Source of the DNA: an uncultured archaeon | GTDB lineage: Archaea > Micrarchaeota > Micrarchaeia > Micrarchaeales > CABMGC01 | Assembly: GCA_963787445.1 (NCBI GenBank) | Contig: CAWBCT010000005.1 | Location: forward strand, 576,001 to 640,000 | Length of the DNA stretch: 64,000 bases | Direction: 5' to 3' | Shown here: positions 1 to 64,000 of the stretch, piece after piece | Layout: each line of letters starts with the position of its first letter | How positions within the stretch are numbered: position 1 is the first letter of the stretch | Translations under genes and position numbers: made by a program | The notes under the pieces: generated by a model | Told to the model about the DNA's origin: nothing | Database searches by the model: none | What the model saw: only the letters and a program-made list of their open reading frames with translations

Positions 1-592
1 GCAAGCTCAAGCGAGCGCAATTATCTTGTCGCTCTGCCGGAGCTGAACCGCGTCTCAAGCTATCTCGGCCTGCCGGACAACATCCGCGAGCAGGCTGCAC
101 TTCTCTACAGGCAGTGCGTGAAGAACAACCTGATCCGCGGAAGGCCTATCGAGACTGTGGTCAATGCGGCACTCTATGCAACCTGCAGGAGCGCGGGCAT
201 GCCCAGGACTCTCGACGAGATCTCGCAGATATCCAACGTTTCAAAGAAGGAGATCGGCAGGACGTACCGCATAATCGCGCACGAACTTAACCTGAAGATC
301 CCCCTGACAGACCCGTCGGCCTACGTGCCGAGGTATGTGGCTGCATTTGAAGCTCAGCGGTGAGGCGCAGGAGCGATCGCTCCAGCTGCTCAAGCAGGCG
401 ATGAAGAAGGGACTGATAAGCGGAAGGAGCCCGACAGGGGTCTCTGCCGCCGCGGTATACATCGCAGGCGCGCTGGTAAGCGAGCGCCGCACCCAAAAGG
501 AGGTCGCGGACGTTGCCGGCGTGACCGAGGTAACCATACGAAACAGGTACAGGGAACTCAAGCAGGAGCTCAAGATAGACGTTAATCTCTAG
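1..592 (+). CDS. tfb: Transcription initiation factor IIB (TFB), 5'-partial, one apparent frameshift near 346
   Basis: Frame from base 1 reads [24 protein letters not shown]...[20 protein letters not shown]...PRTLDEI; second cyclin repeat [15 protein letters not shown]...[20 protein letters not shown] follows in another frame after an extra T (gcatttgaag). Confidence 0.93.
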
Positions 593-600
593 GTAGGGCC

Positions 601-1018
601 ATGAAGGCCTTACCTTCTTTTTCTTTTTTTGTTCTTATCCCACTGCTACTCTTGCCGGCGTCACAGCTGTACAACCAGAACTATACTGTCCAGCAGGCAA
701 ACTTTTCGCTGGTCGCAGGCGGAGAGCTACATAAATTCCGTCAACCAGAGCTCGTACCTCATCTTCTCCCCAAACCTTAGCGCCGCCTACTCCTATCTGG
801 GCAGGGCCCAGGAGCTGCAGAACTCCTCCCCCACCCTTGCGATAAGCTATGCGCAGCTGGCGACCACCCAGGCAAGCATCGCCTACGGCCAGATAAGCAG
901 CTACAAAAAATACGCGGCGCTGATAACCCTCTTCCTTACGGCTTGGGTCGGTGCCATCCTGTATGTGTTAATGAAACCTTCCGCTAAATCAGATAAGAGG
1001 CGTTTTAATGGTAGATAA
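601..1018 (+). CDS. Small membrane-anchored/secreted protein, apparent frameshift near 714
   Basis: ATG at 601 gives a signal-peptide-like MKALPSFSFFVLIPLLLLPA; joins the 629..1018 frame (SQAESYINS...C-terminal TM helix) if one base is removed. Confidence 0.6.
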
Positions 1019-2276
1019 AGCCACTGCACTTGAGAAGCACAAGGAGAAGCACGGAAAGATCGAGATGATAGGCAAGGTTCCTGTAGAGACGACCGAGGAA
1101 CTCTCCACCTACTACACTCCTGGCGTTGCCTATGTCTCGCAGGAGATAAAAGCGCACCCGGAGGAGGTATTCACTTACACCAACAAAGGGAATACGCTCG
1201 CCATTGTAACCGACGGCACCCGCATCCTCGGCCTTGGCGACATAGGTCCGGAAGCAGGCCTGCCGGTCATGGAGGGCAAGGCCCTCCTGTTCAAGAAGTT
1301 CGGAGGCGTCGATGCTGTGCCGGTCTGCATCAAAAAGAGCAGCGAGGAGGAGATCCTCAAGCTTCTTCAGCAGATAGAGCCCTCCTTCGGCGCGATAAAC
1401 CTAGAGGACATCGAGTCGCCGAAGTCGCTGCGCGTAGTCCGGGAGGCTGCGAAGCTTCTCCAGATACCTGTATTTCACGATGACCAGCAGGGCACCGCCG
1501 TGGTCGCCTTCGCCGCGCTCACCAACTCCCTCAAGCTCGCAGGGAAGGCCAAGGATGTAAAGATAGTCCTTCTGGGCGCGGGATCAGCGGGCATCGGCAT
1601 CGCCAAGCTCCTGCACTTCGCCGGCTTCAAGAACCTGTACGTGCTTGACAGCAAGGGCGCGATATATCGGGGCAGGCAGGACGGGATGAACGAGTTCAAG
1701 GAGGAGATAGCGATATCCAGCAACCCGCAGAACCTTCAGGGAGGCCTTGAGCAGATGATCGAGGGCGCAGACGTCTTCATCGGCGTAAGCGGCGTGCCTG
1801 GTGCCTTCAGCAGGGAGCTGATAAAGAAGATGGCTGAGAGGCCGATAGTCCTTGCGTTGACAAATCCCACCCCTGAGATAACCTACCAGGATGCGCGCAG
1901 CGCAGGCGCATTCATAGCGGCGACAGGAAGCAGCGCAACACCCAACCAGGTGAACAACAGCGTCGCCTTCCCGGGCATCTCACGAGGCCTTCTCGAGGTG
2001 CGCGCACGCCACCTGAGCGAGTCCATGCTGTACGCCGCAGCGCAGGCGATAGCCAAGACTGTAAGTAAAAACCTCAGTGTTGAGAGGATAATGCCCAGGA
2101 TGACCGAGAGAAAGGAGGCCTACAAGGTCTCAGAAGGGGTGGCCTCTGCGATAGGCGCAGCGGCAATGAAGGAGGGCATCGCAAGGCTTAACAAGGACCC
2201 GAAGGAGATAAGGGCCAACACGCGAGCCCTGCTGAAGCGCTACGCGCGCCTAGAGAAGAGGGTCTCGAAGCTCTAA
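1008..2276 (+). CDS. maeB: NAD(P)-dependent malic enzyme
   Basis: [51 protein letters not shown] and NQVNN motifs. Confidence 0.93.
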
Positions 2277-2415
2277 TATTAGCTATTCTATAGGGCAAAG
2301 AGATGGCCCTAGCCATGCCTTCGGCAAGCAACATTTACTATCAGAAGAAGACCCTGAAAGGGGTAAAATAAAAGAAAGAAAAACACAAATCGCTATCGAG
2401 AAACGCCTAGGGCGT

Positions 2416-2787
2416 TTACATCGAAGCTACTATGCTTCCTAGTGTAGCAAGGACGAAGCCGAGCAACGCATACCAAGCCCAAACTGAGCCTGCTGTAAGC
2501 GCTACCAGAGCGATTCCCGCCATGAAGGAGATCTTCATTCCCCATTCCACTGCCATCTTCTCGCCCTTCATAAGGCCGAAGCTGGTCAAGAATAGAGAGA
2601 CGGCGCCGACTGCTCCAAGTCCGAGCACTAGCGACCAGACCACATTAGCCAACGAGGCTCCTGCGCTCCATGCGCTTACCCCTCCCCCAGACACTAGGGT
2701 GAACGCTACATAGAGGTATACCAACGAGCCCAAAAAGGCTAGTACAAAACCCCATGTTTTGTTTCCAGACATTTCACTTTTTGCCAT
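2416..2787 (-). CDS. Hypothetical 4-TM membrane protein
   Basis: 123 aa, almost entirely hydrophobic helices; TATA-like CTTAAATA about 35-40 nt upstream. Confidence 0.75.
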   Translation of the reverse strand: MAKSEMSGNKTWGFVLAFLGSLVYLYVAFTLVSGGGVSAWSAGASLANVVWSLVLGLGAVGAVSLFLTSFGLMKGEKMAVEWGMKISFMAGIALVALTAGSVWAWYALLGFVLATLGSIVASM

Positions 2788-2840
2788 GTTCTCACTTTCA
2801 GTAAGAAGGTAAACTCCATGCTATTTAAGGCGATATCCAG

Positions 2841-2876
2841 GTTAGACAACTGACGTTCAGTTAGACATCTGACGTT
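2841..2876. promoter_or_regulatory. Tandem imperfect-palindromic operator candidate
   Basis: GTTAGACAACTGACGTT (2841-2857) and GTTAGACATCTGACGTT (2860-2876), 16/17 identical, immediately upstream of the minus-strand TATA at about 2822-2829. Confidence 0.5.
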
Positions 2877-2890
2877 GCCCTGGGAAGAGC

Positions 2891-3871
2891 TCACTGGACT
2901 GTTTTCTGCCTTATGCAGGCCATTATCTCAAGCTCCTTTAGGCTGAAGGGATGGACATTGTAGCCCTCTTTGTCGAGGTTGCTTGCCATTATTGCCGGGC
3001 TAGCGCCCTTTCCGTAGGTGTAGACCAGCCTCGGCGCGCAGGCGTCTATGTACTCCACCGACTGGGCGTAATCGGCATGGTCGCTCAGGCAGAACTGGAC
3101 ATCCGTGCCCAGGTGGAACACCTTGGCGAATCCGCTGGCAATTCCGGTATACACCTTCCTATCGTAGACCCTTGAGAGCCTCGCCTTCATGGGACCGACC
3201 TCTGACATGCTGACTATCCCGAAGAAGTTACCCGAGACCGCATCCTCGAAACCGGTCTCGTTATCCATGGAGATATAATCCAGCTTTGTCCCGTGCCTCT
3301 CGTAAACCTGGTTTACCCTGCCGATCTTGTTCCCTACCACGGGCGCTATGCCTGCCTCGTTAGCTATCTTCACGAGCTCCTGGGCCTTTCCGAGCGTGTA
3401 CGCTCCGAAGACGACTATCCCCCTCTCGAGCTTTGAGGAGAGGTAATGCTGGATGGCTGTAGTAACCTCCTCCTTGTCGTCAAACCTGAGCCTCTTGTCC
3501 GGGTATGTGGCGTCTATTACCAGAACGTCCGCCCTGCGCGTCTCTATGGGCTCGGCAACCTTCGACGGCAGCATCTGGAAGTCGCCGCTGTAGATGAATG
3601 AGAAGCCGTCCGCCTCGGCGTAGAGCTGCTTTGACCCGAGTATGTGGCCTGCGTCGAGCAGCTTCACGCCCTCCAGCTCTATATGATTGTCTATGCTCTT
3701 CTTGCTTCGAACCTCGATGAGCTCCTTCGTTATCCTGCTTGAGATTAGCCCCTTGCTCTTGCAGATGCCTGAGGTGTGGTCCGAGTGGGCGTGCGAGACG
3801 AAGTTTATGTTTGCCGCGGCGTCGCGCGTGTCGAGTGAGATGTTTGCGTCGCCGAGCCTAAGTCCCATCAA
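2891..3871 (-). CDS. Metallo-beta-lactamase/beta-CASP-like nuclease
   Basis: SHAHSDH, AGHILGS, YSGDF, DATY, YTLGKAQE and SDHAD motifs. Confidence 0.85.
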   Translation of the reverse strand: MMGLRLGDANISLDTRDAAANINFVSHAHSDHTSGICKSKGLISSRITKELIEVRSKKSIDNHIELEGVKLLDAGHILGSKQLYAEADGFSFIYSGDFQMLPSKVAEPIETRRADVLVIDATYPDKRLRFDDKEEVTTAIQHYLSSKLERGIVVFGAYTLGKAQELVKIANEAGIAPVVGNKIGRVNQVYERHGTKLDYISMDNETGFEDAVSGNFFGIVSMSEVGPMKARLSRVYDRKVYTGIASGFAKVFHLGTDVQFCLSDHADYAQSVEYIDACAPRLVYTYGKGASPAIMASNLDKEGYNVHPFSLKELEIMACIRQKTVQ

Positions 3872-3950
3872 GTCGCCTATCTGGGTTGCACGTTAAGTCT
3901 TTTATACTTATTTTGAGCAACTCATTACCAAGGTTCTATTTTGTGATCTG

Positions 3951-4892
3951 ATGGCTGAAAAACTCATAATCATAGGCTCAGGCCCTGCGGGCCTCGCCGC
4001 CGCGATCTACGCCGCGAGGGAGGGCTTCGAGCCCCTCGTCATAGCGGGCACGCGCGGGGGCGGCCAGCTCGAGCTCACCAGCATTGTGGAGAACATACCG
4101 GGCTTCCCGGACGGGATAGACGGCCCCGAGTTCGTGAAGAGGACCAAGGCCCAGGCAGAGAAGTTCGGCACCAGGTTCCTGTACGAAGATGTCACCGCGG
4201 TCTCGCTTAGCTCAAAACCGTTTGCCATAACGGCCGGCGGCAAGCAGTACCTCGCCGATTCCGTAATAATCGCAACCGGCGCCAATGCAAAGTGGCTGGG
4301 CCTTCCCTCCGAACAGCGGCTCATAGGCAAGGGAGTCTCAAGCTGCGGCACCTGCGACGGGCCATTCTTCAAGAACAAGAACGTCCTGGTGGTGGGCGGA
4401 GGGGACACGGCCATGGAGGACGCGCTCTTCCTCACGAAGTTCGCGAGCTCCGTCACCGTGGTGCACCGCAAGGAGTCGCTCAGGGCGAGCAAGATCATGC
4501 AGGAGCGCGCAATCTCAAACAGCAAGATAAAATTCATCTGGAACAGCACCCTAGAGGAGGTCCTCGGGACAGACCACGTTGAAGGGGTGAAGATAAGGAA
4601 CCTTATCGATGGCCAGATAACCTCCATGCCGATGGACGGGGTCTTCGTTGCCATAGGCTATGCGCCAAACACGGACATGGTTAAGGGCCAGCTAAGGCTG
4701 GACGATGCGGGCTACATAGTGACCGTAGACGAGGTCAAGACAGAGATAGAGGGGGTTTTCATAGCCGGTGATGTCGCCGACAAGTACTACCGCCAGGCCG
4801 CCACAGCCGTGGCCAGCGGCGTTAAATGCGCCCTCCTGGCGCGCGAGTACCTCTCCCTGCTTGCCTACCAGAGGGCCAAGGAAAACAAGTAG
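3951..4892 (+). CDS. trxB: Thioredoxin-disulfide reductase
   Basis: GSGPAG, GGQL, CGTC active site, VGGGDTAMEDA, GVFIAGDV. Confidence 0.95.
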   Translation: MAEKLIIIGSGPAGLAAAIYAAREGFEPLVIAGTRGGGQLELTSIVENIPGFPDGIDGPEFVKRTKAQAEKFGTRFLYEDVTAVSLSSKPFAITAGGKQYLADSVIIATGANAKWLGLPSEQRLIGKGVSSCGTCDGPFFKNKNVLVVGGGDTAMEDALFLTKFASSVTVVHRKESLRASKIMQERAISNSKIKFIWNSTLEEVLGTDHVEGVKIRNLIDGQITSMPMDGVFVAIGYAPNTDMVKGQLRLDDAGYIVTVDEVKTEIEGVFIAGDVADKYYRQAATAVASGVKCALLAREYLSLLAYQRAKENK

Positions 4893-5372
4893 CTACTCAT
4901 CCTCGGTTCCGAGCATGTTTCTTGACCTGCCCTTCCTCTGCCTGGGTATCTCTTCTCCCTGCTCATCAAAATCATAGACCGGCTGCTGTTTCTGCGGCTT
5001 CTTCTTGACCTGCTGAGGCTCTTCATCCTTAACACCCTCATCGGCCACCGGCTCGCCTGCTAGGCCCGCGTAATCATCCGGGCTCTCCTTCTTGTCAAAG
5101 CCTTTCATCGCGTTTTTCCTGTCGTACCTGGGTGCCAGGCTCTCGCTAACCTTGGCCTCATAGGGCCCTGCCGTCTCCCTAGCCGCAAACTGCCTCCCCT
5201 CCTGGGCCCTGCCCTCCGCATGTATGACGTAGATCGAGTACAGTACCGCGACTATGGATATCGCTACCGCCCCTATCCCCAGATTCATGTCGCTTGTAAC
5301 CATGGATGCGACTGTCATCACCAGCGCCACGAGAATGATCACCGCGATTGCGTACTCCTCTTTTCGGTTCAT
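4893..5372 (-). CDS. Hypothetical membrane protein (2 N-terminal TM, charged tail)
   Basis: Two hydrophobic helices followed by a low-complexity charged region. Confidence 0.65.
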   Translation of the reverse strand: MNRKEEYAIAVIILVALVMTVASMVTSDMNLGIGAVAISIVAVLYSIYVIHAEGRAQEGRQFAARETAGPYEAKVSESLAPRYDRKNAMKGFDKKESPDDYAGLAGEPVADEGVKDEEPQQVKKKPQKQQPVYDFDEQGEEIPRQRKGRSRNMLGTEDE

Positions 5373-5382
5373 AAATTCACCA

Positions 5383-8088
5383 TTAAATATCTGTTGAGAT
5401 GCTGACCTTCCTGCTAACCAATATCAGGGAACACATTGATAATCCTACCACTATCGCCGGAACAGCGTAGGCGCCGAACGGGTCGTCAGAATACTGGTAG
5501 GAGATGCTGTACGGGCTGTAGAGCTCGCTTCCCGCGGTCTTGAACGTGATGTTGTAGATCCCTGCGTGCGGAGGCGTGTAGTTTATTGTGTTGCCTGTCG
5601 AGCCGACGAACCTCCCGTTAACGAAGAGGCTTCCGATGAGGGACTGGTTGTAGCTTGTCACCTGCGCCGTTGTCGTGCAGCTTGAGTACGTGCTCTGGCT
5701 GCTCTTGCACGAGCCTGTGAAGGAGAGCTGCGGATTGAAGTACGGCTTGACCATCGTCTTGTTTACGAAACTGCCGGAGTCCAGGTCCTTGGCCTCGACG
5801 AGGTACCTTCCCGCGGGCACCCAGGTTGCATTATACACCGCCGTGCCGTTGCCCGAAGCCATCTGCACGCCGTTGAAGTAGATGCTCACCGTGTCGTTGG
5901 GCACAGAGCTTGTAGCGTTTATCACGTAGCCGTTTATGTTAAGCTGAAACTGCACGGGCACAAACGGCACCGTCGGCCTAGCCTGCAGGCGCGGGGTCAG
6001 TAGGTTCCTGCATAGCCCAACATCCGCGACCTGCACGGCGGCCGTGTAGTTCTGCGGCATGAGCTCATAGGTGTTAAAGAGGGTGAAGTAGTCGCTGTTG
6101 TTTGGGGCTCCCAAATACTGCTTCCCGCCCTCGGACAAACTGACCGTGGTCCCATTAAGTATGAAGGTTCCCGAGCCGGGCGAAAGATACTTTGTAAGCA
6201 GATCGTAGCTTGTACCGTTGAAGACAATCGTTTGGAAGGAGCTGACCGTTGTATTGACAAGAGAGCTGCAGGTCTGGTTTATCGAGGGCTGGGCCAGTAT
6301 CGGGGCGGTCCTCTTGTAGTTCGGGGAATAGAAGTAGCCGTTGAATCCGCTTCCGCCCGAAGAGCCGCCCTGGAAGGGCAAGGGCTGCGGCTGGTTGATT
6401 GTCAGCGAACTCGCCGGCGAGTAGGCTGTGTCTCCCGCGCTGTCGGTAATATCAACGCAGTAGAAGCCCTGCACCGAAGAGGCCGTGTAGGTGGGCGAAG
6501 TAGCCCCCCATATGGGCGAGTTCAAACTGCAGGTCGAGAAGGCCCCGCTGTACCATTGGTACGAGTAGGGCGCGACCCCGCCGCTCAGCGTTATGCTGAA
6601 CGTTACGCTCTGGCCTGAGAGTATCGTAGGGTTGAGCGGCGTTATTGACGAGATGGTAAGCGAGCTACCTCCCTGTATGGTGGTTGTTGTGCTCGTGGAA
6701 ACGCTCGTAGAAGCGGCCGTTGAGGTGCTTGTGGATGTGCTCGTTGATGTGCTTGTTGAAGTGCTCGTTGTGCCTCCACCCGCTATGGTGGTAGTCAGAG
6801 CGGTCGTAGAAGTGCTCGTGGAGACGCTCGTGGAAGGGGTCGTTGAGGTGCTCGTGGAAGTACTTGTTGAGGTGCTCGTCGAAGTGCTCGTTGAGGTGCT
6901 TGTTGTGCCGCCACGCAGTATTGTGGTCGTAGAAGTGCTCGTGGAGGTGCTTGTGGATGTAGAAATCGTAGTTCCGCTGCCCGGTATGGTTGTTGTGGTC
7001 GTAGGATAAACAGAGACGTAGGCTGGGGCGTACAGCGAAACGCCAGCGCCGTCTGTCGCGTTCACGCAGTAATAGAACGTGGCAGGGATTGAACCTGTTG
7101 AAAGTTGCTGGACCAGGGACCGCGAGTTCGCACCCTCTATCTCATTGCTCCTGATGCCGCAGAACGGGCCCTCCCCGGTGTACCACTGGTACGAGTAGGG
7201 CGCGACCCCGCCGCTTGCGACTGCTGTCATGGTGACCGACTGCCCGCTGTCTATCTGCTGGTTGCTGTAGGAGACAGAAACGCTGAAGGGCGGGATTGTT
7301 GGAGGCACCGTGGTCAAGAGCGTGGAGGTGGTTGTTGAGACCGTCGATGTCGTTATGAGCGTGGAGGTTGATGCGCTAACCTGATAGGTTCCTATGATCT
7401 CATAGTCGCCCTCAACAGGGCCTCCTATATATCCGGATGTTATGCACGGGCTTGATGCGACGGACGAGCCCACCCCCAGGCTCCAGCCTGAGAAGGTGTA
7501 CGACGGGACGCCGCCCCAATCCGAAGTGCAAAGATAGGTTATCATGGATCCCCAGGGCACCTCAACGCTCGCCGATGACTGGCCGTTGCCGGCGCAGGTT
7601 TGCGGTTGCTGAGTGCTTCCAGGCGGCGTGTATGCGAAGCATGCGCCCCAGCCATTTGCAGCAGCAGCCGGGCTTTCCAGTATCGAGACCGGCTCGTAAA
7701 GTATTGTGGTGGTTGTTGGGATTGAAGTCGTTGTGCTAGTGGGATACACCGAGACGTATCCCGGCGCGTAATAATAATCGCCCGCGCTGTCCGCCGCATA
7801 CACGCAGTAATAGAACGTGGCCGGGATTGAGCTTGTGGCCAACTGCTGCGTGACCGACTGGGAGGTCGCCCCGGCTATCGCATCGTTTGGAATCCCGCAA
7901 ATGCTCCCTGTTCCAGTATACCACTGATAGCTATAGGGTGGAACCCCGCCGCCTGCGACCGCTGTCATGGTGACCGACTGCCCGCTGTCTATCTGCTGGT
8001 TGCTGTAGGAGACAGAAACGCTGAAGGAGCTGGCGCTGACCAGGTGTGAGACCAAAATTAAGCCCAAAAGCGCGAACAAGAACCGCAT
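5383..8088 (-). CDS. Large secreted, membrane-anchored surface glycoprotein with repeated Ig/PKD-like domains and Ser/Thr linkers
   Basis: Signal peptide; three GGVxPYSYQWY beta-domains; long (ST)n tracts; many N-x-S/T sequons; C-terminal TM. Confidence 0.85.
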   Translation of the reverse strand: MRFLFALLGLILVSHLVSASSFSVSVSYSNQQIDSGQSVTMTAVAGGGVPPYSYQWYTGTGSICGIPNDAIAGATSQSVTQQLATSSIPATFYYCVYAADSAGDYYYAPGYVSVYPTSTTTSIPTTTTILYEPVSILESPAAAANGWGACFAYTPPGSTQQPQTCAGNGQSSASVEVPWGSMITYLCTSDWGGVPSYTFSGWSLGVGSSVASSPCITSGYIGGPVEGDYEIIGTYQVSASTSTLITTSTVSTTTSTLLTTVPPTIPPFSVSVSYSNQQIDSGQSVTMTAVASGGVAPYSYQWYTGEGPFCGIRSNEIEGANSRSLVQQLSTGSIPATFYYCVNATDGAGVSLYAPAYVSVYPTTTTTIPGSGTTISTSTSTSTSTSTTTILRGGTTSTSTSTSTSTSTSTSTSTSTTPSTSVSTSTSTTALTTTIAGGGTTSTSTSTSTSTSTSTSTAASTSVSTSTTTTIQGGSSLTISSITPLNPTILSGQSVTFSITLSGGVAPYSYQWYSGAFSTCSLNSPIWGATSPTYTASSVQGFYCVDITDSAGDTAYSPASSLTINQPQPLPFQGGSSGGSGFNGYFYSPNYKRTAPILAQPSINQTCSSLVNTTVSSFQTIVFNGTSYDLLTKYLSPGSGTFILNGTTVSLSEGGKQYLGAPNNSDYFTLFNTYELMPQNYTAAVQVADVGLCRNLLTPRLQARPTVPFVPVQFQLNINGYVINATSSVPNDTVSIYFNGVQMASGNGTAVYNATWVPAGRYLVEAKDLDSGSFVNKTMVKPYFNPQLSFTGSCKSSQSTYSSCTTTAQVTSYNQSLIGSLFVNGRFVGSTGNTINYTPPHAGIYNITFKTAGSELYSPYSISYQYSDDPFGAYAVPAIVVGLSMCSLILVSRKVSISTDI
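7223..8027. repeat. Intragenic 67-bp identical direct repeat (domain duplication)
   Basis: gctgtcatggtgaccgactg...cagaaacgctgaagg occurs at 7223-7289 and 7961-8027. Confidence 0.85.
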
Positions 8089-8223
8089 GTAATCTTATCG
8101 GCTAAATACTTCTTGTTTCTCATATATAAAGCTTGCTTTATTATTGTCGTCGCAAGCATTGACGACACATCTCCCGGGCGCCACCATTTTATAACTGCTC
8201 TGAGAACACTAATTGTGCATTGA

Positions 8224-9162
8224 ATGGTCTCTGCGAACGAGGAGAAGCTGGTCTTTGCCTACAAATACCCCTTCTCAAAGGAGGCGAAGGAGCTTATCTC
8301 GGAGATGAACGCGAAGTTCGACAGGAAGGCCCTGAGCGACGGCGGCCTGCGGGTGAAGAAGGCGCTCGAAAACAACCTCCCGTTCGACGAGATGAAGATG
8401 ACCAGCCTGATGCAGACCCAGCTGATAAGCTACGTCTATGCCCGCATGATCGCCAGCGCCATGCGGAACTTCTCCGTCCTCGACTCCTATGCAACTGCCG
8501 AGGCCCAGCGGGCCTCCGGAGCCCTGCGCCTGGGAACCGACGGAGAGCTTATCCGTCTCTCGCAGGAGCTCGGTGTCGAGCTGAAGAAGGAGAGGGAACA
8601 GTTTTGCACCTCGTTCGAGTCCTACCTTGCCGGCATGCCCAGGCTGGAAAGCTTTGCGCTCTCTCGGCAGATGCTGAAGGAGGGCAAGGTATACCTTTCA
8701 CGGGACTCGCTTGTTTGCATCCTGCGCGAGCGCATAAAGAAGGAGGTGCTCAAGGGTCTTCCGATCCCGATAAAGGAGCTGCCCCAGGAGGTCGTCGCCT
8801 CCTCCCGCCTCATTGCACCTCCCGCAGCAGAGAGGGCCGCAGGCAGCAGGGACAAGGACGGGGGTGTCAGGTACAGGTGGATAGAGCAGCTGATAGAGCA
8901 TCCAATACCCGATGTTCGCCACAGGACCGTCAACCTGATACTCGCCCCCTATCTCACGACCATCCGGGGGCTCAGCGAGGAGGAGGCTGTGAAGATAATT
9001 CACGACTACATAGAGCGCTGCAAGCTGATAAATCCAGACACCAAGGTGAACCTCACCTATATAAAATATCAGTGCCACTATTCTAAGACCAAGGGGTTGA
9101 AGCCCCTCTCGCAGGTTAGGGCGCGCGAACTGCTCGGAGAGCACGTGCCTTTTGACAATTGA
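8224..9162 (+). CDS. priL: DNA primase non-catalytic subunit: PriL N-terminal domain fused to PriX-like domain
   Basis: N-half YKYPFSKEAK...SYVYARMI...KEGKVYL...LRERIK is PriL-like; C-half YRWIEQLI..PIPDVRHRTVNLILAPYL...YIKYQCHYSKTKGLKPLS is PriX-like. Confidence 0.75.
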   Translation: MVSANEEKLVFAYKYPFSKEAKELISEMNAKFDRKALSDGGLRVKKALENNLPFDEMKMTSLMQTQLISYVYARMIASAMRNFSVLDSYATAEAQRASGALRLGTDGELIRLSQELGVELKKEREQFCTSFESYLAGMPRLESFALSRQMLKEGKVYLSRDSLVCILRERIKKEVLKGLPIPIKELPQEVVASSRLIAPPAAERAAGSRDKDGGVRYRWIEQLIEHPIPDVRHRTVNLILAPYLTTIRGLSEEEAVKIIHDYIERCKLINPDTKVNLTYIKYQCHYSKTKGLKPLSQVRARELLGEHVPFDN

Positions 9163-9169
9163 TGATCTT

Positions 9170-9322
9170 ATGAAAGTTTTATTGTGTCATGTTTGTGGAA
9201 AGACGGCCGGAAGTACCTGCAAATTATGTGGGAGACCAGCCTGCGCTGCGCACTATGATGAGAAATTGGGCATCTGCCTAATGTGCAAGACGGGCCGGAC
9301 TTTAGCTACTCTTAAGAAATAG
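9170..9322 (+). CDS. 50-aa zinc-finger protein (not in ORF track)
   Basis: MKVLLCHVCGKTAGSTCKLCGRPACAAHYDEKLGICLMCKTGRTLATLKK: CxxC, CxxC, CxxH, CxxC; starts 8 nt after the primase stop. Confidence 0.75.
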   Translation: MKVLLCHVCGKTAGSTCKLCGRPACAAHYDEKLGICLMCKTGRTLATLKK

Positions 9323-9581
9323 ATTGGAAATCCTGTGCTGAGGTCCCCTGTGGGAAGGCCCTGCCATTTTGTCCTTCCACTGGGAGCTTTATCTCGTTTG
9401 CAAGCCTCGTCAGCTCAGACATGTCGATCTGGCGGTCTATGTAAAGCTCGGTGTAAACAACATTTCCGAGAGTGACCTTCTTGACATTGAAGGTCATCTG
9501 CTGCAGCATCCCACTGCGGGTCACGCGCACCTTCACCGAACCGAATCTTATTGCATTCCTTGCGATGTTTGTCAATTCCAT
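9312..9581 (-). CDS. Hypothetical protein
   Basis: 89-aa ORF with natural composition and ATG start. Confidence 0.65.
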   Translation of the reverse strand: MELTNIARNAIRFGSVKVRVTRSGMLQQMTFNVKKVTLGNVVYTELYIDRQIDMSELTRLANEIKLPVEGQNGRAFPQGTSAQDFQSIS

Positions 9582-9610
9582 TTTATTATCCGTTGATAAT
9601 TAGTATGATA

Positions 9611-9910
9611 TTAGGCAGGCACTACAAACGCTTCCATCCCGGGCTCCTGCTTGTCCCGCTGGGCTCCTGAAATAGCCGCAACTCTGTCCTCTTGCTGCTT
9701 TTCATGCAGGCTCTTCAACTCCGCTACAACTTCGGTCCTGCCGAGTCTCTCCGCAAGCTGCCTCGCCTTCTCAATCTTGTCCTCGCATTCCGTCCTGTCT
9801 ACCTTTTCCAACTGGGCCCTTGCCGTGGTTCTGCTCTTCTCGTCGCCCATGACCAGGGCGTACACTGTGGAGTCGCCTGCCCTCCTGGTTGGTGCCGTAT
9901 GATGTTTCAT
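9611..9910 (-). CDS. Hypothetical protein
   Basis: 99-aa charged helical ORF. Confidence 0.55.
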   Translation of the reverse strand: MKHHTAPTRRAGDSTVYALVMGDEKSRTTARAQLEKVDRTECEDKIEKARQLAERLGRTEVVAELKSLHEKQQEDRVAAISGAQRDKQEPGMEAFVVPA

Positions 9911-10140
9911 TTTCCCACTTGTTTTGCAGTTGCTTACGCTTATCTAAAGCGAAATTCCTGTAACTGACTGAAAGCCAAAGCGATGAAAAATAGGTTTCGC
10001 TGGCTGTGGCTATATGTTGGTTATTAACATTTATAAGGGTATCGCTGCCCCTAGCGTCTTCGGTTCTGGATAGGGACAAAACGCCTGAAAAGCGCCGTAA
10101 AAACGACAATCCATATTAAGCTATTCCTCATTATACTCTC

Positions 10141-10506
10141 ATGGCATCCAGCTACGTTGTGCTCGTTGTATTCTCCATCGTTGCGCTCGCGATACCAGGC
10201 TCGATAATACTCTTCTCAAGGCTCATAAGGCACCGCAAACCGAGCAGTTCGGCCTCGCGCCTCAACTTCGAAAGCGGCGAGCACACCATAGGCGTAAGCT
10301 CTGGGATAGTGCACGAGTATTTCCACTACTTCACCAGTTTCCTAGCCTTTGAGGTGGTCGCTGTCGTGTTGATCTTTTGGGTTTATGCAGTGCCCTCCGT
10401 GTCCATGTTGACAGACATCTACGTTTTTGGTTTTCTCGCGTTTGCAGTGCTGCTGCAGTACGTTGTAATACTCTTTGCGGCAGGAGGTGCACCTTCCCAT
10501 GGATGA
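10141..10506 (+). CDS. nuoA: Complex-I-like oxidoreductase subunit A
   Basis: 3 TM; FESGE and FLAFEV motifs; first gene of the nuo operon. Confidence 0.85.
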   Translation: MASSYVVLVVFSIVALAIPGSIILFSRLIRHRKPSSSASRLNFESGEHTIGVSSGIVHEYFHYFTSFLAFEVVAVVLIFWVYAVPSVSMLTDIYVFGFLAFAVLLQYVVILFAAGGAPSHG

Positions 10507-11050
10507 GCAGACTCTCAATTCAAGGCAGGAGATGAATAGCCTCACCACCGACTCCGCACCCTCGAGCAAAATAAAACCAAATGTGGCGTTCGCAAAGCTT
10601 TCCGACCTGATGAAACTTGCTGCAGGCGGCGTGGTGGACTGGTCCCGAATCAACTCCCTGTGGCCCATGCAGTTCGGCCTCGCCTGCTGCGCGATAGAGC
10701 TCATGTCCTTCGGATCCGCGAGCACCGACGCCGAGCGGAAGGGGTACCTGCTATTCCGCGCAACCCCGCGCCAGTGCGATGTGATGCTTGTTGCCGGGTG
10801 GGTTACAAAGTCGATGATTCCCGAGATAAAGCGCCTGTACGAGCAGATGGCCCGGCCCCGCTACGTCATAGCGTTCGGCGAGTGTGCCACCTGCGGCGGA
10901 CCCTGGTGGGAGAGCTACAACATAATAAAGGGGATTGACCAGGTCCTCCCTGTTGATGTTTACGTTGCCGGATGTCCTCCCCGGCCCGAGAACCTTTACT
11001 CTGCGCTGATGAAGCTGCAGAAGAAGATAGGTGGTGAAAATGAAGGTTGA
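10499..11050 (+). CDS. nuoB: Complex-I-like subunit B
   Basis: SLWPMQFGLACCAIE, TPRQCD, GECATCGG, PVDVYVAGCPPRPE. Confidence 0.95.
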   Translation: MDEQTLNSRQEMNSLTTDSAPSSKIKPNVAFAKLSDLMKLAAGGVVDWSRINSLWPMQFGLACCAIELMSFGSASTDAERKGYLLFRATPRQCDVMLVAGWVTKSMIPEIKRLYEQMARPRYVIAFGECATCGGPWWESYNIIKGIDQVLPVDVYVAGCPPRPENLYSALMKLQKKIGGENEG

Positions 11051-11408
11051 CCGCGCCGCGCTCGGGAAGAACATCGAGCAGATGAAGAAAGAGGGCTTCG
11101 ACTACCTTGTAAAGATAACCGCCGTTGATTATGTTGAGCATGTGGACGCGATTTACATGATTAGGAATTTGGAGCAAAAGAAGGACGTGCTAATCGAGGT
11201 TGAACTGTCCCCTTCGGATCTCTGGCTCGACACGATAATGGGGTATTATCCGGCTGCCGATTGGTACGAGCGCGAGCTCCAGGAGATGTTCGGGATAAAA
11301 ATAAAGGGACGCAAGGCGCCCCGCCTGCTTCTTGAGAAGTGGGACGGGAAAGGCTATCCGCTGCGCAAGAGCTTTGAGTGGAACAAGCCCTACGAGAGGT
11401 CAGAGTGA
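11040..11408 (+). CDS. nuoC: Complex-I-like subunit C
   Basis: ITAVDY, AADWYERELQEMFGI, GYPLRKSF. Confidence 0.9.
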   Translation: MKVDRAALGKNIEQMKKEGFDYLVKITAVDYVEHVDAIYMIRNLEQKKDVLIEVELSPSDLWLDTIMGYYPAADWYERELQEMFGIKIKGRKAPRLLLEKWDGKGYPLRKSFEWNKPYERSE

Positions 11409-12502
11409 TGCCGCTTACACGAATAAACATAGGGCCCATCCATCCTGGCACCCACGGAGTGACCCGCCTCGTCGTCGATCTTGACGGGGACACCATAGTG
11501 AATGTCGAACCCCACATCGGCTTTCTTCACAGGGGCGTCGAGAAGCTGGCCGAGACGCGGATGTACATGCAGAACCCTCCCTACATGGAGAAGCTCGACT
11601 ATGTCGCGCCCATGAGCGCCGATGATCTTTATGTTTCTACCGTTGAAGCGGCGCTCGGCATCCAGGTCAAGGAGCGGGCGAAGTACATTCGCACCATACT
11701 GCTTGAGATCCAGCGCATAGCGAGCCACCTTTTGTGGGTGGGCATGATAACCAACGACCTGGGCCAGATGTTTACGGGCTTCATGTGGGCCTTCCGAGAC
11801 CGCGAGCTGTTCCTCCGGCTGCTGCAGGAGGCAACCGGCCAGCGCATGTTCTATGTGAACACCCGGCTGGGAGGGGTTCTCCGCGACTTTCCGAGCGGCT
11901 TTGAGGAGCACGTCCTCGGGACCCTCGATCATCTCGACAAGAGGCTGGTCGATTACCACCGCTTCATAGACCGAAATCCCATTTTCAAGGAGAGGATGAA
12001 GGGCGTTGGCGTGCTGAAGACGGAGGATGCGAAAGCGCTTGGCGTAACCGGTCACGTTCTCCGCGGCTCCGGAGTGCAGTACGATGTGCGCAGCTCGAAC
12101 CCGTACTATGTTTATAACGAGCTCAACTTCAAGCCGCAGGTGCAGAACGGGTGCGACAACCTCGCCAGGTACACGGTGCGCATGCTTGAGCTCAAGGAGA
12201 GCGCGAGGCTGATCCGCTACGCCTTCCAGAAGATGCCCGCCGGCGATGCCCTGGGCCAGCCCGTCAAGCTCGTCGCTCCAAAGGTTCAGAACAAGGTCGT
12301 CACAGTCGCCCGCGAGTGCCCGCGCGGAGAGGAGCTGATGTACCTGGTCGCAGGCGACCAGAAGCCCTACCGCCTTGCGATACGCTCGCCCACTTTCATA
12401 AACCTTGCAGCGCTTAACCAGATGGTGCGCGGGCACCGACTCGCCGACCTTTATCCTACCTTCGGGACTCTAGACCTAGTGATGGGAGATGTTGATAGAT
12501 AG
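11408..12502 (+). CDS. nuoD: Complex-I-like subunit D
   Basis: NIGPIHPGTHGV, GFLHRGVEK, RIASHL, ECPRGE, DLVMGDVDR; no NiFe-binding CxxC motifs. Confidence 0.95.
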   Translation: MPLTRINIGPIHPGTHGVTRLVVDLDGDTIVNVEPHIGFLHRGVEKLAETRMYMQNPPYMEKLDYVAPMSADDLYVSTVEAALGIQVKERAKYIRTILLEIQRIASHLLWVGMITNDLGQMFTGFMWAFRDRELFLRLLQEATGQRMFYVNTRLGGVLRDFPSGFEEHVLGTLDHLDKRLVDYHRFIDRNPIFKERMKGVGVLKTEDAKALGVTGHVLRGSGVQYDVRSSNPYYVYNELNFKPQVQNGCDNLARYTVRMLELKESARLIRYAFQKMPAGDALGQPVKLVAPKVQNKVVTVARECPRGEELMYLVAGDQKPYRLAIRSPTFINLAALNQMVRGHRLADLYPTFGTLDLVMGDVDR

Positions 12503-13490
12503 CATAGCGCAGTGGTTTTCGTCAGGGCTCGGCTCGCCCAGCCTGCTAGTCTCCGGAGCATTCGTGCTGCTCTACGCGATACTCGTCTCCATCCTGATGT
12601 TCGCCTTTGCCTACCTCTTCGGCTGGGTCGAGCGCAAGCTGCTCGCAAAGCTCCAGTACCGGCACGGCCCCACCTACCTCGGCCCGTTCGGCAGCCTGCA
12701 GAACTTCGCAGACCTGATAAAGCTCCTTGCAAAGGAGGCGGTCTCGCCGCAGGGCTCGGACCGCATCCTCCTCGGGCTGGTTCCGCTCGTGCTCGTTGCA
12801 ACGACGATCTTCATCGTCCTCCTTCTGCCGTTCACCCCGGGAGTCCAGGCATCCAACTTCGGCCTCGGCCTCCTTTTCGTATTCGTCATCCTGAGCTTCA
12901 GCCCGCTCCTGATGTTCATCGCAGGAACCTCAACCAACAACAAGCTCGCCGCGATAGGCGCCCAGCGTTCCGTGCTGATGCTGATAAGCTACGAGATTCC
13001 CCTGCTCATCGTCATGATCGGCGTGGCGCTCGCCGCGCACGGGTTCAGCCTAGACGCAGTGCTAGCTGCCCAGTCCTCCCTGCCGTTTGTAATACTGATG
13101 CCTCTCGGGTTCATCGTCTTCTTCCTGGTGATGCTTGCAGAGATGGAGCGCCCGCCCTTCGACCTCCGCGAAGCCGACTCGGAGCTGATCGCGGGCTGGC
13201 TCACCGACATCAGCGCGCCCTACTACGCGCTCGTGCTGCTGCTCGACTACTCGCGCATGTTCATGGGCTCCCTTCTCATTGCAATCCTGTTTTTTGGGGG
13301 CTGGTCCGGCCCAATCCTGCCGCCAATAGTGTGGCTTGTGCTAAAGGCAGTGATAATCTCGCTCGCCATAGTGGTGATACGCGCAACCGCAATGCGCATG
13401 CGCATCGACCGGGTGCTCAGGTTCGGGTGGCTGTACCTCATGCCCCTCGCATTATTAAACCTTCTAATAACATTTATCATTTTGAAGTGA
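12489..13490 (+). CDS. nuoH: Complex-I-like subunit H
   Basis: ERKLLAKLQYRHGP, ADLIKLLAKE, ISYE, AEMERPPFDLREADSELIAG. Confidence 0.95.
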   Translation: MLIDSIAQWFSSGLGSPSLLVSGAFVLLYAILVSILMFAFAYLFGWVERKLLAKLQYRHGPTYLGPFGSLQNFADLIKLLAKEAVSPQGSDRILLGLVPLVLVATTIFIVLLLPFTPGVQASNFGLGLLFVFVILSFSPLLMFIAGTSTNNKLAAIGAQRSVLMLISYEIPLLIVMIGVALAAHGFSLDAVLAAQSSLPFVILMPLGFIVFFLVMLAEMERPPFDLREADSELIAGWLTDISAPYYALVLLLDYSRMFMGSLLIAILFFGGWSGPILPPIVWLVLKAVIISLAIVVIRATAMRMRIDRVLRFGWLYLMPLALLNLLITFIILK

Positions 13491-13494
13491 AACC

Positions 13495-13857
13495 ATGCTC
13501 GAGCCCCTCCTGGAAACGATAAAAGTGCTCGGCCGGCCCAAGTTCACCACGGAGTTTCCTGAAGAGAGGGAGTCCCTTCCCGACAGCTACCGTGGGATGT
13601 TCAAGCTCGACATGCCCACCTGCATAAGCTGCTCGGCCTGCGCCATCATCTGCCCGAACAAGACCATCGAGATGGTGGAGACCCCCACCGAGCGCGGGCT
13701 AAAGAAGATGCCCCAGATAGGGATAGACCGCTGCCTCTTCTGCGCCCTCTGCGCCGAGGTCTGCCCTCCCAAGTGCCTTACGCTCACAAAGAATTACGAC
13801 GCGCTCGAGGCCTATGACAAGCGCGACTTTGTAAAGAGGCCGGAGGAACTGGAGTAG
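13495..13857 (+). CDS. nuoI: Complex-I-like subunit I (2x[4Fe-4S])
   Basis: CISCSACAIICP and CLFCALCAEVCP. Confidence 0.93.
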   Translation: MLEPLLETIKVLGRPKFTTEFPEERESLPDSYRGMFKLDMPTCISCSACAIICPNKTIEMVETPTERGLKKMPQIGIDRCLFCALCAEVCPPKCLTLTKNYDALEAYDKRDFVKRPEELE

Positions 13858-13862
13858 ATTTC

Positions 13863-14339
13863 ATGCTTGAACTCATCGCCTTTGTTATTGCTCTCGCATT
13901 CACCCTAGCCGCCGCCATCGCTATCTTCCTGGAGAAGAGCATGCTGCGCGCGGTCGTGGCGCTGGCCCTTGCGATGACCGGCAGCGCCGTGCTCATGTTC
14001 GGGATTGGCGAGAGCATGATAGCGCTTTTGCAGCTCCTCATCTTCGTCGGAGGGCTTTCCACCTACCTGCTCGTTGCGATAGCGCCGGAGAAGCGGAGGC
14101 CGACCGGGCGGGCATGGTTTATCGGACTCGCCGTGGTCCTCGCACTCTCGCTTGCCGCCGAGGCCTACTACGCGTCGGGCTACGTGATGGCCGTGCCGGG
14201 AACCGGTGCTATCCAGTCCTACGCCGGCTACGCGTTCCAGAGCTATTACGCGGTCCTCTACGTAATTGCGTTTGCGCTCTTCACAACTGCGATAGGCAGC
14301 GTGCTGGTGATCCGAAAGTTCACCAGGTTGATAGTATGA
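13863..14339 (+). CDS. nuoJ: Complex-I-like subunit J
   Basis: Hydrophobic; ALLQLLIFVGG motif; operon position. Confidence 0.85.
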   Translation: MLELIAFVIALAFTLAAAIAIFLEKSMLRAVVALALAMTGSAVLMFGIGESMIALLQLLIFVGGLSTYLLVAIAPEKRRPTGRAWFIGLAVVLALSLAAEAYYASGYVMAVPGTGAIQSYAGYAFQSYYAVLYVIAFALFTTAIGSVLVIRKFTRLIV

Positions 14340-14647
14340 TCATGATTTTCTCCTACCTATCGGTGCTGTGCGCTGCGCTGGTCGGGATAGCGCTTGCAGC
14401 AATCGCCACGCAGAAGAATCTGATAGCCATCGTGCTTGCGGTGGAGCTGATCTTCGTGGCCAGCACCCTGGCATTGGCGGACTTCTTTTCCTACGGGACA
14501 ACATCCCCTTCGGCTGGCCTGATACTTTTCGTCGCAATATGGGCTGTCGCAGCGATAGAGGCCATAGCGCTGATAGCGTTCTACGTTTACATGAAGGCGA
14601 AGGGCCACGATCTTGAGATCGATCTTCTCTCGAGGCTGAAGTGGTAG
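14336..14647 (+). CDS. nuoK: Complex-I-like subunit K
   Basis: 3 TM; NLIAIVLAVELI and AVAAIEA. Confidence 0.85.
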   Translation: MIMIFSYLSVLCAALVGIALAAIATQKNLIAIVLAVELIFVASTLALADFFSYGTTSPSAGLILFVAIWAVAAIEAIALIAFYVYMKAKGHDLEIDLLSRLKW

Positions 14648-14648
14648 C

Positions 14649-16427
14649 ATGCTGGCAATACTCTTGATAATCCCGCTTCTGCTTGCGCTTATCCTAGTCG
14701 CAGCACTGCCCTCTCCGCTTCGAAAGTATGCCAAGTACATCGCTTTCCTTGGTTCTGTTGCAAGCCTGACCCTGCTCGCCTACGTCTCCACCGGAAGCTA
14801 CTCGTCTATCTGGTTCAACATCGGCACGCTCTCCTTCACCCTTGATCTCTCTGTCGGCTCCATAAACCTGCTGCTGCTTCTGATAGTCCTCCTCACGGCC
14901 CCGCTCGTGCTCCTGTACTCTTGGGGCTTCATGGACACGCCCAGCCAGCAGAAGCGCTTCTACGTCGAGATGCTCGGCTTCGAGGCCGCCATGGTCCTGT
15001 TTGCCATGAGCGCCGGCTTCATAACCCTGTTCATCGCCTGGGAGCTGCTGAGCCTCATGAGCTACCTGCTGATTGGCTTCTGGAGCGAGCGCAGGAAGGC
15101 CGCCCGCTCGGCGCGGAAAGCGATAACCTGCGTATTCATAGGCGACATTGCGCTGCTCTCCGTTCTCGCGATTGTTGCCGCCTCTTTCGGCACGTTCTCA
15201 TTCAGCTCGCTAATCGGCGCCGCCAGCTCAAACCTGCACGCAACAATTCTGATCGTACTTCTGCTCTCTGTCGCAATACTCTCCAAGTCCGCCCAGTTTC
15301 CTTTCGCGGAGTGGCTGCCCGACGCCATGGAGGGCCCCACCCCTGTGTCCGCCTTCCTTCACTCGGCCACCATGGTGAAGGCCGGGGTCTTCTTGCTGGT
15401 GCTCCTGCTGCCGCTCTTCCAGATCACCGGCCTTAACTATGTGATAATGGCTGCGAGCGCGATAACTGTGGTCATCGGCACTGTAAATGCGATGAAGGAG
15501 ACGCAGGTAAAGCGCGTGCTCGCCTACTCGACCGTCCAGGAGCTCGGCCTCATGCTCTTCGCGGTCAGCTCTGGCGCGGTTCTTGCCGGGCTCTTCCTTC
15601 TCTTTGCGCAGACCTTCTACAAGGCGGTGCTCTTCCTGGGCGCAGGGGCGACGATGAAGGCGACCGACAAGGAGGACATCCGCGAGCTCTCCGGCCTGCG
15701 CGAGAACATCCTGATCTATCTTCCTGTCCTGTTCGGTGTGCTCTCGCTTGCCGGCTTCATCCCCTTTGACGGATTCTTCTCGAGCCTGGTTCTCGGCTCA
15801 TCGTTCTCAGCCAACCTCCTTGCCTACCTTGGAATAAGCCTAGTCTCGATGCTGAGCAGCGCCTACATCTTCCGCTGGATGCTTAACATCTCCAGGAAGC
15901 CAAAGAGTCAGTCTGAGAGCATCCACTACGGCGCGATGCCCCTGAGCATGGTCATTCCAATCCTGATATTCGGCATCGCGACACTCGTTGCTTCAGCGGC
16001 CTTTGTTTACTTCCCCTCATTCATCAACTCAGGGCAGCCCAGCTTCTCCCTCCAGACCCCTCCCTTTACGTTCTCGCTGCTCGATGTGGTTGCCGTCCTG
16101 GCCTTTGTCGCGGCAGGCGCCGCCATAAGCTATTTTGCCTACGCAAAGAAGTGGCATCTTAGGTCCCGCGTACTCGGGTCACTGATGCTGAACGGCCTTC
16201 TCTTCGACAGCCTCTATACGCTGGTGGCAAACTTCTTCCTGCTGGCTGGCGAGGCGGCAGCGCTCCTGGACCGTTCCATCGATGGATTCTTCGAAGGCCT
16301 TGGGAGTGCGACCATGTATGCGGCAGGCGGAGTGCGCAGGGTTTCGTTCGGAAAGGTAAACCTCTATGCGTTGGCTGTGGCGCTCGCCATCCTAATAATG
16401 GTGGCGGTGGTGTACTTGGTGAGGTAG
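14649..16427 (+). CDS. nuoL: Complex-I-like subunit L
   Basis: WELLSLMSYLLIGFW, KSAQFPFAEWLPDAMEGPTPVSAFLHSATMVKAG. Confidence 0.95.
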   Translation: MLAILLIIPLLLALILVAALPSPLRKYAKYIAFLGSVASLTLLAYVSTGSYSSIWFNIGTLSFTLDLSVGSINLLLLLIVLLTAPLVLLYSWGFMDTPSQQKRFYVEMLGFEAAMVLFAMSAGFITLFIAWELLSLMSYLLIGFWSERRKAARSARKAITCVFIGDIALLSVLAIVAASFGTFSFSSLIGAASSNLHATILIVLLLSVAILSKSAQFPFAEWLPDAMEGPTPVSAFLHSATMVKAGVFLLVLLLPLFQITGLNYVIMAASAITVVIGTVNAMKETQVKRVLAYSTVQELGLMLFAVSSGAVLAGLFLLFAQTFYKAVLFLGAGATMKATDKEDIRELSGLRENILIYLPVLFGVLSLAGFIPFDGFFSSLVLGSSFSANLLAYLGISLVSMLSSAYIFRWMLNISRKPKSQSESIHYGAMPLSMVIPILIFGIATLVASAAFVYFPSFINSGQPSFSLQTPPFTFSLLDVVAVLAFVAAGAAISYFAYAKKWHLRSRVLGSLMLNGLLFDSLYTLVANFFLLAGEAAALLDRSIDGFFEGLGSATMYAAGGVRRVSFGKVNLYALAVALAILIMVAVVYLVR

Positions 16428-16431
16428 TTCT

Positions 16432-17807
16432 ATGGTAGCTCTCTTTGTTTCCATCTTTATTTTGCTTCTGTGCGCACTTCTAGTCTCAAACGTACTGGCG
16501 GTGCTTCTCAAGAGAGAAGAGACTGCAGTTCATACTTAACATCCTGATACTGCTTCTCCTCTTCCTTTGCCTATACGGCATCTATTATGCTGGAAGCTAC
16601 GCTCTGTACGCCAACCTTGTCGAGATTACGCCCTTCTCCCTATTCTTCATGGGGCTGTTTACCCTGGGCCTGCTCATAAGCAATCTTATCTTTTACCAAT
16701 ACTCTGAGAATTACGAGTCCCTTACTCTCCTGAGCTCCTTCATGCTCATCGGCATGTATCTGGTTGCGGCCTCCTCCTCCCTGATCACAATCTTTCTCGG
16801 GCTGGAGCTTGCGACGATGCCCATGATCTTCTCAATCCTCCTCTCGAAGAAGAGCATGGAGGCGTCTGTCAAGCTGTTCGTAATGGGCGCCATAGCCGCT
16901 TGCCCTCTTCTCGTTTGGCATGGTTCTGGTTTACGGAGGAACCGGCAGCCTGAACCTGACCACCAGCTCCAATGCCCCATTCCTTCTGTTCGCCTTCGTG
17001 CTGCTCATAGCCGCCCTTGGCTTCGAGGCCTCGATCTTCCCGTTCAACCTACTGATACCCGACGTCTACGAAGGCTCTCCAGCCTACCTCACCGGGGTGA
17101 TGGGTGGAATAAACAAGAAGGTCGGTTTTGCAGCCCTCATGCAAATCCTGATACTGATCTTCATCGTATACCAGTCCGCATTCCTCGTGGTGGCAATCTT
17201 CTCGGTCCTTACGATGTTCTATGGCAACCTCTGCGCCCTTCGGCAGAAGAACCTGAAGAGGATGCTCGCCTACTCCTCCATAGCCCAGTCGGGCTACATA
17301 CTCATCGGCATCGCCACCTACTCCGCCGCCGGAATAACGGCATCGCTGGTGCAGATCTTCGCGCACAGCATCATCTTCATAGGCGCGCTTGCGATAATAG
17401 CCTGGCTCGAGGCGAACAACAAGCAGACCATAGACAACCTGGTCGGCCTGGCACATGAGAACAGGTTCGGGGCCTTTGCCCTCGCGTTCTTCCTCCTGGC
17501 CCTTGCGGGACTTCCATTTACGCTAGGCTTCGTAGGCAAGCTGCTTATTTTCTTGAGCGCCATAAACTCGGGGCTGCTCTGGCTGGCCGCCATCGGAATA
17601 CTGAACACGATGATCGCGCTTTACTACTATGCGAAGCCGATAATGGCGATGTACTCGGGGACCTCGAGGCGCAAGCTGCCCATGCCAACGCTGGTGCTGA
17701 CCGCAGTTGTCCTGTGCCTCCTGATAGTCCTGCTCTTCGGGATATACCCGCAGCCTTTGATAACATTTGCCAGCAAACGCCAGCGCCCAGCTCTTCCGCT
17801 GACCTAA
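16432..17807 (+). CDS. nuoN: Complex-I-like subunit N, broken by about 3 single-base frameshifts (near 16515, 16900, 17776)
   Basis: Consecutive frames give FLGLELATMP, EASVKLF, PDVYEGSP, KRMLAYSSIAQSGY, LAGLPFTLGFVGK, YYYAK, GIYPQPL. Confidence 0.88.
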
Positions 17808-19192
17808 AGTATCAGGAGAAAGGGCAGTATGCCGAGCACAACGGTGCAGCATGCAAGGAACAGCCCGGAGAGATAGATCTCCCTATGTATCCGCTCGACA
17901 GGTTCGTTCTCCTCCTCACCGCCGATCATCTTCTCCACAACCCAGAACAGGAAGCCGGCCATAAGCAAGATCGCAAGGAGAGCAACAAGGCCGGGTATCC
18001 CGAATGCTCCGTAGCCTCCTATGAAAATCAACAGGTCGCCTAGGAAGCCCGCCGTGAGCGGGAGCCCAACCGCGGCAAAAACCCCGAAGATGAAAAGATA
18101 GGCCACTCCCCTGAACTCCTTGATCACGCCGTACAGGTTCTTTATCTCAAGGGTCTCGTAGGCCTCTCCCAGCGCACCCGCCATGAGGAAGAGCAGCGAG
18201 ACCGCTATCCCGTGCGCCAGCATTGCGTAGAGGGCGCCGTCCAACCCGACCGTTGTCCCGGATATTATCCCTATGGCGACTATTCCCATCTCCACTATGC
18301 TTGTGTAGGCTATGGCGCGCTTCAGGTTGCTCTGCCGGGTCGCCACGAAAGCGGCGTAGATCGCGGAGAATGCGAAGAGGACCACCAGATAGCTGCTGTA
18401 CTCCAGCGCCAGGGGTATCATGAGCGTAAGCAGTATCAGCCCGTAGCCGCTGAACTTGAGCAGGACGCCCGCGAGCACCATGCTGCCCGTCGCCGGCGCC
18501 TCGGTGTGTGCATCGGGAAGCCATCCGTGCAGCGGGAACACCGGCATCTTTATTATGAAAGAGAGCATGAGCAGCACCACCACCGCGAGCTGCACCATCA
18601 GCGGGATGCTCGCCGACTGCGCTATTATCGTCGCTATGTCGAAAGTCTGGGTGCTTGTGTAGATGAGCAGTATCCCGAGCAGCAGGAGCAGGCTGGAGAT
18701 GATTGAATATATGATGAATTTTATCGCGGCGTGCCTCTTGCCCAAGCCGCCGTAGAGCAGTATTATGAAGAACATCGCAAACTCGGCGATCTCCCAGAAA
18801 ACATAGAACAGAAGCAGGTTTGACGACAGGAAAAGCGCTATCGCGGAACCCTGCACAAGCGCAAAGAGTATCCCGTAGGTCCGCTGGTTCTCCCTTATGA
18901 AGCTCTTGAAGACCAGCGACGCTGCCAGGAAGACTATGGCGCTCATCAAGACCAGAATGACGGAGGTTGAGGTCGCCTGGAACCCGAAGCTTACCCCCAG
19001 CGAGCTGATGTAATTGTAGCTGAATGCGCTGGAGACGTTGATGTTTGAGTAGAAAACAAGGAGCAGCGCCAGCAGAAAGACCAGCACCGAGGCCGTTATC
19101 TGCACCAAGCGTATGCCTTCCTTATCAAGTAGAAACATCGGCAGTATTGATAGGAAAGGTATTAAAATAATGAGAGGCAATATTGGAAACAT
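17804..19192 (-). CDS. nuoM: Complex-I-like subunit M (convergent with the operon)
   Basis: FYVFWE, IKMPVFPLHGWLPDAHTEAP, LAGVLLK, IAYTS, GLPLTAGF. Confidence 0.93.
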   Translation of the reverse strand: MFPILPLIILIPFLSILPMFLLDKEGIRLVQITASVLVFLLALLLVFYSNINVSSAFSYNYISSLGVSFGFQATSTSVILVLMSAIVFLAASLVFKSFIRENQRTYGILFALVQGSAIALFLSSNLLLFYVFWEIAEFAMFFIILLYGGLGKRHAAIKFIIYSIISSLLLLLGILLIYTSTQTFDIATIIAQSASIPLMVQLAVVVLLMLSFIIKMPVFPLHGWLPDAHTEAPATGSMVLAGVLLKFSGYGLILLTLMIPLALEYSSYLVVLFAFSAIYAAFVATRQSNLKRAIAYTSIVEMGIVAIGIISGTTVGLDGALYAMLAHGIAVSLLFLMAGALGEAYETLEIKNLYGVIKEFRGVAYLFIFGVFAAVGLPLTAGFLGDLLIFIGGYGAFGIPGLVALLAILLMAGFLFWVVEKMIGGEEENEPVERIHREIYLSGLFLACCTVVLGILPFLLIL

Positions 19193-19245
19193 CAGTGCAC
19201 CGAGCTAATCTGATTGAGTTAACAAAGTATTTAAATCGTGATTTT

Positions 19246-20028
19246 ATGGAGCCAGACCCTTCCCAATCTTCAAAAGAGTTAGAGGAAGAGATCAGCAGGA
19301 CCGTGAAGGAGCACGGGGAGCTGATAAGCAGAGAGAAGGCACGCGAGCTAATCTCCAACAAAAACCAACCGGCACCGCAGAAAAGAAAACTCACCGCCGC
19401 TGCCCTGATTGCTGCAAATCTCCAGGACGGAGAGGTTGTTGATCTGGAGGACAACGTTTATCGCGTATTCAACAAGGTAAAGTTTAATCGGAACGGCAGC
19501 GCAGGCGTGAATAGGATAGTAGTTTTTGGAAGCGAAGGCAACAGCGTTAAGACGATCCTATGGGAAAAGAGCGCGGAGTTTCCTGACGCCATGCAGATAC
19601 AACGCAAGGACAAGGTTCTCGCAACCAACCTGCGCGTGCACAAGAATGGAGATGAGACAGAGTTGTACAGCAGCACTTCTACGTATTTTTCAAGAATAAC
19701 ACCATCAAAATCTTCAGTGACCGACTTTTCACAATTGAAAGGTGGGGAGAGGAACATCGATATTATTGGGAGGATAGTTTCAATCGGCTCTTCCCGTTCC
19801 TTCAAGAGCCTAGGCGGCACAGAAAGTAGCGTCTCTGACTGTAACATAAGCGATGGCAAGATTGAGGCGAGAGTGTCATTATGGGGTTCTTGTAGCACTT
19901 ATACAACAGAAATGCATCCCGGCGAGTTTCTTAAAGTGGAATTTGCTTCGGCCAAGCTATCAGAAAACGGATTAGAGTTAAGTGCAAGCGACGCGTCACG
20001 GATGCTTATTAGCAAGCGTGCCTTGTAA
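19246..20028 (+). CDS. OB-fold ssDNA-binding (RPA-like) protein
   Basis: Two OB folds, e.g. NIDIIGRIVSIGSSRSF...SDCNISDGKIEARVSLWG. Confidence 0.75.
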   Translation: MEPDPSQSSKELEEEISRTVKEHGELISREKARELISNKNQPAPQKRKLTAAALIAANLQDGEVVDLEDNVYRVFNKVKFNRNGSAGVNRIVVFGSEGNSVKTILWEKSAEFPDAMQIQRKDKVLATNLRVHKNGDETELYSSTSTYFSRITPSKSSVTDFSQLKGGERNIDIIGRIVSIGSSRSFKSLGGTESSVSDCNISDGKIEARVSLWGSCSTYTTEMHPGEFLKVEFASAKLSENGLELSASDASRMLISKRAL

Positions 20029-20031
20029 GAT

Positions 20032-21321
20032 TTAGATTATCTTCTGTTCTATCAAGAAACTGTTTACGGCTTTTGCAACGTCCTTCGGATGCAGCCCGTA
20101 TCTCTTCGAGATCTCCCCTATTAGCAGGTTTATCGCCTTCTTGTTCGTTCTGCACTCCTCCAATATGCCCTTCTTCGAGTTGACGAACTCCCAAATTGCC
20201 TTTTCCATCTCCTTCTCTGTGAGTTTCTCGTAGCTTACGTCTATGTGGCCCTTGCTTACCTTCTGGAGCACCTCCTGGTTTATTATCACGTCCTTAGCTA
20301 TCAGCCCCAGCAGCCTCACAAAGCCCTCGTCGTCAAGATGGATCTCGTATTTCTCCATCCTCTGTATCGCATTTATTATGTGCTGCATGGGGTGCTTCTG
20401 CCTGAACTTGTCCATTAATTCTAATGATCTCCTGTTGAACATCGTCAATTCCATTATCGTCCTAGCGTTTGATTTGTACTTCGCCGCCATCTCGTTGGCA
20501 ATCTCTGTTATATAAGTTGGTTCTGCTGTCTTTATCCCATCCACATTGAAGATTGTCAGGTCCGGCTCGAAGATGTATCCATACTCCTCGTCTGTTTCCT
20601 TTTCCCTCATCGAGACTGTGTTCCTCCTTGTCTCATTGTAACCTCTCGTCTCGCCAATGATCTTCTTTCCTTCCGCGAGCACCTGCTTCTGCCTTTTAAT
20701 CTCGTACTTTGCGGCCTCAAGTATGTTCTTTATTCCCGTTATGTTCTTGACCTCGACCCGGTGCTCCGCGAGGGAGATGTTCAGGTCGACCTTTATCTCC
20801 TTGTTGATGTCTATGTTGAGGTAGTAGAGTATGCTCCTGAGCGTTCTCAGGAAGCCCCACAGCTCATGCTCATCAATTATGTCGGGTTCTGTGACCACCT
20901 CAACCAGCGGCGTGCCTGACCTGTTGAAGTCAATAAGCGTGAGGGCGCCCTCCCTAACGAGCTTTGCGGGGTCCTCCTCAAGCTGGATCCTCCTTATGCC
21001 AACTTTCTTCCCAGTTATTGTGAGATATCCTTCGCTTCCGATGGAGTGCTCGGTCTGGGTTATCTGGTAGCACTTCGGAAGGTCGGGGTAGAAGTACACC
21101 TTCCTCACGAATGAGATGTCCCCCCCAAGCCTGCAGTGGAGCGCGTTTGCTATGTCCCTTGCGTACTTGACTGCGGACCTGTTAAGCAGGGGCTTTGATC
21201 CTGGGAAGCCCATGCAGATTGGGCAGACAGAGGTGTTCGGCTCCTCTCCGTCCGCGCTGCAAGAGCAGAATAGCTTCGACCTAGTGGGCAAAGCTATGTG
21301 TACCTCCAATCCGATCTTCAT
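20032..21321 (-). CDS. gatB: Asp/Glu-tRNA amidotransferase subunit B
   Basis: IGLEVH, SKLFC, CPICMGFPG, YFYPDLPK, LEEDPAK, DFNRSGTPLVEVVTEPD. Confidence 0.95.
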   Translation of the reverse strand: MKIGLEVHIALPTRSKLFCSCSADGEEPNTSVCPICMGFPGSKPLLNRSAVKYARDIANALHCRLGGDISFVRKVYFYPDLPKCYQITQTEHSIGSEGYLTITGKKVGIRRIQLEEDPAKLVREGALTLIDFNRSGTPLVEVVTEPDIIDEHELWGFLRTLRSILYYLNIDINKEIKVDLNISLAEHRVEVKNITGIKNILEAAKYEIKRQKQVLAEGKKIIGETRGYNETRRNTVSMREKETDEEYGYIFEPDLTIFNVDGIKTAEPTYITEIANEMAAKYKSNARTIMELTMFNRRSLELMDKFRQKHPMQHIINAIQRMEKYEIHLDDEGFVRLLGLIAKDVIINQEVLQKVSKGHIDVSYEKLTEKEMEKAIWEFVNSKKGILEECRTNKKAINLLIGEISKRYGLHPKDVAKAVNSFLIEQKII

Positions 21322-22679
21322 AGTTCTCCCAGGTTATGCTTGAATCTGTACTTGAAGTGGTTCTCCCACTCTGTTACAAAATCCATAAGTGCGTAGTCGT
21401 TGCCCTGCCCTGTTATGAGCTGGGCGCCTGTGGGCAAATTGTCAATATAATCATACGGAAACGAGATGTGCGGGAAGCCTCCCAGGTTCGGAGGTATCGT
21501 GAACATGTCCAACGCATAGTTCTCCAGAGGCGAGAGCTTCTGCGCGTCCTTTATCTTCGGCGTCTGGACCGGCAGCGCAGGCGAGAGGATGAAACCGTCC
21601 TTCAGCATCGCGCTCATCTCCTTGATTATCGCACTTCTTATAACGGCCGCCTTGGTGTAGTACTTGTCCTTCTGGCTCTTTCCTCTTATGAAGCTGCCAA
21701 GTATGATTCTTCTCTTCGCCTCAATCCCAAAGCTCTTCCTCGCATCGGTGAAGAACTCATTGTAGTGCTTAGTGTAGTCGCCCTCCTGCAGCCCGTACTT
21801 GTAGCCGTCGTACTTGGCCAGGTTAGTCGAGGCCTCCGCCATCGCAATTATGTAGTAGGGGGCTATCGCCTTGCTCAATATTTTGGAGCTCACCGTCTCG
21901 ATTGAGTATCCTGTGCTTTCCAGTTTGCTCACGAACTTTTCGAAGTGCGATTTTATCGTCCCGTCCGTTCTCTCCATGAGCTCCTTGATCAAGAATATTC
22001 TTTTCTTTTTCGAATCTGTTATCTTGTCCACAACGCAGGTGGTGTCATAAGAGTCCGGCCCCCTGATCACATCAAAGACTCTCTTCGCATCTTCCGCGCT
22101 TCTCGCCATCACTCCTATCTTGTCAAGCGAGTTTGCGTAGTCTATCAGCCCGTACCTTGAGACCGCGCCGTAGGTCGGGGTGAAGCCCACAACCCCGTTG
22201 AAGGCTGATGGGGTTGTTATCGAGCCTCCCGTTGACTCTGAGATGGCCACGTGGTACTTGAGCATCGCCGTTGCGACTGCCGCGCCGCTGCTGGAGCCTC
22301 CTGCAACGTACTCGCTGTCAAAAGCGTTCCTTGCTGGTACCTCGCAGTTTAATCCAAAGGTGCCGAAGCCAAACTCATCCATGCTGGTTGAGCCCAGGAA
22401 GGAGAACTCCTTGGTGTTGAGCAACCTCTCGGTGACCGTGGCGTTGAACGGGGGCACATAGCCCTTGAGTATCTTCGAACCCGCCGTTGTTTCATGGCCT
22501 TTCACGCAGATGTTCGCCTTGGTGCTGAACGGAAATGAGTTCTTTTCCTTTGAAACCGCGCTGTTTATGGTTAGGAACGGGTGGTACTCCTTGTTTGTCT
22601 CGGTTATCTGCTGGATCAGCTTCTGGTAGTAGTCTCTTGGCTTCTTCTTGCCCGCGAACTCCCGTAGGTAGCTGGTCAT
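21318..22679 (-). CDS. gatA: Asp/Glu-tRNA amidotransferase subunit A
   Basis: TTAGSKIL, MDEFG, GGSSSG, TGGS, PTYGAVSRYGL, EASTNLAKYDG, EAKRRIILG. Confidence 0.93.
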   Translation of the reverse strand: MTSYLREFAGKKKPRDYYQKLIQQITETNKEYHPFLTINSAVSKEKNSFPFSTKANICVKGHETTAGSKILKGYVPPFNATVTERLLNTKEFSFLGSTSMDEFGFGTFGLNCEVPARNAFDSEYVAGGSSSGAAVATAMLKYHVAISESTGGSITTPSAFNGVVGFTPTYGAVSRYGLIDYANSLDKIGVMARSAEDAKRVFDVIRGPDSYDTTCVVDKITDSKKKRIFLIKELMERTDGTIKSHFEKFVSKLESTGYSIETVSSKILSKAIAPYYIIAMAEASTNLAKYDGYKYGLQEGDYTKHYNEFFTDARKSFGIEAKRRIILGSFIRGKSQKDKYYTKAAVIRSAIIKEMSAMLKDGFILSPALPVQTPKIKDAQKLSPLENYALDMFTIPPNLGGFPHISFPYDYIDNLPTGAQLITGQGNDYALMDFVTEWENHFKYRFKHNLGEL

Positions 22680-22945
22680 ATGCGCGGTCCCCTCACGTAC
22701 TTACCCTGTTTCCTGGTCTGGCCCAGCATCGACTCCGTGTCCTTGAACGGCATAATCTCGTCCTCCCTCAGCCTGCCGGGTATCTGTATCGGCTGGTAGG
22801 AGGGCTGCTCGTCCGCCTTTATGCTGCTAATCTCCTCAAAGTACTTTAGGATCTCCTCTATGTCGGCCTTTATCCTCCTCTTTTCGCCTTCGTCCAGGCT
22901 GAGCCTAGCTATCTTTAGGAGTCTATCAAAATCTTCGCTTTCCAC
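22676..22945 (-). CDS. gatC: Asp/Glu-tRNA amidotransferase subunit C
   Basis: LLKIARLSL...EEILKYF...LREDE...YVRGPRI; overlaps the gatA start; GTG start inferred. Confidence 0.88.
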   Translation of the reverse strand: MESEDFDRLLKIARLSLDEGEKRRIKADIEEILKYFEEISSIKADEQPSYQPIQIPGRLREDEIMPFKDTESMLGQTRKQGKYVRGPRI

Positions 22946-22989
22946 GGAGTTATAATTATTTGAGCAATTTAATAAATGCTCCGACCTTA

Positions 22990-23280
22990 TCAGCAGCTTA
23001 TCTGCACATTGCTCAGGACATAGGAGGTGCCGTTGCACTCATAGCCGTTGCCCTGGCTCTCGCAATTGAACACCAGATGGGTGTTCGGCGCCGCAGGTAT
23101 GCACAGCCCGCTGCCGCCCACCCAGACTATCTGGCTTGTAGTGTCGTTTATCACCGCCACTGTGCTGTAGGTCATGCGCTGCGGCGGCGGGACCTGGCCG
23201 TTGAGAATCAGGAACAGCAGATAGAGCAGCAGCGCTATCGGGATAATCCACAGATAACGCCTCTTGCTCCCTTTGACCAT
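22990..23280 (-). CDS. Small secreted/membrane-anchored Cys-containing protein
   Basis: Basic N-terminus, hydrophobic helix and four Cys. Confidence 0.55.
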   Translation of the reverse strand: MVKGSKRRYLWIIPIALLLYLLFLILNGQVPPPQRMTYSTVAVINDTTSQIVWVGGSGLCIPAAPNTHLVFNCESQGNGYECNGTSYVLSNVQISC

Positions 23281-23356
23281 GGAATCCAACCACAAAATAA
23301 GGTAAATCAACAAAGCTATTAATATGTTTATTTCAAAATTACCTTATCGTGATCAG

Positions 23357-24667
23357 GTGCAGATTTCAGGGCAGATTGGCGAGGTTCCAAAGACGGCGGG
23401 CAGCAAGCTCAGGCTGGGCGGCAGGATCACCCGCATAAACGACACCAAGAACATCGCCTTCCTCTGGCTGCGCGACAGCACCGGCATAATCCAGATAACC
23501 GCCGTCAAGGAGAAGACCTCTCCCGACCTGCTGAAACAGGTCTCGGGAATCTCGATAAACGACTTCATCATCGCCGAGGGCGTTGTCCCGGAGCAGATAC
23601 GGTCCAACACCGGCTCGGAGATGATACTCGAGAAGATAACGGTGGTGGGCAAGGCGCTCGAGCCTTCACCGATCGACATAGAGAAGCAGATCGAGAGCGC
23701 CATGGACAAGAGGCTCGACTGGAGGGCGCTCGACCTTAGGGATCCCAAACATGCGGCCATCTTCAATGTGCAGTCCTCGCTCCTCTGGGGGCTCAGGAAG
23801 TTCTTCTCATCGGAAGGGGTAAAGGAGGTGTTCACCCCGAGCCTCATGGGCACCCCATCGGAGGGCGGCTCGGAGGTCTTCTCGCTGGAGCACTTCGGTA
23901 AGACCGCGTACCTTAGGCAGGACCCGCAGCTCCACAGGCAGTTCCTGATGCTCGCCGGCTTTGACAAGATCTACGAGATAGGGCCAAGCTGGAGGGCGGA
24001 GCTGAGCAACACCCCACGGCACCTCACGGAGCACAGGACCTGTGCGTCCGAGATCTCTTTCATAAAGGACGAGCGGGACGTCATCAAGTACGAGCAGAAG
24101 GCGGTAATCAGCGCGGTCAAGAGCGTGATCAAGAACAGCAAGGCCGACCTGGAGCTGCTTGGCGTGACGCTCGAGGTTCCCAAGCGCTTCCCCGAGCTGA
24201 AGTTCCCCAAAGTATACGATATCCTTGAGGAGCTGGGCTCTCCGATTGAGAGGGGCACGGACTACAACAAGGCCGGGGAGAGCCTGCTGGCAAAGTACGT
24301 GAAGGAGAAGTACAACACCGACTTCTTCTTCGTCAACCGTTTCCCGTTTGCGGTGAAGCCATTTTACGTGATGAGAGTGGACGAGGACCCGGAGTGGGCG
24401 AGGAGCATCGACCTCATATACAAGGGCGTCGAACTAAGCAGCGGCGGCCAGAGGGAGCACAGGTACGAAAAGATAATCTCGCAGGCGAAGGAGAAGGGGA
24501 TGAACCCCGAGAACATCAAGTGGTTCACGGACCTGTTCAAGTACGGCGCACCGCCCCACGGCGGCTTCAGCATCGGCATCGAGCGTTTGACGATGCAGAT
24601 ACTCAACATACAGAACGTAAGGGAGACGGTTCTCTTCCCGCGCGCCCCGGACAGACTTCTGCCGTGA
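23357..24667 (+). CDS. aspS: Aspartyl-tRNA synthetase, archaeal type (probably non-discriminating)
   Basis: FLWLRD, RLDWRALDLR, QDPQLH, WRAE, ELSSGGQREH, YGAPPHGGFSIGIERL, FPR; lies next to gatCAB. Confidence 0.93.
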   Translation: MQISGQIGEVPKTAGSKLRLGGRITRINDTKNIAFLWLRDSTGIIQITAVKEKTSPDLLKQVSGISINDFIIAEGVVPEQIRSNTGSEMILEKITVVGKALEPSPIDIEKQIESAMDKRLDWRALDLRDPKHAAIFNVQSSLLWGLRKFFSSEGVKEVFTPSLMGTPSEGGSEVFSLEHFGKTAYLRQDPQLHRQFLMLAGFDKIYEIGPSWRAELSNTPRHLTEHRTCASEISFIKDERDVIKYEQKAVISAVKSVIKNSKADLELLGVTLEVPKRFPELKFPKVYDILEELGSPIERGTDYNKAGESLLAKYVKEKYNTDFFFVNRFPFAVKPFYVMRVDEDPEWARSIDLIYKGVELSSGGQREHRYEKIISQAKEKGMNPENIKWFTDLFKYGAPPHGGFSIGIERLTMQILNIQNVRETVLFPRAPDRLLP

Positions 24668-24830
24668 CAAACTGAGATAGGTATATAAATCTGATTTTAT
24701 ACTTATATAGTTGTATTTTTAGCTTAAGGCGCGACCAATGAAACATGTCCTACAGAATATGGGATTGCTAGAATCCTCTATCCCTCAGAGCCAATCCCCT
24801 ATTTTCTACTTAAATTAATTAGGTGACTAT

Positions 24831-25823
24831 ATGAATGACGATATCGAAATAACTGTTCATTCCGAAGGTGCAAAAGAGAAGCCCGCACGACCGAAGGAGA
24901 AGGCAGTAGTGATCGAAGAATGTCCGGATCACAGGTATACGGACAGCAACATCTCGGACCAGATTGCCGATGCGATTACAAACGGCAACTACAATGAAGA
25001 CGGCAGCAGACGCTATGACTTCAGCCAGAACCCTGTCTTCGGAGAGATGCAGGGACAGAAGCTAAACAAATTTATTGACAGCCACAATGGCGAAAAGGTC
25101 CTGTTCTCAACCAACGTGGCTGCCGACGCAGAAGAGAACATGGAAGCGATAAAGTACTTCCACAAGGTCTATGACATAGCTGTAGTGGAAGTGAGCCATC
25201 ACGACTGCGGCGGCGTAGGAATGAAGTGCGCCTGCGAACAGGGAATGGTATATGATAAGAACAGCGAACCCATAAGCCGGCAGATGGCCCACCTCGATGG
25301 ACTGCCGGGCGACAGAACCCAGAAAGAGGCTCAAAATGCAACTTTCCAGATAGCGAAGATACGAAGGAACCTTGCCGATGGAGGCGAGCTAGAGATGCTT
25401 CCGCTCACAGCCGACTTTTCTGGCTACCGCAAGGTCGAAGACCCGGCCAACAAGGTCCTCCTCATAGCAACTTCAGACGACATATCGCGTTCGGAACTCT
25501 GCAAGATTGCAGAGGTAGACCGTGCGACCAAGGGGGTGTACGTGCTACGCACGCACCTGACCGAAGATCCAAAGAGCCTTGAAGGAATACTCTCCAGCAC
25601 CGCCTGCAGCATTGTAGGCCTGCACATAAGAGACATAAGGCTTGTTCCCACCTCTCAAGAACGGAAGTCCATGATGGACAAGCTCAAGCCCGAACTTGAA
25701 AAACTTGGCGCAGTGGCAGAGCACGGTGCAAATGTCAGCGTGCCCAACTTCTACAGGGACACGGGCGGAGTTTCGCTAAGGAAAGAAGAGAGAACGGGTG
25801 CGCCAAAAAAAGTTAAGGCGTAA
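24831..25823 (+). CDS. Divergent beta-carbonic-anhydrase-like Zn protein
   Basis: CPDHR (CxDxR) and HHDCGG (HxxCGG) motifs in the canonical order; the rest is unrecognisable. Confidence 0.55.
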   Translation: MNDDIEITVHSEGAKEKPARPKEKAVVIEECPDHRYTDSNISDQIADAITNGNYNEDGSRRYDFSQNPVFGEMQGQKLNKFIDSHNGEKVLFSTNVAADAEENMEAIKYFHKVYDIAVVEVSHHDCGGVGMKCACEQGMVYDKNSEPISRQMAHLDGLPGDRTQKEAQNATFQIAKIRRNLADGGELEMLPLTADFSGYRKVEDPANKVLLIATSDDISRSELCKIAEVDRATKGVYVLRTHLTEDPKSLEGILSSTACSIVGLHIRDIRLVPTSQERKSMMDKLKPELEKLGAVAEHGANVSVPNFYRDTGGVSLRKEERTGAPKKVKA

Positions 25824-25902
25824 CGGCTGCGCCAGAAGGCTAGAAAGCCAAGCCCCACCCCTAACTTTTATATTTTGCGATGGCCATCTAGAGTGTGGGA
25901 TT

Positions 25903-26523
25903 ATGCCATTCATAGTTATCGAGGGTACCGACGGTTCCGGAAAGACAAGCGTCGCAAAAATACTGCAGCAAAAGCTCAACGCCACCCTGATCAAAACCTC
26001 CATGACTCCCTACCTGCCCGACCTGAGGCAGTACGTTGATGCGCATCCTGAAAACGTGATGGCACGCTTTACCTATTTTCTATCCCTGAACAAATATACC
26101 GCAGACACGCGCATGGGCCCGAAGAATGCGATAAATATATTCGACCGGTATGTTTTTTCGACGTTTGCGGCGCACGTCGCACTCGACGAGATATACAACA
26201 AGGGCAAGGATGTTGCTGAGATAACGCAAATTTACAACCAGGAACGTAAACTTTTACCGGCTCCCGATGCAATCATATTTCTCTACGCTGACTCCAAGGT
26301 TCGAGAGGAGCGCCTGAATTTAAGAAAGAATCAGCTCGACCACCTCGACACGAACAAAAAGTCAACCGACCGAAAGCAGGAACTCTTCAAGGCCATAGCC
26401 TCGGAACTGCTTGCGGAAAAGGTGGTAACTGTTGTAGAGATAGACACCACAAAACTTTCACTAGAACAAATCGTCGACAAGATATTGGGTTCTGCGAAAC
26501 TGCGAAAACTTCTGGCTTTGTAG
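25903..26523 (+). CDS. Thymidylate-kinase-family P-loop kinase
   Basis: FIVIEGTDGSGKTS, FDRYVFST, PDAIIFL, ERLNLR. Confidence 0.8.
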   Translation: MPFIVIEGTDGSGKTSVAKILQQKLNATLIKTSMTPYLPDLRQYVDAHPENVMARFTYFLSLNKYTADTRMGPKNAINIFDRYVFSTFAAHVALDEIYNKGKDVAEITQIYNQERKLLPAPDAIIFLYADSKVREERLNLRKNQLDHLDTNKKSTDRKQELFKAIASELLAEKVVTVVEIDTTKLSLEQIVDKILGSAKLRKLLAL

Positions 26524-26569
26524 GAAAAGTTTATATATTATTTTGTCCTTTATCAGTACGGTTGGGATA

Positions 26570-27133
26570 GTGTCAGTTAGCGTTACCGCTATAGATAGCG
26601 AGATTCTTAATGCGATACGTGACGCTTCGGACCTCTACAAGGATTTAAGCCCCCGGCAGATCGATTACATTAAAAGAGACCCCAGGGACCCCGAAGGCAA
26701 TGGCGTACTGCACCTTCTCAGGAGGTACAACATACAATCCAACAAGGTAAGCACGCTTGTGGAACTCGGATTGGACCCTCTGGCCCGCAATAGGCTGGGC
26801 CATCTTCCGATAGACTCCGCAATCATGCAAGACCCAGAGTCCTATGGAAACGGCTTCGTCAGGGAGTTCTTGATGCTGATGAAAAGCATCCCCGGATACA
26901 CCGATGAGGCAAAGCTGAAAGACCTGAACAATACCTACCGCATAGCCGGCGCCATGAACAACAATGGCGTAAGGCATGCCCTGGCCGACGCCATGGCTCC
27001 TCTTCTGCTTTCAAAAAAAAACAACGACGCAGATGAGGCAAATGTGGAAAGAAAGGTCACGCACCTAACTGGTGTGCACCGCAACCCCTCACAGGTGCGC
27101 CAAGTCAGGTCTAGACGCAAGCTCGTAGCGTAA
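26570..27133 (+). CDS. Ankyrin-repeat-like protein
   Basis: DPEGNGVLHLL...VSTLVELGLDPLARNRLGHLPIDSA matches the ankyrin consensus for about 2 repeats. Confidence 0.6.
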   Translation: MSVSVTAIDSEILNAIRDASDLYKDLSPRQIDYIKRDPRDPEGNGVLHLLRRYNIQSNKVSTLVELGLDPLARNRLGHLPIDSAIMQDPESYGNGFVREFLMLMKSIPGYTDEAKLKDLNNTYRIAGAMNNNGVRHALADAMAPLLLSKKNNDADEANVERKVTHLTGVHRNPSQVRQVRSRRKLVA

Positions 27134-27138
27134 TCTGA

Positions 27139-29445
27139 TTAAAGCTCCTGGGCCACGGTAGCTCCGTGCTCCGCCTTCTCCCTGCTCAGCATGTATATCC
27201 TCGCATTAGAGACCCGCTTGAGCTGCTCGTCGTGCGTTATGATGAACACCTGCCCCACCAGCTCGGGCAGCGTCTCGTTGAGCATGGTCACCAACTTGGA
27301 GAGCCCCTGCTGGTCTATGTTGTGCGTCGGCTCGTCCAGGATCAGCCACTTCAGGTTCGGCACCAGCACCAGCGAGAAGGCTATCCTGAGCGCCATGCAG
27401 GCTATGCTGCGCTCCCCGCCGCTCGCTATCGAGTTGACGTTCTCCCAGGCGGGCTCGCCGTCCCTCAGGCTCTGCAGCTGCAGGGCGTAGTCGCTCTCGT
27501 TCGCATCAAGCATTATTCCCGTGTAATCGCCGTAGGGGTACAGCCTCGGCCACATCCCCTCCATTATCTGGTTTATGGCGCTCACCAGATGGCTGCGGAG
27601 CGCTCCCTGGGTCTCCTCCAGCGCATTCTTGAAGCGCGAGAGATCGTCTATGGTGCCCTTCTTCTGGTTCAGCTCAGCGTACATCGCATCTATGCGCGCT
27701 ATCTCTCCCTCCTTGTCCTTAATCTGGACCGTCTTCTCGTCAATCGCATTCACGCTTGAGAACAGCAGCGCGCTTTTGCCCGATATCTGTGAACTAGCCT
27801 CGGTGTGCCTCTTCTGCAGCGCCTCAATCTTGGCGTTGTCAACGACTAATCCCTTCATCTCCTTCTTCCTGAGTTCCAATGTCGCCGAGTAACGGTCCCG
27901 GTCTGCGACCTGCTTTGTAATCCTCTCCACATTCTCCCTGGATGCCTTCAGTTTGGCAAGGTTTTCCGAGCCTTTTGTCACTGATTCCTCAACTGACGAA
28001 GCCGCGCTAGTAAGGGTTTTAATCTGATCGGAGAGTCTTGCAAGTTCCTTTGAAGCCCTCTCGCCATTAGCCTCAAGATCCCCGTAGGACTTGATCCTCT
28101 CAAGCGTCACCGTAAGGCTGTTCAGCTCCGCGGTAAGCTTTGCAACTTGCTCTCTCTTCTGAGTTCTCGAGGCTCCAAGAGTTGTTATTTTGGACGAGGA
28201 GTTCTTGATCACTTCCTGCCTGGATTTTACCAGCTCGGCATGCTTGTGTTCGCTTAGCTCACTGTCGCAGATTGGGCATTTGCTAATGTGCCTCCTTAGC
28301 TCATCGAGCGATTTTTCGGCCTCCTGCTTGAGCACTGCGCTGTGCGCGTACTCCTTTTCCATCGATTCCAACTCTTTGGTTATGCCGTCAAGCTGCACCT
28401 TTACCGTACTTTCCGATCTGCCCTTCATCTTCTCTTCTGCCAGCCGCTTCTCCTTCTTGTTCTTCTCTATGTCCTGAAGCTCCTTCTCCAGCTTGCCGAT
28501 GTTTCCCTGTGTGCTCTGCAATAGGCTTAAATGTTCTGTACGCTTCTTTTTCAGTTCTGAGATGGAAGTGTTTGTGAAATTGATTTGCTTTTCCAGTTCT
28601 TCAACAGATGGCAGCGTCTTCCCGTCAACCGCGCCTATCTCCTTTTCGAGAATTCCGACCTTGCTCTCAAGCTCTCCGGTCTCCTTCTCCAGCTGTATCT
28701 TCTTTTCGTAGAGCTTCTTCAATGCTAACAGTTCAGTGCCCATCTGGGTCTCAGCAGCTTTAAGCACCCTGAGCGCCTCCTCTGTAGCTACCTTCTCTTT
28801 TTCAAGTTTCGACAGCTCTTCCTTCATTTGAATATGCTGCTCCCTGAGTTTCTTGAGGTCGAAGCCCTTCGCCAGCTTCTCCGAGTCTGCGATCATCTCC
28901 TTTATCCTGTTTATCAGGCTTCCTGCGTTCTCCTGAGCCGCCGCGAAGCGGTCAAGGCCCAGCAGGTTGTCTATCTGCTTCTTCCGGTCCGACGCGCCTA
29001 GCTCCAGGAAGTAGTCTAGCCTGTTCTGCTCCGCGTATATCGCCCTTGCAAACAGGTCGTAGTCGACCTTCAGCACCTTCTCCACCTCCTCGGTGACCCG
29101 CTGCGGCTGGGACTGCACGTAAACGTCGTTCTTCTTGAAGGTCGCCTTGGCTGTCTCGTCAAGCGAGATGCTGCGCTCAACCGTGTACGGGATGCCGTCC
29201 ACCTCGAACCCCAGCTTCACCCTGGCGCTGCGCTTCTGCTCCGGCTTGTTCCTGATGAGGTCCTCCACCTTGACGCGCCGGTTCTTTATCGCAGGAAAGG
29301 TGCCGAAGAAGCCGAACGAGATGGCGTCGAGTATGGAGCTCTTCCCGGCTCCCATCTGGCCGATGAGTATGTTGGTGCCGTTTGAGAAGCTGAGCGTCGT
29401 GAGGCCGTGGGCCTTCCAATTCTCGAGCTCTATGTAGTTTATCAT
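27139..29445 (-). CDS. rad50: Rad50-like SMC ATPase
   Basis: GQMGAGKSS Walker A, coiled coils with central CPIC zinc hook, SGGE signature, ILDEPT, IITH. Confidence 0.92.
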   Translation of the reverse strand: MINYIELENWKAHGLTTLSFSNGTNILIGQMGAGKSSILDAISFGFFGTFPAIKNRRVKVEDLIRNKPEQKRSARVKLGFEVDGIPYTVERSISLDETAKATFKKNDVYVQSQPQRVTEEVEKVLKVDYDLFARAIYAEQNRLDYFLELGASDRKKQIDNLLGLDRFAAAQENAGSLINRIKEMIADSEKLAKGFDLKKLREQHIQMKEELSKLEKEKVATEEALRVLKAAETQMGTELLALKKLYEKKIQLEKETGELESKVGILEKEIGAVDGKTLPSVEELEKQINFTNTSISELKKKRTEHLSLLQSTQGNIGKLEKELQDIEKNKKEKRLAEEKMKGRSESTVKVQLDGITKELESMEKEYAHSAVLKQEAEKSLDELRRHISKCPICDSELSEHKHAELVKSRQEVIKNSSSKITTLGASRTQKREQVAKLTAELNSLTVTLERIKSYGDLEANGERASKELARLSDQIKTLTSAASSVEESVTKGSENLAKLKASRENVERITKQVADRDRYSATLELRKKEMKGLVVDNAKIEALQKRHTEASSQISGKSALLFSSVNAIDEKTVQIKDKEGEIARIDAMYAELNQKKGTIDDLSRFKNALEETQGALRSHLVSAINQIMEGMWPRLYPYGDYTGIMLDANESDYALQLQSLRDGEPAWENVNSIASGGERSIACMALRIAFSLVLVPNLKWLILDEPTHNIDQQGLSKLVTMLNETLPELVGQVFIITHDEQLKRVSNARIYMLSREKAEHGATVAQEL

Positions 29446-29565
29446 AGAACCATAGGAATTCCTGTTCTAAAGTATAAATTATCTTGCCTTTGAGCTTGGG
29501 AATGCCCTTCGGGGATAGTTATTTAAGATTGACCCCTGATATATAACTGAGTTATAGGTGGATGG

Positions 29566-29895
29566 ATGACTAGCGCGTATGAGACTGGGGAAAAGGAGAT
29601 CCTGCCCGCGGTGCGCTACGCGCTCATCCAGGAGCTCAGCGACAGGTACCACCAGAAGGAGGAGCAGATCGCGAAGGAGCTCGGGATAACCCAGGCTGCG
29701 ATAAGCAAGTACCTTAACGGCAAGATCTCGGACAAGGTAAAGGGGATCTCCGACAAGCTGGACCGCAAGCTCATAGACATCTACGCCAAGAAGATAGCAG
29801 AAGGCGACCAGAGCATGGTAAACGCGTGCATCTGCACGGTCTGCAACAAGCTGAACGACTTCGGCTGCAAGTTCTCGCACGCCAAGTCCGTCTAG
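29566..29895 (+). CDS. HTH transcriptional regulator with Cys-rich C-terminus
   Basis: QIAKELGITQAAISKYL HTH; CICTVC...GCKFSH; heads the suf operon. Confidence 0.85.
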   Translation: MTSAYETGEKEILPAVRYALIQELSDRYHQKEEQIAKELGITQAAISKYLNGKISDKVKGISDKLDRKLIDIYAKKIAEGDQSMVNACICTVCNKLNDFGCKFSHAKSV

Positions 29896-29912
29896 ATAGC
29901 ACAGGTATCAAA

Positions 29913-31328
29913 ATGGCCGATCAAAAAACAGCCGCTAGCGTAGTTCAATCCGAGGAGTACAAGGAGAGGTACGGATTCAACGTCAACGTCGAGTACGACG
30001 ACTTCGAGAAGGGCCTTTCCGAGAAGGTTGTGCGCAAGATCTCCGAGATAAAGGGCGAACCGGACTGGATGCTCGAGAAGCGCCTGACTGCGCTGAAGAT
30101 ATTCTACAGCAAGCCGATGCCCAAGTGGGGTGCGGACCTTAGCGGCATAAATTTTGATGATATCTGGTACTACAGGAACCCGAAGCACGTGAAGGCGAAC
30201 AAGTGGGAGGACGTTCCTGAGGACATAAAGAAGACCTTTGAGAAACTCGGAGTCCCGGAGGCGGAGAGGAAGTTCTTTGCCGGCGCCGAGTCGCAATTCG
30301 ACTCTTCGGTGGTTTACTCCCACGTAAACAAGGAGCTCGAGAGGCTTGGGATAATATTCGTAGACACCGACACTGCGGTAAAGAAGTATCCTGAACTGGT
30401 GAAGAAATACTTCGGGACAGTGATTCCCTCCACAGACAACAAATTCGCAGCCCTAAACACCGCAACCTGGTCTGGTGGTTCGTTCATTTACATTCCAAAA
30501 GGCGTCAAGGCAACAATGCCGCTTAATGCCTACTTCAGAATCAACGCAAACAACTCCGGCCAGTTCGAAAGAACCTTAATAATCGCGGATGAAGGAGCCG
30601 ACGTTACGTACATCGAAGGTTGCACTTCGCCAGTCTACTCGGCAAACTCGCTTCATTCAGCGATAGTCGAGCTTGTGGCGATGAAAGATGCGCACATACG
30701 ATACGTCACAATACAAAACTGGTCAAAGAACATTTACAATCTTGTTACGCAACGCGCGCATGTAGGGGAGAACGGGCGCGTTGAATGGATCGACGCCAAC
30801 ATAGGCAGCAAGATCAACATGAAATATCCCTCAATATACTTGATGGGCAAGGGTGCGAGCGGAGAGGTCCTCTCAGTCGCGGTCGCCGGAGATGGGCAGG
30901 TGCAAGACTCAGGCGGCAAGATATATCACCTAGCCCCCAATACAACCTCAAAGATAATTTCAAAGAGCGTCTCTAAGGGCAGCGGAGTCAGCACCTTTAG
31001 AGGGTTGCTGCACGTGGCAAAGAACGCCGCCAATTCAAAGTCGCACGTCTCGTGCGACGCGCTCCTGCTCGACGGCTTCGCAAAGACCAACACCTATCCT
31101 TACAACCAGATAAACCGCAGCGATGCAATCATCAGCCACGAGGCCAAGATCGGCAAGATAAGCGATGAGATGATCTTCTACATGATGTCGCGCGGCATAC
31201 CTGAGGAAGATGCAGTTGCCATGATTGTGCTCGGCTTCATAGACGACCTCACGAAAGTGCTCCCCATGGAATACTCGCTTGAGCTAAAGCGCCTGATAAA
31301 GCTGGACACGACGGGCGGAGTGGGCTAA
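29913..31328 (+). CDS. sufB: Fe-S cluster assembly protein SufB
   Basis: KGEPDWML, DNKFAALN, WSGGSFIYIPKGV, GQFERTLII, YIEGC, TIQNWS, CDALL, HEAKIGKI. Confidence 0.96.
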   Translation: MADQKTAASVVQSEEYKERYGFNVNVEYDDFEKGLSEKVVRKISEIKGEPDWMLEKRLTALKIFYSKPMPKWGADLSGINFDDIWYYRNPKHVKANKWEDVPEDIKKTFEKLGVPEAERKFFAGAESQFDSSVVYSHVNKELERLGIIFVDTDTAVKKYPELVKKYFGTVIPSTDNKFAALNTATWSGGSFIYIPKGVKATMPLNAYFRINANNSGQFERTLIIADEGADVTYIEGCTSPVYSANSLHSAIVELVAMKDAHIRYVTIQNWSKNIYNLVTQRAHVGENGRVEWIDANIGSKINMKYPSIYLMGKGASGEVLSVAVAGDGQVQDSGGKIYHLAPNTTSKIISKSVSKGSGVSTFRGLLHVAKNAANSKSHVSCDALLLDGFAKTNTYPYNQINRSDAIISHEAKIGKISDEMIFYMMSRGIPEEDAVAMIVLGFIDDLTKVLPMEYSLELKRLIKLDTTGGVG

Positions 31329-31343
31329 ACCGCGGTGAATTGA

Positions 31344-32591
31344 TTGAAGGACTACGGCGAGTTTAAAGAGGATGCGCTACAGCAGTACGCTAGCCTTCCG
31401 GACGAGCTCAACGAGCTTTACACGCGCTATTACCAGCCCATCAAGCTTCCGGAGCCTGATTCACTGAACGCCGCCGCAGCCCCCGCCTCTGCAAAGAAGG
31501 TCGAGGCTCTTGTCGCATCCATAGAGAAGAAGACCCGGATAAACTTTGACCTTGTCTTCTCAGACTCGTTCGTGCGCAACAACACCGATTTCATACAGCT
31601 AAAGAAGGTAAGCGAGCTTGGCGAGCTGCTCGGGCGCAAGATCTACAAGAGCCAGAACAACAAGCTTGCCGCATTCGTAAATGCGTACTCAACCGATGCA
31701 ATACTCGTGAAGCTCAAGAAGGGCGAGAAGAGGAGCGTAAATGTGCTCTTCATAAACGACTCAAACCTGCTGTTCCAGGGCATCTTCGAGGTAGGGGAAG
31801 GCGCAAGCCTCACTATTTCGGAGCTTTTTGCCTCAACCGCCGTTTCCGAGTCGCTTGTTGCGCCGCTTCAGGAGTTCCACCTGGGCCAGGACGCCCACCT
31901 GGAGCTGAACCTGATAGGCGACTGCAATGAGCAGACCACTTTACTTAATCTATCTAAAGGCGTCCTCGGCGAGAACGCCAAGGCCCACGTGAACTTTGTG
32001 TACAACGGAGCAGTGCTCACCAAGGCGATAAGCTTCTTTGACGCCCAAGGCCCCGGCAGCAGCATCGAGGCGTCGGAGATAGCCTACGGCACACGAAACC
32101 AGAGATTTGACATAAACACCTACGTGCTCAATGCAAAGGAGCACACCAACACGCATCTTGAGACCGGAGCGGTTCTGGATGGAAATTCGTACTGTGTGTT
32201 GAAGGGTTACGCAAAGGTGGACAAGTGGACCAAGGGCGCGGTATCCAGAGTCAATGAGCGCGGCATCATAATCAGCGACAAGGCACACATAGACGCGCTT
32301 CCCGACATGTCGATAGACTACAGCGACCAGGTCTCCGCCACGCACAGCGCGGCAACCTCTCCCATAGACCGGGAGGCGCTGTTCTACATGACCTCCCGCG
32401 GGCTTGAGGAGTCGACCGCGAGGAAGATGTTCGTCTCCTCTTTTATCTCAAAGTACCTCTCCTACATACAGAGCCCCTTCGCAAGGGAGCTTGCATCATC
32501 GATCATGCTCAGCAGGCTGGAGAACGACGCGTTCGGCATCATGAAAGACGTTACGCCGAAAGGCATATGGCTGGCCACATCTACAGAGTGA
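31344..32591 (+). CDS. sufD: Fe-S cluster assembly protein SufD
   Basis: Beta-helix SufBD fold; ALPDMSI, SATHSAAT, LFYMTSRG; TTG start. Confidence 0.85.
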   Translation: MKDYGEFKEDALQQYASLPDELNELYTRYYQPIKLPEPDSLNAAAAPASAKKVEALVASIEKKTRINFDLVFSDSFVRNNTDFIQLKKVSELGELLGRKIYKSQNNKLAAFVNAYSTDAILVKLKKGEKRSVNVLFINDSNLLFQGIFEVGEGASLTISELFASTAVSESLVAPLQEFHLGQDAHLELNLIGDCNEQTTLLNLSKGVLGENAKAHVNFVYNGAVLTKAISFFDAQGPGSSIEASEIAYGTRNQRFDINTYVLNAKEHTNTHLETGAVLDGNSYCVLKGYAKVDKWTKGAVSRVNERGIIISDKAHIDALPDMSIDYSDQVSATHSAATSPIDREALFYMTSRGLEESTARKMFVSSFISKYLSYIQSPFARELASSIMLSRLENDAFGIMKDVTPKGIWLATSTE

Positions 32592-32595
32592 TAAT

Positions 32596-33321
32596 ATGAA
32601 ACTTGAAATAAAGAACCTGCACGTATCCATTGATGACAAGGAAGTGGTAAAGGGAGTGGACCTCACGATAAACGAGGGAGAGCTGCACGTCATTATGGGC
32701 CCCAACGGCTCTGGAAAGACAACGCTGGCGAAGACGATAATGGGTCATCCGCAGCTGATGATTACCAAAGGCGACATCCTTGTGGATGGAAAGAGCATAA
32801 AGGAGATGAAGCCCAACGAGCGCGCAAGGCTCGGGATCTTCCTGCAGTTCCAGAACCCGATAGAGATAGAAGGACTTGGCCTTCTCAACTTCCTAAACTC
32901 CGCAAGAGGGGCAATCACCGACAAGCCGCTTCAGTTTAAGGAGTTCATGAGCGAGGTGAAGAACACCTCGAAGGATCTGGCACTCAAGGAAGAGCTGATC
33001 GGCAGGTCGCTCAACCACGGCTTCTCCGGAGGGGAGAAGAAGAAGGTCGAGATACTGCAGATGCACGTGCTGAAGCCGAAGCTTGCCATACTGGACGAGC
33101 CCGACTCGGGCCTTGACATAGACGCCCTCAGGATAGTGGCCCAGAACGTGGAAGCGATGAGAAGGGAGAAGAAGATGAGCCTGCTCGTGATAACGCACTA
33201 CAGCCGCATACTCAATTACATGGAGCCCCAGTTCATCCACGTGATGAAGGACGGGAAGATAGTCAAGGAGGGCGGGAAGGAGCTCATCAATGAGGTTGAG
33301 AGCAAGGGGTATAACATATAG
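32596..33321 (+). CDS. sufC: Fe-S cluster assembly ATPase SufC
   Basis: IMGPNGSGKTTL, FSGGEKKK, LDEPDSGLDIDAL, ITHY. Confidence 0.96.
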   Translation: MKLEIKNLHVSIDDKEVVKGVDLTINEGELHVIMGPNGSGKTTLAKTIMGHPQLMITKGDILVDGKSIKEMKPNERARLGIFLQFQNPIEIEGLGLLNFLNSARGAITDKPLQFKEFMSEVKNTSKDLALKEELIGRSLNHGFSGGEKKKVEILQMHVLKPKLAILDEPDSGLDIDALRIVAQNVEAMRREKKMSLLVITHYSRILNYMEPQFIHVMKDGKIVKEGGKELINEVESKGYNI

Positions 33322-33347
33322 CTCACCCTAATCCCTATGGTGCAAAA

Positions 33348-33527
33348 ATGGAAAACAAGGAGTTCAAGAGAATCTGGGAAAAAGAGGGCAAGAGACTTTT
33401 TGCATTAGAACAGAAGAAAGGAACCATAAAATGCGCCCCAGATACACAAAAGAAAATAGCCAAGGAGGAGCCGAGGCATTCATTTCCTACTAAGCGTAAA
33501 AACACCGCCTTCAGCGGAATGTTTTAG
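33348..33527 (+). CDS. 59-aa basic hypothetical protein inside the suf operon (not in ORF track)
   Basis: MENKEFKRIWEKEGKRLFALEQKKGTIKCAPD...GMF fills the sufC-sufS gap; GGTG SD-like motif upstream. Confidence 0.5.
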   Translation: MENKEFKRIWEKEGKRLFALEQKKGTIKCAPDTQKKIAKEEPRHSFPTKRKNTAFSGMF

Positions 33528-33535
33528 TGAAAGAT

Positions 33536-34786
33536 ATGGCGTTTGATGTCGATAAAATAAGAAAAGATTTCCCCATTTTGTCTACCAAGACGAATGGCGG
33601 CAAGCCCCTGATTTATCTCGACAGCGCAGCCACATCACAGAAGCCAATCCAGGTAATAAAAACCGTTTGCGACTACTACAAGACCTACAACGCGAACATA
33701 CACCGCGGGCTCTACGATCTTTCTCTTAGGTCCACCGAAGCCTACGAGGACTCGAAGAAGGCGGTGGCCAAGTTCATCAACGCCGAGTCCTACCGCGACA
33801 TACTGTACGGCAGGAACACGACCGAGGCGATAAACATTGTTGCACTCTCGTGGGGGGAGGCGAACCTAAAGAAAAATGACCATATCCTAATTACCCAGAT
33901 GGAGCACCACAGCAACATCGTGCCCTGGCAACTGCTCGCGAAGAAGAAGGGTGCGGTTCTTGACTACGTTGAGGTAAAGAACGGAGCTCTTGACATGGAA
34001 AGTTTCAAGAAGCAGCTAGAGAAGAAGCCCGAGCTTGTCGCATTCACCCACGTGTCCAACGTGCTGGGCACGATAAACGATGTAAAGGAGCTCACAAGAA
34101 TTGCACACAGACATGGAGCGACCGTTCTAATCGATGGGGCGCAGTCGGTCCCCCACATGCCCGTGGACGTAAGGTCGCTGGACTGCGACTTCTTCGCATT
34201 CTCGAGCCACAAGATGCTCGGACCGGCGGGAGTGGGCGTGCTGTATGGCAAGGACGAGCTGCTGGAAGCGATGGAACCTGTCTACGGAGGCGGGGACATG
34301 ATCCGTAGCGTAGGCTTCCAGGAAAGCACCTGGAACGAGCTGCCCTGGAAGTTCGAGTCGGGCACGCCGAATATAGAAGGAGCCATAGGACTGGGTGCAG
34401 CAGTAGACTACCTCGACAAAACTAGCATCCGCAGCATAAGAAGCCACGAAATCAAGCTCACCAGGTATGCATTGAACAGGCTTGAGGAGACCAGGGGTGT
34501 AACCGTCTACGGGATAGGTTCCAAAGCGATGACCGACTCGAACAGGGGCGGTGCGATATCATTCAACATAAAGGGAGCACACCCGCACGATGTCTCCTCC
34601 ATTTTCAACAGCCAGGGCATAGCCATAAGGGCCGGCCACCACTGCGCAATGCCTCTCGTGAACCTGGTGCTGAAGGAACCCGCAGTAGCAAGGATGAGTT
34701 TCTACCTGTACAATGAGGAAGAGGAGGTGGATAGGGCGGTAGAGGCCGTTGAAACGGTAAGAAAAGTACTAAGGATAAAGAGTTAG
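33536..34786 (+). CDS. sufS: Cysteine desulfurase SufS
   Basis: YLDSAATSQKP, MEHHSNIVPW, DGAQ, SSHKMLGP, RAGHHCA. Confidence 0.96.
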   Translation: MAFDVDKIRKDFPILSTKTNGGKPLIYLDSAATSQKPIQVIKTVCDYYKTYNANIHRGLYDLSLRSTEAYEDSKKAVAKFINAESYRDILYGRNTTEAINIVALSWGEANLKKNDHILITQMEHHSNIVPWQLLAKKKGAVLDYVEVKNGALDMESFKKQLEKKPELVAFTHVSNVLGTINDVKELTRIAHRHGATVLIDGAQSVPHMPVDVRSLDCDFFAFSSHKMLGPAGVGVLYGKDELLEAMEPVYGGGDMIRSVGFQESTWNELPWKFESGTPNIEGAIGLGAAVDYLDKTSIRSIRSHEIKLTRYALNRLEETRGVTVYGIGSKAMTDSNRGGAISFNIKGAHPHDVSSIFNSQGIAIRAGHHCAMPLVNLVLKEPAVARMSFYLYNEEEEVDRAVEAVETVRKVLRIKS

Positions 34787-34789
34787 TTC

Positions 34790-35467
34790 CTAACCCTTAT
34801 AGAATCTTGACAAAACAGCGTCAGCTAGAATGTCCAAAGTGTCTATCTTGTTGATTTTGCTGTTCTCCAGCATTAAGGATATTTCAGTGCAACCCAGCAC
34901 TACAAGCTCTGCGCCCTCACCGATCTTTCTATTGGCTATCTCATCTACTCGGCGTATCTGCTCCTCTCTCGCAATGCCGGAATTAAATTTGAATATCGAG
35001 TCCGAGAGGGTCTCTTGCTCGTGCTTCGAGAGCTCCAGATATTTTATCCCGCTCACCTTGAAGAGTCCGCTGTTTATGGTTGAAGGAGTTGCAAGTACGG
35101 TTATGGTTCCTACCTTCTTCTCGTTTATGAAAGCCCCAAACTCTTTCTTGAGGTCTACGATCGGGACGTTCACCGATTTCTGCAGTATGTCGTAATAGGA
35201 ATGTATCGTGTTGCAGACCATCGCGATAAAGTCAACCCTATTCCCTTCGAGCTCCTTGAGCCCCTCTATGTAGGGCTGGAGCTCCTTCTTTGAGATGTTG
35301 TGGTAAACCAGCTCGGGAGCGGGGATGCTGTTTATTATGAACTGCGGGAAATCCGCGTTTGACTTCACTCTTCCGCTGTCCTGCAGTTTTTTGATAAGGC
35401 GCAGGTAAAACGTGCCCGTGGCCTCCGGTCCAATCCCTCCAAGCAAGCCAATTTTACGTTGCATCAT
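34790..35467 (-). CDS. Aspartate/glutamate-type (two-Cys) amino-acid racemase
   Basis: IGLLGGIGPEAT, VCNTIH and LGCTEI catalytic Cys motifs. Confidence 0.88.
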   Translation of the reverse strand: MMQRKIGLLGGIGPEATGTFYLRLIKKLQDSGRVKSNADFPQFIINSIPAPELVYHNISKKELQPYIEGLKELEGNRVDFIAMVCNTIHSYYDILQKSVNVPIVDLKKEFGAFINEKKVGTITVLATPSTINSGLFKVSGIKYLELSKHEQETLSDSIFKFNSGIAREEQIRRVDEIANRKIGEGAELVVLGCTEISLMLENSKINKIDTLDILADAVLSRFYKG

Positions 35468-35807
35468 ATCACTCTGCTAAGAAACTCAATCTCCTTTTGA
35501 AAGTTTAGGAATAGGTTTCCGTCCATTTGGCAACAGCGCAAGCTACGCAAGAGCCTAAGGGCTCTCAGCTGCCAACCGCATTCCACTGGAACGGCATCGC
35601 CATCAATTCCTATTAATAAAATCAAATATATAAAACATTTGGTTAGACGAATCGGCCGCACCCTCGTCACCGGTTTCCCTTTTATTCTGCCCTGCGAGCA
35701 CAGAGAACTGGAAAAGCTTAAATATCTCTGAATATATCCTATTTAAGGGGAATGTAAAAGTGCCTGAGGTAGTCCGCCGGTGAGTGGGCAGCTCAGAGGT
35801 AGTTCTC

Positions 35808-37271
35808 ATGAACAAAATTCCGACAAAACCTGGCAAATACGCTGCGAATGGAAGGAGATGGGTAGGGGTAGCCTCATTTGAGGATAGGAAGAAGCCTGCA
35901 GAGGCCTCGATACCCAAGGTGGTTGTGACCCCGAACGGCAATGCGATACTTTTTGAACGCCTTGCGAACGCCGTTAGGACAGGACCTGTCGGAAACGAGG
36001 CAGTGCTTTACGATAACGTAGGGGACCCTGTCCCTGAACAGCTATATTCTACTTTAGGAAACTATTCTGGCAAGCCACTGATAGTCACCAACCATAGGTT
36101 CGACAGCCTGAGGAATTATTCAGGAATGGCAGAGTACCTTGCGCATCCAGAGACCTTTGGAATAGCATCGGGCAGGAAGCCCAGCGGCCCGTGCCACTTC
36201 GGCCACAGGCTGGTGATAGACACCACAAGCTTCTTCCAGAGGAACAAGGTCCAGGTCTTTGTCCCGATAGCGGACAGCGAGGCCAGCCTTGACCGGAAGA
36301 TCAAGAACAAGGCACAATACGAATACTTCATAGCAGACAACCTCCTGGACTGGGGTGCATCGGGTCTCGACCTTGATGCCGCGCACATCTATCTCCAATC
36401 GGAGGAGATGCGCGTGATGAACATAGGCTACGCGATGGCGCGTGGACTGGACCTGCCAGTAACTGTGGACGTTTATGGCAGGGACACTCTTGCTGACGAG
36501 ATGAACTACCTTTTCGCAAGCATCGCCCAGGTGGGAGACATACTGCTTCCGCAGCACCCGGACTTCGGGAAGAAGCACTCCTTCATGCTCTCCGGCGCCG
36601 ATCAGGACGGGAACATGAAGATGACCATGGAACTAGCGTCCAGAGCCATGAGCGGCAAGGTGAGCGAATATGTCAGCACCGCGCCTTCTTCGTTATACAT
36701 AACCTCCATCTCGAATCTTGAGGGTAAGAAGGAGAGCGCAAGCGAGCCCGACACAACGCTCTACCTGGGGCCTTCAAGGAGCCTATACCAGAAGACCGAG
36801 CAGGGCAAGATACTTGAAAGGATAGATAACCTGACGCTCTCTGATAGAATGCTCGACACTGATGAAAAGATTGACGGGTTTACCAAGAAAGACAAGGAAA
36901 AGGTGCTTGACGCCATCCGCAGGAGGCAGACGGTGTTTTCCGAATTTGCAGTAGATGATCTCAGCATAGATGGATTTAAGAGCATCATGAAAGAGGTACT
37001 CACTGCCCATCAAGAGAGGAGGAAAGAGGTCTATGAGTACGCGCTGTCAAGAGCTTTCCGGGACGCCGTTTCGAAACAAGACGCCAGAACAGCAGAAGCA
37101 GTGGTGGCCAATGGCATGCAAGTTCTGCCGGGTTTCAATGCAAGCAGAGTAAAAAGCAGCCCCTCTTTCTGGGAGACCCCAAATGAGGCATACATCCCTG
37201 AAGATAAGCGCAATGTCAGGACCCGATGGTTCAACATGGTCGCACGGATGGCAGGCCAGATAATGCCTTGA
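35808..37271 (+). CDS. Divergent TrpRS paralog A (N- and C-terminal extensions)
   Basis: SGRKPSGPCHFGH (HIGH), PIADSEA, YLQS, AQVGDILLPQH, GADQD; the KMSKS equivalent is KKESAS. Confidence 0.75.
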   Translation: MNKIPTKPGKYAANGRRWVGVASFEDRKKPAEASIPKVVVTPNGNAILFERLANAVRTGPVGNEAVLYDNVGDPVPEQLYSTLGNYSGKPLIVTNHRFDSLRNYSGMAEYLAHPETFGIASGRKPSGPCHFGHRLVIDTTSFFQRNKVQVFVPIADSEASLDRKIKNKAQYEYFIADNLLDWGASGLDLDAAHIYLQSEEMRVMNIGYAMARGLDLPVTVDVYGRDTLADEMNYLFASIAQVGDILLPQHPDFGKKHSFMLSGADQDGNMKMTMELASRAMSGKVSEYVSTAPSSLYITSISNLEGKKESASEPDTTLYLGPSRSLYQKTEQGKILERIDNLTLSDRMLDTDEKIDGFTKKDKEKVLDAIRRRQTVFSEFAVDDLSIDGFKSIMKEVLTAHQERRKEVYEYALSRAFRDAVSKQDARTAEAVVANGMQVLPGFNASRVKSSPSFWETPNEAYIPEDKRNVRTRWFNMVARMAGQIMP

Positions 37272-37283
37272 TGAGGTTTATTC

Positions 37284-38354
37284 ATGGAGTTCAAAACCAA
37301 GACTAACGGCGGCAGGGAAAACAGCGTTAGGCTGACCGATGTATTGAATCAGAATCGCCTGGTGCACACGAGCCCCGGATCGGAGGGCCTTTCTCTAAGG
37401 ATTGAGAAGTGCCAGGCTGAGAAGAGGCCGTTTAGGATGCTATATGGCGAAACCTTCGACGGAAAGGGCAACCCTCTTGACAGCCTGAAGTATTACCTCT
37501 TCGTTAGTGCGCTTTCCAAGGCGATCAAGAGCAGCTATCAGGTTGATGTTGAGTCGACGATTCTGGTCGCAGACCTGGGCGTGTACAGAAACTATCCCGA
37601 GGAGGTCCAGGAGTACAAAAAGTACGCTGCAAGCCGGGAAGCCTTCGCCAGAAAGGTAAAGGAGGTGTACAAGTGCTCCTACGATGTCCGACTGATGAGC
37701 GAGATCTCAGACACGCCGGAGTTCAGACAGAGGTTCGGCAGGGTCAGCGAGATAAGCAACCTCGACGCGGAGCTCATGGGCATGATCCGCAAGAGCGTGC
37801 CAGAGGACAGGCTCGAAGCGGAGGCAAAGCGCGGTTACAAGTATCCATTCGAAGAGATCGCCACAATACTGGGCCTGGACGTGAAGGTCGGGCCGCCGAG
37901 AGAGCAGCTCTATGATGACATAGCGAACTCCATGCTCCCCCACTTCAACGTCAGCCCTCTGCTCCCGATCTATCTCACCCCCACTTATCCGGTCGGCACT
38001 AACTTTGCAGCCTACACGAGCTCTCCTGCAACCAAGCAGTACGGCCTTACGCCCTATAAGGTTGGCAGCAGCGGGATGACCGCCCACAGGATCGTCCTAG
38101 GGGTAACCAGCGTGCAGGAGGCAAAGCGGCTCATAGACGAGACACAGATCTCCTCGTCGGCCACGAAGCCGAACCCGGTTTGCGACATCCTTGTCCTGGC
38201 AGACCTCGCAAGACAGCACCTCGAAGGGGAGTTTGTTCAGAAGGATGTTGCAGACACTCTTGAGCTGTACTATAGAAACAGGATCCGCTCGCACCAGATC
38301 AAAGAGACCGCTTTCACGCATCTGCGCGACCATGTATTAAATTATTTCGGCTGA
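37284..38354 (+). CDS. Class-Ic aaRS-fold (TyrRS/CDPS-like) protein lacking HIGH and KMSKS
   Basis: RPFRMLYG, TILVADL, YPFEEIA and LDVKVGPPREQLYD align with TyrRS/CDPS core strands; ATP-binding motifs are absent. Confidence 0.55.
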   Translation: MEFKTKTNGGRENSVRLTDVLNQNRLVHTSPGSEGLSLRIEKCQAEKRPFRMLYGETFDGKGNPLDSLKYYLFVSALSKAIKSSYQVDVESTILVADLGVYRNYPEEVQEYKKYAASREAFARKVKEVYKCSYDVRLMSEISDTPEFRQRFGRVSEISNLDAELMGMIRKSVPEDRLEAEAKRGYKYPFEEIATILGLDVKVGPPREQLYDDIANSMLPHFNVSPLLPIYLTPTYPVGTNFAAYTSSPATKQYGLTPYKVGSSGMTAHRIVLGVTSVQEAKRLIDETQISSSATKPNPVCDILVLADLARQHLEGEFVQKDVADTLELYYRNRIRSHQIKETAFTHLRDHVLNYFG

Positions 38355-38358
38355 TCCG

Positions 38359-39480
38359 ATGGATGACCAGGAAGGAGCAAATCAAGGGGAACGAGTCGAC
38401 CCATGGGGCAGCGAAGCGTTCACGAACCCGGACCAGGATTTTGCAGATTTCAAGATAGCCAAAATACCCTCCCATGCTCTTGAGTTCTTCAAGGGAAAGA
38501 CCTTCCTGTTCGACCGCGGGTTGATAATCAGGCACAAGGATTTCGAGACCATACTACGGAGGATAGAACTTGGCGAGGATTTCCTGGTGATAAGCGGCTT
38601 TTCAAGCTCCGGGGAGCTCCACTATGGTCATAAGTCAGTCATAGACATTTACAACTTCTTCCGCAAGTTCACAAAGGAGGGGCGATTTGCAATCTGCGAT
38701 CTCGACGCCTATGTCAGCAGGTCGGACGAAAAGATTCCGGACCTTGCCACTGCCAGGAAGTACGCCGTAGACAATGTGGCAGATGCGCTCGCCCTAGGAG
38801 TTCCCGAAGCGGACATACGGGTGCAGAGTAACCAGAGCCTTGACTACCACAACTTCGTGCTTCAAATCTCAAAGAGCCTCTCCTTCAACACCATGAAGGC
38901 GGTGCTCGGACACTCTGACCTGGGCAAATTCACCGCAACATATCTCCAGATAGCTGATATACTGTACCCACAGCTGGAACTGCACGGAGCCCACTCCCTG
39001 GTGCCCGTAGGCATAGACCAAGAACCGATACTAAGCCTGGCCCGGGACGTGGCCAAGAAGCTGAGGAAGAGCCACGGCTTCATCTCACCATCATCCTTGT
39101 ACACCGCACACCTGCCCTCCCTAGTCAATATGAAGGACAAGATGTCAAAGAGCGAGAAAGGCTCGGCACTGCTTCTAAACTCGACAGTGGCGGAGATCGA
39201 CCAGACGATAGCCCACGCGACCACCGGCGGGAGGGACACCCTACAGCAGCAGATCGAGCTAGGAGGCACCCCGGGCAACTGCCCCCTGTATTATCTTCAC
39301 AGGTCAAACAACCCGGATACCGCAGCTGTAGCTGATATCTACAGCAATTGCAAGTCAGGAAAGCTGATGTGCAAGGATGACAAAGCAGCACTGAAGGAGC
39401 TATTCAGGGCCAACGCCGCAGCCCACATCGAAAGAAGGGAGCGATTCATGGAAACCGCAAAGCGGATAGTTGCACGATAA
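38359..39480 (+). CDS. trpS: Archaeal-type tryptophanyl-tRNA synthetase-like protein B
   Basis: VDPWG, SGFSSSGELHYGH, QIADILYPQL, VPVGIDQEP, KMSKS, ATTGGR, ELGGTP, CKSGKLMC. Confidence 0.85.
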   Translation: MDDQEGANQGERVDPWGSEAFTNPDQDFADFKIAKIPSHALEFFKGKTFLFDRGLIIRHKDFETILRRIELGEDFLVISGFSSSGELHYGHKSVIDIYNFFRKFTKEGRFAICDLDAYVSRSDEKIPDLATARKYAVDNVADALALGVPEADIRVQSNQSLDYHNFVLQISKSLSFNTMKAVLGHSDLGKFTATYLQIADILYPQLELHGAHSLVPVGIDQEPILSLARDVAKKLRKSHGFISPSSLYTAHLPSLVNMKDKMSKSEKGSALLLNSTVAEIDQTIAHATTGGRDTLQQQIELGGTPGNCPLYYLHRSNNPDTAAVADIYSNCKSGKLMCKDDKAALKELFRANAAAHIERRERFMETAKRIVAR

Positions 39481-39499
39481 AATATAGAAACGTGATTCT

Positions 39500-40195
39500 T
39501 TGGAGCTGAAAAACCTGCGCGAGAAACTGGACGTGACAAACCAGCGGATAATAACCAAGCTCAAGGACAGGTCACGGTTTCCCCTAAACCCGCCTGTTTA
39601 CATCGCGGACGCAATACCAATAAAAGGCAGGCCCGGAATCTCACTTCTGGAGTTTGCGCTGGAGGGGATAGAGGTCTACCACTCATCTTTGGGCAGGTAT
39701 GATTATCACGACCAGTATCCTGTTTTCTCAAGAAAGCTGCCGGGAAGCCTGGTCGAAAGAGTGACCCCCCCGACTTCACTCCAGGAGGTGTCAATAACCA
39801 TATCGACAGACCTGCTTTCCTACTACCAGCAGATGCTGCCCAGGCTATGCGATAAGAAAGAAGCTGACCCCACCACCTACGGCGAGACCGCCTACGTGGA
39901 TGCCGACACCCTGCAGCTCATACACGAGAGGATAAACAGCACCGGCCGCTATGTGGCTCAGGTCAAGCTTGAGCGGAACGGGAGCCTCAACGTCGACCAC
40001 TCTGATGAAAAGAAGATCAGGGACCTTCTGAGGGATGCGAAGAGGGAGGGTGAAGTGATAGAAGAGGCCAAAAAACTGGCAGCAATGCAGGGACTTGAGC
40101 CTAACCTGATCGGAGAAGTGATCGGCTGGGTCATAGACAAAACCCTCGAGGTGGAGGTCAAGTACATACAGAGGCTTGACGCCCCCAAAGCATAA
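39500..40195 (+). CDS. Chorismate mutase, eukaryote (ARO7/AroQ-beta) type
   Basis: Collinear with yeast ARO7 motifs: NLREKL, RSRF..NPPVY, SLLEFAL, GRYDY, YGETAYVD...LIHERI..GRYVAQVK, VIDKTLEVEVKYIQRL. Confidence 0.85.
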   Translation: MELKNLREKLDVTNQRIITKLKDRSRFPLNPPVYIADAIPIKGRPGISLLEFALEGIEVYHSSLGRYDYHDQYPVFSRKLPGSLVERVTPPTSLQEVSITISTDLLSYYQQMLPRLCDKKEADPTTYGETAYVDADTLQLIHERINSTGRYVAQVKLERNGSLNVDHSDEKKIRDLLRDAKREGEVIEEAKKLAAMQGLEPNLIGEVIGWVIDKTLEVEVKYIQRLDAPKA

Positions 40196-40231
40196 ATATC
40201 ATAGAAAAGCACTAACAATAAACGTGATTCA

Positions 40232-40594
40232 ATGTTCGGACCTGAATTTACCGCAACGCACCATCGAGAGTGGGGTTCGCACTTCAAGGAGAAGGAGCCG
40301 CTCCGCACCAAACTGGCGCTAGTCGGCACCATAACGGCAGGGAACCTGGATTTTGCCGCGATAGTGGCAAGACGGCTCTCTCCGAAAGACAGGAAAGCCT
40401 CGGCATTAGAAGGCGTAGCGCGCCTGGCCTTCCTCAAGGCTGACACAACTCTCATCAGGGGCGCAGCAAGAACATTCGGGCTAACCGACGAAGAGACAAA
40501 GGGTGCAGTGGGCGACGCGGTCAAGGAACAGAGACGCCTTGGCGACACCGTGGTTCCTCAAAGGCTTGAAGCGGAATTCGGCCTAAAAACGTAA
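40232..40594 (+). CDS. Hypothetical helical protein
   Basis: 120-aa ORF with GTGA SD-like motif, co-directional with the operon. Confidence 0.6.
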   Translation: MFGPEFTATHHREWGSHFKEKEPLRTKLALVGTITAGNLDFAAIVARRLSPKDRKASALEGVARLAFLKADTTLIRGAARTFGLTDEETKGAVGDAVKEQRRLGDTVVPQRLEAEFGLKT

Positions 40595-40609
40595 TTATTA
40601 GTTATAGTT

Positions 40610-40921
40610 TCATCCTTCAAACTTCTTCTCATCCTTCCTAGCTCGCTCGTGCGCCTCCTTTAGGCTATGACCCTCGTTCTGGTACCTTATCTCCTGGAGC
40701 TCGTGGTAGGCTATCTTCATGGCGTGCCTCTTCCACCTATCAGATATCCAGATCTGGCCCAGCGGGATTCCGAGCTTGGCGGCGGCTTTGGGGGCGTAGC
40801 GCCTACCTTTGTAAACCACGTTGTAGCAGGCTATGTGCTCTCCGATCAGGCTGTGGGGCACGAAGACCACTTTGTAGCCAAGGCGCCTGAGCCCGCTTGC
40901 TATGGAGGATTTGGTGGGCAT
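40610..40921 (-). CDS. Small zincin-like protein (HExxE...AH)
   Basis: IWISD...IAYHELQE...SLKEAHERA. Confidence 0.6.
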   Translation of the reverse strand: MPTKSSIASGLRRLGYKVVFVPHSLIGEHIACYNVVYKGRRYAPKAAAKLGIPLGQIWISDRWKRHAMKIAYHELQEIRYQNEGHSLKEAHERARKDEKKFEG

Positions 40922-41031
40922 GGAATATAAATATCGTAAATCGGGTTCTAAAAGAATTATGTAACCACAAACTAAACCTATTTTTATCACAATGTTATTA
41001 AATTCTTACGTTCTAGTTTAAACTTGAGTAA

Positions 41032-42003
41032 ATGAAAGAATATCCACTAGATAAATTCCCTAATATAAATATGCGACCGGAAGTGGTTATTAAGCATAAA
41101 GAACATCTTGATGCACTCAAAGACGATATAATTGAGTATAGCAAAGTTGGCCATAGAGATACAATTATGTTTGATTGGCTACTCAGAGTTTTTGAGAATT
41201 TGGGTCTCTCAACAGTGAGAAAGGAATACTTAGATTCATTAGCTATAACAAAGACGCGGTTAGCTTTGTTTGTGGTATTGATTGATGATCCAGTCGACAA
41301 TATCAAAAAGCGTAACTTTAAACTTTTCGAAGAACTTCTCAAGATCCCATTTAATCCCGAGCAAATAGATAAATCTCAATTTAATGTTCATGATGTTGAA
41401 TATCTTGAATTTACAAAAAACTTGTGGACTGAGATCACAAACGAGATTACAAAATATCCTGATCATAAGAGATATAAAGAAGCCTTTGAATTTGATATCA
41501 AACAACTTCTTAATTCTATGAGCTATAGCCGATTTGTAAATACCTACCCTAATGCTATTAACTTGACTGAGAATGACGCTTACGTACATCATAGTATGAT
41601 AGTTTTAATAGAAATGGACATTGATCTGATGTGCTCGCAAGGATTTGATGAGCGTGAATTTGGAGCATTAAGAGAATTAGGTTACATCTCTCAAAAGATG
41701 GCGAAGATAGGTAATATTATAGGAACATATCCTCGAGAACTTATTGAATCAGATATGTCCAGTAGAGCAGTGGTAAAATTTCTGACAGATAACGGCGCAG
41801 ATTTTGGATTCAAATTAAATAAACTAATTAAAAAAGAAATGAGGTATCCCGAGTTCGAAAAAAACCTAACAGACGAATGGCAAAAGGAGTACTTACTAAC
41901 TATCGATTTATCAAAAAGAATAAAATCAATTAATACACAAGATTTCATAAAACAACTAGAATTCGTACAAAAAGCATACCAAATTAAAACTGACTATTGG
42001 TAA
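41032..42003 (+). CDS. Class I terpene-synthase/isoprenoid-synthase fold protein
   Basis: LIDDPVD (DDxxD) and KIGNIIGTYPRE (NSE/DTE-like) motifs; all-helical; AT-rich. Confidence 0.65.
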   Translation: MKEYPLDKFPNINMRPEVVIKHKEHLDALKDDIIEYSKVGHRDTIMFDWLLRVFENLGLSTVRKEYLDSLAITKTRLALFVVLIDDPVDNIKKRNFKLFEELLKIPFNPEQIDKSQFNVHDVEYLEFTKNLWTEITNEITKYPDHKRYKEAFEFDIKQLLNSMSYSRFVNTYPNAINLTENDAYVHHSMIVLIEMDIDLMCSQGFDEREFGALRELGYISQKMAKIGNIIGTYPRELIESDMSSRAVVKFLTDNGADFGFKLNKLIKKEMRYPEFEKNLTDEWQKEYLLTIDLSKRIKSINTQDFIKQLEFVQKAYQIKTDYW

Positions 42004-42022
42004 AATTTGTGCTGCTTAAATC

Positions 42023-42568
42023 TCATAATTGTTCTTCATAAAGAGACGGAAATCGTTCTTTCAGGTTTTTATTGCCATCAATAACTATCTTACAGACATT
42101 ATTACTATTAGCTTGGTATTCTACTTCTATAGCATCAAAATCTCTATCCGTAATGGCAGATATTAAACCCGCAATAATACCGCGTAACAAGTGATCTATA
42201 TTTCTATATTTTGTATTTTCAAATTCTTTTATTAAGAAAGAATCTTCTAAGATTAATGTCCCAGTGGGGATTGTATTAGCATCTTCGTACTTTACATTCC
42301 CATAACCATATAAGTTTATAGTATTACAAATCCAGTTTTTATCTGTTGACTGTGCAAACTCTGCTTTAAGATTTTGTTTGTATTCCAACATAGATTTTTT
42401 TGAAATTAAATAAAGTGTCTTTAATGACCCCAAATCATCATACGCTTTACTTAAATATGCAGTTATACTTTGTGGCGGAAATATCAGAACATCTTGTCCA
42501 TAAAGTGTTACTTTTCCATCTACAAATGTCATTTTTCTTGTTATCATCAACATCTCAAAAAAGTTCAT
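42023..42568 (-). CDS. V4R-domain protein (degenerate Zn motif)
   Basis: GKVTLYGQDVLIFP, LYGYG, HLLRGIIAGLIS, EVEYQANSNNVC. Confidence 0.75.
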   Translation of the reverse strand: MNFFEMLMITRKMTFVDGKVTLYGQDVLIFPPQSITAYLSKAYDDLGSLKTLYLISKKSMLEYKQNLKAEFAQSTDKNWICNTINLYGYGNVKYEDANTIPTGTLILEDSFLIKEFENTKYRNIDHLLRGIIAGLISAITDRDFDAIEVEYQANSNNVCKIVIDGNKNLKERFPSLYEEQL

Positions 42569-43134
42569 TCGATGTCACCAAACCTTTTTGCTGCTAATTC
42601 AGGAAAATTTTCAAATAATTCTTTTTTAGAACCCCAATAGTAAACGCATACGTCATTACCCGAACATATACACTTTGTTTCTATAACATCTATATCCATA
42701 TTGAATGTACCACTTGCAGATCCTGCAATAAGACCTTCAAAGATAAAATCAGAAGGTTCTTTTATCCCTTTATTTTTAAGATAATCATGCATCGGAAGAT
42801 CTTTTATATTCATAAATCCGCGTTTACCATTTTCATCTAAAAGTTGATATTTTACTAACCCCCAACCTCCGAAAGCACAATACTTAACCCATCTATCCAA
42901 AAAATCTTTAGGGGTTAGCATGTATTCCTTACCTAGTGGTCTAGAAAATTCTGCCATACCCTTTTTCATACACCCATACAATTCTCTTGCCTTTCTTGGC
43001 GTATTATTGATATCTATAGACAACATACCCACAAAATTTACTGGCAAAATCACTATCCGTTGTTTATCCATAGTTATTTTGCCAGGTTCTATATTAACTT
43101 CTTTAGCAAGCGAAAATTTTTCGAATATGTTCAT
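42565..43134 (-). CDS. V4R-domain protein
   Basis: GKITMDKQRIVILP, FGGWG, FEGLIAG, ETKCICSGNDVCVY. Confidence 0.85.
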   Translation of the reverse strand: MNIFEKFSLAKEVNIEPGKITMDKQRIVILPVNFVGMLSIDINNTPRKARELYGCMKKGMAEFSRPLGKEYMLTPKDFLDRWVKYCAFGGWGLVKYQLLDENGKRGFMNIKDLPMHDYLKNKGIKEPSDFIFEGLIAGSASGTFNMDIDVIETKCICSGNDVCVYYWGSKKELFENFPELAAKRFGDIE

Positions 43135-43210
43135 TAAATCGCCTTAACATCGTAATACGATATTACTTTATTAGAGCTAATAGTAGTTTTATTGGCTCTT
43201 GTTTACCATA

Positions 43211-43945
43211 TTATTTATAAACTTGTTCGGCAGGCTTTACAGACATACCTATCTTACCAAACTCCAAGTCATGTACATATTGGCTATGGTCTGTATTTCT
43301 CATTTTCAAGATTGATAAAGTTCTGCTTCTCCTTGCACCTATAAGTTGATTGTACATAACAACAAGACCGTCACACATGAACTCGCTAACACCATCTACT
43401 GTGAGGTGCTCCCCCCCATCTACTGAATCTGTTATTATCATATTTGTTGTAGTAAGATCACTTAATTTATTTATTACCAAATAAGTTATACGCTTTTCAG
43501 AATCACCAGTATAAACTGTTTTATTTCTAGACCCGAGATAACTAATTGGTATGGTGAATTGGTCTATATTTACTGAAAAAATCTCCAGACTATCAAAAAC
43601 TAATCTTTTTGCATGAGTAGTATTTACTGCATCCTCTATGATTTTAAAAAGATCAAGTTTAACTACATCCATTGGGATCGACAAAAACGTAATCTTACCT
43701 TGGCTTTCAAGACTATTCAAATCCCATCCAAATCTTTTTCCTTGTTCTTTCAGCATATCTGTATTAGATTCAAGAGATACATATAATCCATTTTCTCCAG
43801 CTAAAGCCCCACTGTAAAGATATTGCAACCCAAAAATGGTTTTACCAGTACCTGGTGCTCCAACCAGCAAGACATTGAAATTTTTTGGTACGCCCCCCTC
43901 TACAAGCTCATCGAAACCGGGAATGCCTGTCTTTACTCTTTCCAC
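43211..43945 (-). CDS. KaiC/RAD55-like ATPase (single domain)
   Basis: RVKTGIPGFDELVEGG, GAPGTGKT, RLVFDS, EFMCDG, LKMR. Confidence 0.92.
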   Translation of the reverse strand: MERVKTGIPGFDELVEGGVPKNFNVLLVGAPGTGKTIFGLQYLYSGALAGENGLYVSLESNTDMLKEQGKRFGWDLNSLESQGKITFLSIPMDVVKLDLFKIIEDAVNTTHAKRLVFDSLEIFSVNIDQFTIPISYLGSRNKTVYTGDSEKRITYLVINKLSDLTTTNMIITDSVDGGEHLTVDGVSEFMCDGLVVMYNQLIGARRSRTLSILKMRNTDHSQYVHDLEFGKIGMSVKPAEQVYK

Positions 43946-44076
43946 GTCAAAACCTCTAGCTAGTATCGGTATGGTATAGCAAACTATTTATGCATAACGC
44001 AGAAAACATAGTCACTTGCTGAAAGCAAAATTGTTATTGAATTATAAACCTTTATTATGATGTATTAATTGAGTTT

Positions 44077-45180
44077 ATGACAACTACAAAATACTCAACA
44101 CTATTTGAAGACCAAGCTTTTGGTATTCCAGGTTACATTTCTAAACAATTCCATGCTCTAGATAACAAAAAGTTCTTTATTAGAAATATATTCATACCAG
44201 AATCCTTTTTTGTAATACTTGAGCAGACCATAGTAGAAAACAAAGGAGACAAAAGAAAAAAGGAATTATACAGGATGGGAAAGCAATTTGGTTACCGATT
44301 TGCACTTCTTAATCGGTTTCCCAAAGGTAATATTAACAAAGTCACAATGCGTTCCGTGTTTGATTTCTTCCAAACAATCTACGCAAAGAAGATGACTACA
44401 TTAAATATAGATTCCCAATTGAAGATGGTTGAACTAGAACTTGATGAATTCATAGTAACTTCCAAAGATGATATGGGTTATATGCCTATTGGAGCCGGCG
44501 CAGGTGCATGGTGTTACTTAAATGGTGATTATAATCTTGATTGTAGCACCCAAAAATTATCGAAGGGTAAGCATGTACTTTTATGTGCTAATAAAAAGAT
44601 TCTTAAAGAACGGGGATTTGAAGTAATCGAATCTAAGCAAATGCCAGAAAGTATTGATTTTAAGAGCTATATGGGCCATAACTTGCCACAAAAAGGTATG
44701 TTCAAATCATCAAGTTTTAGCCAGCTGCTTAAAACTGGAATTGCTTCGTATACACCTGGAATAATAAAATTAGAAAAATCAAATGAAAGGTTAATAGTAC
44801 TTGAGATATCCATACTCTTTGATATAGAAAACACCTTTGATCAGAAGTTAATATCAGACTCTTCATATACGCCATTCTACAACATTGGACTTTCTCTAAA
44901 GGAAAAAGAAAAACCATACGATAGTCTCACCGAACTGCTTAGCGCCTTTGGATTTGGTATTGTACAGGTAACCGAAAAGAAAGATACGGTATCAGTCCTC
45001 TTTCATGGATATCCGTGGTTCTCAACAGAAACCGAGAAAACAAGTTTTGGTCTTATTAAAGGGGCTGTTCTTGGCTTCCTTAATGGTATTACTGAAAGAA
45101 AATATGAACTAAAATCTTTATCCTCAGAAGTTACGAATAACGTATTTGATGTATCCATGGAATTGGAAATCAAGGAGTAA
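44077..45180 (+). CDS. Tandem V4R-like domain protein
   Basis: Two V4R-like halves (RNIFIP...LYRMGKQFG; ERLIVLE...AFGFG...GAVLGFLNG). Confidence 0.6.
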   Translation: MTTTKYSTLFEDQAFGIPGYISKQFHALDNKKFFIRNIFIPESFFVILEQTIVENKGDKRKKELYRMGKQFGYRFALLNRFPKGNINKVTMRSVFDFFQTIYAKKMTTLNIDSQLKMVELELDEFIVTSKDDMGYMPIGAGAGAWCYLNGDYNLDCSTQKLSKGKHVLLCANKKILKERGFEVIESKQMPESIDFKSYMGHNLPQKGMFKSSSFSQLLKTGIASYTPGIIKLEKSNERLIVLEISILFDIENTFDQKLISDSSYTPFYNIGLSLKEKEKPYDSLTELLSAFGFGIVQVTEKKDTVSVLFHGYPWFSTETEKTSFGLIKGAVLGFLNGITERKYELKSLSSEVTNNVFDVSMELEIKE

Positions 45181-46498
45181 TCGATATCATCTCATCTCCT
45201 TCATGCAGGCTACGCACTGCATCTAACTTCCTGCAGCACATGAACCCCGTAATAATATTGGTTATGACCAGCCTTCTTGCCCTTAATCCCTTTATAAGCC
45301 TCATCTCTTCCATTGCCTTGTCAAGGTCAATGCCCGTGAAAACTGGCAGCAATAGCAAAGTCCCATCTGGCATACCGAATTCTCCCGAAATTATGTACTT
45401 GTTTACCGGATTCTCAGTTTCCTCAGTAATGCTGTTCCTTAGGGCGCTTCTGTGCTTGATAAACTCTGAATGGTTTATGTCCTCTAATAAGATGAGCGCA
45501 AAATACTTGATTGGCAGGTTTGCAAGGCTGATCGTAATCCTTCGTACAATGCCCTTGTCTACCAGCCTGTTGTAAGTATATCTCGCGCTGCCTGCCCCAA
45601 AGCGATTCTTTTCGTCTATCTCGGCAAAATCCATGCTCCCGTTGAAGTTAAGGTCCTTCAGGACCGCATGTTCCCTGTTGAGCAGCCTTGGCGACCCATC
45701 GCCGCGCTGAGCCTTGCCCCCTGCCTTACTCTTAAGAACCTCAAAGAACCCGTCTCTTAATGGTATAAAGCCATAGCCCATCGAGAACTGCGTAAGGTAG
45801 AACCTAAGGTTGCAGTCCGGGAAGAGCCTGTCCCTCAGCTCCGACGCCTGGGCTCTCATATCGCCATTTGCATCAAACAGGGCGTATACGAAGAGATCGT
45901 AGTCCCCTTGGGTCAGCAGCGCCAGCTGCACGCGGGGCTCAGCCTCAAGCTCCCTCTTCATGGTCCTGAGGTTGGGCACTTCATCCAGGAACTTGACCAT
46001 TATGACATACTCCACGTAGCCGAGCTTCCCTAGGTCCGGCTCGAGGATGTAGCTTATGCCGTACTTCCTCTCCAGGTTCCTCCTGTGGGCCTCCAGCGTG
46101 GCCGGCTTGAGCCCCATCTTCTTGGCCATCTCTGCCAGCGTTAGCCTGCCATCGGCGCTTAAAGCGGAGATTATGGCGTTCTCGTGCTCCCTTGAGTACT
46201 CTCTATGGCGGTACTCCCTCCGTTCCGTGTCCTTTCTTGGTTTGGCGCTGAACTCCCTTTCTACCAGAGCTCCTCCAAGCTCCGCGTCCCGCCTTATGCC
46301 CGGTATGAACAGGCCCTCGATCGTAATCCTCCCTATGTACCTCGAGATGCCCCTGACCTTCTTCCTCTCCTTGTCCCATTTGCTCGTAGCCTCGTAGACG
46401 TAGCAGTGCTCGTTGATTATCTTTATGCTGAGGTACCTGTCGCTGTTCTTCTTGAGCTCTTCGTAGGTGGTTTGGACTTTTTCTGGAAGCTGTTGCAT
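45170..46498 (-). CDS. Double Lrp/AsnC-type HTH regulator with an extra N-terminal domain
   Basis: LSADGRLTLAEMAKKMG HTH plus LGY...GDYDL RAM-like domain, repeated in the C-half; N-terminal YVYEATSKWDKERKKVR...YIGRI segment. Confidence 0.75.
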   Translation of the reverse strand: MQQLPEKVQTTYEELKKNSDRYLSIKIINEHCYVYEATSKWDKERKKVRGISRYIGRITIEGLFIPGIRRDAELGGALVEREFSAKPRKDTERREYRHREYSREHENAIISALSADGRLTLAEMAKKMGLKPATLEAHRRNLERKYGISYILEPDLGKLGYVEYVIMVKFLDEVPNLRTMKRELEAEPRVQLALLTQGDYDLFVYALFDANGDMRAQASELRDRLFPDCNLRFYLTQFSMGYGFIPLRDGFFEVLKSKAGGKAQRGDGSPRLLNREHAVLKDLNFNGSMDFAEIDEKNRFGAGSARYTYNRLVDKGIVRRITISLANLPIKYFALILLEDINHSEFIKHRSALRNSITEETENPVNKYIISGEFGMPDGTLLLLPVFTGIDLDKAMEEMRLIKGLRARRLVITNIITGFMCCRKLDAVRSLHEGDEMISITP

Positions 46499-46586
46499 AT
46501 AGGTTATAATAAATCATATAATATATAGTGTTTTCTACAGAATTCGAAAAAGTACGAAGATTTATTATTTTGAATCTGAAACAGAG

Positions 46587-46616
46587 TTTTATATAGGTTA
46601 TATAACCTATATAAAA
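46587..46616. promoter_or_regulatory. Perfect 30-bp palindrome (operator candidate)
   Basis: TTTTATATAGGTTATATAACCTATATAAAA is its own reverse complement; extra half-site ATATAGGTTATA at 46497-46508. Confidence 0.7.
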
Positions 46617-46734
46617 ATTATGTAAATGTAACTTCTGATTCATTTAATTCATTAATCTTTAAAGCAATACTCAATTTACATAGTCCGTTAATTTATACCA
46701 CCTCAATACTTGTTAAAGCAGTGAGGATGTAAAC

Positions 46735-47460
46735 ATGATAGAAATAAAAATTGGAAAAGGAACTTCGCAAGATGCAGAACGCTTAGTTGGTAGAGAAGCA
46801 TTTCCAATAAGAGAACGCTCAAGCAACGGCGCTAATGGAAGTCACAGTACCCTGCTAGTTCTGGAAAGGAGAACTGGGGCTCTCGCTGATTCTGCTCGAC
46901 CTTTGGCAGTCCTTCAAAGATCCGACGTACATAAGCTCACAGATACGCAGATGGAAAGGCTCGACAAGCTTTGGTCCTACAACATCTCCCACATCACGCG
47001 TAAACTCGTGTCAAGAGGAGATGCCCCGCAGATCAAGGCAGAACAACTTTATCCACTTGAGGCGATGTTGGGCAAGATAGATCTCGAGACCGCCAGGAGT
47101 TTTGAAGCAGAGTTCAAAAGATTCATGTCCATAATTCTGATCAAACCCGAAAACGTGAAAATTGTAGCACCTTCGAGGCCTGTAGACATGTATTGGCACT
47201 TGTTCGTACTAGACACGCGGGAATATCGTAAGTTCTGTGAGCAGGTGTTCGGAAGGTTCATAGATCATGTGCCGTCCAGTGACGCTAGAAGGCAGCATAC
47301 AAGGGACGCATACGTGAGCACGCTGGATGCATACAATAAACTTTTCGGAGTTCCTGACGGAAGAATATGGCCCAAGCTCAGGGTTGAGGGCGCTAATTGC
47401 GGGACGGGTTCTGGACATTGCAGCGGTGGCCCCGATTGTAATCAATGTAATGCAGGATGA
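46735..47460 (+). CDS. Glycine-rich-domain (GRDP/DUF1399-like) protein with Cys/Gly tail
   Basis: EFKRFM, APSRPVDMYWHLFVLDTREYRKFC, FIDHVP, TLDAYNKLFG, IWP. Confidence 0.75.
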   Translation: MIEIKIGKGTSQDAERLVGREAFPIRERSSNGANGSHSTLLVLERRTGALADSARPLAVLQRSDVHKLTDTQMERLDKLWSYNISHITRKLVSRGDAPQIKAEQLYPLEAMLGKIDLETARSFEAEFKRFMSIILIKPENVKIVAPSRPVDMYWHLFVLDTREYRKFCEQVFGRFIDHVPSSDARRQHTRDAYVSTLDAYNKLFGVPDGRIWPKLRVEGANCGTGSGHCSGGPDCNQCNAG

Positions 47461-47479
47461 TAGCGGTTAATAAGAGCAT

Positions 47480-48103
47480 ATGCCGTATGCACTAATTGGT
47501 AATAAAATGTCGGCAACTCGCGTGTCATTCAGATACTCATGGGTTTATGACCAGGTGTGGAAAAGGTTCTTACCCAAGAACTCGAAGGAAATGAATCAGT
47601 ACCCCACTCCGAATCAAGTGAAGAGTCAAATGCTGGTGAAAGAGAAAGCTTGGCGAATACATGAGAAGGTAATAGTCAATGCCATACCTTCAATAACTGC
47701 TCTTAAATGGCAAGAAAAAGAAATCCGTTGCTACGTTGTGGGATTTTGCAGGCCTTTCTCAGATCCCTTGACCATGATGCCGTACAAGTCTGATAAGATG
47801 TTCGTTGATGTGCTCACCCACGAGCTAATTCATCAGATACAAGTACAGAATTTAGACATGTCAAGAAACTTCAGAAAATGGTTAATTAAAAGATATCCAA
47901 ACGAGTCAACAATAACTATTAATCATGTAGCATTATACGCAATTTACGAAACGCTTTACCTAAAACTCTTCGGTAAGACGAGGTTGAAAGAGAGTTTGTC
48001 GAAGGTAAAGCTGCAAGAGTACTTAAGGGCGCTCGAGATAGTAAATCAAGAAGGATGTAGCGAGATTCTCTCCCGATTCATTAATTATGGGGCAAGTGAG
48101 TAA
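47480..48103 (+). CDS. HExxH putative metallopeptidase
   Basis: PFSDPLT and LTHELIH, with a downstream H. Confidence 0.6.
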   Translation: MPYALIGNKMSATRVSFRYSWVYDQVWKRFLPKNSKEMNQYPTPNQVKSQMLVKEKAWRIHEKVIVNAIPSITALKWQEKEIRCYVVGFCRPFSDPLTMMPYKSDKMFVDVLTHELIHQIQVQNLDMSRNFRKWLIKRYPNESTITINHVALYAIYETLYLKLFGKTRLKESLSKVKLQEYLRALEIVNQEGCSEILSRFINYGASE

Positions 48104-48682
48104 ATGGTTAAGGAGATCTACTACGTAACCTCAAATCCTGGGAAAGCAAGGTCTCTCCAGAATACGCTTTCAGGTTTCGGGATAGCCGTCAAGCAGCTCA
48201 ACCTGGGCCTAGTCGAGCCTCAGAGCCACGATGTTCGTGAGATAGCCATAGAGAAGGCCAAGAACGCGTTCAAAAAGATTGGCAAGCCGTGTGTGGTGAA
48301 TGACGCGGGCTTCTACATGGATGCGCTCAACGGCTTCCCGGGCCCGCTGATAAGGCCCATATTAGATACCATAGGCATAGAGGGCATACTTAAACTTGTT
48401 GAAGGAAAAGGGAGGGCATGCGAGTTCAGGCACTGTTTTGCCTACATGGGAGAGGGGATGCAGGAGCCCGTCTGCTTTGAAGATGATGTGAAGGGCAGTC
48501 TTACAGAGTCGCCGCTCGGGGAGCTGAAGGAGAATGCCTGGTCTAGGCTATTCCTCTTCTTCGTGCCCGAGAAGCTGAACAGGACCCTGGCGCAGATGTC
48601 GATAGAGGAATATCTCAGATGGCACAAGGGCAATGCGGACAGGGCAGAGCTCGAGCTAGCGGCGTACCTTAAGGAGAAATAA
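48104..48682 (+). CDS. Non-canonical purine NTP pyrophosphatase (HAM1/ITPase family)
   Basis: VTSNPGK, EPQ, IAIEKA, DAGFYMDALNGFPGP. Confidence 0.9.
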   Translation: MVKEIYYVTSNPGKARSLQNTLSGFGIAVKQLNLGLVEPQSHDVREIAIEKAKNAFKKIGKPCVVNDAGFYMDALNGFPGPLIRPILDTIGIEGILKLVEGKGRACEFRHCFAYMGEGMQEPVCFEDDVKGSLTESPLGELKENAWSRLFLFFVPEKLNRTLAQMSIEEYLRWHKGNADRAELELAAYLKEK

Positions 48683-48706
48683 GCAGTTCATACTAGGTGG
48701 GGAATA

Positions 48707-48982
48707 ATGGACAAAAGCAACACGAATAGCGTAAGGACCAGGATGCGCAGCGAGCCGTGCTCGCTGTTCTTCATAAGGCCGGACGGGCGCTCCGATGCGC
48801 ACGCGTCCGCGGAGCGGCTGATGCGACTCAAAGGGGTGGCGGAGGTGGTGGTCACCAGCGGACCCTACGCCTTCATGGTAAAGAGCATGCCCGGCAGGCA
48901 TCCGGACGGGCTCAAGCAACGCCTGGCAAGGCGCCACGGGAGGCCCACGGTGCTTGAGTGCCACTATAGGTATAAGCGATAA
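48707..48982 (+). CDS. Small Lrp/AsnC effector (RAM)-like protein
   Basis: LKGVAEVVVTSGPYAFMVK. Confidence 0.55.
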   Translation: MDKSNTNSVRTRMRSEPCSLFFIRPDGRSDAHASAERLMRLKGVAEVVVTSGPYAFMVKSMPGRHPDGLKQRLARRHGRPTVLECHYRYKR

Positions 48983-49091
48983 ATAGTAGTACCATAGTCT
49001 CTAGCGTGAGCCAGTCAAACCAGCACCTCTTCCATAAGACCTGCAATATCTATGGTAAGCCATATATATCTATAGCTCTATATTGTCATCC

Positions 49092-49319
49092 ATGGAAACT
49101 ACGATACAAGTGCACAGAGGATTGAAGGACAAACTGGAAAAACTGAAGATTCACCCCAGGGAATCCTACGAAAAGGTAATCGAAAGGCTAATTTCAAGCA
49201 AGATTGACCAGGAGCCCCTGTCCGCAGAGGAGATAAAAGATATCGAAAAGTCATTGAAGGACATAAAAAATGGCAAGCTATACACTACCAAAGAAATGAG
49301 TGAAAAACTTGGGATATGA
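49092..49319 (+). CDS. Antitoxin (RHH-like) of a RelE pair
   Basis: TTIQV...LEKLKIHPRESYEKVIERL...DIKNGKLYT; overlaps the toxin start. Confidence 0.8.
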   Translation: METTIQVHRGLKDKLEKLKIHPRESYEKVIERLISSKIDQEPLSAEEIKDIEKSLKDIKNGKLYTTKEMSEKLGI

Positions 49320-49573
49320 TGTATGAAGTCATATGGTCTGAAACCTCCATTACCAACCTTCAAAGGTTAGATAAGTCTACGGAAAGGCGAATCAGAGACA
49401 AAGTCGAGTCTATAAAAGAGACACCCTTTAGCTTTGTGAAAGGACTGGAGGGAGTGCACCTTTACAGTCTTAGGGTTGGTGGATACAGGGTTATACTGGA
49501 TATCGAACGCAAGAAGATGATAATTCTGGTCATGAGAATCGGGAACCGGAAAAGAATTTATGATAGTCTATAA
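49316..49573 (+). CDS. relE: RelE/ParE family toxin
   Basis: YEVIWS, YSLRVGGYRVI, IGNRKRIYD. Confidence 0.9.
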   Translation: MMYEVIWSETSITNLQRLDKSTERRIRDKVESIKETPFSFVKGLEGVHLYSLRVGGYRVILDIERKKMIILVMRIGNRKRIYDSL

Positions 49574-49599
49574 TCTAAAGTCATTATGATGTTGCTTCT

Positions 49600-51045
49600 T
49601 CAGTAAGACTTGGCGAAGTAGGCTACGGTGTCCGTCGCAGTCCCGCAGTATATGCACTTGCCCTTCTTCTTCTCGTCGAACGGGATGACGCGGTTCGTTG
49701 CGGTGGTGTCCGCCTTTATCTTGGCCTCGCACTCGGCGCTTCCGCACCAGTTCACCTTCACGAAGCCCTTCCCGACGTGCTCCTTGAACTGCTCGTAGCT
49801 CTTCGCGGTGAAGATGCGCTCCTTCATGATCGCCTTGTTGCGCTTGAACAGGTCCTTCTGGATGGTCTTCATGAGCTTAGAAACGGTCTTTACGGCATCC
49901 TCGCTCTTTACTTTTAGTTTCTCGCCCGTATCTCTCCTGACAACGACCACGCAGCCTTCCTTGAGGTCCCGGGGCCCTATCTCTATCCTTATCGGAACCC
50001 CCCTGAGCTCCCAGTGGTTGAACTTGTATCCTGGGGACCTTCCTTCACGGTCGTCATACTTGACCGTTATGCTTTTCTTCTTCAGTTTCGCTGTGAGCTC
50101 TCCGACCACCTTCCCTATGTTTGTCTTGTCCTCATCTGAGAAGAGTATCGGAACTATGACAACCTGAATAGGTGCGACCATTGGGGGAAGCATCAATCCC
50201 TTATCATCGCTGTTCAGCATCGCAAGAGCGCCCATGATGCGCGTGGAGATGCCCCAGGAGGTGGTGTGCACGTTCTGCTGCTTGCCCTCCTTGTTCAGGA
50301 CGCTCACGCCGAAGTGCTTGGAGAAGTTCTCTCCTAGGTAGTGGGAGGTTGCAGACTGCAGCGCCTTCCCGTCGGGCATTATCGCTTCTATTGCAAGAGT
50401 GTAAACCGCTCCAGGGAACTTCTCAGACTCTGACTTCGTCCCGAGTATAACCGGTATTGCAAGGTACTTCTCCGAAAGTTCCTTGTAGAAGTTGAGCGCG
50501 AGCATCACCTCCTTCTCCGCCTCCTCTTTGGTCAGGTGCGCGGTGTGCCCCTCCTGCCAGAGGAACTCAGAGGTCCTTACGAACGGTTTGGTCGCCTTTA
50601 TCTCGGCCCTTGCGACATTGCACCACTGGTTGAGGAGCATCGGCAGGTCCCTCCAGCTGCGTATCCACTTCGCCATAAAGTGGTAGATTATCGTCTCGGA
50701 AGTGGGTCTTATCGCCAGCCTCTCCTCAAGCTCTCTGTCGCCGCTCTTTGTAACCCAGAACAGCTCCGGAGCAAAGCCTTTGACGTGTTCGGACTCCCTC
50801 ATAAAGAAGCTTTCGGGTATGAAAAGAGGGAAGTAGGCGTTGGTGTGGCCCGTCTCTTTTATCATCTTGTCGAATATGGCCTGTATTCTCTCCCAGATGG
50901 CGTAGCCGTAGGGCATTATCGCCATGGTTCCCTTCACCGGGCCGTAATCAGCGAGCTCTGACTTGGATACGAGTTGCGTGTACCACTCGGAGAAGTCCTC
51001 GTTCTTCTTTACGGTTATGCCCTTTTGATCCTCTTCATTTGCCAC
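49600..51045 (-). CDS. proS: Prolyl-tRNA synthetase (archaeal/eukaryal type)
   Basis: FSEWY, RPTSET, NQWCNV, EFLWQEGHT, SWGISTR, GVPIRIEIGP, AKSY terminus. Confidence 0.96.
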   Translation of the reverse strand: MANEEDQKGITVKKNEDFSEWYTQLVSKSELADYGPVKGTMAIMPYGYAIWERIQAIFDKMIKETGHTNAYFPLFIPESFFMRESEHVKGFAPELFWVTKSGDRELEERLAIRPTSETIIYHFMAKWIRSWRDLPMLLNQWCNVARAEIKATKPFVRTSEFLWQEGHTAHLTKEEAEKEVMLALNFYKELSEKYLAIPVILGTKSESEKFPGAVYTLAIEAIMPDGKALQSATSHYLGENFSKHFGVSVLNKEGKQQNVHTTSWGISTRIMGALAMLNSDDKGLMLPPMVAPIQVVIVPILFSDEDKTNIGKVVGELTAKLKKKSITVKYDDREGRSPGYKFNHWELRGVPIRIEIGPRDLKEGCVVVVRRDTGEKLKVKSEDAVKTVSKLMKTIQKDLFKRNKAIMKERIFTAKSYEQFKEHVGKGFVKVNWCGSAECEAKIKADTTATNRVIPFDEKKKGKCIYCGTATDTVAYFAKSY

Positions 51046-51127
51046 AATCACACCGGTCAAATCCTTAAGACTCTTATCTATGATAAGAACCATTCGGACT
51101 TTATCTTTTAATATGCTTCTGTATGGG

Positions 51128-51718
51128 CTATAGCCCGAACTCTGCCAGCTCCTTGTCGAGACGTCGCCTGCCTACGAAATGGATGGCGTTCATCCCTACC
51201 TTCCTTGCACCTTCAACATTTTCAATCATGTTGTCTATGAATACGGTCTCTTCAGGTTTTAGGCCCATCTTCTTGAGTGCATACCTGTATATCTTTGGAT
51301 CGGGTTTCCTCGCTTTTATGTAGCAGGATTGGAACCTGTAGTCAAAAAGGTCCATGTTGAGGATCTTGGTAGTGTATCTATACCTCGCGATATCGGCGTT
51401 CGTGAGAAGCGCTGTCTTGTACTCCTTTTGCAGTTGCTCAACAAGCTCCAGGACATCATAATTCATCTTTACTGTTTTCTTGTAGAATTCAATCCACTGC
51501 ACCTGGCTCTTTTTGATTCCCAGCGTCTTTGCAATACCTGCAGAGAATCGGTCGATGCCCATCTTACCGCTTTCAAACGGGGCAAGCAAGCCCTTCTCTA
51601 TGGTCCTCTCTATAAACCGATACGGTTTGCCGCTTATCCTGGAAAGATGATGGTAATAGTCGGTATTCGTGAAGCGCACAACCACGCCTCCGATATCAAA
51701 TATGACGGCACGTATCAT
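51128..51718 (-). CDS. HAD-family phosphatase
   Basis: FDIGGV, LTN, RKPDPKIY, FIDN. Confidence 0.9.
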   Translation of the reverse strand: MIRAVIFDIGGVVVRFTNTDYYHHLSRISGKPYRFIERTIEKGLLAPFESGKMGIDRFSAGIAKTLGIKKSQVQWIEFYKKTVKMNYDVLELVEQLQKEYKTALLTNADIARYRYTTKILNMDLFDYRFQSCYIKARKPDPKIYRYALKKMGLKPEETVFIDNMIENVEGARKVGMNAIHFVGRRRLDKELAEFGL

Positions 51719-51784
51719 CTAATCAGCAGATAGGAGTCCACATAAGGATATTAATATCTTCATGTCGATAAAGAATACAACGCC

Positions 51785-51917
51785 GGGGTTGTGGCGTAAC
51801 TTGGTAGCGCGGCAGCCTCCAGATGTTTATTGATTTGAGCCTCGGGCTGTGATGATGATCTGGAAAGACTAAATATGAAGTAAGCTGCATGTTCGGGTTC
51901 AAATCCCGGCAACCCCA
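51785..51917 (+). tRNA. tRNA-Trp(CCA) with a 60-nt canonical-position intron (51823-51882)
   Basis: Acceptor GGGGTTG/CAACCCC; anticodon stem GCAGC/GCTGC with CT-CCA-G; T-loop GTTCAAAT; relaxed BHB. Confidence 0.92.
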
Positions 51918-52899
51918 AACCTTTCTTTTATTGACCCCGTTCTAATAATCTCAAGATAGGTCTCCCGGGCCTTTTCCAAGTCCCTCTTCCTCACCTTCTC
52001 GCCTTTTGTGTGGGCAAACCTATACTCTCCCGGCCCGAAGATGGCGCAGGGGGCCTTCCTCGCCCAGAAGAACAGCTCTGCGAAGTAAGGCGCCACTTCT
52101 ACCCCGGCCACTGCCGATGCGGGTGCCGTAGGCTCGAAAGAGTACTCGATGGTTAGTTTGCAACCCCGAATCGCATCTCTTACCCTGCTAATCACCTTTT
52201 TGTTCTCCTGGGCCGTCCTCAGTTCAACCAACGCCTCCGCATAGTCCGGAACGACGTTGGGTGCAACGCCTCCGGAGATCCTGCCAACGTTGAGCGTTGT
52301 CCTGCCCAAAACCGGGCTTCGCGGGAACGTCATGGCGTTTAACCTAGCAATGTCCTCCACAAGGGAGTTTATGGCCGAAACCCCCGCCTCAGGCGTGGCG
52401 CCCGGCGCTGCCCTGCCCCGGGCCCGGAGATGCATCCCCACCAAACCCCTCTGGGCGGTGAAGAACTGCAGCCCCGTCGGTTCGCCGACTATCACCAGCC
52501 TGGGAGTTGCCAGTCGTAGGGCTTTGCGGACGCCGCTGAATCTGCCCTCCTCATCAACATCCAGCAGTATGCCGAAGTTGTCGAGCCCTTCCCTGGCCGC
52601 ATCCTCGCAGGCGCAGACCATCGAGGCAATACTCCCCTTTGCGTCGCACGCGCCCCTTCCAAACAGGTATTTGCTGTTCTCCTTCACTGTAAGAGCTCCG
52701 GGAACCGTATCCATGTGCGTAGTAAGAAGCACATCGGGTCTGCCTTCGAAGCCAACAGGTTGAACGAGTTGCCAATCTTTTGCTTCCGGACAACAAAGTT
52801 CTTGCTCAGACGTTTGAACAAGAACTGGCCCACATCCTGCTCGTCTCCGGAATAGGAAGGGATGTTCAGCAACCTGCGCGCCAATCGTACTGTTTCCAT
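51899..52899 (-). CDS. M20 family (ArgE/DapE/LysK-like) metallo-amidohydrolase, frameshift near 52748
   Basis: LLNIPSYSGDE, then THMDTV, GRGACDAKG, DEEG, VGEPT, NVVP, FGPG, AHT. Confidence 0.8.
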
Positions 52900-52908
52900 G
52901 CTCTAGCC

Positions 52909-53375
52909 TCACCGCAGGCAGATCCCCAGGTAGATCCTTTCTGGATATTCAGGATCCTGAACAGGTTTGCCCTTTGCTGTCCCGATGCCCATGGAAGTCT
53001 TCTGATCTGTGGCTTCAAGAATCCTGAATCCAAAGCCGGTGAACAGGCCCATCGAGGCCCCGTTCCTCCGGTCGGTCCTCAAGACAACCAGCTCATTCCC
53101 CTGTGCGCCGGCCCTTTCCACATAGCCTTCGCACAGCGCCCTGCCGATGCCCCCCATTCTCATCCGCGCCTCCACGGCTATCTCGTCCATGTAGCTGGCC
53201 TTCTTTGTGCCCAGGTAGGGCACGAGGAATGCGAACTTGTCCGTTGGAAGTGTGTACCCCCAGGTGAACCCGGCAACGCCCGACGAACCTGCTGATACCA
53301 GTGCTATTGGATTCGGCTGGGAGACGGCGTAGCCTAGGTCCTTTAGTATGTCGGACTCGCTCCAGAAATCACCTT
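52909..53375 (-). pseudogene. 5'-truncated GNAT acetyltransferase
   Basis: Open frame FWSESDILKDL...AGFTWGY...YMDEIAV...RMGGIGRAL has no canonical start upstream of the homologous-looking part and hits a stop further up. Confidence 0.55.
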
Positions 53376-53654
53376 CAAGCTTGTGTGATTGACTTTGCAG
53401 TTTCCGGCAGAGCGCGCTTAATTTGGGGTATCGTCAGGACAGAACTCTTGGCCATTTTATACCATTCACGACCATAAGCACAGTATTAGCGTAGGTGAAT
53501 ATCCTTGTCTCTCAATCATTATCATTCTGGACATTTAAATCATCTTTAGTTATTACTTGATAATAATTATGTATTAATTGATATATAAAGCATTATGTGC
53601 AGATTGTATAACCTTATAAGCTGCATATTTATTGTCTGATTCAAGCGCAATTAT

Positions 53655-53668
53655 CGGCAACCCAAACC
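53655..53668 (+). repeat. Degenerate copy of the tRNA-Trp 3' end (att-like)
   Basis: CGGCAACCCAAACC versus CGGCAACCCCAAACC at 51907-51921. Confidence 0.5.
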
Positions 53669-53674
53669 CACAAT

Positions 53675-54211
53675 TTATTTAAATTCCTTTAGAATAGCCC
53701 CAAGCTCCTTGACCGAGATTGTGAAGTAGTCGCCCGACATGTAGTTGCGCGATATCCTATAGTTTCTGCTGCGTGCGGCGTTGTCCAGCTCTTTCCACGA
53801 TATCTTCTTTGCCCGTATCAGGGACTCAAACTGTATTATCAACTTCACCTTCCGGACCAATTCATCCCTTCCCGGAGCATTCTTGTCGACCACCCTGAGG
53901 AACTTTATTGCCTCCTCGTACTCCCCGCCGCGTATGAGACCCCTGAAGTACTTGAGCTGCTCAAGGCTCATGCCGCGCTCCCTGCTGATCACGCTGTACT
54001 TGATATTGAGGTAATCCATGACTATTATCACAAAGAAGACGCCGCTTACCAGCAGGAACAGGAAGAAAAATACGTAGTTCTGCGCGCCGAGGAAAAATAC
54101 GGAAACTGAGATGAACAGGGTTATGAGGATCTGCCAGGCTATCCCTCGCACCTGGAAGTTGTAGAACTCGATCTGCCTGCTTATCTCCTTCGTGGCCTTT
54201 GTATCGTCCAT
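53675..54211 (-). CDS. Hypothetical membrane protein (2 TM)
   Basis: Two hydrophobic helices and a basic C-domain. Confidence 0.65.
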   Translation of the reverse strand: MDDTKATKEISRQIEFYNFQVRGIAWQILITLFISVSVFFLGAQNYVFFFLFLLVSGVFFVIIVMDYLNIKYSVISRERGMSLEQLKYFRGLIRGGEYEEAIKFLRVVDKNAPGRDELVRKVKLIIQFESLIRAKKISWKELDNAARSRNYRISRNYMSGDYFTISVKELGAILKEFK

Positions 54212-54229
54212 TTTTTCACAGTTCTTTGG

Positions 54230-54823
54230 TCATTCCTTCGGCCTAACATAGCACGCCCTGCATCGCGGCTCGTAGGACTCCTTTCCACCCACCTGCACCT
54301 GCGGCCCGAAAACCTCCTTTCCGTCGATAACCCTCTGCGAGAACGAGGCGCCGTCCTCCCCGCACTTCAGGCAGATGGCATTAAGCGAGATGATATCATC
54401 AGCCAGGGCCAGCAGCTCTCCCGTGTTCGGGAAGGGCTTGCCCATGTGGTCCTTCTCAAGCAGCGAGACGTATACGCTCTTGCCATCGTAGGCCAGCCTG
54501 TTCAGCAGTTTTGGAAGATCGGCATCGCTGTTCCAGAACTGGGCCTCATCAACACCAAGCACCTTGTAATTCTTGGTTATGTCAATTATTGCCTGTTTAC
54601 CCGCGCTCCCTATGTCTATGGAGTAGGCCTTCATCTTCAGCCCCTTGTGGGACACCACATCAGCATCGCTGTACCTGGTGTCTATCTTGGGCTTGAAAAG
54701 AACGGGCTCCCTGCCAGCTATCTCCTCCCTCTCCAGCAGCTCCATCAGCCTTGAGGTCTTGCCCGAGAACATAGAGCCTCGTATAACTATCAGCTTCCCT
54801 CCTCTGTTGCCGTTTCTCACCAT
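54230..54823 (-). CDS. tdk: Thymidine kinase
   Basis: GSMFSGKTS, FKPKIDTRY, VDEAQF, CLKCG, VGGKESYEPRCRAC. Confidence 0.95.
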   Translation of the reverse strand: MVRNGNRGGKLIVIRGSMFSGKTSRLMELLEREEIAGREPVLFKPKIDTRYSDADVVSHKGLKMKAYSIDIGSAGKQAIIDITKNYKVLGVDEAQFWNSDADLPKLLNRLAYDGKSVYVSLLEKDHMGKPFPNTGELLALADDIISLNAICLKCGEDGASFSQRVIDGKEVFGPQVQVGGKESYEPRCRACYVRPKE

Positions 54824-54895
54824 GTCACCGTTCAATACTTCAGTCAGGAAGAGATTAATAGGTTGCTGTGTTTTGCTTGATTCCTGTTACAAATA

Positions 54896-54981
54896 TGCAG
54901 GGGATGAGATTTGAACTCATGCACCCACAAAGGGAACGGGTCCTAAGCCCGTCGCATTTGGCCAAGCTCTGCCACCCCTGC
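54896..54981 (-). tRNA. tRNA-Leu(TAG)
   Basis: Reverse complement GCAGGGG...ACGGG-CTTAGGA-CCCGT, long variable arm, GTTCAAAT, CCCCTGCA. Confidence 0.93.
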
Positions 54982-55051
54982 ATGTCGATACTATTGACTG
55001 AAGGTATTATAATAATTTATCCTCTATAATGATTGCTATAATGGCTGTTTC

Positions 55052-56356
55052 ATGATAACGACAAAGTACGTCCGTGACAATCTTGCAGAGATACGCGCTA
55101 CTCTCAAGAGCAGGAACAGCAAGTTCCCCCTAGACGAGCTTCTGGCCATTGACGAGAAGTGGAGGAAGACGAAGACCGAGCTCCAGGAGCTCCAGGCGAA
55201 GCGAAACAAGGCCAGCCTTGAGATCTCCGAGACAAAGAAGAAGGGAGGCGACGTAAAGGAGAAGATTGCCGCGCTTGGGGCCCTAAAGACAAAGATAGAG
55301 GCGGATGAGGCGAACCTCTCTGCCTACGAGTCGAAGATAGACGCGCTGGTCTGGAGCGTGCCCAACGTGCTGGACAAGTCCGTACCGATCGGCAACCCTC
55401 CCGAAGCGAGCAAGACGCTTAAGACCTGGGGCACTGTCAAGCAGAAGAAGGGCCCGAATCATGAAGAGATACTTACAAAGCTCGGTTTCCTTGATGTGGA
55501 ACGCGCCGCGAAGACCGCGGGCTCCAGGTTCTACTTCCTCCGTGGCGATTTGGTGCTACTTGAGAGCGCACTCACGCGCTACGCGCTTGACAAGATGGCG
55601 AAGAAAGGCTATGTGCCGATCCTTCCGCCCTTCATGCTTCGCAAGAAGTACTACAAGGGCGTTGCCCCTCTCGGAGTATTCGAGGATGCACTCTATCGAA
55701 TATCAGAAGCAAACGAGGCCTCAGGGTTAAAGGATGCGGAGCACCTGGACGATGAATTATTCCTGATAAGCACCGCGGAGCACAGCCTTGCGGCAATGCA
55801 CGCGGAGGAGCTCTTCTCCGGCAATGCTCTCCCGCTCAAGTATGCTGGCGTTAGCCCCTCATTCAGGCGCGAGGCTGGTTCGCACGGGAAGGACACGAAG
55901 GGCATATTCAGAGTCCACCAGTTCAACAAGGTAGAGCAGTTCGTCTACTGCAGGCAGGAGGATGAGCAGAAGTACTTTGACGAGCTCCTTGCCAACTCCG
56001 AGGAGTTCATGCAGGAGCTAAAGCTTCCCTACAGGCTCGTACTATTATGCAGCGGGGACACGGGCCACCAGATGACCAAGACGGTTGACTGGGAGGCCTA
56101 CTTCCCGGGCCAGGGCGACTACCGCGAGCTGGGCTCCTGCTCGAGCGCCGGAACCTGGCAGAGCCTGCGCCTTGACATAAAGTATGATGAGAAAGGGGAG
56201 CGCAAGTACGTTTACACGCTCAACAGCACCGCGATAAGCATCCAGCGCACCCTGGCCTGCATAGTGGAGAACTATCTCACAGAGAAGGGAACCATAAAGA
56301 TTCCAGACGTGCTTATACCTTACATGAACGGGAAGAAGGAGATAGGCGGCGCATAG
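55052..56356 (+). CDS. serS: Seryl-tRNA synthetase
   Basis: N-terminal coiled coil, GSRFYFL, STAEH, FRREAGSHG, RVHQFNKVEQF, ELGSCS, TLNST. Confidence 0.96.
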   Translation: MITTKYVRDNLAEIRATLKSRNSKFPLDELLAIDEKWRKTKTELQELQAKRNKASLEISETKKKGGDVKEKIAALGALKTKIEADEANLSAYESKIDALVWSVPNVLDKSVPIGNPPEASKTLKTWGTVKQKKGPNHEEILTKLGFLDVERAAKTAGSRFYFLRGDLVLLESALTRYALDKMAKKGYVPILPPFMLRKKYYKGVAPLGVFEDALYRISEANEASGLKDAEHLDDELFLISTAEHSLAAMHAEELFSGNALPLKYAGVSPSFRREAGSHGKDTKGIFRVHQFNKVEQFVYCRQEDEQKYFDELLANSEEFMQELKLPYRLVLLCSGDTGHQMTKTVDWEAYFPGQGDYRELGSCSSAGTWQSLRLDIKYDEKGERKYVYTLNSTAISIQRTLACIVENYLTEKGTIKIPDVLIPYMNGKKEIGGA

Positions 56357-56367
56357 CGGGTCTGGGC

Positions 56368-57564
56368 ATGAAGAACGAATACAACATCCTAAGGGAGGTA
56401 AAGCGCCTAAAGAGCATACGCGGCTACGGCACCGAGCTCATCAGCGTCTACGTTCCTGCAGGAAACTCACTCGATGCGACCGTCGCCAAGCTGAAGGACG
56501 AGCACAGTCAGTCGGGCAACATAAAGTCGAAGAGCACTAGGCAGAACGTCCAGGCTGCCATAGACAAGATGATCCAGTACCTAAGGCTTTACCGCGGCAC
56601 GCCCAAGAACGGGCTTGCGGTCTTCTGCGGCAACCTTTCGGACAACCAGAGCAAGACCGACATCGAGCTCTTCTCTATAGAGCCTCCGTCACCACTTGGA
56701 ATCAACCTCTACCGCTGCGACTCCATGTTCTTCCTTGAGCCACTGGAGGCGATGCTGGACAACAAGGAGACCTACTGCCTGGTGGTGATGGACGGGCGTG
56801 AGGCCACAATCGCTACGCTTAAGGGCGCGCACATTCAGGTGGTGCGCCGTCTCCACTCTAATGCCCACGCAAAGGTTCGCAAGGGTGGCCAGTCCGCCCA
56901 GAGGTTTGAGCGTGCAAGGGAGGAGAGCATAGGCGACTACGCAAACCGCATCAGCGAGAGTGTGAACGATCTTTTCATGAAGAACGAGTTCAAGATAAAG
57001 GGCGTCCTGGTCGGAGGCCCCGGGCCGGCAAAGGAGGGATTCATCAAGGGGCACTCGCTTAACTATCAGATCAAGATTCTTGGGACTTTCGACACTGGCT
57101 ACACCGACGAGTTCGGCCTGCACGAGATCGTTGAGAAGGCAGCCGACCTGCTCAAAGAGGAGGTTGCAGCCAAGGAGCGCAAGGTTGTGGAGCGCTTCAT
57201 GCAGGAGCGCGTCCGCAACGGGCTTGCCGTATTCGGCTACGAGCCCACAAGGAGGGCTCTGGAGGCGAAGAAGGTAGGCACCCTCATGCTGAGCAGCGAG
57301 CTTGACCTGCACCTGGTAACCTACAAATGCCGCGCCTGCAACAAGGTCTTTGACGTGATCGAAACCGGCACAACGAGGCAGCAGAAGCACCCGGAAGACA
57401 ACGGGACTCTCGAAGTGACCGGGGAGAAGGATCTGATTGAGGAGATGGTCGAGCTCGCAGAGGCAATCGGGGCAGAGATAGTCTTCATCTCAAGCGAGAG
57501 CTCCTATGGAAGGGAGTTCACCATGGGATACCAGGGCGTGGGTGCCCTGCTTAGATACAAGTAG
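56368..57564 (+). CDS. prf1: Peptide chain release factor aRF1
   Basis: GTELISVY, NIKS, YRCD, GGQS, GVGALLRY. Confidence 0.96.
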   Translation: MKNEYNILREVKRLKSIRGYGTELISVYVPAGNSLDATVAKLKDEHSQSGNIKSKSTRQNVQAAIDKMIQYLRLYRGTPKNGLAVFCGNLSDNQSKTDIELFSIEPPSPLGINLYRCDSMFFLEPLEAMLDNKETYCLVVMDGREATIATLKGAHIQVVRRLHSNAHAKVRKGGQSAQRFERAREESIGDYANRISESVNDLFMKNEFKIKGVLVGGPGPAKEGFIKGHSLNYQIKILGTFDTGYTDEFGLHEIVEKAADLLKEEVAAKERKVVERFMQERVRNGLAVFGYEPTRRALEAKKVGTLMLSSELDLHLVTYKCRACNKVFDVIETGTTRQQKHPEDNGTLEVTGEKDLIEEMVELAEAIGAEIVFISSESSYGREFTMGYQGVGALLRYK

Positions 57565-57569
57565 AGAAA

Positions 57570-57791
57570 CTACTCGTGTATAGGTGTCGGTATTCCGTAT
57601 CTAAAATGATCAAGAAGTATCGAATCCCTAAGCTCTGCTGTCCTTTCCCTTGCCAAAACCTTTATGGTGGGGTGCGGCGTGTGCCTTTCTATGGCTTCTG
57701 AAGTGTCTGTTCTGCGGCAGCTAGCCAACACCTTGATGCTCGCATCCGGCGTCTGCGCAACCCGGTGTAGAAACTCTTTAGTCATTCTCAT
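57570..57791 (-). CDS. Small hypothetical protein
   Basis: 73-aa ORF with ATG start; no motif recognised. Confidence 0.4.
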   Translation of the reverse strand: MRMTKEFLHRVAQTPDASIKVLASCRRTDTSEAIERHTPHPTIKVLARERTAELRDSILLDHFRYGIPTPIHE

Positions 57792-58039
57792 AATATCGCC
57801 TAGATAATCTATTTGCGCATTATATGGGACTTTCGGCGCACTTCGGCAGGAATCGTATTGGAAACCGTGTCAGGTTTGCGCAAAAATCAGGCAGCTTTTC
57901 CGAAATATTCTAAAACAATACCAGAACGTTATTTTCCAGTCGACAGATTTGAAAAGTTAGTATGCCACTATTCCATCTTTTGTAGGACTCTTTTTAAAGC
58001 TTTTTATCCCATTAAGCCACGCTTAACTTTGGTGAAAAT

Positions 58040-58315
58040 GTGAGCGAACGAAAGTTTAGTCTTTACGATATAGAGCAGTTCATACGCGAGGCGGGCGCGG
58101 AGAAGGTAACCGAGGATGCGGTGCTCGACCTGGAGAGGGAGCTGGAGAAGCTCGCCGAGAGCGTGACAAACAAGGCGATGCGCTACGCGGAGCATGCGGG
58201 CAGGAAGCGGCTGATAAAGAGGTCGGACATACTCCTCACCAGAAACCTAAAGACGCTGCAGCAGCATGCCAGAAGGCGCGTGCTGCCGAATGCCCACTTA
58301 TACGTAACCAAGTAA
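58040..58315 (+). CDS. Archaeal histone-fold protein with basic C-terminal extension
   Basis: IREAGAEKVTEDAV...AMRYAEHAGRKRLIKRSDI matches the HMf-like fold; about 22 extra C-terminal residues. Confidence 0.88.
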   Translation: MSERKFSLYDIEQFIREAGAEKVTEDAVLDLERELEKLAESVTNKAMRYAEHAGRKRLIKRSDILLTRNLKTLQQHARRRVLPNAHLYVTK

Positions 58316-58341
58316 CTACAGATTCACAAGGAGCGGGATTA

Positions 58342-58788
58342 ATGGAAATAAGCGCGTTTTTGGTCAGAGCCAAAAAAGATACCTACGCCAGCGGCAAGAA
58401 ACCAACTGTCTTGGAAGACGGCTTTGAGCAATTTACGTACCAGGAAGGAACGCTATCCTACAGGGATAGATACCGTGCAAGGGATCCAAGACCCTTTGGT
58501 GGAGAGGAAGTGGTTTTTCAAGAAGGAAAACCGGTTTGGATGATGAATTACCATGGATTTATGCTTTCTAAAGAGGTTGAGAGTAAGAAGGTCTATAGCT
58601 TTCTTAGAAAGGCCATGAGTCTCGTAGAAGAAGACAGGCCCTTCAGAGGCTGTTCAACTCTCAAGGAAGGCGATTATGAGTATAAGGACATCAGCACTGG
58701 CGATTTAAACCAATTTGTCGGAACAGAAAAGATATTTTTCAAAGGAGAAGAGGTTTACAGACTGGAATACCACGGCGGCGCTCTCTAA
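58342..58788 (+). CDS. Conserved hypothetical protein (DUF5680-like)
   Basis: FLVRAKKDTYA, YRDRY, FGGEEVV, PVWMMNYHG, PFRG, YHGG. Confidence 0.75.
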   Translation: MEISAFLVRAKKDTYASGKKPTVLEDGFEQFTYQEGTLSYRDRYRARDPRPFGGEEVVFQEGKPVWMMNYHGFMLSKEVESKKVYSFLRKAMSLVEEDRPFRGCSTLKEGDYEYKDISTGDLNQFVGTEKIFFKGEEVYRLEYHGGAL

Positions 58789-58814
58789 TTAGTCGATGCC
58801 AACAGCGTATTTAT

Positions 58815-59864
58815 TTACAGCACTCCAGTGAGCTTCAGGCCGAATCCTAGCAGCACGAAGAGCACCTCCAGGGCCATTAGATAGTTTGTTACATCAGTCT
58901 CCCTGCACTTCTTCTTCAGGTTCATGACCAGGTGCGTCAGGCTGTAGATCTTCTTCCCGTAGGGCGCCTTGAGCGTCCCGTCCTTCTGCCGCACTCCCAG
59001 GTCGCGCACCCTGAACTTCCTGCGAAGGTGCAGGAAGAACTCTATTATCCACGGAAACACCATTACGAGCCCGATCGACTCCATGTTGCCTACTATTATG
59101 GCCGCGGCCAGCGCGCCCCCGGTGGCGTAGGTGAAGCTGTCACCAGGTATGATCTTCGCGGGGTACTTGTTGAACCAGTAGAATGCGACCACCGCAGCCA
59201 GGATCATCGCGGAGAGGAAGGCGCCCATGTAGGTGCCGAACACCAGCGAGTAGATTAGAAGTCCGGCGCTCACTACCATTATCATCCCCGGCTGAAGGCC
59301 GTCAAAGCCCCCCAGCAGGTTCACCGCGTTGGGCAGGAAGATTATGGCAAGCGGCACTATCAGCAGCGGGTAGAGGATGCCGAAGTTTACATGCCCTAGG
59401 AAGGGGAGGCTCACAATGCTCGTCCCTGCGCTTATGGCGACCAGGGGCAGCGCCCCCACGAGCGTCAGCAGCGGCTTCTGCCACTGCTCCAGACCCTTGT
59501 TCAGCAGCATTATGTCTGTGGACATGACCTTTTCGCGCTTCACGTTTATGTCGTCAACAAACCCCACCAGGGCTATGAGCGCGATGGACAGCCCCACCGC
59601 AAGCAGCACCGAGACCGAAAGCACCGGGACGAAGACGAAGGTTCCGCCGAAGATGTAGAGCAGTATTCCGAAGATGATTCCGAAGGCCACTCCGAGGCCG
59701 CCGCTGCTAGGCAGCTTGACCGGCTTCGCCTTGTTCATGTCTTCGGCTATTATGCCCGCGCCGAACAGGTAGCTTATCAGGAACTTTGTGGCGTAGAAGG
59801 TCGTGATGAAAACGACAACGGCAGGCACGATTATGGTTGTGAAGCTCTGGTACATGCTAGACAT
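58815..59864 (-). CDS. Polyprenyl-phosphate N-acetylhexosamine-1-P transferase (AglH/GPT/MraY family)
   Basis: Multi-TM; GFVDD, NAVNLLGGFDGL, FNKYPAKIIPGDS. Confidence 0.9.
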   Translation of the reverse strand: MSSMYQSFTTIIVPAVVVFITTFYATKFLISYLFGAGIIAEDMNKAKPVKLPSSGGLGVAFGIIFGILLYIFGGTFVFVPVLSVSVLLAVGLSIALIALVGFVDDINVKREKVMSTDIMLLNKGLEQWQKPLLTLVGALPLVAISAGTSIVSLPFLGHVNFGILYPLLIVPLAIIFLPNAVNLLGGFDGLQPGMIMVVSAGLLIYSLVFGTYMGAFLSAMILAAVVAFYWFNKYPAKIIPGDSFTYATGGALAAAIIVGNMESIGLVMVFPWIIEFFLHLRRKFRVRDLGVRQKDGTLKAPYGKKIYSLTHLVMNLKKKCRETDVTNYLMALEVLFVLLGFGLKLTGVL

Positions 59865-59912
59865 TCGGTTGGTAACTAATAAATATATAGCGAATCAGGT
59901 AATTGTGGTTCC

Positions 59913-61010
59913 ATGCTATTGGAAATAGCCCTTTACATTTACCTCTCCCTGACCCTGCTGATCTTTGCAGTGCTTCTCTGCGCCGACCTCTACAGCCTCT
60001 TTGCAAGGAAACGCGTGGGAGAGCCCATAACAGTGGCAAAATACGCGCCAAAGACCCTTGTTATGGTTCCCTGCAGGGGAATGGACCTTACCCTGGAGCA
60101 GAACCTCAGGTCGCTAAAGAGCCAGCGGTACAAGAACTACTCTCTTGTCGCAATAGTTGACGATGAAAGCGACCTGGCCCTAAAAACAATCAGGAAGCTT
60201 GGGATCAAGCACCTCATCTCCTCGTCTGATTGCGTGAAGTGCAGCGGAAAGGTGAGGGCCATCAGCACGGCGATGGAGAAGCTGCGAGGTTACCAAGCGT
60301 ATGTAATAGTTGATTCCGATGTCCAAGTTGAACGGAACTGGCTCGCCGCCCTGGTCCAGCCGCTTCAGGACAAGAAGGTTGGCATATCAACAATGTATCC
60401 CTACTTCAAGCCGCTCGGAGGTTTCTGGTCAAAGGTCAAGATGGTTTGGGGATTTGTCGGCGACAGCCTGCTCGAGCGAGAGTCATCCAGATTTGGCTGG
60501 GGCGGCTCGCTGGCATTCAGAAAAGAGCTGATGGACGCCAAATCGCTCAAGTTCTTCAAAGACTCAAACTACTCCATCTCGGATGACATCTGCCTTACGA
60601 AGATTGCCAAGGCAAAAGGCCTCCGGATAGCCTATGTGAAGACTCCCAAACCGATAGTCAACTGCAAAGAGAGTTTCGGCGCCTTTTTGGAGTGGTCCAA
60701 CCGCCAGACCGCCCTTACTGCGCTTGGTTATCGCCGCAACCTTTATCTCGGGCTGGTGTATTATTCAATGGAGATCTGGCTGGTCCTCTCCGGCATAATC
60801 CTTGCCGTGTTTGTAACCCCAATTTTTCTCATATTGTTTCTGCACTACGTAAAGAGCGTAGCCAACGCCTACCACAGGTCTGGAATACCCAGCCTTCAGA
60901 TACCAATAATCGTACTAATGCTGCCCTTTCTTTACGATATAAATCTTATCCGCGCGTCTAGAATGCGTACAATAACCTGGCGCGGACGCGTATACCAGAT
61001 ACGGCAATAA
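59913..61010 (+). CDS. Family-2 glycosyltransferase (ceramide-glucosyltransferase-like)
   Basis: VPCRG, CSGKV, DSD, WGGS, SDD, WSNRQ, ITWRGRVY. Confidence 0.85.
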   Translation: MLLEIALYIYLSLTLLIFAVLLCADLYSLFARKRVGEPITVAKYAPKTLVMVPCRGMDLTLEQNLRSLKSQRYKNYSLVAIVDDESDLALKTIRKLGIKHLISSSDCVKCSGKVRAISTAMEKLRGYQAYVIVDSDVQVERNWLAALVQPLQDKKVGISTMYPYFKPLGGFWSKVKMVWGFVGDSLLERESSRFGWGGSLAFRKELMDAKSLKFFKDSNYSISDDICLTKIAKAKGLRIAYVKTPKPIVNCKESFGAFLEWSNRQTALTALGYRRNLYLGLVYYSMEIWLVLSGIILAVFVTPIFLILFLHYVKSVANAYHRSGIPSLQIPIIVLMLPFLYDINLIRASRMRTITWRGRVYQIRQ

Positions 61011-61050
61011 TCAGCTATAAATATTTTCACTTGTTCATCTATCTGATTAT

Positions 61051-61365
61051 ATGGCAGCCGAAAAGCTTGGACTGAACAAGTCTAGCCTCCGCGAGAACGA
61101 GCCGGTCAAGGTTGACCTTGGCGGCAAGAGCTTCGTCCTTGTTTTATACAATGGAAAGGTGCACGCACTTGATGAGCTTTGCACGCACGAGCATGGCCCG
61201 CTGGCTGACGGCTCGATGGACGGAAAAGAGCTCATCTGCCCGTGGCACAGCGGCGCATTCGACATAGAGACAGGCAAGGCAAGCGAGAACACCCCTTGGG
61301 CAACCGACACCAAGCACTATCCGATAACTGCGGATTCAACTGGAGAACTTTTCATACTACTTTAG
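61051..61365 (+). CDS. Rieske [2Fe-2S] ferredoxin
   Basis: CTHE and CPWH motifs. Confidence 0.92.
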   Translation: MAAEKLGLNKSSLRENEPVKVDLGGKSFVLVLYNGKVHALDELCTHEHGPLADGSMDGKELICPWHSGAFDIETGKASENTPWATDTKHYPITADSTGELFILL

Positions 61366-61373
61366 CGGTGCTG

Positions 61374-61787
61374 TTAATCTAACAGCTTCATCAATTCCGG
61401 AGTTTTCCATATCCTGACTTTATTCTGTTTCTGGAAGTGTTTGTCATTGCTCCATATGCCACTGTTCTCCACCGATAATACAAGTGCTATATACGGCGTG
61501 TTGTCCGGGTCGATACTGTCCATTATTTCCTTAGCACCCTCAAAGTTATTCTTAATAATCGAATCGTCTACCACGTATATATTGCCAAATATCAATGCTA
61601 GCAGGCTATCCAAAGCTGTTTCTGAAATATTTGCCTTCTTCAATATCTCTTTCATGTGCTCTTTCAATTCAGCCTTCGTGAAGCCCACCGTCAGAAATAC
61701 AAATTTATCTGACATTAATATCTCTCTACTAGTTGAATCTTTGATTAAAGCGGCGATTATCCTGTTCGTATCCGCTATTAATATCAT
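61374..61787 (-). CDS. PIN-domain (VapC-like) toxin
   Basis: IADTNRI, DPDN.PYIAL, IWSNDKHF. Confidence 0.85.
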   Translation of the reverse strand: MILIADTNRIIAALIKDSTSREILMSDKFVFLTVGFTKAELKEHMKEILKKANISETALDSLLALIFGNIYVVDDSIIKNNFEGAKEIMDSIDPDNTPYIALVLSVENSGIWSNDKHFQKQNKVRIWKTPELMKLLD

Positions 61788-62005
61788 TCGTCTAGCCTCT
61801 TCCGTATCTTCGCCTTAATCTTACTCCCAATTTTCTCCGCATCCTTCTCGGTAAATGTGCTGTTCTTCAGCATCTTATCTACCAACTCCAGTTCCATCAG
61901 TTTCTTCTCGAAGGCGAGTCTAGCAATGTCGCTCCACTTCAATTCGGTGTGCTTCTTCATCTTCTTGTATAGCTGTTCCGATACGGCCAAGGTCATGTTC
62001 GTCAT
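61784..62005 (-). CDS. Antitoxin (VapB-like, RHH)
   Basis: NMTLAVSEQLYKKMKKHTELKWSDIAR; overlaps the PIN gene start. Confidence 0.8.
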   Translation of the reverse strand: MTNMTLAVSEQLYKKMKKHTELKWSDIARLAFEKKLMELELVDKMLKNSTFTEKDAEKIGSKIKAKIRKRLDE

Positions 62006-62100
62006 AGATTCACTATGTGATATATGTGTTTGCACATATTTAAACCTATCTGAAGAAGTTGCACGAAATCCTTATATTACTGGTTTTCTAACTCTTTATC

Positions 62101-62667
62101 ATGCCTAACTTACTTCAGAAATTTAGAAAAGGAGAATACATTACAGAGTACAGAACCGACGACGGCAGGATCGTTAGGTTCAGAGGTCCTAGAAAGAGTG
62201 ATGTTAATGACATCCTTAAATTTATCAACGGACTTGTCGAAGAGGATGCGATGATATTGGTCGACAAGAAGAAGACAAGGAAAGAAGAAAACACCTATGT
62301 GAAAAGGGTAATCAAAGAGAATAAAGAGGGTTCAGCTTTGCACCTAGTTGCTGAAGTTGATGGGAAAGTAGTGGCGAAAGCAGAAGTTCACAGGAAAAAG
62401 GATAAATCAAACCATGTCGGAACTCTGGGCATCTCCGTATCGAAGGGCTATAGGGACATTGAAATTGGAAAGACCATAATGAGACTCCTATCTGAACTTT
62501 CCAAAGAGCTTGGCCTCAGGCTTATAATCCTTGAAGCTTACGCGGAAAATAGCCGAGCAATACATGTCTACCAAAAATCAGGATTTAAGATAGTCGGACG
62601 CGTACCAAAAGACATACATTACAGAAACAAGTATGTTGACTCTGTGATTATGGTTAAGGAGCTATGA
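62101..62667 (+). CDS. GNAT acetyltransferase (RimJ/RimL-like)
   Basis: LVAEVDGKVVA, LGISV..GYRDIEIGK, NSRAIHVYQKSGF. Confidence 0.88.
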   Translation: MPNLLQKFRKGEYITEYRTDDGRIVRFRGPRKSDVNDILKFINGLVEEDAMILVDKKKTRKEENTYVKRVIKENKEGSALHLVAEVDGKVVAKAEVHRKKDKSNHVGTLGISVSKGYRDIEIGKTIMRLLSELSKELGLRLIILEAYAENSRAIHVYQKSGFKIVGRVPKDIHYRNKYVDSVIMVKEL

Positions 62668-64000
62668 GGATTTCACTATCTTCTCACTTTTCTGCTCCGT
62701 GAATCTCGTTATCTCCTTAAGGTAGTTATCCGACTTCTTGATGGTCACGAAGTTGCTGATTATGTTGTTGTAAAGCCTCCAGTTGTACCTTTTGTCCATG
62801 AAGATAACAAATGCTCTATCAGACTCGCTCCTTATGGCCCTGCCCGCAGCCTGCGCGGCGCGTATCACCCCGGGCACGATGTAAGCGTACTCGTTCCCCT
62901 TCCCGTTGAACCTCTTGTCCAGGTACTCTATCTTTGCGGTGAGCTCAAGGTCGGGCCGCTCAAGCGGTATCCCAACTATTACTATGCCCTTTATCACGTT
63001 GTTCGCGTAGTCTATGCCCTCGCTCAGGCTTCCGCCCATCACGCCGAACATCAGCGAGTCCTTACTCGCCTTGAACTTGTTTATCATCTCTTCCACCGCG
63101 ACGTTATGCATCTCCCTTCTCTGTATAAACTCAACTTCAAAGATCATGTGCTGGTAAACCGCGTTGAGCACATCGAAGCTTGGGAAGAAGACGGCCACGT
63201 TGCCCTTTGTCGGGCCTTTTATCTCTCCAATCTTGTTCGCTATCTTCTTGTACTCCTCCAGCGACCGGTTCTGGTACTTGGTGGATACCTGGTCATCAAC
63301 CATGCAGAGCTTATTCAGAGGTGGAAATGGCGAGCTGTAATTCGAGACCCCTGCGTCGGGCATGCCCAGCAGCTCGCGGTACATCTCAAGGGGCAGCAGG
63401 GTGCCGCTCATGAAAACGTTGGCGTAGGCCTCTTTCAGCGCAGCCAGCGGGCCTTCCGGATAAAGACAGACCACTGACAGCTTTATGTCCGTGCCGCGCT
63501 TCGAGAGTATCCTTGCCGAAGAGGTATCGTTGCCGCTCAGCGACTCTAGGAAGCGCGCTATGTGCATCAGTGACGAACGTTTCGCCGTTGCGTTGGAGAG
63601 GTACTCCATGCCTGCCTTCTCCAAGTCCTCCACAACGTTCGCTATGTTGCCTGTCAGCATGCTTGCAACCTCGTCACCATCAAAGAAGGCTTCCCCTGTG
63701 TGAATTAGCGGGAGCCTTTTGGCTGCAATGCTCTCTATCATGAAGCGCAGGTACTCGATGTCCATGCTGCTCTGTATCTCGCGGAGCTCCTTGATGGCGT
63801 TGTTTACCGTGTGCACGCTGAGCGAGGTGCTCAGGTAGGAGCTCGCCGAGCCTACCACGTTGTGTGCCTCATCCCAGATCACTATGGCATTCTCGAGCTT
63901 GTGGCCTATGCGCTTCAGGAACGCCTTCCTCGTGTAGGGATTCAAGATATGGGCGTAATCTGCTATGATGAAGTTCGACTCCTTTGCAATCTCAGCAGCC
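62662..64000 (-). CDS. xpd: XPD/Rad3-family DNA helicase, 5'-partial
   Basis: IADY, DEAHN, MSGTL, FFPSF, SEGID, QAAGRAIR, MDKRY. Confidence 0.92.
   Translation of the reverse strand, partial: AAEIAKESNFIIADYAHILNPYTRKAFLKRIGHKLENAIVIWDEAHNVVGSASSYLSTSLSVHTVNNAIKELREIQSSMDIEYLRFMIESIAAKRLPLIHTGEAFFDGDEVASMLTGNIANVVEDLEKAGMEYLSNATAKRSSLMHIARFLESLSGNDTSSARILSKRGTDIKLSVVCLYPEGPLAALKEAYANVFMSGTLLPLEMYRELLGMPDAGVSNYSSPFPPLNKLCMVDDQVSTKYQNRSLEEYKKIANKIGEIKGPTKGNVAVFFPSFDVLNAVYQHMIFEVEFIQRREMHNVAVEEMINKFKASKDSLMFGVMGGSLSEGIDYANNVIKGIVIVGIPLERPDLELTAKIEYLDKRFNGKGNEYAYIVPGVIRAAQAAGRAIRSESDRAFVIFMDKRYNWRLYNNIISNFVTIKKSDNYLKEITRFTEQKSEKIVKSS

What the first reader, a model, noticed from the sequence alone, without database searches (positions are those of the whole stretch)
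34790..40594. Candidate new tRNA-dependent biosynthetic locus: three class-Ic aaRS paralogs, chorismate mutase and racemase
Seen: four co-directional genes separated by only 4-19 nt (TrpRS-like A, TyrRS/CDPS-like, TrpRS-like B, ARO7-type chorismate mutase), divergent from a two-Cys racemase, at the start of an accessory region. Known: aaRS paralogs and CDPSs form amide bonds in natural-product pathways, extra TrpRS copies occur as resistance or tailoring genes, and chorismate mutase supplies Phe/Tyr-branch precursors. Inference: a dedicated pathway that makes an aromatic (possibly non-canonical or D-) amino acid, activates it, loads it on tRNA and ligates it into a small peptide, or that hijacks host aromatic amino-acid supply. 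I know of no described archaeal system with this layout.
Basis: partly seen in the sequence, partly recalled or inferred. Interest (0 to 1): 0.92.

Follow-up and report, generated by a model that had tools for sequence, protein, structure and literature searches.

The report
Accessory TrpRS paralogs with pseudo-TyrRS partner
Besides its normal tryptophan- and tyrosine-tRNA enzymes, this small archaeal genome carries a conserved side cluster of two extra tryptophan-type enzymes and a tyrosine-type look-alike that lacks the usual catalytic motifs; the core of the cluster was described in 2017 and its job is still unknown.

Summary
The genes are real and sit as described. They are a divergent two-Cys racemase, then TrpRS-like WA, a 356-aa protein (MID), TrpRS-like WB and a eukaryote-type chorismate mutase, with gaps of 12, 4 and 19 nt. 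The layout is not undescribed. WA, MID and WB match the TrpRS-A-like, ORF1 and TrpRS-A genes that Mukai et al. (Life 2017, PMC5370408) reported in CPR bacteria and DPANN archaea, function unknown.

Housekeeping TyrRS and TrpRS lie elsewhere on the same contig, so the cluster is accessory. MID is a full-length TyrRS fold (AF2 pLDDT 92; hhalign 95.6% to TyrRS). It has no HIGH motif and a degenerate KMSKS, and it is not a CDPS.

MID directly precedes a TrpRS-like gene in 45 of 52 loci and is fused to it in 3. A tRNA-Trp gene abuts the pair in 28 loci, though not here. The CPR copies are almost free of Trp.

Best reading: a heteromeric auxiliary class-Ic synthetase that charges tRNA-Trp under Trp scarcity, with amino-acid salvage enzymes alongside. 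This mechanism is inferred, not shown. The Micrarchaeota form is a separate clade.

The parts
34790..35467 (-). Asp/Glu-type amino-acid racemase, 225 aa, transcribed divergently from the cluster
   Evidence: PF01177 at 73.5 bits and TIGR00035 at 108 bits, above its cut-off of 93.1. The Cys motifs CNTxH and LGCTE are invariant in 8 of 8 homologues. Homologues lie in 8 of 52 loci. dN/dS against G004 is 0.065.
35784..37271 (+). WA, equivalent to 'TrpRS-A-like': a divergent archaeal-type TrpRS paralogue of 495 aa. The conserved start is probably the ATG at 35808.
   Evidence: PF00579 at 61.7 bits over residues 125-337 only; every TrpRS equivalog scores far below its cut-off. HFGH at residue 138, GADQ at 271 and K-E-S-A-S at 316. 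AF2 pLDDT 84.6; the best fold matches are A. pernix and P. horikoshii TrpRS. Forms one clade with 100* support.
37284..38354 (+). MID, equivalent to 'ORF1': a TyrRS-derived protein of 356 aa without HIGH, with KMSKS degraded to K-V-G-S-S, and with no Trp residue
   Evidence: No Pfam or NCBIfam family. AF2 pLDDT 92.4. Foldseek gives full-length archaeal TyrRS hits, E 6e-11 to 1e-9, TMt up to 0.77. hhalign to a housekeeping TyrRS alignment gives 95.6% probability, E 1.1e-8. The 32 invariant columns all lie in residues 54-269. The family is rare: 92 clusters at 90% identity and 170 representatives at E<=1e-3 among 1.84 billion.
38359..39480 (+). WB: an accessory archaeal-type TrpRS paralogue of 373 aa, of the TrpRS-A type but in a separate Micrarchaeota clade
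   Evidence: PF00579 at 97.2 bits over the whole profile. NF008925 scores 250.6 against a cut-off of 451, and TIGR00233 scores 166.8 against 176.75. HYGH at 88, GIDQ at 218, KMSKS at 261. The best solved relative is A. pernix TrpRS, 3e-45. Forms a clade with L009, L010 and L012 (98*) outside the main 45-row TrpRS-A clade.
39500..40195 (+). Eukaryote-type (AroQ/ARO7-like) chorismate mutase, 231 aa, an orphan in a genome where no shikimate pathway was found
   Evidence: TIGR01802 at 88.4 bits (cut-off 170.9) and PF01817 at 28.1 (cut-off 27). Plant and yeast CM structures match at 1.7e-17 to 1.3e-14. Equivalents of yeast R16, R157 and K168 are invariant, and those of E198, T242 and E246 are kept in at least 80% of 10 homologues. 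Chorismate synthase, PDT and PDH were not found in the genome. dN/dS is 0.088.
40232..40594 (+). Co-directional 120-aa ORF of unknown family, conserved only in the same-genus genome G004
   Evidence: No family hit. A homologue of 111 aa (52% identity) follows CM in G004. It was not seen in the other loci.
51785..51917 (+). The only tRNA-Trp (CCA) found in the genome. It carries an intron, has G1-C72 and A73, and lies 11 kb downstream. It is a possible substrate, not part of the operon.
   Evidence: Rfam RF00005 match at 50 bits; sequence read. ARAGORN missed it with and without intron mode.

Best explanation
The locus is a Micrarchaeota-type member of the TrpRS-A-like / ORF1 / TrpRS-A gene system of DPANN archaea and CPR bacteria. 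WA and WB are accessory archaeal-type TrpRS paralogues that keep the class-I ATP motifs. MID (ORF1) is a TyrRS-derived subunit that has lost HIGH and the second Lys of KMSKS. It keeps a very conserved pocket at the old active site and a C-terminal helical domain. I infer that MID takes the place of the second subunit of the normally homodimeric class-Ic enzyme, as in the pseudo-dimeric double-length TyrRS of trypanosomatids. The resulting heteromer would aminoacylate a tRNA-Trp-type tRNA, most likely with Trp, as a second charging system that still works when Trp is scarce. The chorismate mutase and the racemase are recurrent add-ons. So are a HisC-like aminotransferase, an OSBS/N-succinyl-amino-acid-racemase-family enzyme and an M28 peptidase in other lineages. 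They would convert scavenged precursors, D-forms or peptides into usable aromatic amino acids in an auxotrophic symbiont. Shown here: gene identity, folds, motifs, conservation, fusions, tRNA linkage, Trp depletion, and the presence of housekeeping enzymes. Inferred: the heteromer, the amino acid, and the link between the synthetase genes and CM/racemase.
For: Accessory status: the genome has 4 class-Ic genes, all on contig C5, and 2 of them lie far from the cluster. These are an ordinary TyrRS (HIGH, KMSKS) and TrpRS (KMSAS). Their orthologues were found in 31 of 31 and 29 of 31 genomes of the order. MID was found in only 2 of 41 relatives, G000 included. Five other carrier genomes each have 2 class-Ic genes outside the cluster region; in one of them (G045) one of the two is the editing-domain TrpRS right next to the pair.

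Partnership: across 52 loci, MID/ORF1 is directly followed by a TrpRS-like gene in 45 and fused in frame to it in 3 (L010 737 aa, L011 701 aa, L053 810 aa). One gene lies between them in 3, and the contig ends in 1. By my start-codon heuristic, 21 of 46 pairs overlap ATGA-style. The ORF1 tree mirrors the TrpRS-like tree.

Catalytic competence: LHxGH and KMSxS are conserved in the W family, and HFGH and GxKxSxS in the WA family.

MID: the fold is TyrRS and the family is homologous to TyrRS.

tRNA link: a tRNA-Trp(CCA) gene lies directly upstream of ORF1 in 23 of 26 CPR-type loci and in 5 of 26 DPANN-type loci.

Trp scarcity: in CPR loci 25 of 26 ORF1 and 21 of 23 TrpRS-A have no Trp, against 39 of 164 neighbouring ORFs. 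DPANN ORF1 has 0.22-0.39% Trp against 1.01%, and the window's MID has none.

Selection: dN/dS is 0.065-0.088 where dS can be estimated.

Prior description: PMC5370408 raises the same ideas of a heterodimer and a role in Trp metabolism.
Against: No complex, activity or expression has been measured. In the window and the other four Micrarchaeota-type loci no tRNA-Trp gene is adjacent, and only one tRNA-Trp was found in this 82%-complete genome. WB and WA lack the two residues said to set Trp specificity in P. horikoshii TrpRS (Tyr77 becomes Ile/Ala, Gln111 becomes Ala). The weight of this is small, because the genuine A. pernix TrpRS has Leu and Ala at the same positions. WA is not Trp-poor: the family mean is 0.97%, and the window's WA has 4 Trp. 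MID's strongest conservation is at the former active site, with 32 of 32 invariant columns in residues 54-269 and none in the C-terminal domain. A merely structural subunit would not need that. The cluster-linked tRNA-Trp carries the discriminator opposite to the host domain's norm: A73 in 23 of 23 CPR loci and G73 in 5 of 5 DPANN loci. That hints at an orthogonal pair with a distinct product. A chorismate mutase makes no obvious sense for Trp supply. The CM-racemase pair also occurs without the synthetase genes in G017.
Confidence: 0.45

Rival explanations
1. tRNA-dependent transformation or transfer. The TrpRS-like partner loads a dedicated tRNA. MID, having lost ATP chemistry as cyclodipeptide synthases did, then uses that aminoacyl-tRNA as its substrate, either modifying the amino acid on the tRNA or passing it to an acceptor. 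CM, racemase and aminotransferase would supply or tailor the aromatic substrate.
For: MID keeps the TyrRS positions that, by my recollection of TyrRS structures, hold the alpha-amino group (D97 in VAD, Y187 in Y-P), while HIGH and the second Lys of KMSKS are gone. All 32 invariant columns lie in the catalytic-domain region. The linked tRNA-Trp has the 'wrong' discriminator for its host domain in 28 of 28 cases, and a second tRNA-Trp with A73 lies elsewhere in the 2 DPANN genomes in which my query found one, of 5 searched. Biosynthetic-type enzymes recur beside the pair. Weak sequence echoes of CDPS: the A1 profile against AlbC gives E 0.23, and a distant ORF1-like protein, P0234, hits TIGR04539 at 30 bits against a cut-off of 45.
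Against: PF16715 (CDPS) does not hit MID. The fold matches are full-length TyrRS and no CDPS is among the 50 listed. No acceptor-making, export or tailoring genes are conserved across loci; the only universal parts are ORF1, the TrpRS-like gene and often the tRNA. The Trp-free composition of the CPR copies suits a starvation function. The CDPS echoes are all below significance.
Confidence: 0.17
2. An orthogonal pair for a non-canonical substrate. WB and/or WA charge a D-aromatic or modified aromatic amino acid, made or racemised by the neighbouring enzymes, onto tRNA-Trp, giving ambiguous or conditional decoding of UGG.
For: The Trp-specificity residues of the P. horikoshii type are replaced. 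Racemase or epimerase-family genes lie in the neighbourhood of 12 of 52 loci, counting the racemase (8) and OSBS/NSAR family (4) with overlaps. The linked tRNA has an opposite discriminator. In CPR the adjacent bacterial TrpRS carries YbaK-type editing domains in 4 of 4 proteins scanned, as if mischarged tRNA-Trp were a problem there.
Against: The same residue replacements occur in a bona fide TrpRS, that of A. pernix. The Glu/Asp and Gln that bind the alpha-amino group are kept. The tRNAs look like ordinary elongators with anticodon CCA. Racemases are present in only a minority of loci.
Confidence: 0.13
3. A spare, inhibitor-insensitive TrpRS, that is, self- or community-resistance to an indolmycin- or chuangxinmycin-like TrpRS inhibitor, with MID as a stabilising partner.
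For: Extra TrpRS copies serve this way in Streptomyces (review PMC9437257, passages read). PMC5370408 lists it as a possibility. The distribution is patchy and accessory: 2 of 41 relatives.
Against: It explains none of the following: an obligatory TyrRS-derived partner, a dedicated tRNA, two different TrpRS-like genes, or Trp-free composition.
Confidence: 0.07

Closest known systems
[quoted passage not shown]
   Same: An archaeal-type TrpRS paralogue that is always preceded by an unknown class-I-like ORF1, plus a more divergent TrpRS-A-like gene, all present in addition to a canonical TrpRS. ORF1 co-evolves with its partner. Function is unknown.
   Different: The window has one ORF1 between WA and WB instead of one ORF1 per synthetase. 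There is no adjacent tRNA-Trp. WB and MID fall in a Micrarchaeota clade outside the two main TrpRS-A clades. A chorismate mutase and a racemase are attached; the paper's text has 0 occurrences of chorismate, racemase, aminotransferase or Micrarchaeota, though I could not see its figures. The paper reports that ORF1 lacks the Rossmann fold, whereas the AF2 model is a complete TyrRS fold.
Double-length pseudo-dimeric TyrRS of Leishmania and trypanosomes (Larson et al. 2011; known to me from passages of PMC9437257; PDB 3p0j is Foldseek rank 44)
   Same: A class-Ic enzyme in which one catalytically dead module pairs with one active module. Three natural ORF1-TrpRS fusions give the same two-module chain.
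   Different: There both modules are TyrRS copies. Here the dead module is TyrRS-derived and the live one is TrpRS-derived, they are usually separate genes, and the dead module comes first. No complex has been shown.
Cyclodipeptide synthases (AlbC type)
   Same: They derive from class-Ic synthetases, have lost HIGH and KMSKS, and keep an amino-acid pocket.
   Different: CDPS are single-domain proteins of about 220-300 aa (220-position profile; AlbC chain 247 aa) without the C-terminal helical domain. PF16715 does not hit MID, and the best fold matches are full-length TyrRS.
Auxiliary or duplicated TrpRS (D. radiodurans TrpRS II, indolmycin-resistant TrpRS; PMC9437257)
   Same: A second TrpRS beside the housekeeping one, used under special conditions.
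   Different: Those act alone as homodimers. They have no obligatory TyrRS-like partner and no dedicated tRNA.
Eukaryote-type AroQ chorismate mutase (yeast ARO7, plant CM1; PDB 1csm, 4ppu)
   Same: Homologous over the whole length, with the catalytic Arg/Arg/Lys/Glu/Thr/Glu positions kept.
   Different: It scores below the TIGR01802 cut-off (88.4 against 170.9). It sits in genomes in which no chorismate synthase was found: the window's own and 5 of 5 other carriers.

Membership tests
TrpRS-A / TrpRS-A-like / ORF1 system (PMC5370408) | An archaeal-type TrpRS paralogue present in addition to a canonical TrpRS | tested here: met
   Four class-Ic genes lie on one contig. hkW (371 aa) has orthologues in 29 of 31 genomes of the order, and WB is only 26% identical to it.
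TrpRS-A / TrpRS-A-like / ORF1 system (PMC5370408) | An ORF1 gene immediately upstream of the TrpRS-A gene | tested here: met
   MID ends 4 nt before WB. MID is homologous to the ORF upstream of the TrpRS-like gene in all 50 scanned loci. The identity with the paper's ORF1 rests on its description; I did not have its sequences.
TrpRS-A / TrpRS-A-like / ORF1 system (PMC5370408) | A divergent TrpRS-A-like gene with insertions and deletions in the same cluster | tested here: met
   WA has an N-terminal extension of about 110 residues and a beta-hairpin insert at 331-349. It belongs to a WA clade with 100* support.
TrpRS-A / TrpRS-A-like / ORF1 system (PMC5370408) | A dedicated tRNA-Trp gene in or beside the operon | tested here: not met
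   There is no tRNA within the cluster. The only tRNA-Trp found is 11 kb away. The genome is 82% complete.
TrpRS-A / TrpRS-A-like / ORF1 system (PMC5370408) | The TrpRS-A falls in clade A1 or A2 | tested here: inconclusive
   WB with L009, L010 and L012 forms its own clade (98*) outside the 45-row main clade. It joins the WA clade at 87, which is not starred. This is a quick tree, because the careful search did not finish. The paper's A1/A2 sequences were not in my set.
Canonical tryptophan-tRNA ligase (NCBIfam equivalogs) | Score above the curated equivalog cut-off | tested here: not met
   WB: 250.6 against 451 (NF008925) and 166.8 against 176.75 (TIGR00233). WA: 135.6 against 451 and 93.5 against 176.75.
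Canonical tryptophan-tRNA ligase (NCBIfam equivalogs) | HIGH and KMSKS signature motifs | tested here: met
   WB has HYGH and KMSKS; WA has HFGH and K-E-S-A-S. Both sets are conserved in their families.
Canonical tryptophan-tRNA ligase (NCBIfam equivalogs) | Trp-specificity residues of the archaeal/eukaryotic type (P. horikoshii Tyr77, Gln111; PMC2831299) | tested here: inconclusive
   WB has Ile and Ala at these positions, but A. pernix TrpRS has Leu and Ala.
Tyrosine-tRNA ligase (for MID) | Class-Ic fold with a C-terminal helical domain | tested here: met
   Foldseek matches 7fg6, 2cyb and 2cya at E 6e-11 to 1e-9, with TMt 0.64-0.77. hhalign gives 95.6% to the TyrRS alignment, against 3-12% to the TrpRS alignments.
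Tyrosine-tRNA ligase (for MID) | HIGH and KMSKS motifs, and a PF00579 match | tested here: not met
   PF00579 does not hit. Y-G-E-T-x-D / D-S-L-K-Y-Y stands where HIGH should be, and K-V-G-S-S aligns to KMSKS.
Cyclodipeptide synthase (for MID) | PF16715/TIGR04539 match and a single-domain architecture of about 220-300 aa | tested here: not met
   There is no hit at E<=0.01. MID is 356 aa with a helical C-terminal domain. No CDPS is among the 50 listed fold matches. The profile against AlbC gives only E 0.23.
Eukaryote-type chorismate mutase (TIGR01802) | Score above the curated cut-off | tested here: not met
   88.4 against 170.9.
Eukaryote-type chorismate mutase (TIGR01802) | Catalytic residues (yeast R16, R157, K168, E198, T242, E246; the numbers are recalled from memory and the positions were mapped on the 1csm and 4ppu alignments) | tested here: met
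   three positions are invariant and three are kept in at least 80% of 10 homologues. Yeast N194 aligns ambiguously, possibly to an Asp.
Eukaryote-type chorismate mutase (TIGR01802) | A pathway context that supplies chorismate | tested here: not met
   Chorismate synthase, prephenate dehydratase and prephenate dehydrogenase were not found in the 82%-complete genome. Chorismate synthase was not found in 5 of 5 other carrier genomes.
Asp/Glu racemase superfamily | Family score above the cut-off and two catalytic Cys | tested here: met
   TIGR00035 scores 108 against 93.1. Both Cys motifs are invariant. The substrate was not tested.

The most novel reading that the evidence does not exclude
ORF1/MID is not a dead subunit but a new enzyme born from TyrRS. 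It works on the aminoacyl-tRNA made by its TrpRS-like partner, using a private tRNA-Trp whose discriminator base is switched relative to the host's own (A73 in bacteria, G73 in archaea). That would make it a tRNA-dependent amino-acid transformation or transfer system shared by CPR and DPANN symbionts. In Micrarchaeota it would be coupled to an orphan chorismate mutase and a racemase that act on host-derived aromatic precursors.
Probability: 0.17. Interest if true: 0.9.

Novelty: new variant of a known kind. Interest (0 to 1): 0.6.

Why it matters
Class-Ic synthetases are textbook homodimers. A conserved pairing of a live TrpRS-type subunit with a TyrRS-derived partner, spread by transfer between the two great radiations of ultra-small symbionts and often carrying its own tRNA-Trp, is either a new way to build a synthetase or a new tRNA-dependent enzyme. 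It has stood unexplained since 2017. The present analysis turns it into testable questions. MID is a complete TyrRS fold with a reshaped but strictly conserved pocket. Natural fusions predict a complex. The linked tRNAs predict orthogonality through position 73. The Trp-free composition predicts induction under Trp starvation. Natural orthogonal TrpRS-tRNA pairs are also of practical interest for genetic-code expansion. The orphan chorismate mutase in genomes without a shikimate pathway bears on how such symbionts use host metabolites.

Tried and rejected
Complex prediction of WB (alignment A2) with MID (alignment A1) returned 'no answer' (score 0.00, controls not run). It says nothing either way.

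Public runs: 6 DNA-type holders from 3 studies, and no RNA holder listed. This gives no information on expression, and read laying was not used.

The sigma-70 promoter and terminator scan is not applicable to an archaeon and showed nothing useful. I read the 316-nt divergent intergenic region but drew no conclusion from it.

I tried to read amino-acid specificity from pocket residues. It was indecisive, because A. pernix TrpRS shares the substitutions.

The protein atlas returned the family's own unnamed clusters (0.95-0.97) and a cluster in which 53% of members carry PF05141 (DIT1/PvcA) at 0.94, with a low recognition value. I kept this only as an untested lead, since Pfam does not hit MID and Foldseek lists TyrRS.

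The A1 profile against PDB sequences: the top rows are concatenated-RecA constructs scoring through six repeats of a 2.8-bit match, which I take as an artefact. M. jannaschii TyrRS (E 0.1) and AlbC (E 0.23) are not significant.

The weak tail of the representative search is not TyrRS. It is a further family of about 320-380 aa that shares the K-x-G-P-x-R-E-x-x-Y-D motif.

Pseudogene or decay was rejected: the frames are open and dN/dS is low. The frameshifts in G004 also hit SufS, so they look like assembly errors.

The idea that WB is the sole TrpRS was rejected.

The careful tree did not finish within the time limit, so the quick tree is what I report.

Supplements of the papers were not opened, and figures are not held. 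Figure 4A of PMC5370408 may show neighbouring genes or tRNA details that I could not see. Its text speaks of tRNA-Trp (A73) in archaea, whereas the five DPANN loci I examined have G73 next to ORF1.

Full report
WHAT IS THERE. The window carries, at the coordinates given, a divergent racemase gene (34790-35467, minus strand). It is followed by four co-directional genes with gaps of 12, 4 and 19 nt: WA (35784-37271), MID (37284-38354), WB (38359-39480) and CM (39500-40195). A fifth small ORF lies at 40232-40594. Pfam and NCBIfam call the racemase an Asp/Glu-type amino-acid racemase. They call WA and WB class-I W/Y synthetases nearest to TrpRS but below every TrpRS equivalog cut-off, and CM a plant/yeast-type chorismate mutase below its cut-off. 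They give nothing for MID. G+C is 0.51-0.54 over the cluster and falls to 0.33-0.42 at 40-46 kb. That stretch holds V4R-domain, KaiC-like and wHTH genes. Upstream lies a SufD/SufC/SufS operon.

THE CLUSTER IS ACCESSORY. The genome (1.05 Mb, 19 contigs, 82% complete) has four class-Ic genes, all on contig C5. The two outside the window are an ordinary TyrRS (352 aa; HIGH, KMSKS) and an ordinary TrpRS (371 aa; KMSAS), the latter next to a Kae1-like gene. Orthologues of these were found in 31 of 31 and 29 of 31 genomes sampled from the order, at up to 70% identity (one of the 31 is the unpublished G038). MID, in contrast, was found in 2 of 41 relatives, the window's own genome included. The other carrier is G004, of the same genus, and it has the same order: SufBDCS, racemase, WA, MID, WB, CM, small ORF. 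Its MID, WB and SufS are each split by frameshifts, which I take as assembly errors. Where dS is not saturated, dN/dS between the two genomes is 0.065 (racemase) and 0.088 (CM). For WA and MID, dS is saturated and dN is 0.16-0.27. The genes are therefore maintained by selection.

THE MIDDLE GENE. MID has 92 relatives at E<=1e-3 in the 5.8-billion-sequence collection. All are unnamed or 'hypothetical', none has a Pfam domain, and the named sources include Micrarchaeota, Dojkabacteria and Patescibacteria. A profile search of 1.84 billion representatives finds 170 at E<=1e-3, 112 at E<=1e-10 and 76 at E<=1e-30, so the family is rare.

An alignment of 26 members has 32 invariant columns, all within residues 54-269. 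They include Y-G-E-T-x-D, D-S-L-K-Y-Y, D97, N103, K-V-G-P-P-R-E, Y210-D211 and T-P-Y-K-x-G-S.

The AF2 model built on that alignment has mean pLDDT 92.4 and pTM 0.91. Its best matches among solved structures are full-length archaeal TyrRS: 7fg6 at E 6.4e-11, and 2cyb at E 9.9e-11 with TM 0.69/0.77. No cyclodipeptide synthase is among the 50 chains listed.

Profile-profile comparison supports descent from TyrRS rather than TrpRS. It gives 95.6% probability (E 1.1e-8, 252 columns) against an alignment of the housekeeping TyrRS and 23 orthologues. It gives 3.3%, 12% and 0.15% against the housekeeping TrpRS, W and WA alignments.

In that alignment:
- MID I-L-V-A-D-L-G-V-Y-R-N lies on TyrRS I-L-L-A-D-W-H-T-M-A-N.
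- Y-K-Y-P-F-E-E-I-A-T lies on Y-L-Y-P-L-M-Q-V-V-D.
- K-V-G-P-P-R-E lies on A-G-M-D-Q-R-K.
- Y-K-V-G-S-S lies on M-K-M-S-K-S.

The first strand of the Rossmann fold (residues 50-56) leads into Y-G-E-T-F-D, where HIGH would be. By my recollection of TyrRS structures (not from any call), the Asp of L-A-D and the Tyr of Y-P hold the substrate's alpha-amino group, and the last Asp of that block reads the phenol OH. MID keeps the first two (D97 and Y187, both invariant) and has Thr at the third. MID is thus a TyrRS-derived protein whose ATP motifs are gone but whose pocket is reshaped and strictly conserved.

THE TWO TrpRS-LIKE GENES. WB's nearest solved relative is A. pernix TrpRS (3e-45), then P. 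horikoshii TrpRS (3.9e-32). It has HYGH, GIDQ and KMSKS and a C-x22-C-x6-C-x2-D pattern where A. pernix has four Cys.

WA has HFGH, GADQ and K-E-S-A-S. It also has an N-terminal extension of about 110 residues and a beta-hairpin insert. Its AF2 model (pLDDT 84.6) matches archaeal and eukaryotic TrpRS. Both motif sets are conserved across their families, so both look able to form an adenylate.

The residues that the P. horikoshii paper names as setting Trp specificity are Tyr77 and Gln111 (PMC2831299, passage read). In WB they are Ile and Ala, but A. pernix TrpRS has Leu and Ala at the same places, so this does not decide the substrate.

THE SAME SYSTEM ELSEWHERE. A scan of one genome per species found 50 loci that encode a MID relative. 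They are labelled Micrarchaeota, Woesearchaeota, Nanoarchaeota, Aenigmatarchaeota, Woesebacteria, Shapirobacteria, Microgenomates, Saccharibacteria and Paceibacterota. Several TPA bins labelled Gammaproteobacteria or Pseudomonadales have neighbours that look CPR-like.

Together with the window and G004 this makes 52 loci. The MID-type gene is directly followed by a TrpRS-like gene in 45 and fused in frame with it in 3 (L010 737 aa, L011 701 aa, L053 810 aa). It is separated from it by one gene (an M28-type peptidase) in 3, and cut by the contig end in 1. By a start-codon heuristic, 21 of 46 pairs overlap by 4 nt.

A WA-type gene is present in 17 of 52 loci. In 11 of them it is followed by its own, more distant MID paralogue, giving WA-ORF1'-ORF1-W. 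In the window, G004, L009, L010 and L011, WA is followed directly by the single MID.

In a quick maximum-likelihood tree of 101 class-Ic proteins (rows of the unpublished genome left out; the careful search did not finish), the groupings are as follows:
- WA forms one clade (100*).
- 45 W proteins form one clade (99*) that splits into 22 and 23.
- The window's WB groups with L009, L010 and L012 in a separate clade (98*), which joins WA at 87, unstarred.

The ORF1 tree has the same shape: WA partners (100*), a Micrarchaeota clade (96*), then groups of 22 and 24.

Five other carrier genomes each have two class-Ic genes outside the cluster region; in G045 one of the two is the editing-domain bacterial-type TrpRS just downstream of the pair.

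ALREADY IN PRINT. [quoted passage not shown] I read the abstract, sections 3.1 and 3.3, passages of the discussion and the legends. They report a tRNA-Trp (A73) in the bacterial operons, a canonical TrpRS in addition, co-evolution of ORF1 with its partner, and lack of Trp in the bacterial proteins. They raise the possibilities of a heterodimer and of a role in Trp metabolism, and they state that the functions remain unclear.

WA, MID and WB fit these descriptions. The match is by description, since I did not have their sequences. Their text has 0 occurrences of chorismate, racemase, aminotransferase, Micrarchaeota or Woesearchaeota. They write that the Rossmann fold is missing in their ORF1 model, which the AF2 model contradicts. 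A whole-word search for TrpRS-A, TrpRS-A-like, TrpRS-A1 or TrpRS-A2 finds only that paper in the library. My other searches found no functional follow-up. The library lacks most subscription journals.

tRNA LINK. ARAGORN finds a tRNA-Trp(CCA) gene directly upstream of ORF1, on the same strand, in 23 of the 26 CPR-type loci. The other three begin at or inside ORF1. It finds one directly upstream on the opposite strand in 5 of the 26 DPANN-type loci (L013, L016, L020, L022, L036). It finds none next to the window, G004 or L009-L012.

All 23 CPR copies have G1-C72 and A73. All 5 DPANN copies have G73. A BLAST search of the 5 DPANN carrier genomes found a second tRNA-Trp elsewhere in 2 of them, G060 and G056, and both of these have A73.

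So the linked tRNA carries the discriminator opposite to the norm for its host's domain. That norm is taken from the introduction of PMC5370408, read. This goes beyond, and for archaea differs from, the paper's text.

In the window's genome the only tRNA-Trp found is the intron-containing gene at 51785-51917, with A73.

TRP CONTENT. In the CPR-type loci, 25 of 26 ORF1 and 21 of 23 TrpRS-like proteins contain no Trp at all, against 39 of 164 other ORFs of at least 150 aa in the same loci. In DPANN-type loci, ORF1 averages 0.22% Trp (0.39% for the paralogue) against 1.01% for neighbours. W averages 0.62% and WA 0.97%. The window's MID has 0 Trp, WB 1 and WA 4.

NEIGHBOURS. Counts are lower bounds, because many contigs are short:
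- CM homologues in 10 of 52 loci.
- The racemase in 8.
- A HisC-like class-I/II aminotransferase in 7 (259.6 bits against a cut-off of 276.55).
- An enolase-superfamily enzyme of the OSBS family TIGR01928 in 4 (307 bits against 200.65). By my recollection, this family includes N-succinyl-amino-acid racemases.
- An M28-type peptidase in 4.
- A weakly VanX-like protein in 3.

In CPR loci a bacterial-type TrpRS follows, fused to one or two YbaK-type editing domains and sometimes a tRNA-binding domain. This held for 4 of 4 proteins scanned.

The CM looks catalytically intact. Equivalents of yeast R16, R157 and K168 are invariant, and those of E198, T242 and E246 are kept in at least 80% of 10 homologues (residue numbers recalled from memory). 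Yet chorismate synthase, prephenate dehydratase and prephenate dehydrogenase were not found in this genome. Chorismate synthase was not found in 5 of 5 other carriers.

In G017, a genome of another genus of the family in which MID was not found, CM and racemase homologues (39% and 54% identity) lie side by side among unrelated redox genes. CM plus racemase is therefore a module of its own that is sometimes attached to the synthetase genes.

READING. Strict adjacency, three fusions, mirrored trees, retained ATP motifs in the TrpRS-like partner and their loss in MID best fit a heteromeric class-Ic enzyme. In it MID would replace the second subunit, as in the pseudo-dimeric TyrRS of trypanosomatids. 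The linked tRNA-Trp genes say that the product is an aminoacyl-tRNA. The Trp-free composition says that the system must be makeable when Trp is lacking.

Against a purely structural MID stands its invariant pocket. Against plain redundancy stands the switched discriminator. Both keep open the more novel reading, in which MID acts on the aminoacyl-tRNA. How CM and the racemase connect is unknown. Salvage or conversion of host-derived aromatic compounds is my guess.

The complex-prediction job gave no answer and no RNA data were available.

VERDICT. The core is a published but unexplained system. The window adds a distinct Micrarchaeota variant, with a single ORF1 between two TrpRS-like genes, a separate clade, no adjacent tRNA, and CM and racemase attached. 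The analysis adds the TyrRS origin and complete fold of ORF1, the fusions, the wider distribution, the discriminator pattern and the accessory enzyme set.

Noticed in passing
L013, L016, L020, L022, L036 (tRNA-Trp next to ORF1) against L032-L058; L113:1495-1565 and L114:2603-2676: The tRNA-Trp gene linked to the ORF1/TrpRS-like pair has A73 in 23 of 23 CPR-type loci and G73 in 5 of 5 DPANN-type loci. A second tRNA-Trp with A73 lies elsewhere in the 2 DPANN genomes in which my query found one, of 5 searched. The linked tRNA thus carries the discriminator unusual for its host's domain.
   Followed up: partly
L033:7438-8943, L035:10320-12332, L045:9945-11921, L038:12071-14461: In CPR loci the bacterial-type TrpRS just downstream of the pair is fused to one or two YbaK-type aminoacyl-tRNA editing domains (PF04073), and in two cases to a C-terminal tRNA_bind domain. 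This is an unusual architecture for TrpRS.
   Followed up: partly
window 51785-51917 (+): The genome's only detected tRNA-Trp has an intron of about 60 nt containing a GUGAUGA (C-box-like) motif. ARAGORN missed it with and without intron mode, and only the Rfam tRNA model found it.
   Followed up: partly
L122 (G017:C17) 8059-8814 and about 8968-9630: Homologues of the chorismate mutase and the racemase lie side by side in a related genome in which no ORF1 was found. Their neighbours are MsrA, thioredoxin-like and DsbD-like genes. CM plus racemase therefore looks like a module of its own.
   Followed up: partly
proteins P0181, P0189, P0193, P0205, P0208, P0215, P0220, P0234: A more distant family of about 320-380 aa shares the V-A-D...N and K-x-G-P-x-R-E-x-x-Y-D motifs of ORF1 but not Y-G-E-T-x-D. 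One member (P0234) weakly hits the cyclodipeptide synthase models, below their cut-offs. Their gene neighbourhoods could not be examined.
   Followed up: partly
L033, L034, L039 (tRNA-Trp upstream of ORF1): Three Shapirobacteria/Microgenomates-type operon tRNAs read C-C-[CCA]-A-A in the anticodon loop. That puts C at position 33, where U is nearly universal.
   Followed up: no
window 40600-47500: A low-G+C island (0.33-0.42) holds two tandem V4R-domain-like genes (42023-43134, minus strand), a KaiC-like ATPase (43211-43945, minus strand), a 442-aa wHTH protein and several ORFs without a family. G004 has different genes at this position.
   Followed up: partly
L008 (G004:C4) 4024-5103, 7801-8864, 8857-9992: SufS, MID and WB of the same-genus genome are each split into two ORFs. 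Because a housekeeping gene is also affected, this looks like assembly or sequencing frameshifts rather than decay.
   Followed up: no
L015 and L029: Some DPANN contigs carry two ORF1/TrpRS-like pairs. In L029 the two ORF1 copies are identical in the trimmed tree alignment, and the two TrpRS-like copies are close.
   Followed up: no
window 49600-51093 (-) and 48104-48682 (+): An ordinary archaeal-type ProRS and a Ham1-family NTP pyrophosphatase lie between the low-G+C island and the tRNA-Trp gene. These are housekeeping genes with no evident link to the cluster.
   Followed up: no

Follow-up and report, generated by a model that had tools for sequence, protein, structure and literature searches.

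The question raised by this locus is what a protein may do when it keeps the architecture of a TyrRS, carries replacements of both ATP signature motifs and is encoded between two TrpRS paralogues. The gene lies at 37284..38354 on the + strand of the window, the stretch of 64,000 nucleotides of a Micrarchaeote genome analysed here, and encodes 356 aa from an ATG start, among them not a single Trp. It begins 12 nt past the end of a TrpRS-A-like paralogue (35784..37271, + strand, 495 aa) with a HIGH-like CHFGH, KESAS opposite KMSKS and a PF00579 match restricted to residues 125-337. It ends 4 nt ahead of a TrpRS-A2-type paralogue (38359..39480, + strand, 373 aa) in which HYGH and KMSKS are intact (NF008925, 250.6 bits vs a cut-off of 451). 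The names of both neighbours were assigned by comparison with the available text of PMC5370408, and the gene itself belongs to the ORF1 family described there, whose members constantly adjoin the TrpRS-A paralogues of CPR bacteria and of DPANN archaea (Mukai et al. 2017, Life 7:8). We propose, with a probability of about 0.55, that ORF1 is an obligate partner of TrpRS-A, ATP-dead but pocket-bearing, in the service of a dedicated tRNATrp with A73.

The fold of ORF1 is merely guessable from its sequence, since no Pfam or NCBIfam family scores above its cut-off, BLASTP against both flanking TrpRS-like genes gives nothing significant, and a profile search of the PDB reaches TyrRS at E 0.16-0.6, with RecA-concatemer artefacts at the top and AlbC at E 1.6. 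A phmmer search against PDB sequences returned chance matches to Ral-A only. The class Ic synthetase thresholds (Pfam PF00579, NCBIfam) are not reached, and PF00579 is matched by 1/68 family members, at E 0.024. The first-pass annotation had pointed to TyrRS-like strands, a replacement of HIGH and the string YPFEEIA, and every string that it quoted is found in the translation: MLYG at 52-55, GETFDGKGNPLD at 55-66, TILVADL at 92-98, YPFEEIA at 187-193 and LDVKVG at 198-203. That ORF1 is a real gene follows from its 92 homologues at E<=1e-3, from the 172 representative clusters of the family among 1.84 billion, and from the 26 invariant columns in an alignment of 68 sequences.

The AlphaFold2 model (mean pLDDT 94.6, pTM 0.92) corroborates the class-Ic, TyrRS-type fold that had been claimed from the sequence. 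Compared by VIA with the TyrRS of A. pernix (2cya_A), it aligns 295 of 328 residues with Z 26.1 and rmsd 2.9, over model residues 11-356; comparisons with TrpRS structures give Z 21-23. In Foldseek (best E 6e-11, TM up to 0.69/0.76), nearly all the matches listed are archaeal or eukaryal TyrRS, and a single TrpRS stands at rank 9. The predicted structure is thus that of a full-length archaeal/eukaryal TyrRS, with the Rossmann domain, CP1, the region of the KMSKS loop and the C-terminal helical domain, a whole-chain likeness to class Ic enzymes such as 2cya and M. jannaschii 1j1u that coexists with a sequence identity of 12-18%. ORF1 is, however, not the TyrRS of the cell: the source genome has a separate canonical TyrRS (HIGH, KMSKS) and a canonical TrpRS, both outside the ORF1 operon, and each of five other genomes checked (5/5) holds 3-5 PF00579 matches.

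In class I synthetases, the transition state is bound by the His residues of HIGH and by the second KMSKS Lys. Their loss, also asserted by the first-pass annotation, holds for the whole family. An HxGH string occurs neither in ORF1 nor in 68 homologues, and the corresponding region reads YGETFDGKGNPLDSLKYY, with E56, D59 and D66 invariant. No KMSKS string is present in ORF1; in the hhalign alignment with the source genome's TyrRS, YKVGS (258-262) stands opposite KMSKS and GPPRE opposite GMDQ. Across the 68 homologues, the KMSKS position consists of K259 (68), Ala or Val, Gly and S262 (67), so that the second Lys position is a Ser in 67/68, and this Lys and the two His of HIGH are missing from 68/68 members. 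The hhalign alignments of the family profile are weak and served for residue register only: E 0.0081, collinear over 252 columns, with the source genome's TyrRS, E 6.9e-4 over 300 columns with the TrpRS-A profile, and no alignment (E 0.14, 10 columns) with the source genome's canonical TrpRS. From the replacement of both ATP motifs, it follows that ORF1 itself most likely cannot make an aminoacyl-adenylate.

The loss of the ATP motifs is accompanied by a strict conservation elsewhere in the active site. The invariant columns comprise Y54, G55, E56, T57, D59, G62, D66, Y70, Y71, D97 and N103 in the N-terminal part, and Y187, K201, G203, P204, P205, R206, E207, Y210, D211, P236, G254, T256, Y258, K259 and R269 further on, which we read as putative pocket residues. 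In the hhalign register, Y187 is retained as the counterpart of TyrRS Y151, and D97 and N103 as those of the 'AD...N' strand, whereas T194 and E207 align with TyrRS D158 and Q173. Fifteen extra ORF1 copies, of which ~12 form a deep paralogue subfamily adjoining TrpRS-A-like genes, all (15/15) keep G55, T57, D59, G62, D66, K69, D97, Y187, K201, G203, P204, E207, Y210, D211, G254, Y258, S262 and R269, and the predicted pocket is common to the two subfamilies. A purely structural pseudo-subunit would need no invariant active-site pocket, and this conservation hints at a chemistry or a ligand of ORF1's own. Conservation is lowest in the C-terminal domain, whose last two helices are absent in 14/68 members; this argues against anticodon reading as a conserved role. 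The family is also strongly depleted in Trp, at 0.19% (37/68 members without any) vs 0.81% in the long ORFs of the source genome.

The functional tie to the synthetase-like neighbours, another claim of the first-pass annotation, is borne out by the comparison of genomes. TrpRS-A lies directly downstream of ORF1 on the same strand in 52/58 DPANN and CPR loci, 21 of which show a 4-nt overlap of the ORF calls. In the six other loci, a TrpRS-A-type match is found elsewhere in the locus in four, while the contigs of two (L044 and L033) end too early for full judgement. Wherever the contig permits a check, there is no case of ORF1 without a motif-intact TrpRS-A-type gene, and H88, G90, H91, K261, M262 and Q221 are invariant in a set of 43 TrpRS-A sequences. 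Moreover, the two genes are naturally fused in both archaea and bacteria: single-ORF ORF1::TrpRS-A fusions occur in Micrarchaeota (L003, 731 aa; L004, 698 aa) and in a CPR-type locus (L050/P0124, 778 aa), and further fusions are P0242 (731 aa), P0243 (730 aa) and P0114 (612 aa). Co-inheritance is reflected in the correlation of the ORF1 and TrpRS-A distance matrices (Mantel r 0.81; 0/2000 permutations as high). Synteny and this correlation do not prove binding, since both are expected of any operon, and the complex prediction for TrpRS-A with ORF1 (scores 0.11 and 0.02 vs a mark of 0.32) speaks neither for nor against it.

The AlphaFold2 model of a natural fusion (P0240) has confident halves (pLDDT 90.6) with a pTM of only 0.59, and its VIA list is taken up by TrpRS structures that match residues ~370-731, with Z up to 40. 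Foldseek aligns it to the double-length pseudo-dimeric TyrRS of Leishmania (3p0j/3p0h) over ~800 columns with TM 0.31-0.32 and rmsd ~30 A, so that the model does not recover a canonical class-Ic dimer. This trypanosomatid enzyme of L. major (3p0h/3p0j) offers an architectural parallel, in that a motif-bearing and a motif-less class-Ic module act together, as ORF1 and TrpRS-A would do as two genes or as a fusion, and the single-domain ORF1 model matches 3p0h_A with Z 24.0. The differences are that the modules of ORF1/TrpRS-A are TyrRS-like and TrpRS-like, with the motif-less one first, and that the active-site pocket of ORF1 is highly conserved, not decayed.

As for the tRNA, the systems described by Mukai et al. 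come with a tRNATrp of archaeal identity (A73), in the operon for bacteria or in the genome for archaea (PMC5370408). Directly upstream, and on the same strand, 26 related loci carry a tRNA-Trp(CCA) with G1-C72 and A73. Near the ORF1 operon of the window there is none, a search with Rfam at E<=1 over 30000-46000 returning no tRNA, and none is among the 39 tRNAs called by ARAGORN with introns in the source genome, which is 82% complete; the hundreds of calls at a lowered ARAGORN threshold were spurious and were discarded.

Taken as an ancient class-Ic paralogue that would have kept the whole archaeal TyrRS architecture while both ATP signature motifs were replaced, ORF1 may be paired one to one, as an obligate partner, with the adjacent TrpRS-A, whose catalytic motifs are intact, in a putative physical complex. 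TrpRS-A would activate Trp and charge the dedicated tRNATrp (G1-C72, A73), which bacterial versions of the system encode just upstream. The conserved pocket of ORF1, of the type that accommodates an amino acid or a 3' end, could hold Trp, the tRNA or Trp-tRNA, aided by the C-terminal domain in the long forms of the protein. We hypothesise that such a system probably runs under Trp scarcity. Points against this picture are the tRNA-Trp missing near the present operon and from the ARAGORN calls, and the single ORF1 that this Micrarchaeote has for two TrpRS-A-type genes.

Part of this proposal has a precedent. Mukai, Reynolds, Crnkovic and Soll proposed in 2017 that ORF1 binds or heterodimerises with TrpRS-A (PMC5370408, in its available text). 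The present gene resembles the published ORF1 in its lack of BLAST-level similarity to known proteins, its poverty in Trp, the coexisting canonical TrpRS and its position directly beside TrpRS-A-like and TrpRS-A2. It differs in the structural description: the SWISS-MODEL prediction in that article recovered no more than helices and motifs resembling HIGH and KMSKS, and the Rossmann-fold domain is stated to be missing (PMC5370408), whereas the AlphaFold2 model here is a complete TyrRS fold including that domain. This fold, the TrpRS-A directly downstream in most loci, the fusions, the pocket common to two subfamilies and the strong Trp depletion are results of the present analysis. In the literature searched, which did not extend to subscription journals, PMC5370408 was the only article found on ORF1 with TrpRS-A, and no functional study came up. 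In the available text of two other articles, PMC9437257 cites it for coexisting orthogonal pairs only and PMC12636597 does not mention ORF1.

The alternative that survives best, although we regard it as improbable, is that ORF1 is an aminoacyl-tRNA-dependent enzyme, a broadened form of the idea in the first-pass annotation. It would take the 3' end of the Trp-tRNATrp(A73) made by TrpRS-A and transfer or modify the Trp, in the manner of CDPSs or of tRNA-dependent amino-acid conversions, with T57 or E190/E191 as possible catalytic residues. In its strongest wording, to which we give the same low credence, ORF1 would be a living 'missing link' from synthetases to enzymes of tRNA-dependent peptide-bond formation or transfer, a full-length TyrRS fold that has abandoned ATP chemistry and acts on the product of a fused or coupled TrpRS-A, within a private orthogonal tRNA/synthetase pair of CPR and DPANN that feeds a non-ribosomal transfer or conversion of Trp. 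A private tRNA that shares its anticodon with the canonical one would indeed fit a non-ribosomal use, and the invariant pocket shared by two deep subfamilies would fit an enzyme. The likeness to CDPSs (AlbC, Rv2275; PF16715) consists in their derivation from class Ic, the lost ATP motifs, a pocket helix bearing a Tyr and an acidic side chain, and a conserved Gly followed two positions later by a small hydroxyl residue. According to the available part of PMC3105412, Y178 and E182 of AlbC superimpose on the TyrRS positions Y151 and Q155; in hhalign, Y187 of ORF1 stands opposite the Tyr equivalent to Y151 and E191 opposite the Gln equivalent to Q155, so that the aminoacyl-binding pocket residues of TyrRS and AlbC appear to be retained or turned acidic. 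Likewise, G55-x-T57 resembles the G35-x-S37 of AlbC.

The first-pass annotation had gone further and seen in ORF1 a possible TyrRS-to-CDPS intermediate, with a YxxxE catalytic helix and, apparently, a Thr in place of the catalytic Ser. Of these residues, Y187 and T57 are not open to the objection of poor conservation, since both are invariant in 68/68, but the Glu of YxxxE is less constant, E191 being Glu in 47/68 members and Ala in 21/68, next to a residue 190 that is always acidic (E/D). The equivalence of T57 and S37 is a tentative one: the hhalign registers at T57 are one residue apart between the TyrRS and the TrpRS-A alignments, and S37 has no TyrRS counterpart in the available account of AlbC (PMC3105412). 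The structural comparison, while confirming the Rossmann class-Ic fold, places ORF1 far closer to full-length TyrRS, with Z 26 along the entire chain, than to any CDPS, with Z 9.0-12.2 by VIA over residues ~25-235 only. The C-terminal part of TyrRS finds its match in residues 236-356, and ORF1 thus keeps the helical C-terminal domain and the region of the KMSKS loop, both of which AlbC is described as lacking (PMC3105412, available part). None of the 68 members matches PF16715 at E<=0.1; a distant family member matches it at E 0.004, below the cut-off, which together with the profile match to AlbC makes up two faint sequence echoes. The CDPS intermediate is therefore weakly supported. As regards a tRNA-dependent enzyme in general, the loci contain no conserved tailoring or acceptor-related genes, and the available text of Mukai et al. 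finds that the operons resemble Trp metabolism or encoding rather than natural-product synthesis (PMC5370408).

A separate lead, PF05141 (DIT1_PvcA), arose from the ESM Atlas, where the nearest clusters are unnamed and 21/30 matches fall under a cluster with 53% PF05141 members. It was dropped, given a recognition of 1667 vs a mark of 2300, Z 9.2 to PvcA (3e59_A), and no ORF1 member matching at E<=0.1.

Somewhat less probable again is a ligand-sensing regulatory subunit, whose pocket would bind Trp or a related metabolite and tune the activity of TrpRS-A or the expression of the operon. Such a role is known for HisZ, a HisRS-like protein that regulates HisG, and it would be consistent with conserved amino-acid-pocket residues in a protein that has lost its ATP motifs and is itself depleted in Trp. 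Some ORF1 clusters, including the present one, also carry a gene of the yeast-type chorismate mutase family, in which Trp and Tyr exert allosteric regulation. However, the invariant charged residues (E56, D59, D66, D97, K201, R206, E207, D211, K259, R269) exceed the usual need of a simple binding pocket, and ORF1 has no DNA-binding domain. The idea that ORF1 is a still-working synthetase or ligase, activating with ATP through non-canonical motifs and by itself charging either the tRNA next to it or some other acceptor, is very unlikely, for although the complete synthetase architecture is kept, neither K259, in the place of the first KMSKS Lys, nor a GxxxD/KYY block where HIGH would stand shows any variation, and Mukai et al. 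speak in the available text of 'HIGH-like' and 'KMSKS-like' motifs (PMC5370408), the catalytic His and Lys are lost family-wide, an invariant Asp (D66) falls within the HIGH region, and a motif-intact TrpRS-A-type gene always accompanies ORF1 where this can be checked.

ORF1/TrpRS-A represents an accessory system of translation type, conserved and horizontally shared, in both great radiations of ultra-small microbes. With the complete TyrRS fold, the remodelled invariant active site and the recurrent fusion, what was a 'hypothetical protein' now poses a definite question to biochemistry, that of a hetero-modular class-Ic enzyme in which a module of Tyr type is combined with one of Trp type. 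Should this be a heterodimeric synthetase, it would offer a natural orthogonal TrpRS/tRNATrp pair, of use for genetic-code engineering, and would bear on how symbionts meet Trp scarcity. If Trp-tRNA is instead the substrate of ORF1, the family could shed light on the origin of CDPS-like enzymes from synthetases.

The further neighbours of the operon are facultative. Downstream lies a chorismate-mutase-like gene of the yeast/plant type (39500..40195, + strand, 231 aa; TIGR01802 88.4 bits, cut-off 170.9; PF01817 28.1 bits), and on the other side a divergent Asp/Glu-type amino-acid racemase gene (34790..35467, - strand, 225 aa; TIGR00035 108 bits, cut-off 93.1), each present in 6/58 related loci. 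Chorismate synthase (PF01264) and prephenate dehydratase (PF00800) were not found in the source genome, an absence that its 82% completeness leaves unproven.

The product of 37284-38354 (+), ORF1 (356 aa), is a real and unusual feature; its family and its partnership with TrpRS-A have been in print since 2017, and this gene adds a new member, from Micrarchaeota. Mukai et al (2017; PMC5370408) describe a clade named TrpRS-A, with A1 in bacteria and A2 in archaea, and a 'TrpRS-A-like' group, always found with an uncharacterised 'ORF1'. They place tRNATrp(A73) within TrpRS-A operons, report coexistence of TrpRS-A with canonical TrpRS and a lack of Trp residues, and state that the functions 'remain unclear'. 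They also suggest that ORF1 may bind TrpRS-A homodimers or heterodimerise, with the double-length TyrRS of some eukaryotes as precedent. No later functional work on ORF1 was found in the literature searched. We propose, with a probability of roughly 0.55, that ORF1 would be an ATP-dead obligate partner of TrpRS-A.

Placing ORF1 by sequence methods alone fails: no Pfam or NCBIfam family was matched, BLASTP against both synthetase-like neighbours gave no significant match, and the family profile reached only E 0.16-0.6 against M. jannaschii TyrRS. The AlphaFold2 model, computed from a 68-sequence alignment, has a mean pLDDT of 94.6 and a pTM of 0.92, and archaeal/eukaryal TyrRSs occupied nearly all rows listed by Foldseek (best E 6e-11). 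In an exhaustive VIA search with this model, A. pernix TyrRS (2cya_A) scored Z 26.1 over residues 11-356 (rmsd 2.9, 295 aligned), followed over the full length by other TyrRSs (Z 23-24) and TrpRSs (Z 21-23). These results confirm the TyrRS fold without ATP motifs that the first-pass annotation had recognised; all the strings it quoted are found in the translation, from which HxGH and KMSKS are absent. As modelled, ORF1 is a complete synthetase-shaped molecule, C-terminal helical domain included. The further proposal of an intermediate between TyrRS and cyclodipeptide synthases (CDPSs) is disfavoured by the structure comparison, in which CDPSs reached Z 9.0-12.2 over residues ~25-235 only. The SWISS-MODEL prediction of Mukai et al (2017) did not recover a Rossmann fold for ORF1, whereas the present model has one, specifically that of archaeal-type TyrRS.

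A word-indexed search retrieved 92 homologues, and an exhaustive profile search only 172 representative clusters (E<=1e-3) among 1.84 billion proteins. The 58 loci in the genome collection lie in archaea (Micrarchaeota, Woesearchaeota, Nanoarchaeota, Aenigmatarchaeota, Nanohaloarchaea) and CPR bacteria (Woesebacteria, Shapirobacteria, Dojkabacteria, Saccharibacteria, Microgenomates, Paceibacterota); some ORF1-bearing MAGs are titled Gammaproteobacteria, with loci resembling those of CPR. The genome under study (1.05 Mb, 82% complete) holds four PF00579 genes, namely a canonical TyrRS (HIGH and KMSKS), a canonical TrpRS (KMSAS) and the two paralogues flanking ORF1, which is not the cell's TyrRS. 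Five other ORF1-holding genomes have 3-5 PF00579 matches each, so the ORF1-associated pair is extra there too.

ORF1 stands in a tight run of genes on one strand. It starts 12 nt after the TrpRS-A-like gene (35784-37271, +; 495 aa), and TrpRS-A2 (38359-39480, +; 373 aa), with a full PF00579 domain, HYGH and KMSKS, starts 4 nt after ORF1. By tblastn of the window proteins, 52 of the 58 loci carry a homologue of TrpRS-A2 immediately downstream of ORF1 and in the same orientation; according to our own ORF calls, 21 of these show a 4-nt overlap. Among the others, the homologue is downstream on the opposite strand (L025), upstream (L059), or partial and cut by the locus end (L011, L033), and one contig ends just past ORF1 (L044). 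The two proteins form one uninterrupted ORF in two Micrarchaeota loci (L003, 731 aa; L004, 698 aa) and a CPR-type locus (L050, equivalent to database entry P0124; 778 aa), and further database fusions carry PF00579 in their C-terminal half (P0242, 731 aa; P0243, 730 aa; P0114, 612 aa). Pairwise-distance matrices of ORF1 and TrpRS-A correlate across 43 pairs (r 0.81, a value reached in 0 of 2000 permutations). Fusions that arose repeatedly and independently, together with translational coupling and almost universal co-occurrence, speak for a putative 1:1 physical unit. An AlphaFold2 model of a natural fusion has confident halves but a pTM of 0.59, and its superposition on the pseudo-dimeric Leishmania TyrRS fails (TM 0.31-0.32, rmsd ~30 A). 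Many DPANN loci show a fuller order, TrpRS-A-like, ORF1 paralogue, ORF1 and TrpRS-A2; Micrarchaeota loci, the window among them, differ from most other DPANN loci in that TrpRS-A-like is not accompanied by a second ORF1. The ORF1/TrpRS-A2 module occurs twice in some DPANN loci (L022, 198-2368 and 4774-6839, with identical tblastn statistics for both ORF1 matches), and L008 holds three ORF1-like ORFs (765-8077); this could be true tandem duplication or assembly repeat.

ORF1 would probably not be a passive scaffold, as judged from sequence conservation: the invariant residues fall in the active-site region, and G55, T57, D59, G62, D66, K69, D97, Y187, K201, G203, P204, E207, Y210, D211, G254, Y258, S262 and R269 recur in 15/15 extra ORF1 copies examined, ~12 of which form a deep paralogue subfamily adjoining TrpRS-A-like. 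Across 68 homologues, Y54, G55, E56, T57, D59, G62, D66, Y70, Y71, D97, N103, Y187, K201, G203, P204, P205, R206, E207, Y210, D211, P236, G254, T256, Y258, K259 and R269 are invariant, and position 190 is Glu or Asp. The weak but collinear hhalign register between the family and the genome's own TyrRS (E 0.0081, 252 columns) sets TILVADLGVYRN of ORF1 opposite QILLADWHTMAN, Y187, E191 and T194 opposite the equivalents of M. jannaschii TyrRS Y151, Q155 and D158, GPPRE opposite GMDQ, thus E207 at the Q173 equivalent, and YKVGS opposite KMSKS (residue roles as in PMC3105412); the position of the second Lys of KMSKS is Ser in 67/68 homologues. Since active-site residues are kept while conservation is lowest in the C-terminal domain, whose two final helices 14/68 members lack, the pocket would probably bind Trp, the acceptor end or Trp-tRNA.

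A broader form of the first-pass idea, in which ORF1 would be an enzyme that depends on tRNA and takes Trp-tRNATrp(A73) as its substrate, is the foremost rival, though an improbable one. Across the 58 loci, ARAGORN found 33 genes for tRNA-Trp(CCA): 26 bacterial-type copies with G1-C72 and A73 immediately precede ORF1 in the same orientation, two elsewhere in these loci are of bacterial type with A1-U72 and G73, and four of Woesearchaeota type (L009, L013, L015, L032), upstream on the opposite strand, have G after the G1-C72 stem by a simple acceptor-stem parse, as opposed to A73 in the 26. No tRNA lies near the operon in the window, and ARAGORN found no tRNA-Trp in the 82% complete assembly. 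Of the CDPS-like residues, Y187 and T57 proved invariant and the Glu of YxxxE did not (E191 is Glu in 47 homologues, Ala in 21); two hhalign runs place the stretch around Y54-T57 one residue apart, so that T57 is a candidate counterpart of the CDPS nucleophile S37. That ORF1 might be a Trp-sensing regulatory subunit is more doubtful still. The window protein has no Trp in 356 residues, the family averages 0.19% (none in 37/68 members) and TrpRS-A proteins 0.33%, compared with 0.81% for long ORFs of the genome. A non-canonical ATP-dependent ligase seems very unlikely, the loss of both ATP signatures arguing against adenylation by ORF1. In the partner reading this step would be assigned to TrpRS-A, whose signatures are intact (H88, G90, H91, K261, M262 and Q221 invariant in 43 sequences).

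In TrpRS-A-like, PF00579 covers residues 125-337 only, leaving ~120 aa at the N-terminus and ~150 aa at the C-terminus unmatched, and KESAS stands where TrpRS has KMSAS/KMSKS. The run ends with a yeast/plant-type chorismate-mutase-like protein (39500-40195, +; TIGR01802 88 bits, below cut-off). Its recurrence beside the ORF1 cluster (6/58 loci) suggests a possible role in binding an aromatic ligand instead of in biosynthesis; neither chorismate synthase nor prephenate dehydratase was found in the 82% complete genome. Upstream lie a divergent Asp/Glu-type racemase (34790-35467) and, by sequence, a SufS-like cysteine desulfurase (33527-34786; homologue at 44% identity in L047). Directly after the operon, a low-GC stretch (40600-47500; GC 0.33-0.45 against ~0.52-0.58 elsewhere) may be an island; it carries orphan ORFs (40610-40990, 41032-42003, 42023-42568, 44077-45180, 46735-47460), a weakly matched V4R-domain protein (42565-43134), a KaiC-like ATPase (43211-43945) and a winged-helix protein (45170-46498). 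Beyond it are a Ham1-family NTP pyrophosphatase (48104-48682), a prolyl-tRNA synthetase (49600-51093) and an intron-containing tRNA-Arg(CCT) at 51785-51917 (contig 627785-627917), missed by the default window scan and detected by ARAGORN only with introns allowed.

Follow-up and report, generated by a model that had tools for sequence, protein, structure and literature searches.

A low-GC island of a putative micrarchaeon places a terpene-synthase-like gene beside a KaiC–V4R cassette that adjoins prenyl enzymes in related genomes

The window analysed here is a 64-kb stretch of DNA from an uncultured archaeon. Between ~40,900 and 45,180 its GC content drops from 0.50–0.56 to 0.30–0.36. The mean GC of this island was found to be 0.331, as against 0.529 for the remaining window, and the island is the lowest-GC segment of its length (4.18 kb) within the 64 kb. 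The earlier note on this DNA had described an AT-rich block of five genes, in which an enzyme gene converges on a KaiC-V4R-V4R operon and a further gene is divergent; both the composition and the arrangement were found as described, with five ORFs (A to E) at the places given there. Gene A converges on gene B across a gap of 19 nt, B and C overlap by 4 nt, and C is spaced from D by 76 nt. The features of the island and of the gene next to it are as follows.

40900..45180, no strand: low-GC accessory island (GC 0.33 against 0.53 elsewhere in the window; sharp edges)
41032..42003, + strand: gene A, 323 aa, divergent class I terpene-synthase-like enzyme (homologue profiles, motifs)
41284..41298, + strand: DDPVD, Asp-rich metal-binding motif, A residues 85-89 (conservation; aligns to the DDxxD of 7bzb)
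41713..41739, + strand: NIIGTYPRE, NSE-type second metal-binding motif, A residues 228-236 (conservation, alignment)
42023..42568, - strand: gene B, 181 aa, V4R-domain protein, paralogue of C (Pfam, orthologues, profile comparison)
42565..43134, - strand: gene C, 189 aa, V4R-domain protein with the signature E152-x2-C155-x7-C163 (Pfam, orthologues)
43211..43945, - strand: gene D, 244 aa, single-domain KaiC-like ATPase (PF06745)
43589-43603, - strand: Walker B of D (sequence, conservation)
43838-43861, - strand: Walker A of D, GAPGTGKT (sequence, conservation)
43946..44076, no strand: divergent intergenic region between D and E, 131 nt, presumed to contain promoters (sequence read)
44077..45180, + strand: gene E, 367 aa, loosely V4R-like accessory gene (structural and profile comparison)
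45170..46498, - strand: gene F, 442 aa, regulator carrying two Lrp/AsnC-type winged helix-turn-helix domains (profile matches)

Both GC junctions are spanned without mismatch by contigs from two public runs (X2, 40720-41084 and 44524-45470; X1, 45044-45396), and therefore the island is not an assembly chimera; the runs with bridging contigs all belong to one study, which may be the source sample itself. The island was laterally acquired, its low GC being the compositional signature of recent transfer. It is patchy in its distribution, being found in 8 of 401 genomes and in none of five other genomes of the same genus. Repeats, tRNA and integrase were looked for in the island flanks and none was found. 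The labels of the homologues suggest that the host belongs to Micrarchaeota. The host genome is roughly 1 Mb, that of a tiny symbiotic-type archaeon. In addition, the PADLOC anti-phage defence models did not match A, B, C or E, and on D they gave only weak P-loop matches (best E 1.9e-4), so that the island was not recognised as a known defence system.

Gene A belongs to a large and unannotated family with 541 representative homologues. Among 85 members of this family, PF19086 was matched by 45 (best E 2.3e-7) and PF03936 by 16, and every other family was matched by at most one. Because the protein of the window itself had no match among terpene synthase models even with E values up to 1 allowed, its assignment is transitive through these homologues. 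The family profile gave five matches in the PDB (best E 0.012), which align with the A family at both metal-binding motifs; all five are named terpene or terpenoid synthases except Sat1646, which we take to be a terpene synthase as well. In the DDPVD motif, alignment A1 shows no variation at D85 and D86 and a conservation of 90% or more at D89. NIIGTYPRE lies in register with the NSE motif of solved terpene synthases; its N228, R235 and E236 do not vary, and T232 is conserved at 90% or above. The N228-x3-T232-x3-E236 pattern starts 143 residues past D85 and is a variant form of the NSE motif, with Ile and not Asp at the second position. A thus has the two marks of a class I terpene synthase, a DDxxD motif and an NSE/DTE motif ~140 residues downstream. 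Furthermore, the language-model features of a 55%-identical homologue scored 0.96 and put it beside terpene synthase clusters. This sequence evidence together places gene A among the class I terpene synthases, and it is as a family placement that the earlier claim of a terpene-synthase-fold enzyme stands. The compound that A ionises would most likely be a prenyl diphosphate (FPP or GGPP, for example), and the genome's own polyprenyl synthases could supply it. When 20 long members of the A family were scanned, fusions to DXP-synthase/transketolase-type modules were seen in 11 and PilZ or REC-PilZ fusions in three.

The products of genes B and C scored 18.2 and 25.2 bits, respectively, against the V4R model (PF02830), which is below the Pfam cut-off of 31 bits. 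The same model was matched by all 14 B/C orthologues (best E 2.5e-9), and the orthologues in a genome of the same genus, G101, scored above the cut-off (34.4 and 42.6 bits). B and C matched each other at 99.8% by hhalign, and their joint profile matched the V4R protein MJ1460 (PDB 2osd, E 2.5e-5) across the conserved C-terminal motif. The V4R proteins carry the invariant signature GWG...D...E-x2-C-x7-C; the first Cys position is Tyr in the B of the window. With PF02830 matched in this way for B and C, two of the three V4R proteins that had been named earlier are confirmed. Gene E, the third, is loosely V4R-like: its C-terminal half matched the B/C profile at 39% probability, and the Atlas model of a protein 44% identical to it (P0043) reached TM 0.58 to a cluster with V4R in 97% of members, but no Pfam family matched E and its N-terminal half was unmatched, so the reading of E as a tandem V4R protein holds in part.

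Gene D scored 169.9 bits against PF06745 (cut-off 26.6 bits, E 7e-50) and is a KaiC/RecA-type ATPase, in agreement with what had been read from the sequence before. The Walker A residues G29, G32 and K35 and the Walker B residues V116 and D118 are invariant in 23 D orthologues. The possibility that D is a circadian KaiC was checked and rejected, as it scored 98.6 against a 546-bit and 124.8 against a 408-bit cut-off (TIGR02655 and NF006799) and consists of one domain of 244 aa, not two tandem KaiC domains.

Gene E is absent from all nine close A-orthologue loci and adjoins F both in the window and in G101; it lies outside the conserved core and is accessory, moving together with F. The product of F matched HTH_24 (E 1.3e-6) along with LysM/Lrp-type NCBIfam models, and the GC of the gene (0.52) is at host level. 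Homologues of F were found near KaiC-V4R in seven other loci (L003, L067, L099, L100, L102, L106 and L112), and F is a candidate for the output of the cassette.

The neighbourhoods of A homologues were compared using ORFs called with a custom script in the other genomes, and the counts refer to related genomes and not to independent events. A, B and C are adjacent in six of the nine close-orthologue loci (five of eight without L004, the same as G029, which is flagged unpublished), with KaiC alongside in five; locus L009 ends before KaiC could appear. The position of KaiC relative to A is rearranged in L006 and L010, and the flanking genes vary among the close loci while the core is kept together. 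Only two families of the phylum contribute loci with A. In the remaining three close loci (L002, L005 and L008) neither V4R nor KaiC lies beside A, and among 38 loci of distant A homologues V4R linkage was found in none and KaiC linkage in two. The absence of V4R from these close and distant loci means that A does not need the cassette. The linkage to V4R and KaiC expected from the earlier note thus recurs in the close subfamily, where its six of nine loci refute the proposition that homologues show no such linkage, and fails in the distant family. The distant loci have other partners: in 11 of the 38 the next gene downstream, on the same strand, encodes a sensor histidine kinase, and in six a polyprenyl synthase is encoded upstream. 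Among the kinases scanned, those of L011, L015 and L017 (bacterial/CPR) are of 7TM type and that of L016 is of PAS type. With these neighbours and the PilZ or REC-PilZ fusions, the wider A family shows recurrent ties to signalling proteins.

The KaiC-V4R cassette was also followed from its own side in 20 further V4R loci of the same phylum, which were chosen by score order and not by neighbour. A KaiC-like gene was found within one gene of V4R in all 20. A UbiA prenyltransferase lies beside the cassette in eight of these loci and a cis-prenyltransferase in five, and these loci come from at least four families of the phylum. All 13 prenyl enzymes are one or two genes from the core, and none was found in the 150 ORF slots lying three or more genes away. 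The other seven loci have no recognised prenyl enzyme, their neighbours being methyltransferases, FIST proteins, DUF2666 and unknowns. The number of V4R genes in an array varies between one and four, with four in tandem in L103. In G101, which is of the same genus and lacks A, the order is KaiC-V4R-V4R-X-cis-prenyltransferase-E-F. The genome of the window encodes three UbiA proteins, one cis-prenyltransferase and two polyprenyl synthases, all outside the island, and it has no KaiC-V4R cassette other than that next to A. As A, UbiA and cis-prenyltransferases are all found as neighbours, the cassette is lineage-wide and tied to prenyl-diphosphate enzymes, with A as one interchangeable partner. 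No association of KaiC-V4R with isoprenoid enzymes was found in the literature searched.

On the established gene identities, conserved adjacency and positional enrichment, we favour, with somewhat better than even confidence, the reading of the island as an accessory isoprenoid cassette in which A is coupled to KaiC-V4R and the metabolite state is sensed by V4R and transduced by KaiC. Because it adjoins other isoprenoid enzymes in related genomes, the cassette probably senses or handles an isoprenoid. The ligand of the V4R proteins B and C would be the hydrophobic isoprenoid that the neighbouring enzyme consumes or makes, and their occupancy would be passed, through a presumed V4R-KaiC contact, to D acting as a nucleotide-dependent switch. 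Feedback from this switch on the pathway may follow, perhaps by way of F, the winged-helix regulator, with the direction of control and the role of F being conjectural.

An explanation without signalling would have the V4R proteins as soluble prenyl carriers to and from the enzyme and the KaiC-like ATPase powering loading and release. Three partner enzyme families that share one class of hydrophobic substrate are consistent with it, and arrays of up to four V4R copies, as in L103, are what stoichiometric carriers could show. For BchJ, a V4R protein, a role in carrying substrate has been proposed in place of a reductase function, and a lipid chain is bound by the related Bet3 fold. However, single-domain KaiC-like ATPases are regarded in the literature as switches rather than lipid-handling motors, the recurrence of F-type HTH regulators in seven loci besides the window suits a regulatory circuit, and a conserved contact of V4R with three kinds of enzyme seems demanding; we therefore consider such a carrier role unlikely.

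The earlier note had instead proposed a LuxI/LuxR-like logic, with an isoprenoid-derived ligand made by the synthase, sensed by V4R and relayed by KaiC. Taken as a diffusible signal, the terpenoid made by A would leave the cell, V4R would sense its return and KaiC would relay it, in a quorum-sensing-like or host-symbiont exchange. The enzyme gene is indeed adjacent to binding-protein genes, the A family is often paired with sensors (the histidine kinases of 11/38 distant loci) or fused to PilZ or REC-PilZ (3/20), and a patchy accessory island (8/401 genomes; 0/5 of the same genus) would suit a niche trait like signalling. However, the same core pairs as readily with UbiA (8/20) and cis-prenyltransferase (5/20), which ordinarily serve membrane-lipid and carrier-lipid synthesis and have membrane-bound polyprenyl products, not diffusible signals; isoprenoid sensing or handling is favoured over a diffusible signal for this reason. 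In addition, Pfam scans detected no DNA-binding, export or membrane domains in B, C and D, and the REC/PilZ fusions identify the enzyme as an output under regulation and not as the source of a sensed signal. The LuxI/LuxR-like proposal was not upheld by these pairings, and a signal synthase with its receptor is now rather improbable. That A is unrelated in function to KaiC-V4R and was merely co-inherited with it in a transferred block agrees with the compositional signature of recent transfer and with the restriction of A-bearing loci to two families, whose common descent could account for some of the synteny, but is very improbable given a core that stays constant while flanking genes differ, the rearranged KaiC of L006 and L010, a slot filled by two other prenyl-enzyme families across at least four families of the phylum, and the strictness of the positional enrichment (13 at one or two genes against 0/150 slots).

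The favoured isoprenoid cassette can be joined with the distant A loci in a wider reading, which we regard as speculative and on balance improbable, that KaiC-V4R cassettes serve DPANN-type archaea as isoprenoid sensors, with a terpenoid circuit in the window and parallel terpenoid-histidine-kinase circuits in CPR. The terpenoid from the acquired synthase A would bind the B-C pair, and KaiC would turn this binding into a nucleotide or phosphorylation state that F then reads out. If true, this would give a first ligand class to any archaeal KaiC-like "hub" and an archaeal signalling circuit built on terpenoids, perhaps one that links a small symbiont with its host, and terpenoid signalling would be common to ultra-small prokaryotes through the archaeal and CPR circuits.

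Among known systems, the nearest to gene A are the archaeal single-alpha-domain terpene synthases, e.g. the beta-bisabolol synthase A0A5E4I9B1, and the main text of the preprint that describes them reports predicted terpene synthases as widespread in archaea (bioRxiv 10.1101/2024.01.29.577750). Going by that text, both the A0A5E4I9B1-type synthases and A are single-domain proteins of ~300 aa that lack a standard Pfam annotation, and in both DDxxD is followed 140-155 residues on by an unusual NSE motif ending in T-[W/Y]-P-R-E. The likeness is one of motif and size, with NTLNTWPRE in the beta-bisabolol synthase as described there against NIIGTYPRE in A, and the exact form NTLNTWPRE was not found among 210 proteins fetched. 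The main text of the same preprint mentions neither Micrarchaeota and DPANN nor KaiC and V4R.

KaiC-like ATPases are reportedly viewed by Makarova, Galperin and Koonin (in mBio, 2017) as hubs of archaeal signal transduction with an input-hub-output logic. D resembles that proposal in being single-domain and in lying beside the gene of a small-molecule-binding protein; the difference is that here a candidate ligand class is suggested by gene neighbourhoods, and no statement tying KaiC-like hubs to isoprenoid enzymes was found in the literature searched. As for the V4R sensors XylR, DmpR, MopR and PoxR, the E-x2-C-x7-C signature of the B/C family presumably resembles the zinc site of MopR. PoxR and MopR are named as phenol sensors in PMC5847659, which also notes three clustered and conserved Cys residues for V4R. 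Unlike the XylR/DmpR-type proteins, B and C stand alone, with no AAA+ or DNA-binding module and with a separately encoded KaiC-like ATPase as partner, and their implied ligand is an isoprenoid and not an aromatic compound.

The likeness to LuxI/LuxR is that an enzyme which forms a small molecule and proteins which bind small molecules are encoded side by side. The two differ in that there is no homology, that B, C and D, for which the scans detected no DNA-binding domain, are not receptors acting as ligand-gated transcription factors, and that the binding cassette also pairs with lipid-type prenyltransferases. Finally, bacterial terpene operons pair a polyprenyl diphosphate synthase with a terpene synthase, and the same pairing is seen in distant members of the A family (the 6/38 loci, CPR/bacteria), where the next gene is that of a sensor histidine kinase (of 7TM type in L011, L015 and L017, the three bacterial/CPR loci scanned). 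In contrast to these operons, the polyprenyl synthases of the window's genome are encoded elsewhere, and the partner of A is KaiC-V4R.

The GC content, calculated in 500-nt windows, was 0.50–0.56 up to 40,999, fell to 0.30–0.36 at 41,000–44,999 and was 0.54 again by 45,500, and a finer profile placed the borders of this island near 40,900 and 45,180. Its mean GC was 0.331 against 0.529 for the remainder of the window, and it is the lowest-GC 4.18-kb stretch of the entire 64 kb. The sharp low-GC block and its five open reading frames were found exactly as the earlier note had described them.

Genes of the island and the regulator beyond it (window coordinates)
41032–42003, plus strand: gene A, terpene-synthase-like protein, 323 aa
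42023–42568, minus strand: gene B, V4R protein, 181 aa
42565–43134, minus strand: gene C, V4R protein, 189 aa
43211–43945, minus strand: gene D, KaiC-like ATPase, 244 aa
44077–45180, plus strand: gene E, 367 aa
45170–46498, minus strand: gene F, host-like GC, regulator with two winged helix-turn-helix domains, Lrp/AsnC type

A 4-nt overlap joins B to C and a 76-nt gap separates C from D, so D-C-B reads as a single operon. Gene A converges on B with a 19-nt gap, and D and E diverge from each other across 131 nt. Both GC junctions were spanned without mismatch by short contigs from public soil-metagenome runs, and thus the island is physically joined to its flanks; these runs belong to one study, possibly to the sample of origin, and hence are not independent of the assembly. 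The window's genome is 1.05 Mb in 19 contigs with an estimated completeness of 82%, and the named homologues of the island genes came from Micrarchaeota. Two stretches, 41920–41937 at the 3' end of A and 44061–44078 across the start codon of E, form an 18-nt inverted repeat (94% complementary), which may be chance in AT-rich DNA. Just past F, the region 46735–48103 shows a local dip in GC to 0.36–0.39 and contains two ORFs: one of 241 aa, whose end is rich in Cys and Gly (…CGTGSGHCSGGPDCNQCNAG), and one of 207 aa that includes HELIH, an HExxH motif. Neither had more than a weak, sub-threshold Pfam match.

Gene A alone matched no Pfam or NCBIfam family and no PDB sequence, and every source name seen for the members of its family was “hypothetical protein.” An exhaustive HMMER search (E ≤ 1e-3) returned A homologues in 541 representative clusters at 50% identity. 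When 85 single-domain members were scanned singly, 45 matched PF19086 (Terpene_syn_C_2, best E 2.3e-7) and 16 matched PF03936, and any other family was matched by at most one member. The window's own protein was not among these matchers, and the terpene-synthase assignment of A is therefore transitive through its homologues. The profile of a broader alignment (A2, 85 members) searched against all PDB sequences gave five matches with weak E values (0.012 to 1.3), namely 7bzb (Terpenoid synthase 18), 9rs5, 9rrz and 9rs4 (“Terpene synthase”) and 7e4n (Sat1646, which we take to be a terpene synthase). The shallow alignment A1 returned only chance matches in the PDB search, terpene synthases being reached only with A2. 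The top conserved positions of the family form two motifs, DDPVD (D85, D86, D89) and, 143 residues past it, NIIGTYPRE (N228, T232, E236), and both metal-binding motifs were in register with the PDB terpene synthases in the A2 profile alignment. The exact sequence of A is absent from the Atlas, a protein structure and cluster resource, and its 55%-identical homologue P0021 was used there; by language-model features (0.96, a score taken as a lead only) it lay beside clusters named terpene synthase. Judged from sequence, these comparisons place the A family, as putative enzymes, among the class I terpene synthases.

A preprint (bioRxiv 10.1101/2024.01.29.577750) describes three archaeal terpene synthases as the first with activity shown by experiment; one of these, a beta-bisabolol synthase, carries DDXXD at residue 67 and an unusual second motif, NTLNTWPRE, at 221. 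The pattern N-x3-[ST]-[WYF]-x-R-E occurred 182 times in 210 fetched proteins, 11 of these occurrences being in the unrelated E family, and the exact motif NTLNTWPRE was absent from all 210. A as a proven relative of this enzyme was set aside for that absence; the motif resemblance is suggestive but falls short of placing the two in one family.

The B and C proteins are paralogues (hhalign 99.8%). The V4R model was matched by 14 of 14 B/C orthologues (best E 2.5e-9), the solved V4R protein MJ1460 was recovered by the B/C profile, and an invariant signature, GWG...D...G...G...E-x2-C-x7-C, was present in 23 cassette V4R proteins. Gene D encodes a single-domain KaiC-like ATPase (169.9 bits) that falls far under the clock-KaiC equivalog cut-offs, with Walker A and B residues invariant across 23 orthologues. 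Gene E had been read in the earlier note as a tandem V4R protein. None of 11 E family members matched a Pfam family. Compared with the B/C profile, the C-terminal half was weakly similar (39% probability) and the N-terminal half was not similar, and neither half matched the other. In the Atlas, the model of a homologue with 44% identity matched over its full length (TM 0.58) a cluster with V4R in 97% of its members, and the N-terminal half of that model alone also matched V4R-containing clusters. Thus, the structure look-up of a homologue alone speaks for the tandem arrangement, whereas the Pfam and profile comparisons do not, and a tandem V4R-like E is plausible but not established.

The linkage of A with the V4R and KaiC genes, which the earlier note had suggested checking across archaea, was seen at most loci of close orthologues and hardly at all at distant ones. 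Close orthologues of A (52–59% identity) were found at nine loci (L002–L010), and six of these (L003, L004, L006, L007, L009 and L010) have B and C beside A; without L004, which comes from a genome flagged as unpublished (G029), this becomes five of eight. KaiC was also present in five of the six, the sequence of L009 ending before KaiC could appear. The remaining L002, L005 and L008, from MAGs labelled Nitrosopumilaceae, were without B, C or KaiC near A, and E was present at none of the nine. In L006 and L010, KaiC is found upstream of A and shares its strand, and the genes to either side of the module also vary from locus to locus; the rearrangement of KaiC and the differing flanks argue against simple inheritance of a frozen block. 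At 38 distant A loci (L011–L048), a V4R neighbour was never seen and a KaiC-like neighbour was seen twice.

Low GC also marks the module in other genomes. The four module genes of L010 have GC of 0.33–0.38 in surroundings of ~0.5, A, B and C of L004 (the flagged genome) 0.36–0.39, and the V4R genes of G101, a genome of the same genus, 0.30–0.32; the module of L007 has GC of ~0.5, the same as its host. In an even sample of the phylum that included the window's genome, A was found in 8 of 401 genomes, and it was found in none of five other genomes of the window's genus. The low GC in other genomes together with the patchy distribution points to lateral movement of the module from low-GC donors. 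No sampled sequence comes closer to A than 66% identity, and thus none represents the donor. Neither an integrase, an adjacent tRNA nor trustworthy flanking direct or terminal repeats were found at the island, and the same-genus genomes are too divergent in DNA to align an unoccupied site. An exact 15-nt repeat (40072 and 45339) was considered as an element end and taken as chance, since both copies lie inside host-GC genes. A flanking aminoacyl-tRNA-synthetase-like protein had relatives at 25–32% identity only. The reading of the block as a defence island was dropped, there being no PADLOC matches of substance.

The linkage was also viewed from the V4R side. The B/C-type V4R genes were present in 55 of the 401 genomes and are far commoner than A. 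In G101, which lacks A, the order is KaiC, V4R, V4R, a 191-aa protein, a cis-prenyltransferase (PF01255, E 1.9e-51), an E homologue (46% identity) and an F homologue (42%), and here A's slot is occupied by a different isoprenoid enzyme. A ~190–220-aa protein without a Pfam family, lying at this locus between the V4R genes and the cis-prenyltransferase (L067:9705-10280, plus strand), is matched by a homologue at another locus of the cis-prenyltransferase type (L116:5805-6476, plus strand) and may be a further cassette component. Twenty more V4R loci with wide flanks were taken by score order, skipping the known A loci, one genome flagged as unpublished and one pseudogene. A KaiC-like gene was adjacent to V4R or one gene off in all 20, the adjacency at L112 resting on scan coordinates because its V4R gene was removed by the ORF filter. 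A UbiA-family prenyltransferase (PF01040) was found in 8 of the 20, four being Pfam-confirmed (E 1e-27 to 5e-37) and four assigned through phmmer clustering and HMM, and the UbiA loci came from at least four families of the phylum. Five loci had a cis-prenyltransferase (four Pfam-confirmed), L103 had a GHMP kinase beside four tandem V4R genes, and six had other or unrecognised neighbours. Twelve of the 13 prenyl enzymes lay one gene and the other two genes from the KaiC-V4R core, and 0 of 150 ORF slots three or more genes away in the same fetched DNA held one, by HMMs built from the adjacent enzymes themselves. The ORFs of other genomes were called with our own script, and counts over related genomes are not independent events.

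F-type regulators were found near the cassette in the window and at L003, where the F homologue adjoins KaiC, as well as at L067, L099, L100, L102, L106 and L112. The cassette is expanded at L103 (G241:C33:1-15000), where 9 kb contain the tandem array of four V4R genes, another, divergent V4R gene, three genes for KaiC-like proteins, one for a FIST-domain sensor protein and that for the GHMP kinase; KaiC-V4R is likewise paired with a FIST protein at L117. The window's genome encodes three UbiA proteins, one cis-prenyltransferase and two polyprenyl synthases, none of them inside the island, and its sole KaiC-V4R cassette adjoins A. About 15 kb past the end of the window (G000:C5:655016-657539), two tandem UbiA genes directly followed by a polyprenyl synthase gene apparently constitute this genome's native cluster for isoprenoid lipids, which might supply A with substrate.

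In a second phylum, that of the genome of L016, V4R genes were present in 72 of 301 genomes, and at the 30 best loci KaiC was never within 1.5 kb of V4R. The cassette as a general archaeal feature was thereby ruled out for the sampled set, and within that set only the window's lineage has the three-part arrangement. At L125 of this second phylum (G620:C57:5065-8553), three tandem V4R genes adjoin a cis-prenyltransferase without KaiC, a hint that V4R was linked to prenyl enzymes before it became associated with KaiC.

Members of the wider A family come from CPR bacteria, from haloarchaea and from archaea whose small genomes bear the label Micrarchaeota. In 20 long members scanned against Pfam, the A domain was always C-terminal. 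DXP-synthase/transketolase-type modules were fused to it in 11 of them (P0101, P0127 and P0169 among these forms), PilZ in three (P0075, P0058 and P0062, one with REC too) and DHBP synthase in one (P0068), with no recognisable module in five. P0101 has a full DXP synthase (E 1.8e-88); most transketolase-type fusions scored well for the C-terminal transketolase domain only, and their N-terminal module may be degenerate. The genome-collection scan gave 47 loci, including the 38 distant ones, of which 11 (L011–L019, L028 and L030) have a histidine kinase gene directly downstream of A on the same strand. Those of L011, L015 and L017 were Pfam-confirmed as HisKA_7TM-HisKA-HATPase_c (bacterial/CPR) and that of L016 as a PAS kinase, the other seven being assigned by BLAST clustering. 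These A-then-kinase loci came from CPR and other bacteria, with two from Natronomonas and one from a Methanohalobium MAG. A polyprenyl diphosphate synthase lay upstream of A at 6 of the 38 (one Pfam-confirmed) and is frequent in this position at the kinase loci; polyprenyl synthase, A and histidine kinase together look like an undescribed three-gene unit of their own. The fusions and neighbours thus connect the A family with the supply of isoprenoid precursors and, time and again, with proteins of signal transduction. Tandem A-family duplicates were seen in haloarchaea (L026, L031, L039, L041 and L042), with up to three adjacent copies at L041 (Natrialba chahannaoensis).

The profile comparisons showed what D, B and C are and to which family A belongs, and the locus surveys showed a conserved, rearrangement-tolerant adjacency of KaiC-V4R to enzymes of three families that have the use of a prenyl diphosphate in common. 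We infer that the V4R proteins would bind an isoprenoid that is the substrate or product of the neighbouring enzyme and would modulate the KaiC-like ATPase, which in turn would feed back on the pathway, possibly via the F-type regulators. We hold this chain as a whole to be moderately probable; the coupling to isoprenoid metabolism is much its firmest part, and the ligand and the direction of control are its weakest. That V4R acts as a carrier or chaperone with KaiC as its motor seems rather unlikely. The earlier note had proposed that V4R serves as the receptor for a diffusible terpenoid signal, for which the links of the A family to histidine kinases, PilZ and REC can be cited, but UbiA and cis-prenyltransferases, whose products are membrane-bound, are partners of the same cassette, and we consider a diffusible signal quite unlikely. 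Adjacency without function is very improbable.

Sensing of an isoprenoid by V4R and its relay to KaiC may be compared with what has been described. Archaea encode KaiC-like ATPases in abundance, and a role as hubs beside small-molecule-binding proteins has reportedly been proposed for them earlier; to our knowledge, those with V4R neighbours are still without an assigned ligand or pathway. The literature searched (titles and abstracts, with few subscription journals) gave no report tying V4R or KaiC to prenyl-diphosphate enzymes or A-type terpene synthases to histidine kinases in CPR, and nothing specific, by title and abstract, on terpene synthases in DPANN archaea. According to the preprint bioRxiv 10.1101/2024.01.29.577750, terpene cyclisation had gone unreported for archaea until that study, whose per-genome terpene-synthase prediction lists may well already include the A family. 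The present analysis adds a large, wholly unannotated terpene-synthase-like family to the archaeal terpene picture, and an isoprenoid cassette that is accessory and moves laterally may, in organisms with genomes of ~1 Mb, be relevant to the membrane or to host interaction. The parts come from known families; their functional association is undescribed and testable, giving the bench a hypothesis in which the input of KaiC-V4R is an isoprenoid and three enzyme classes are named for testing.
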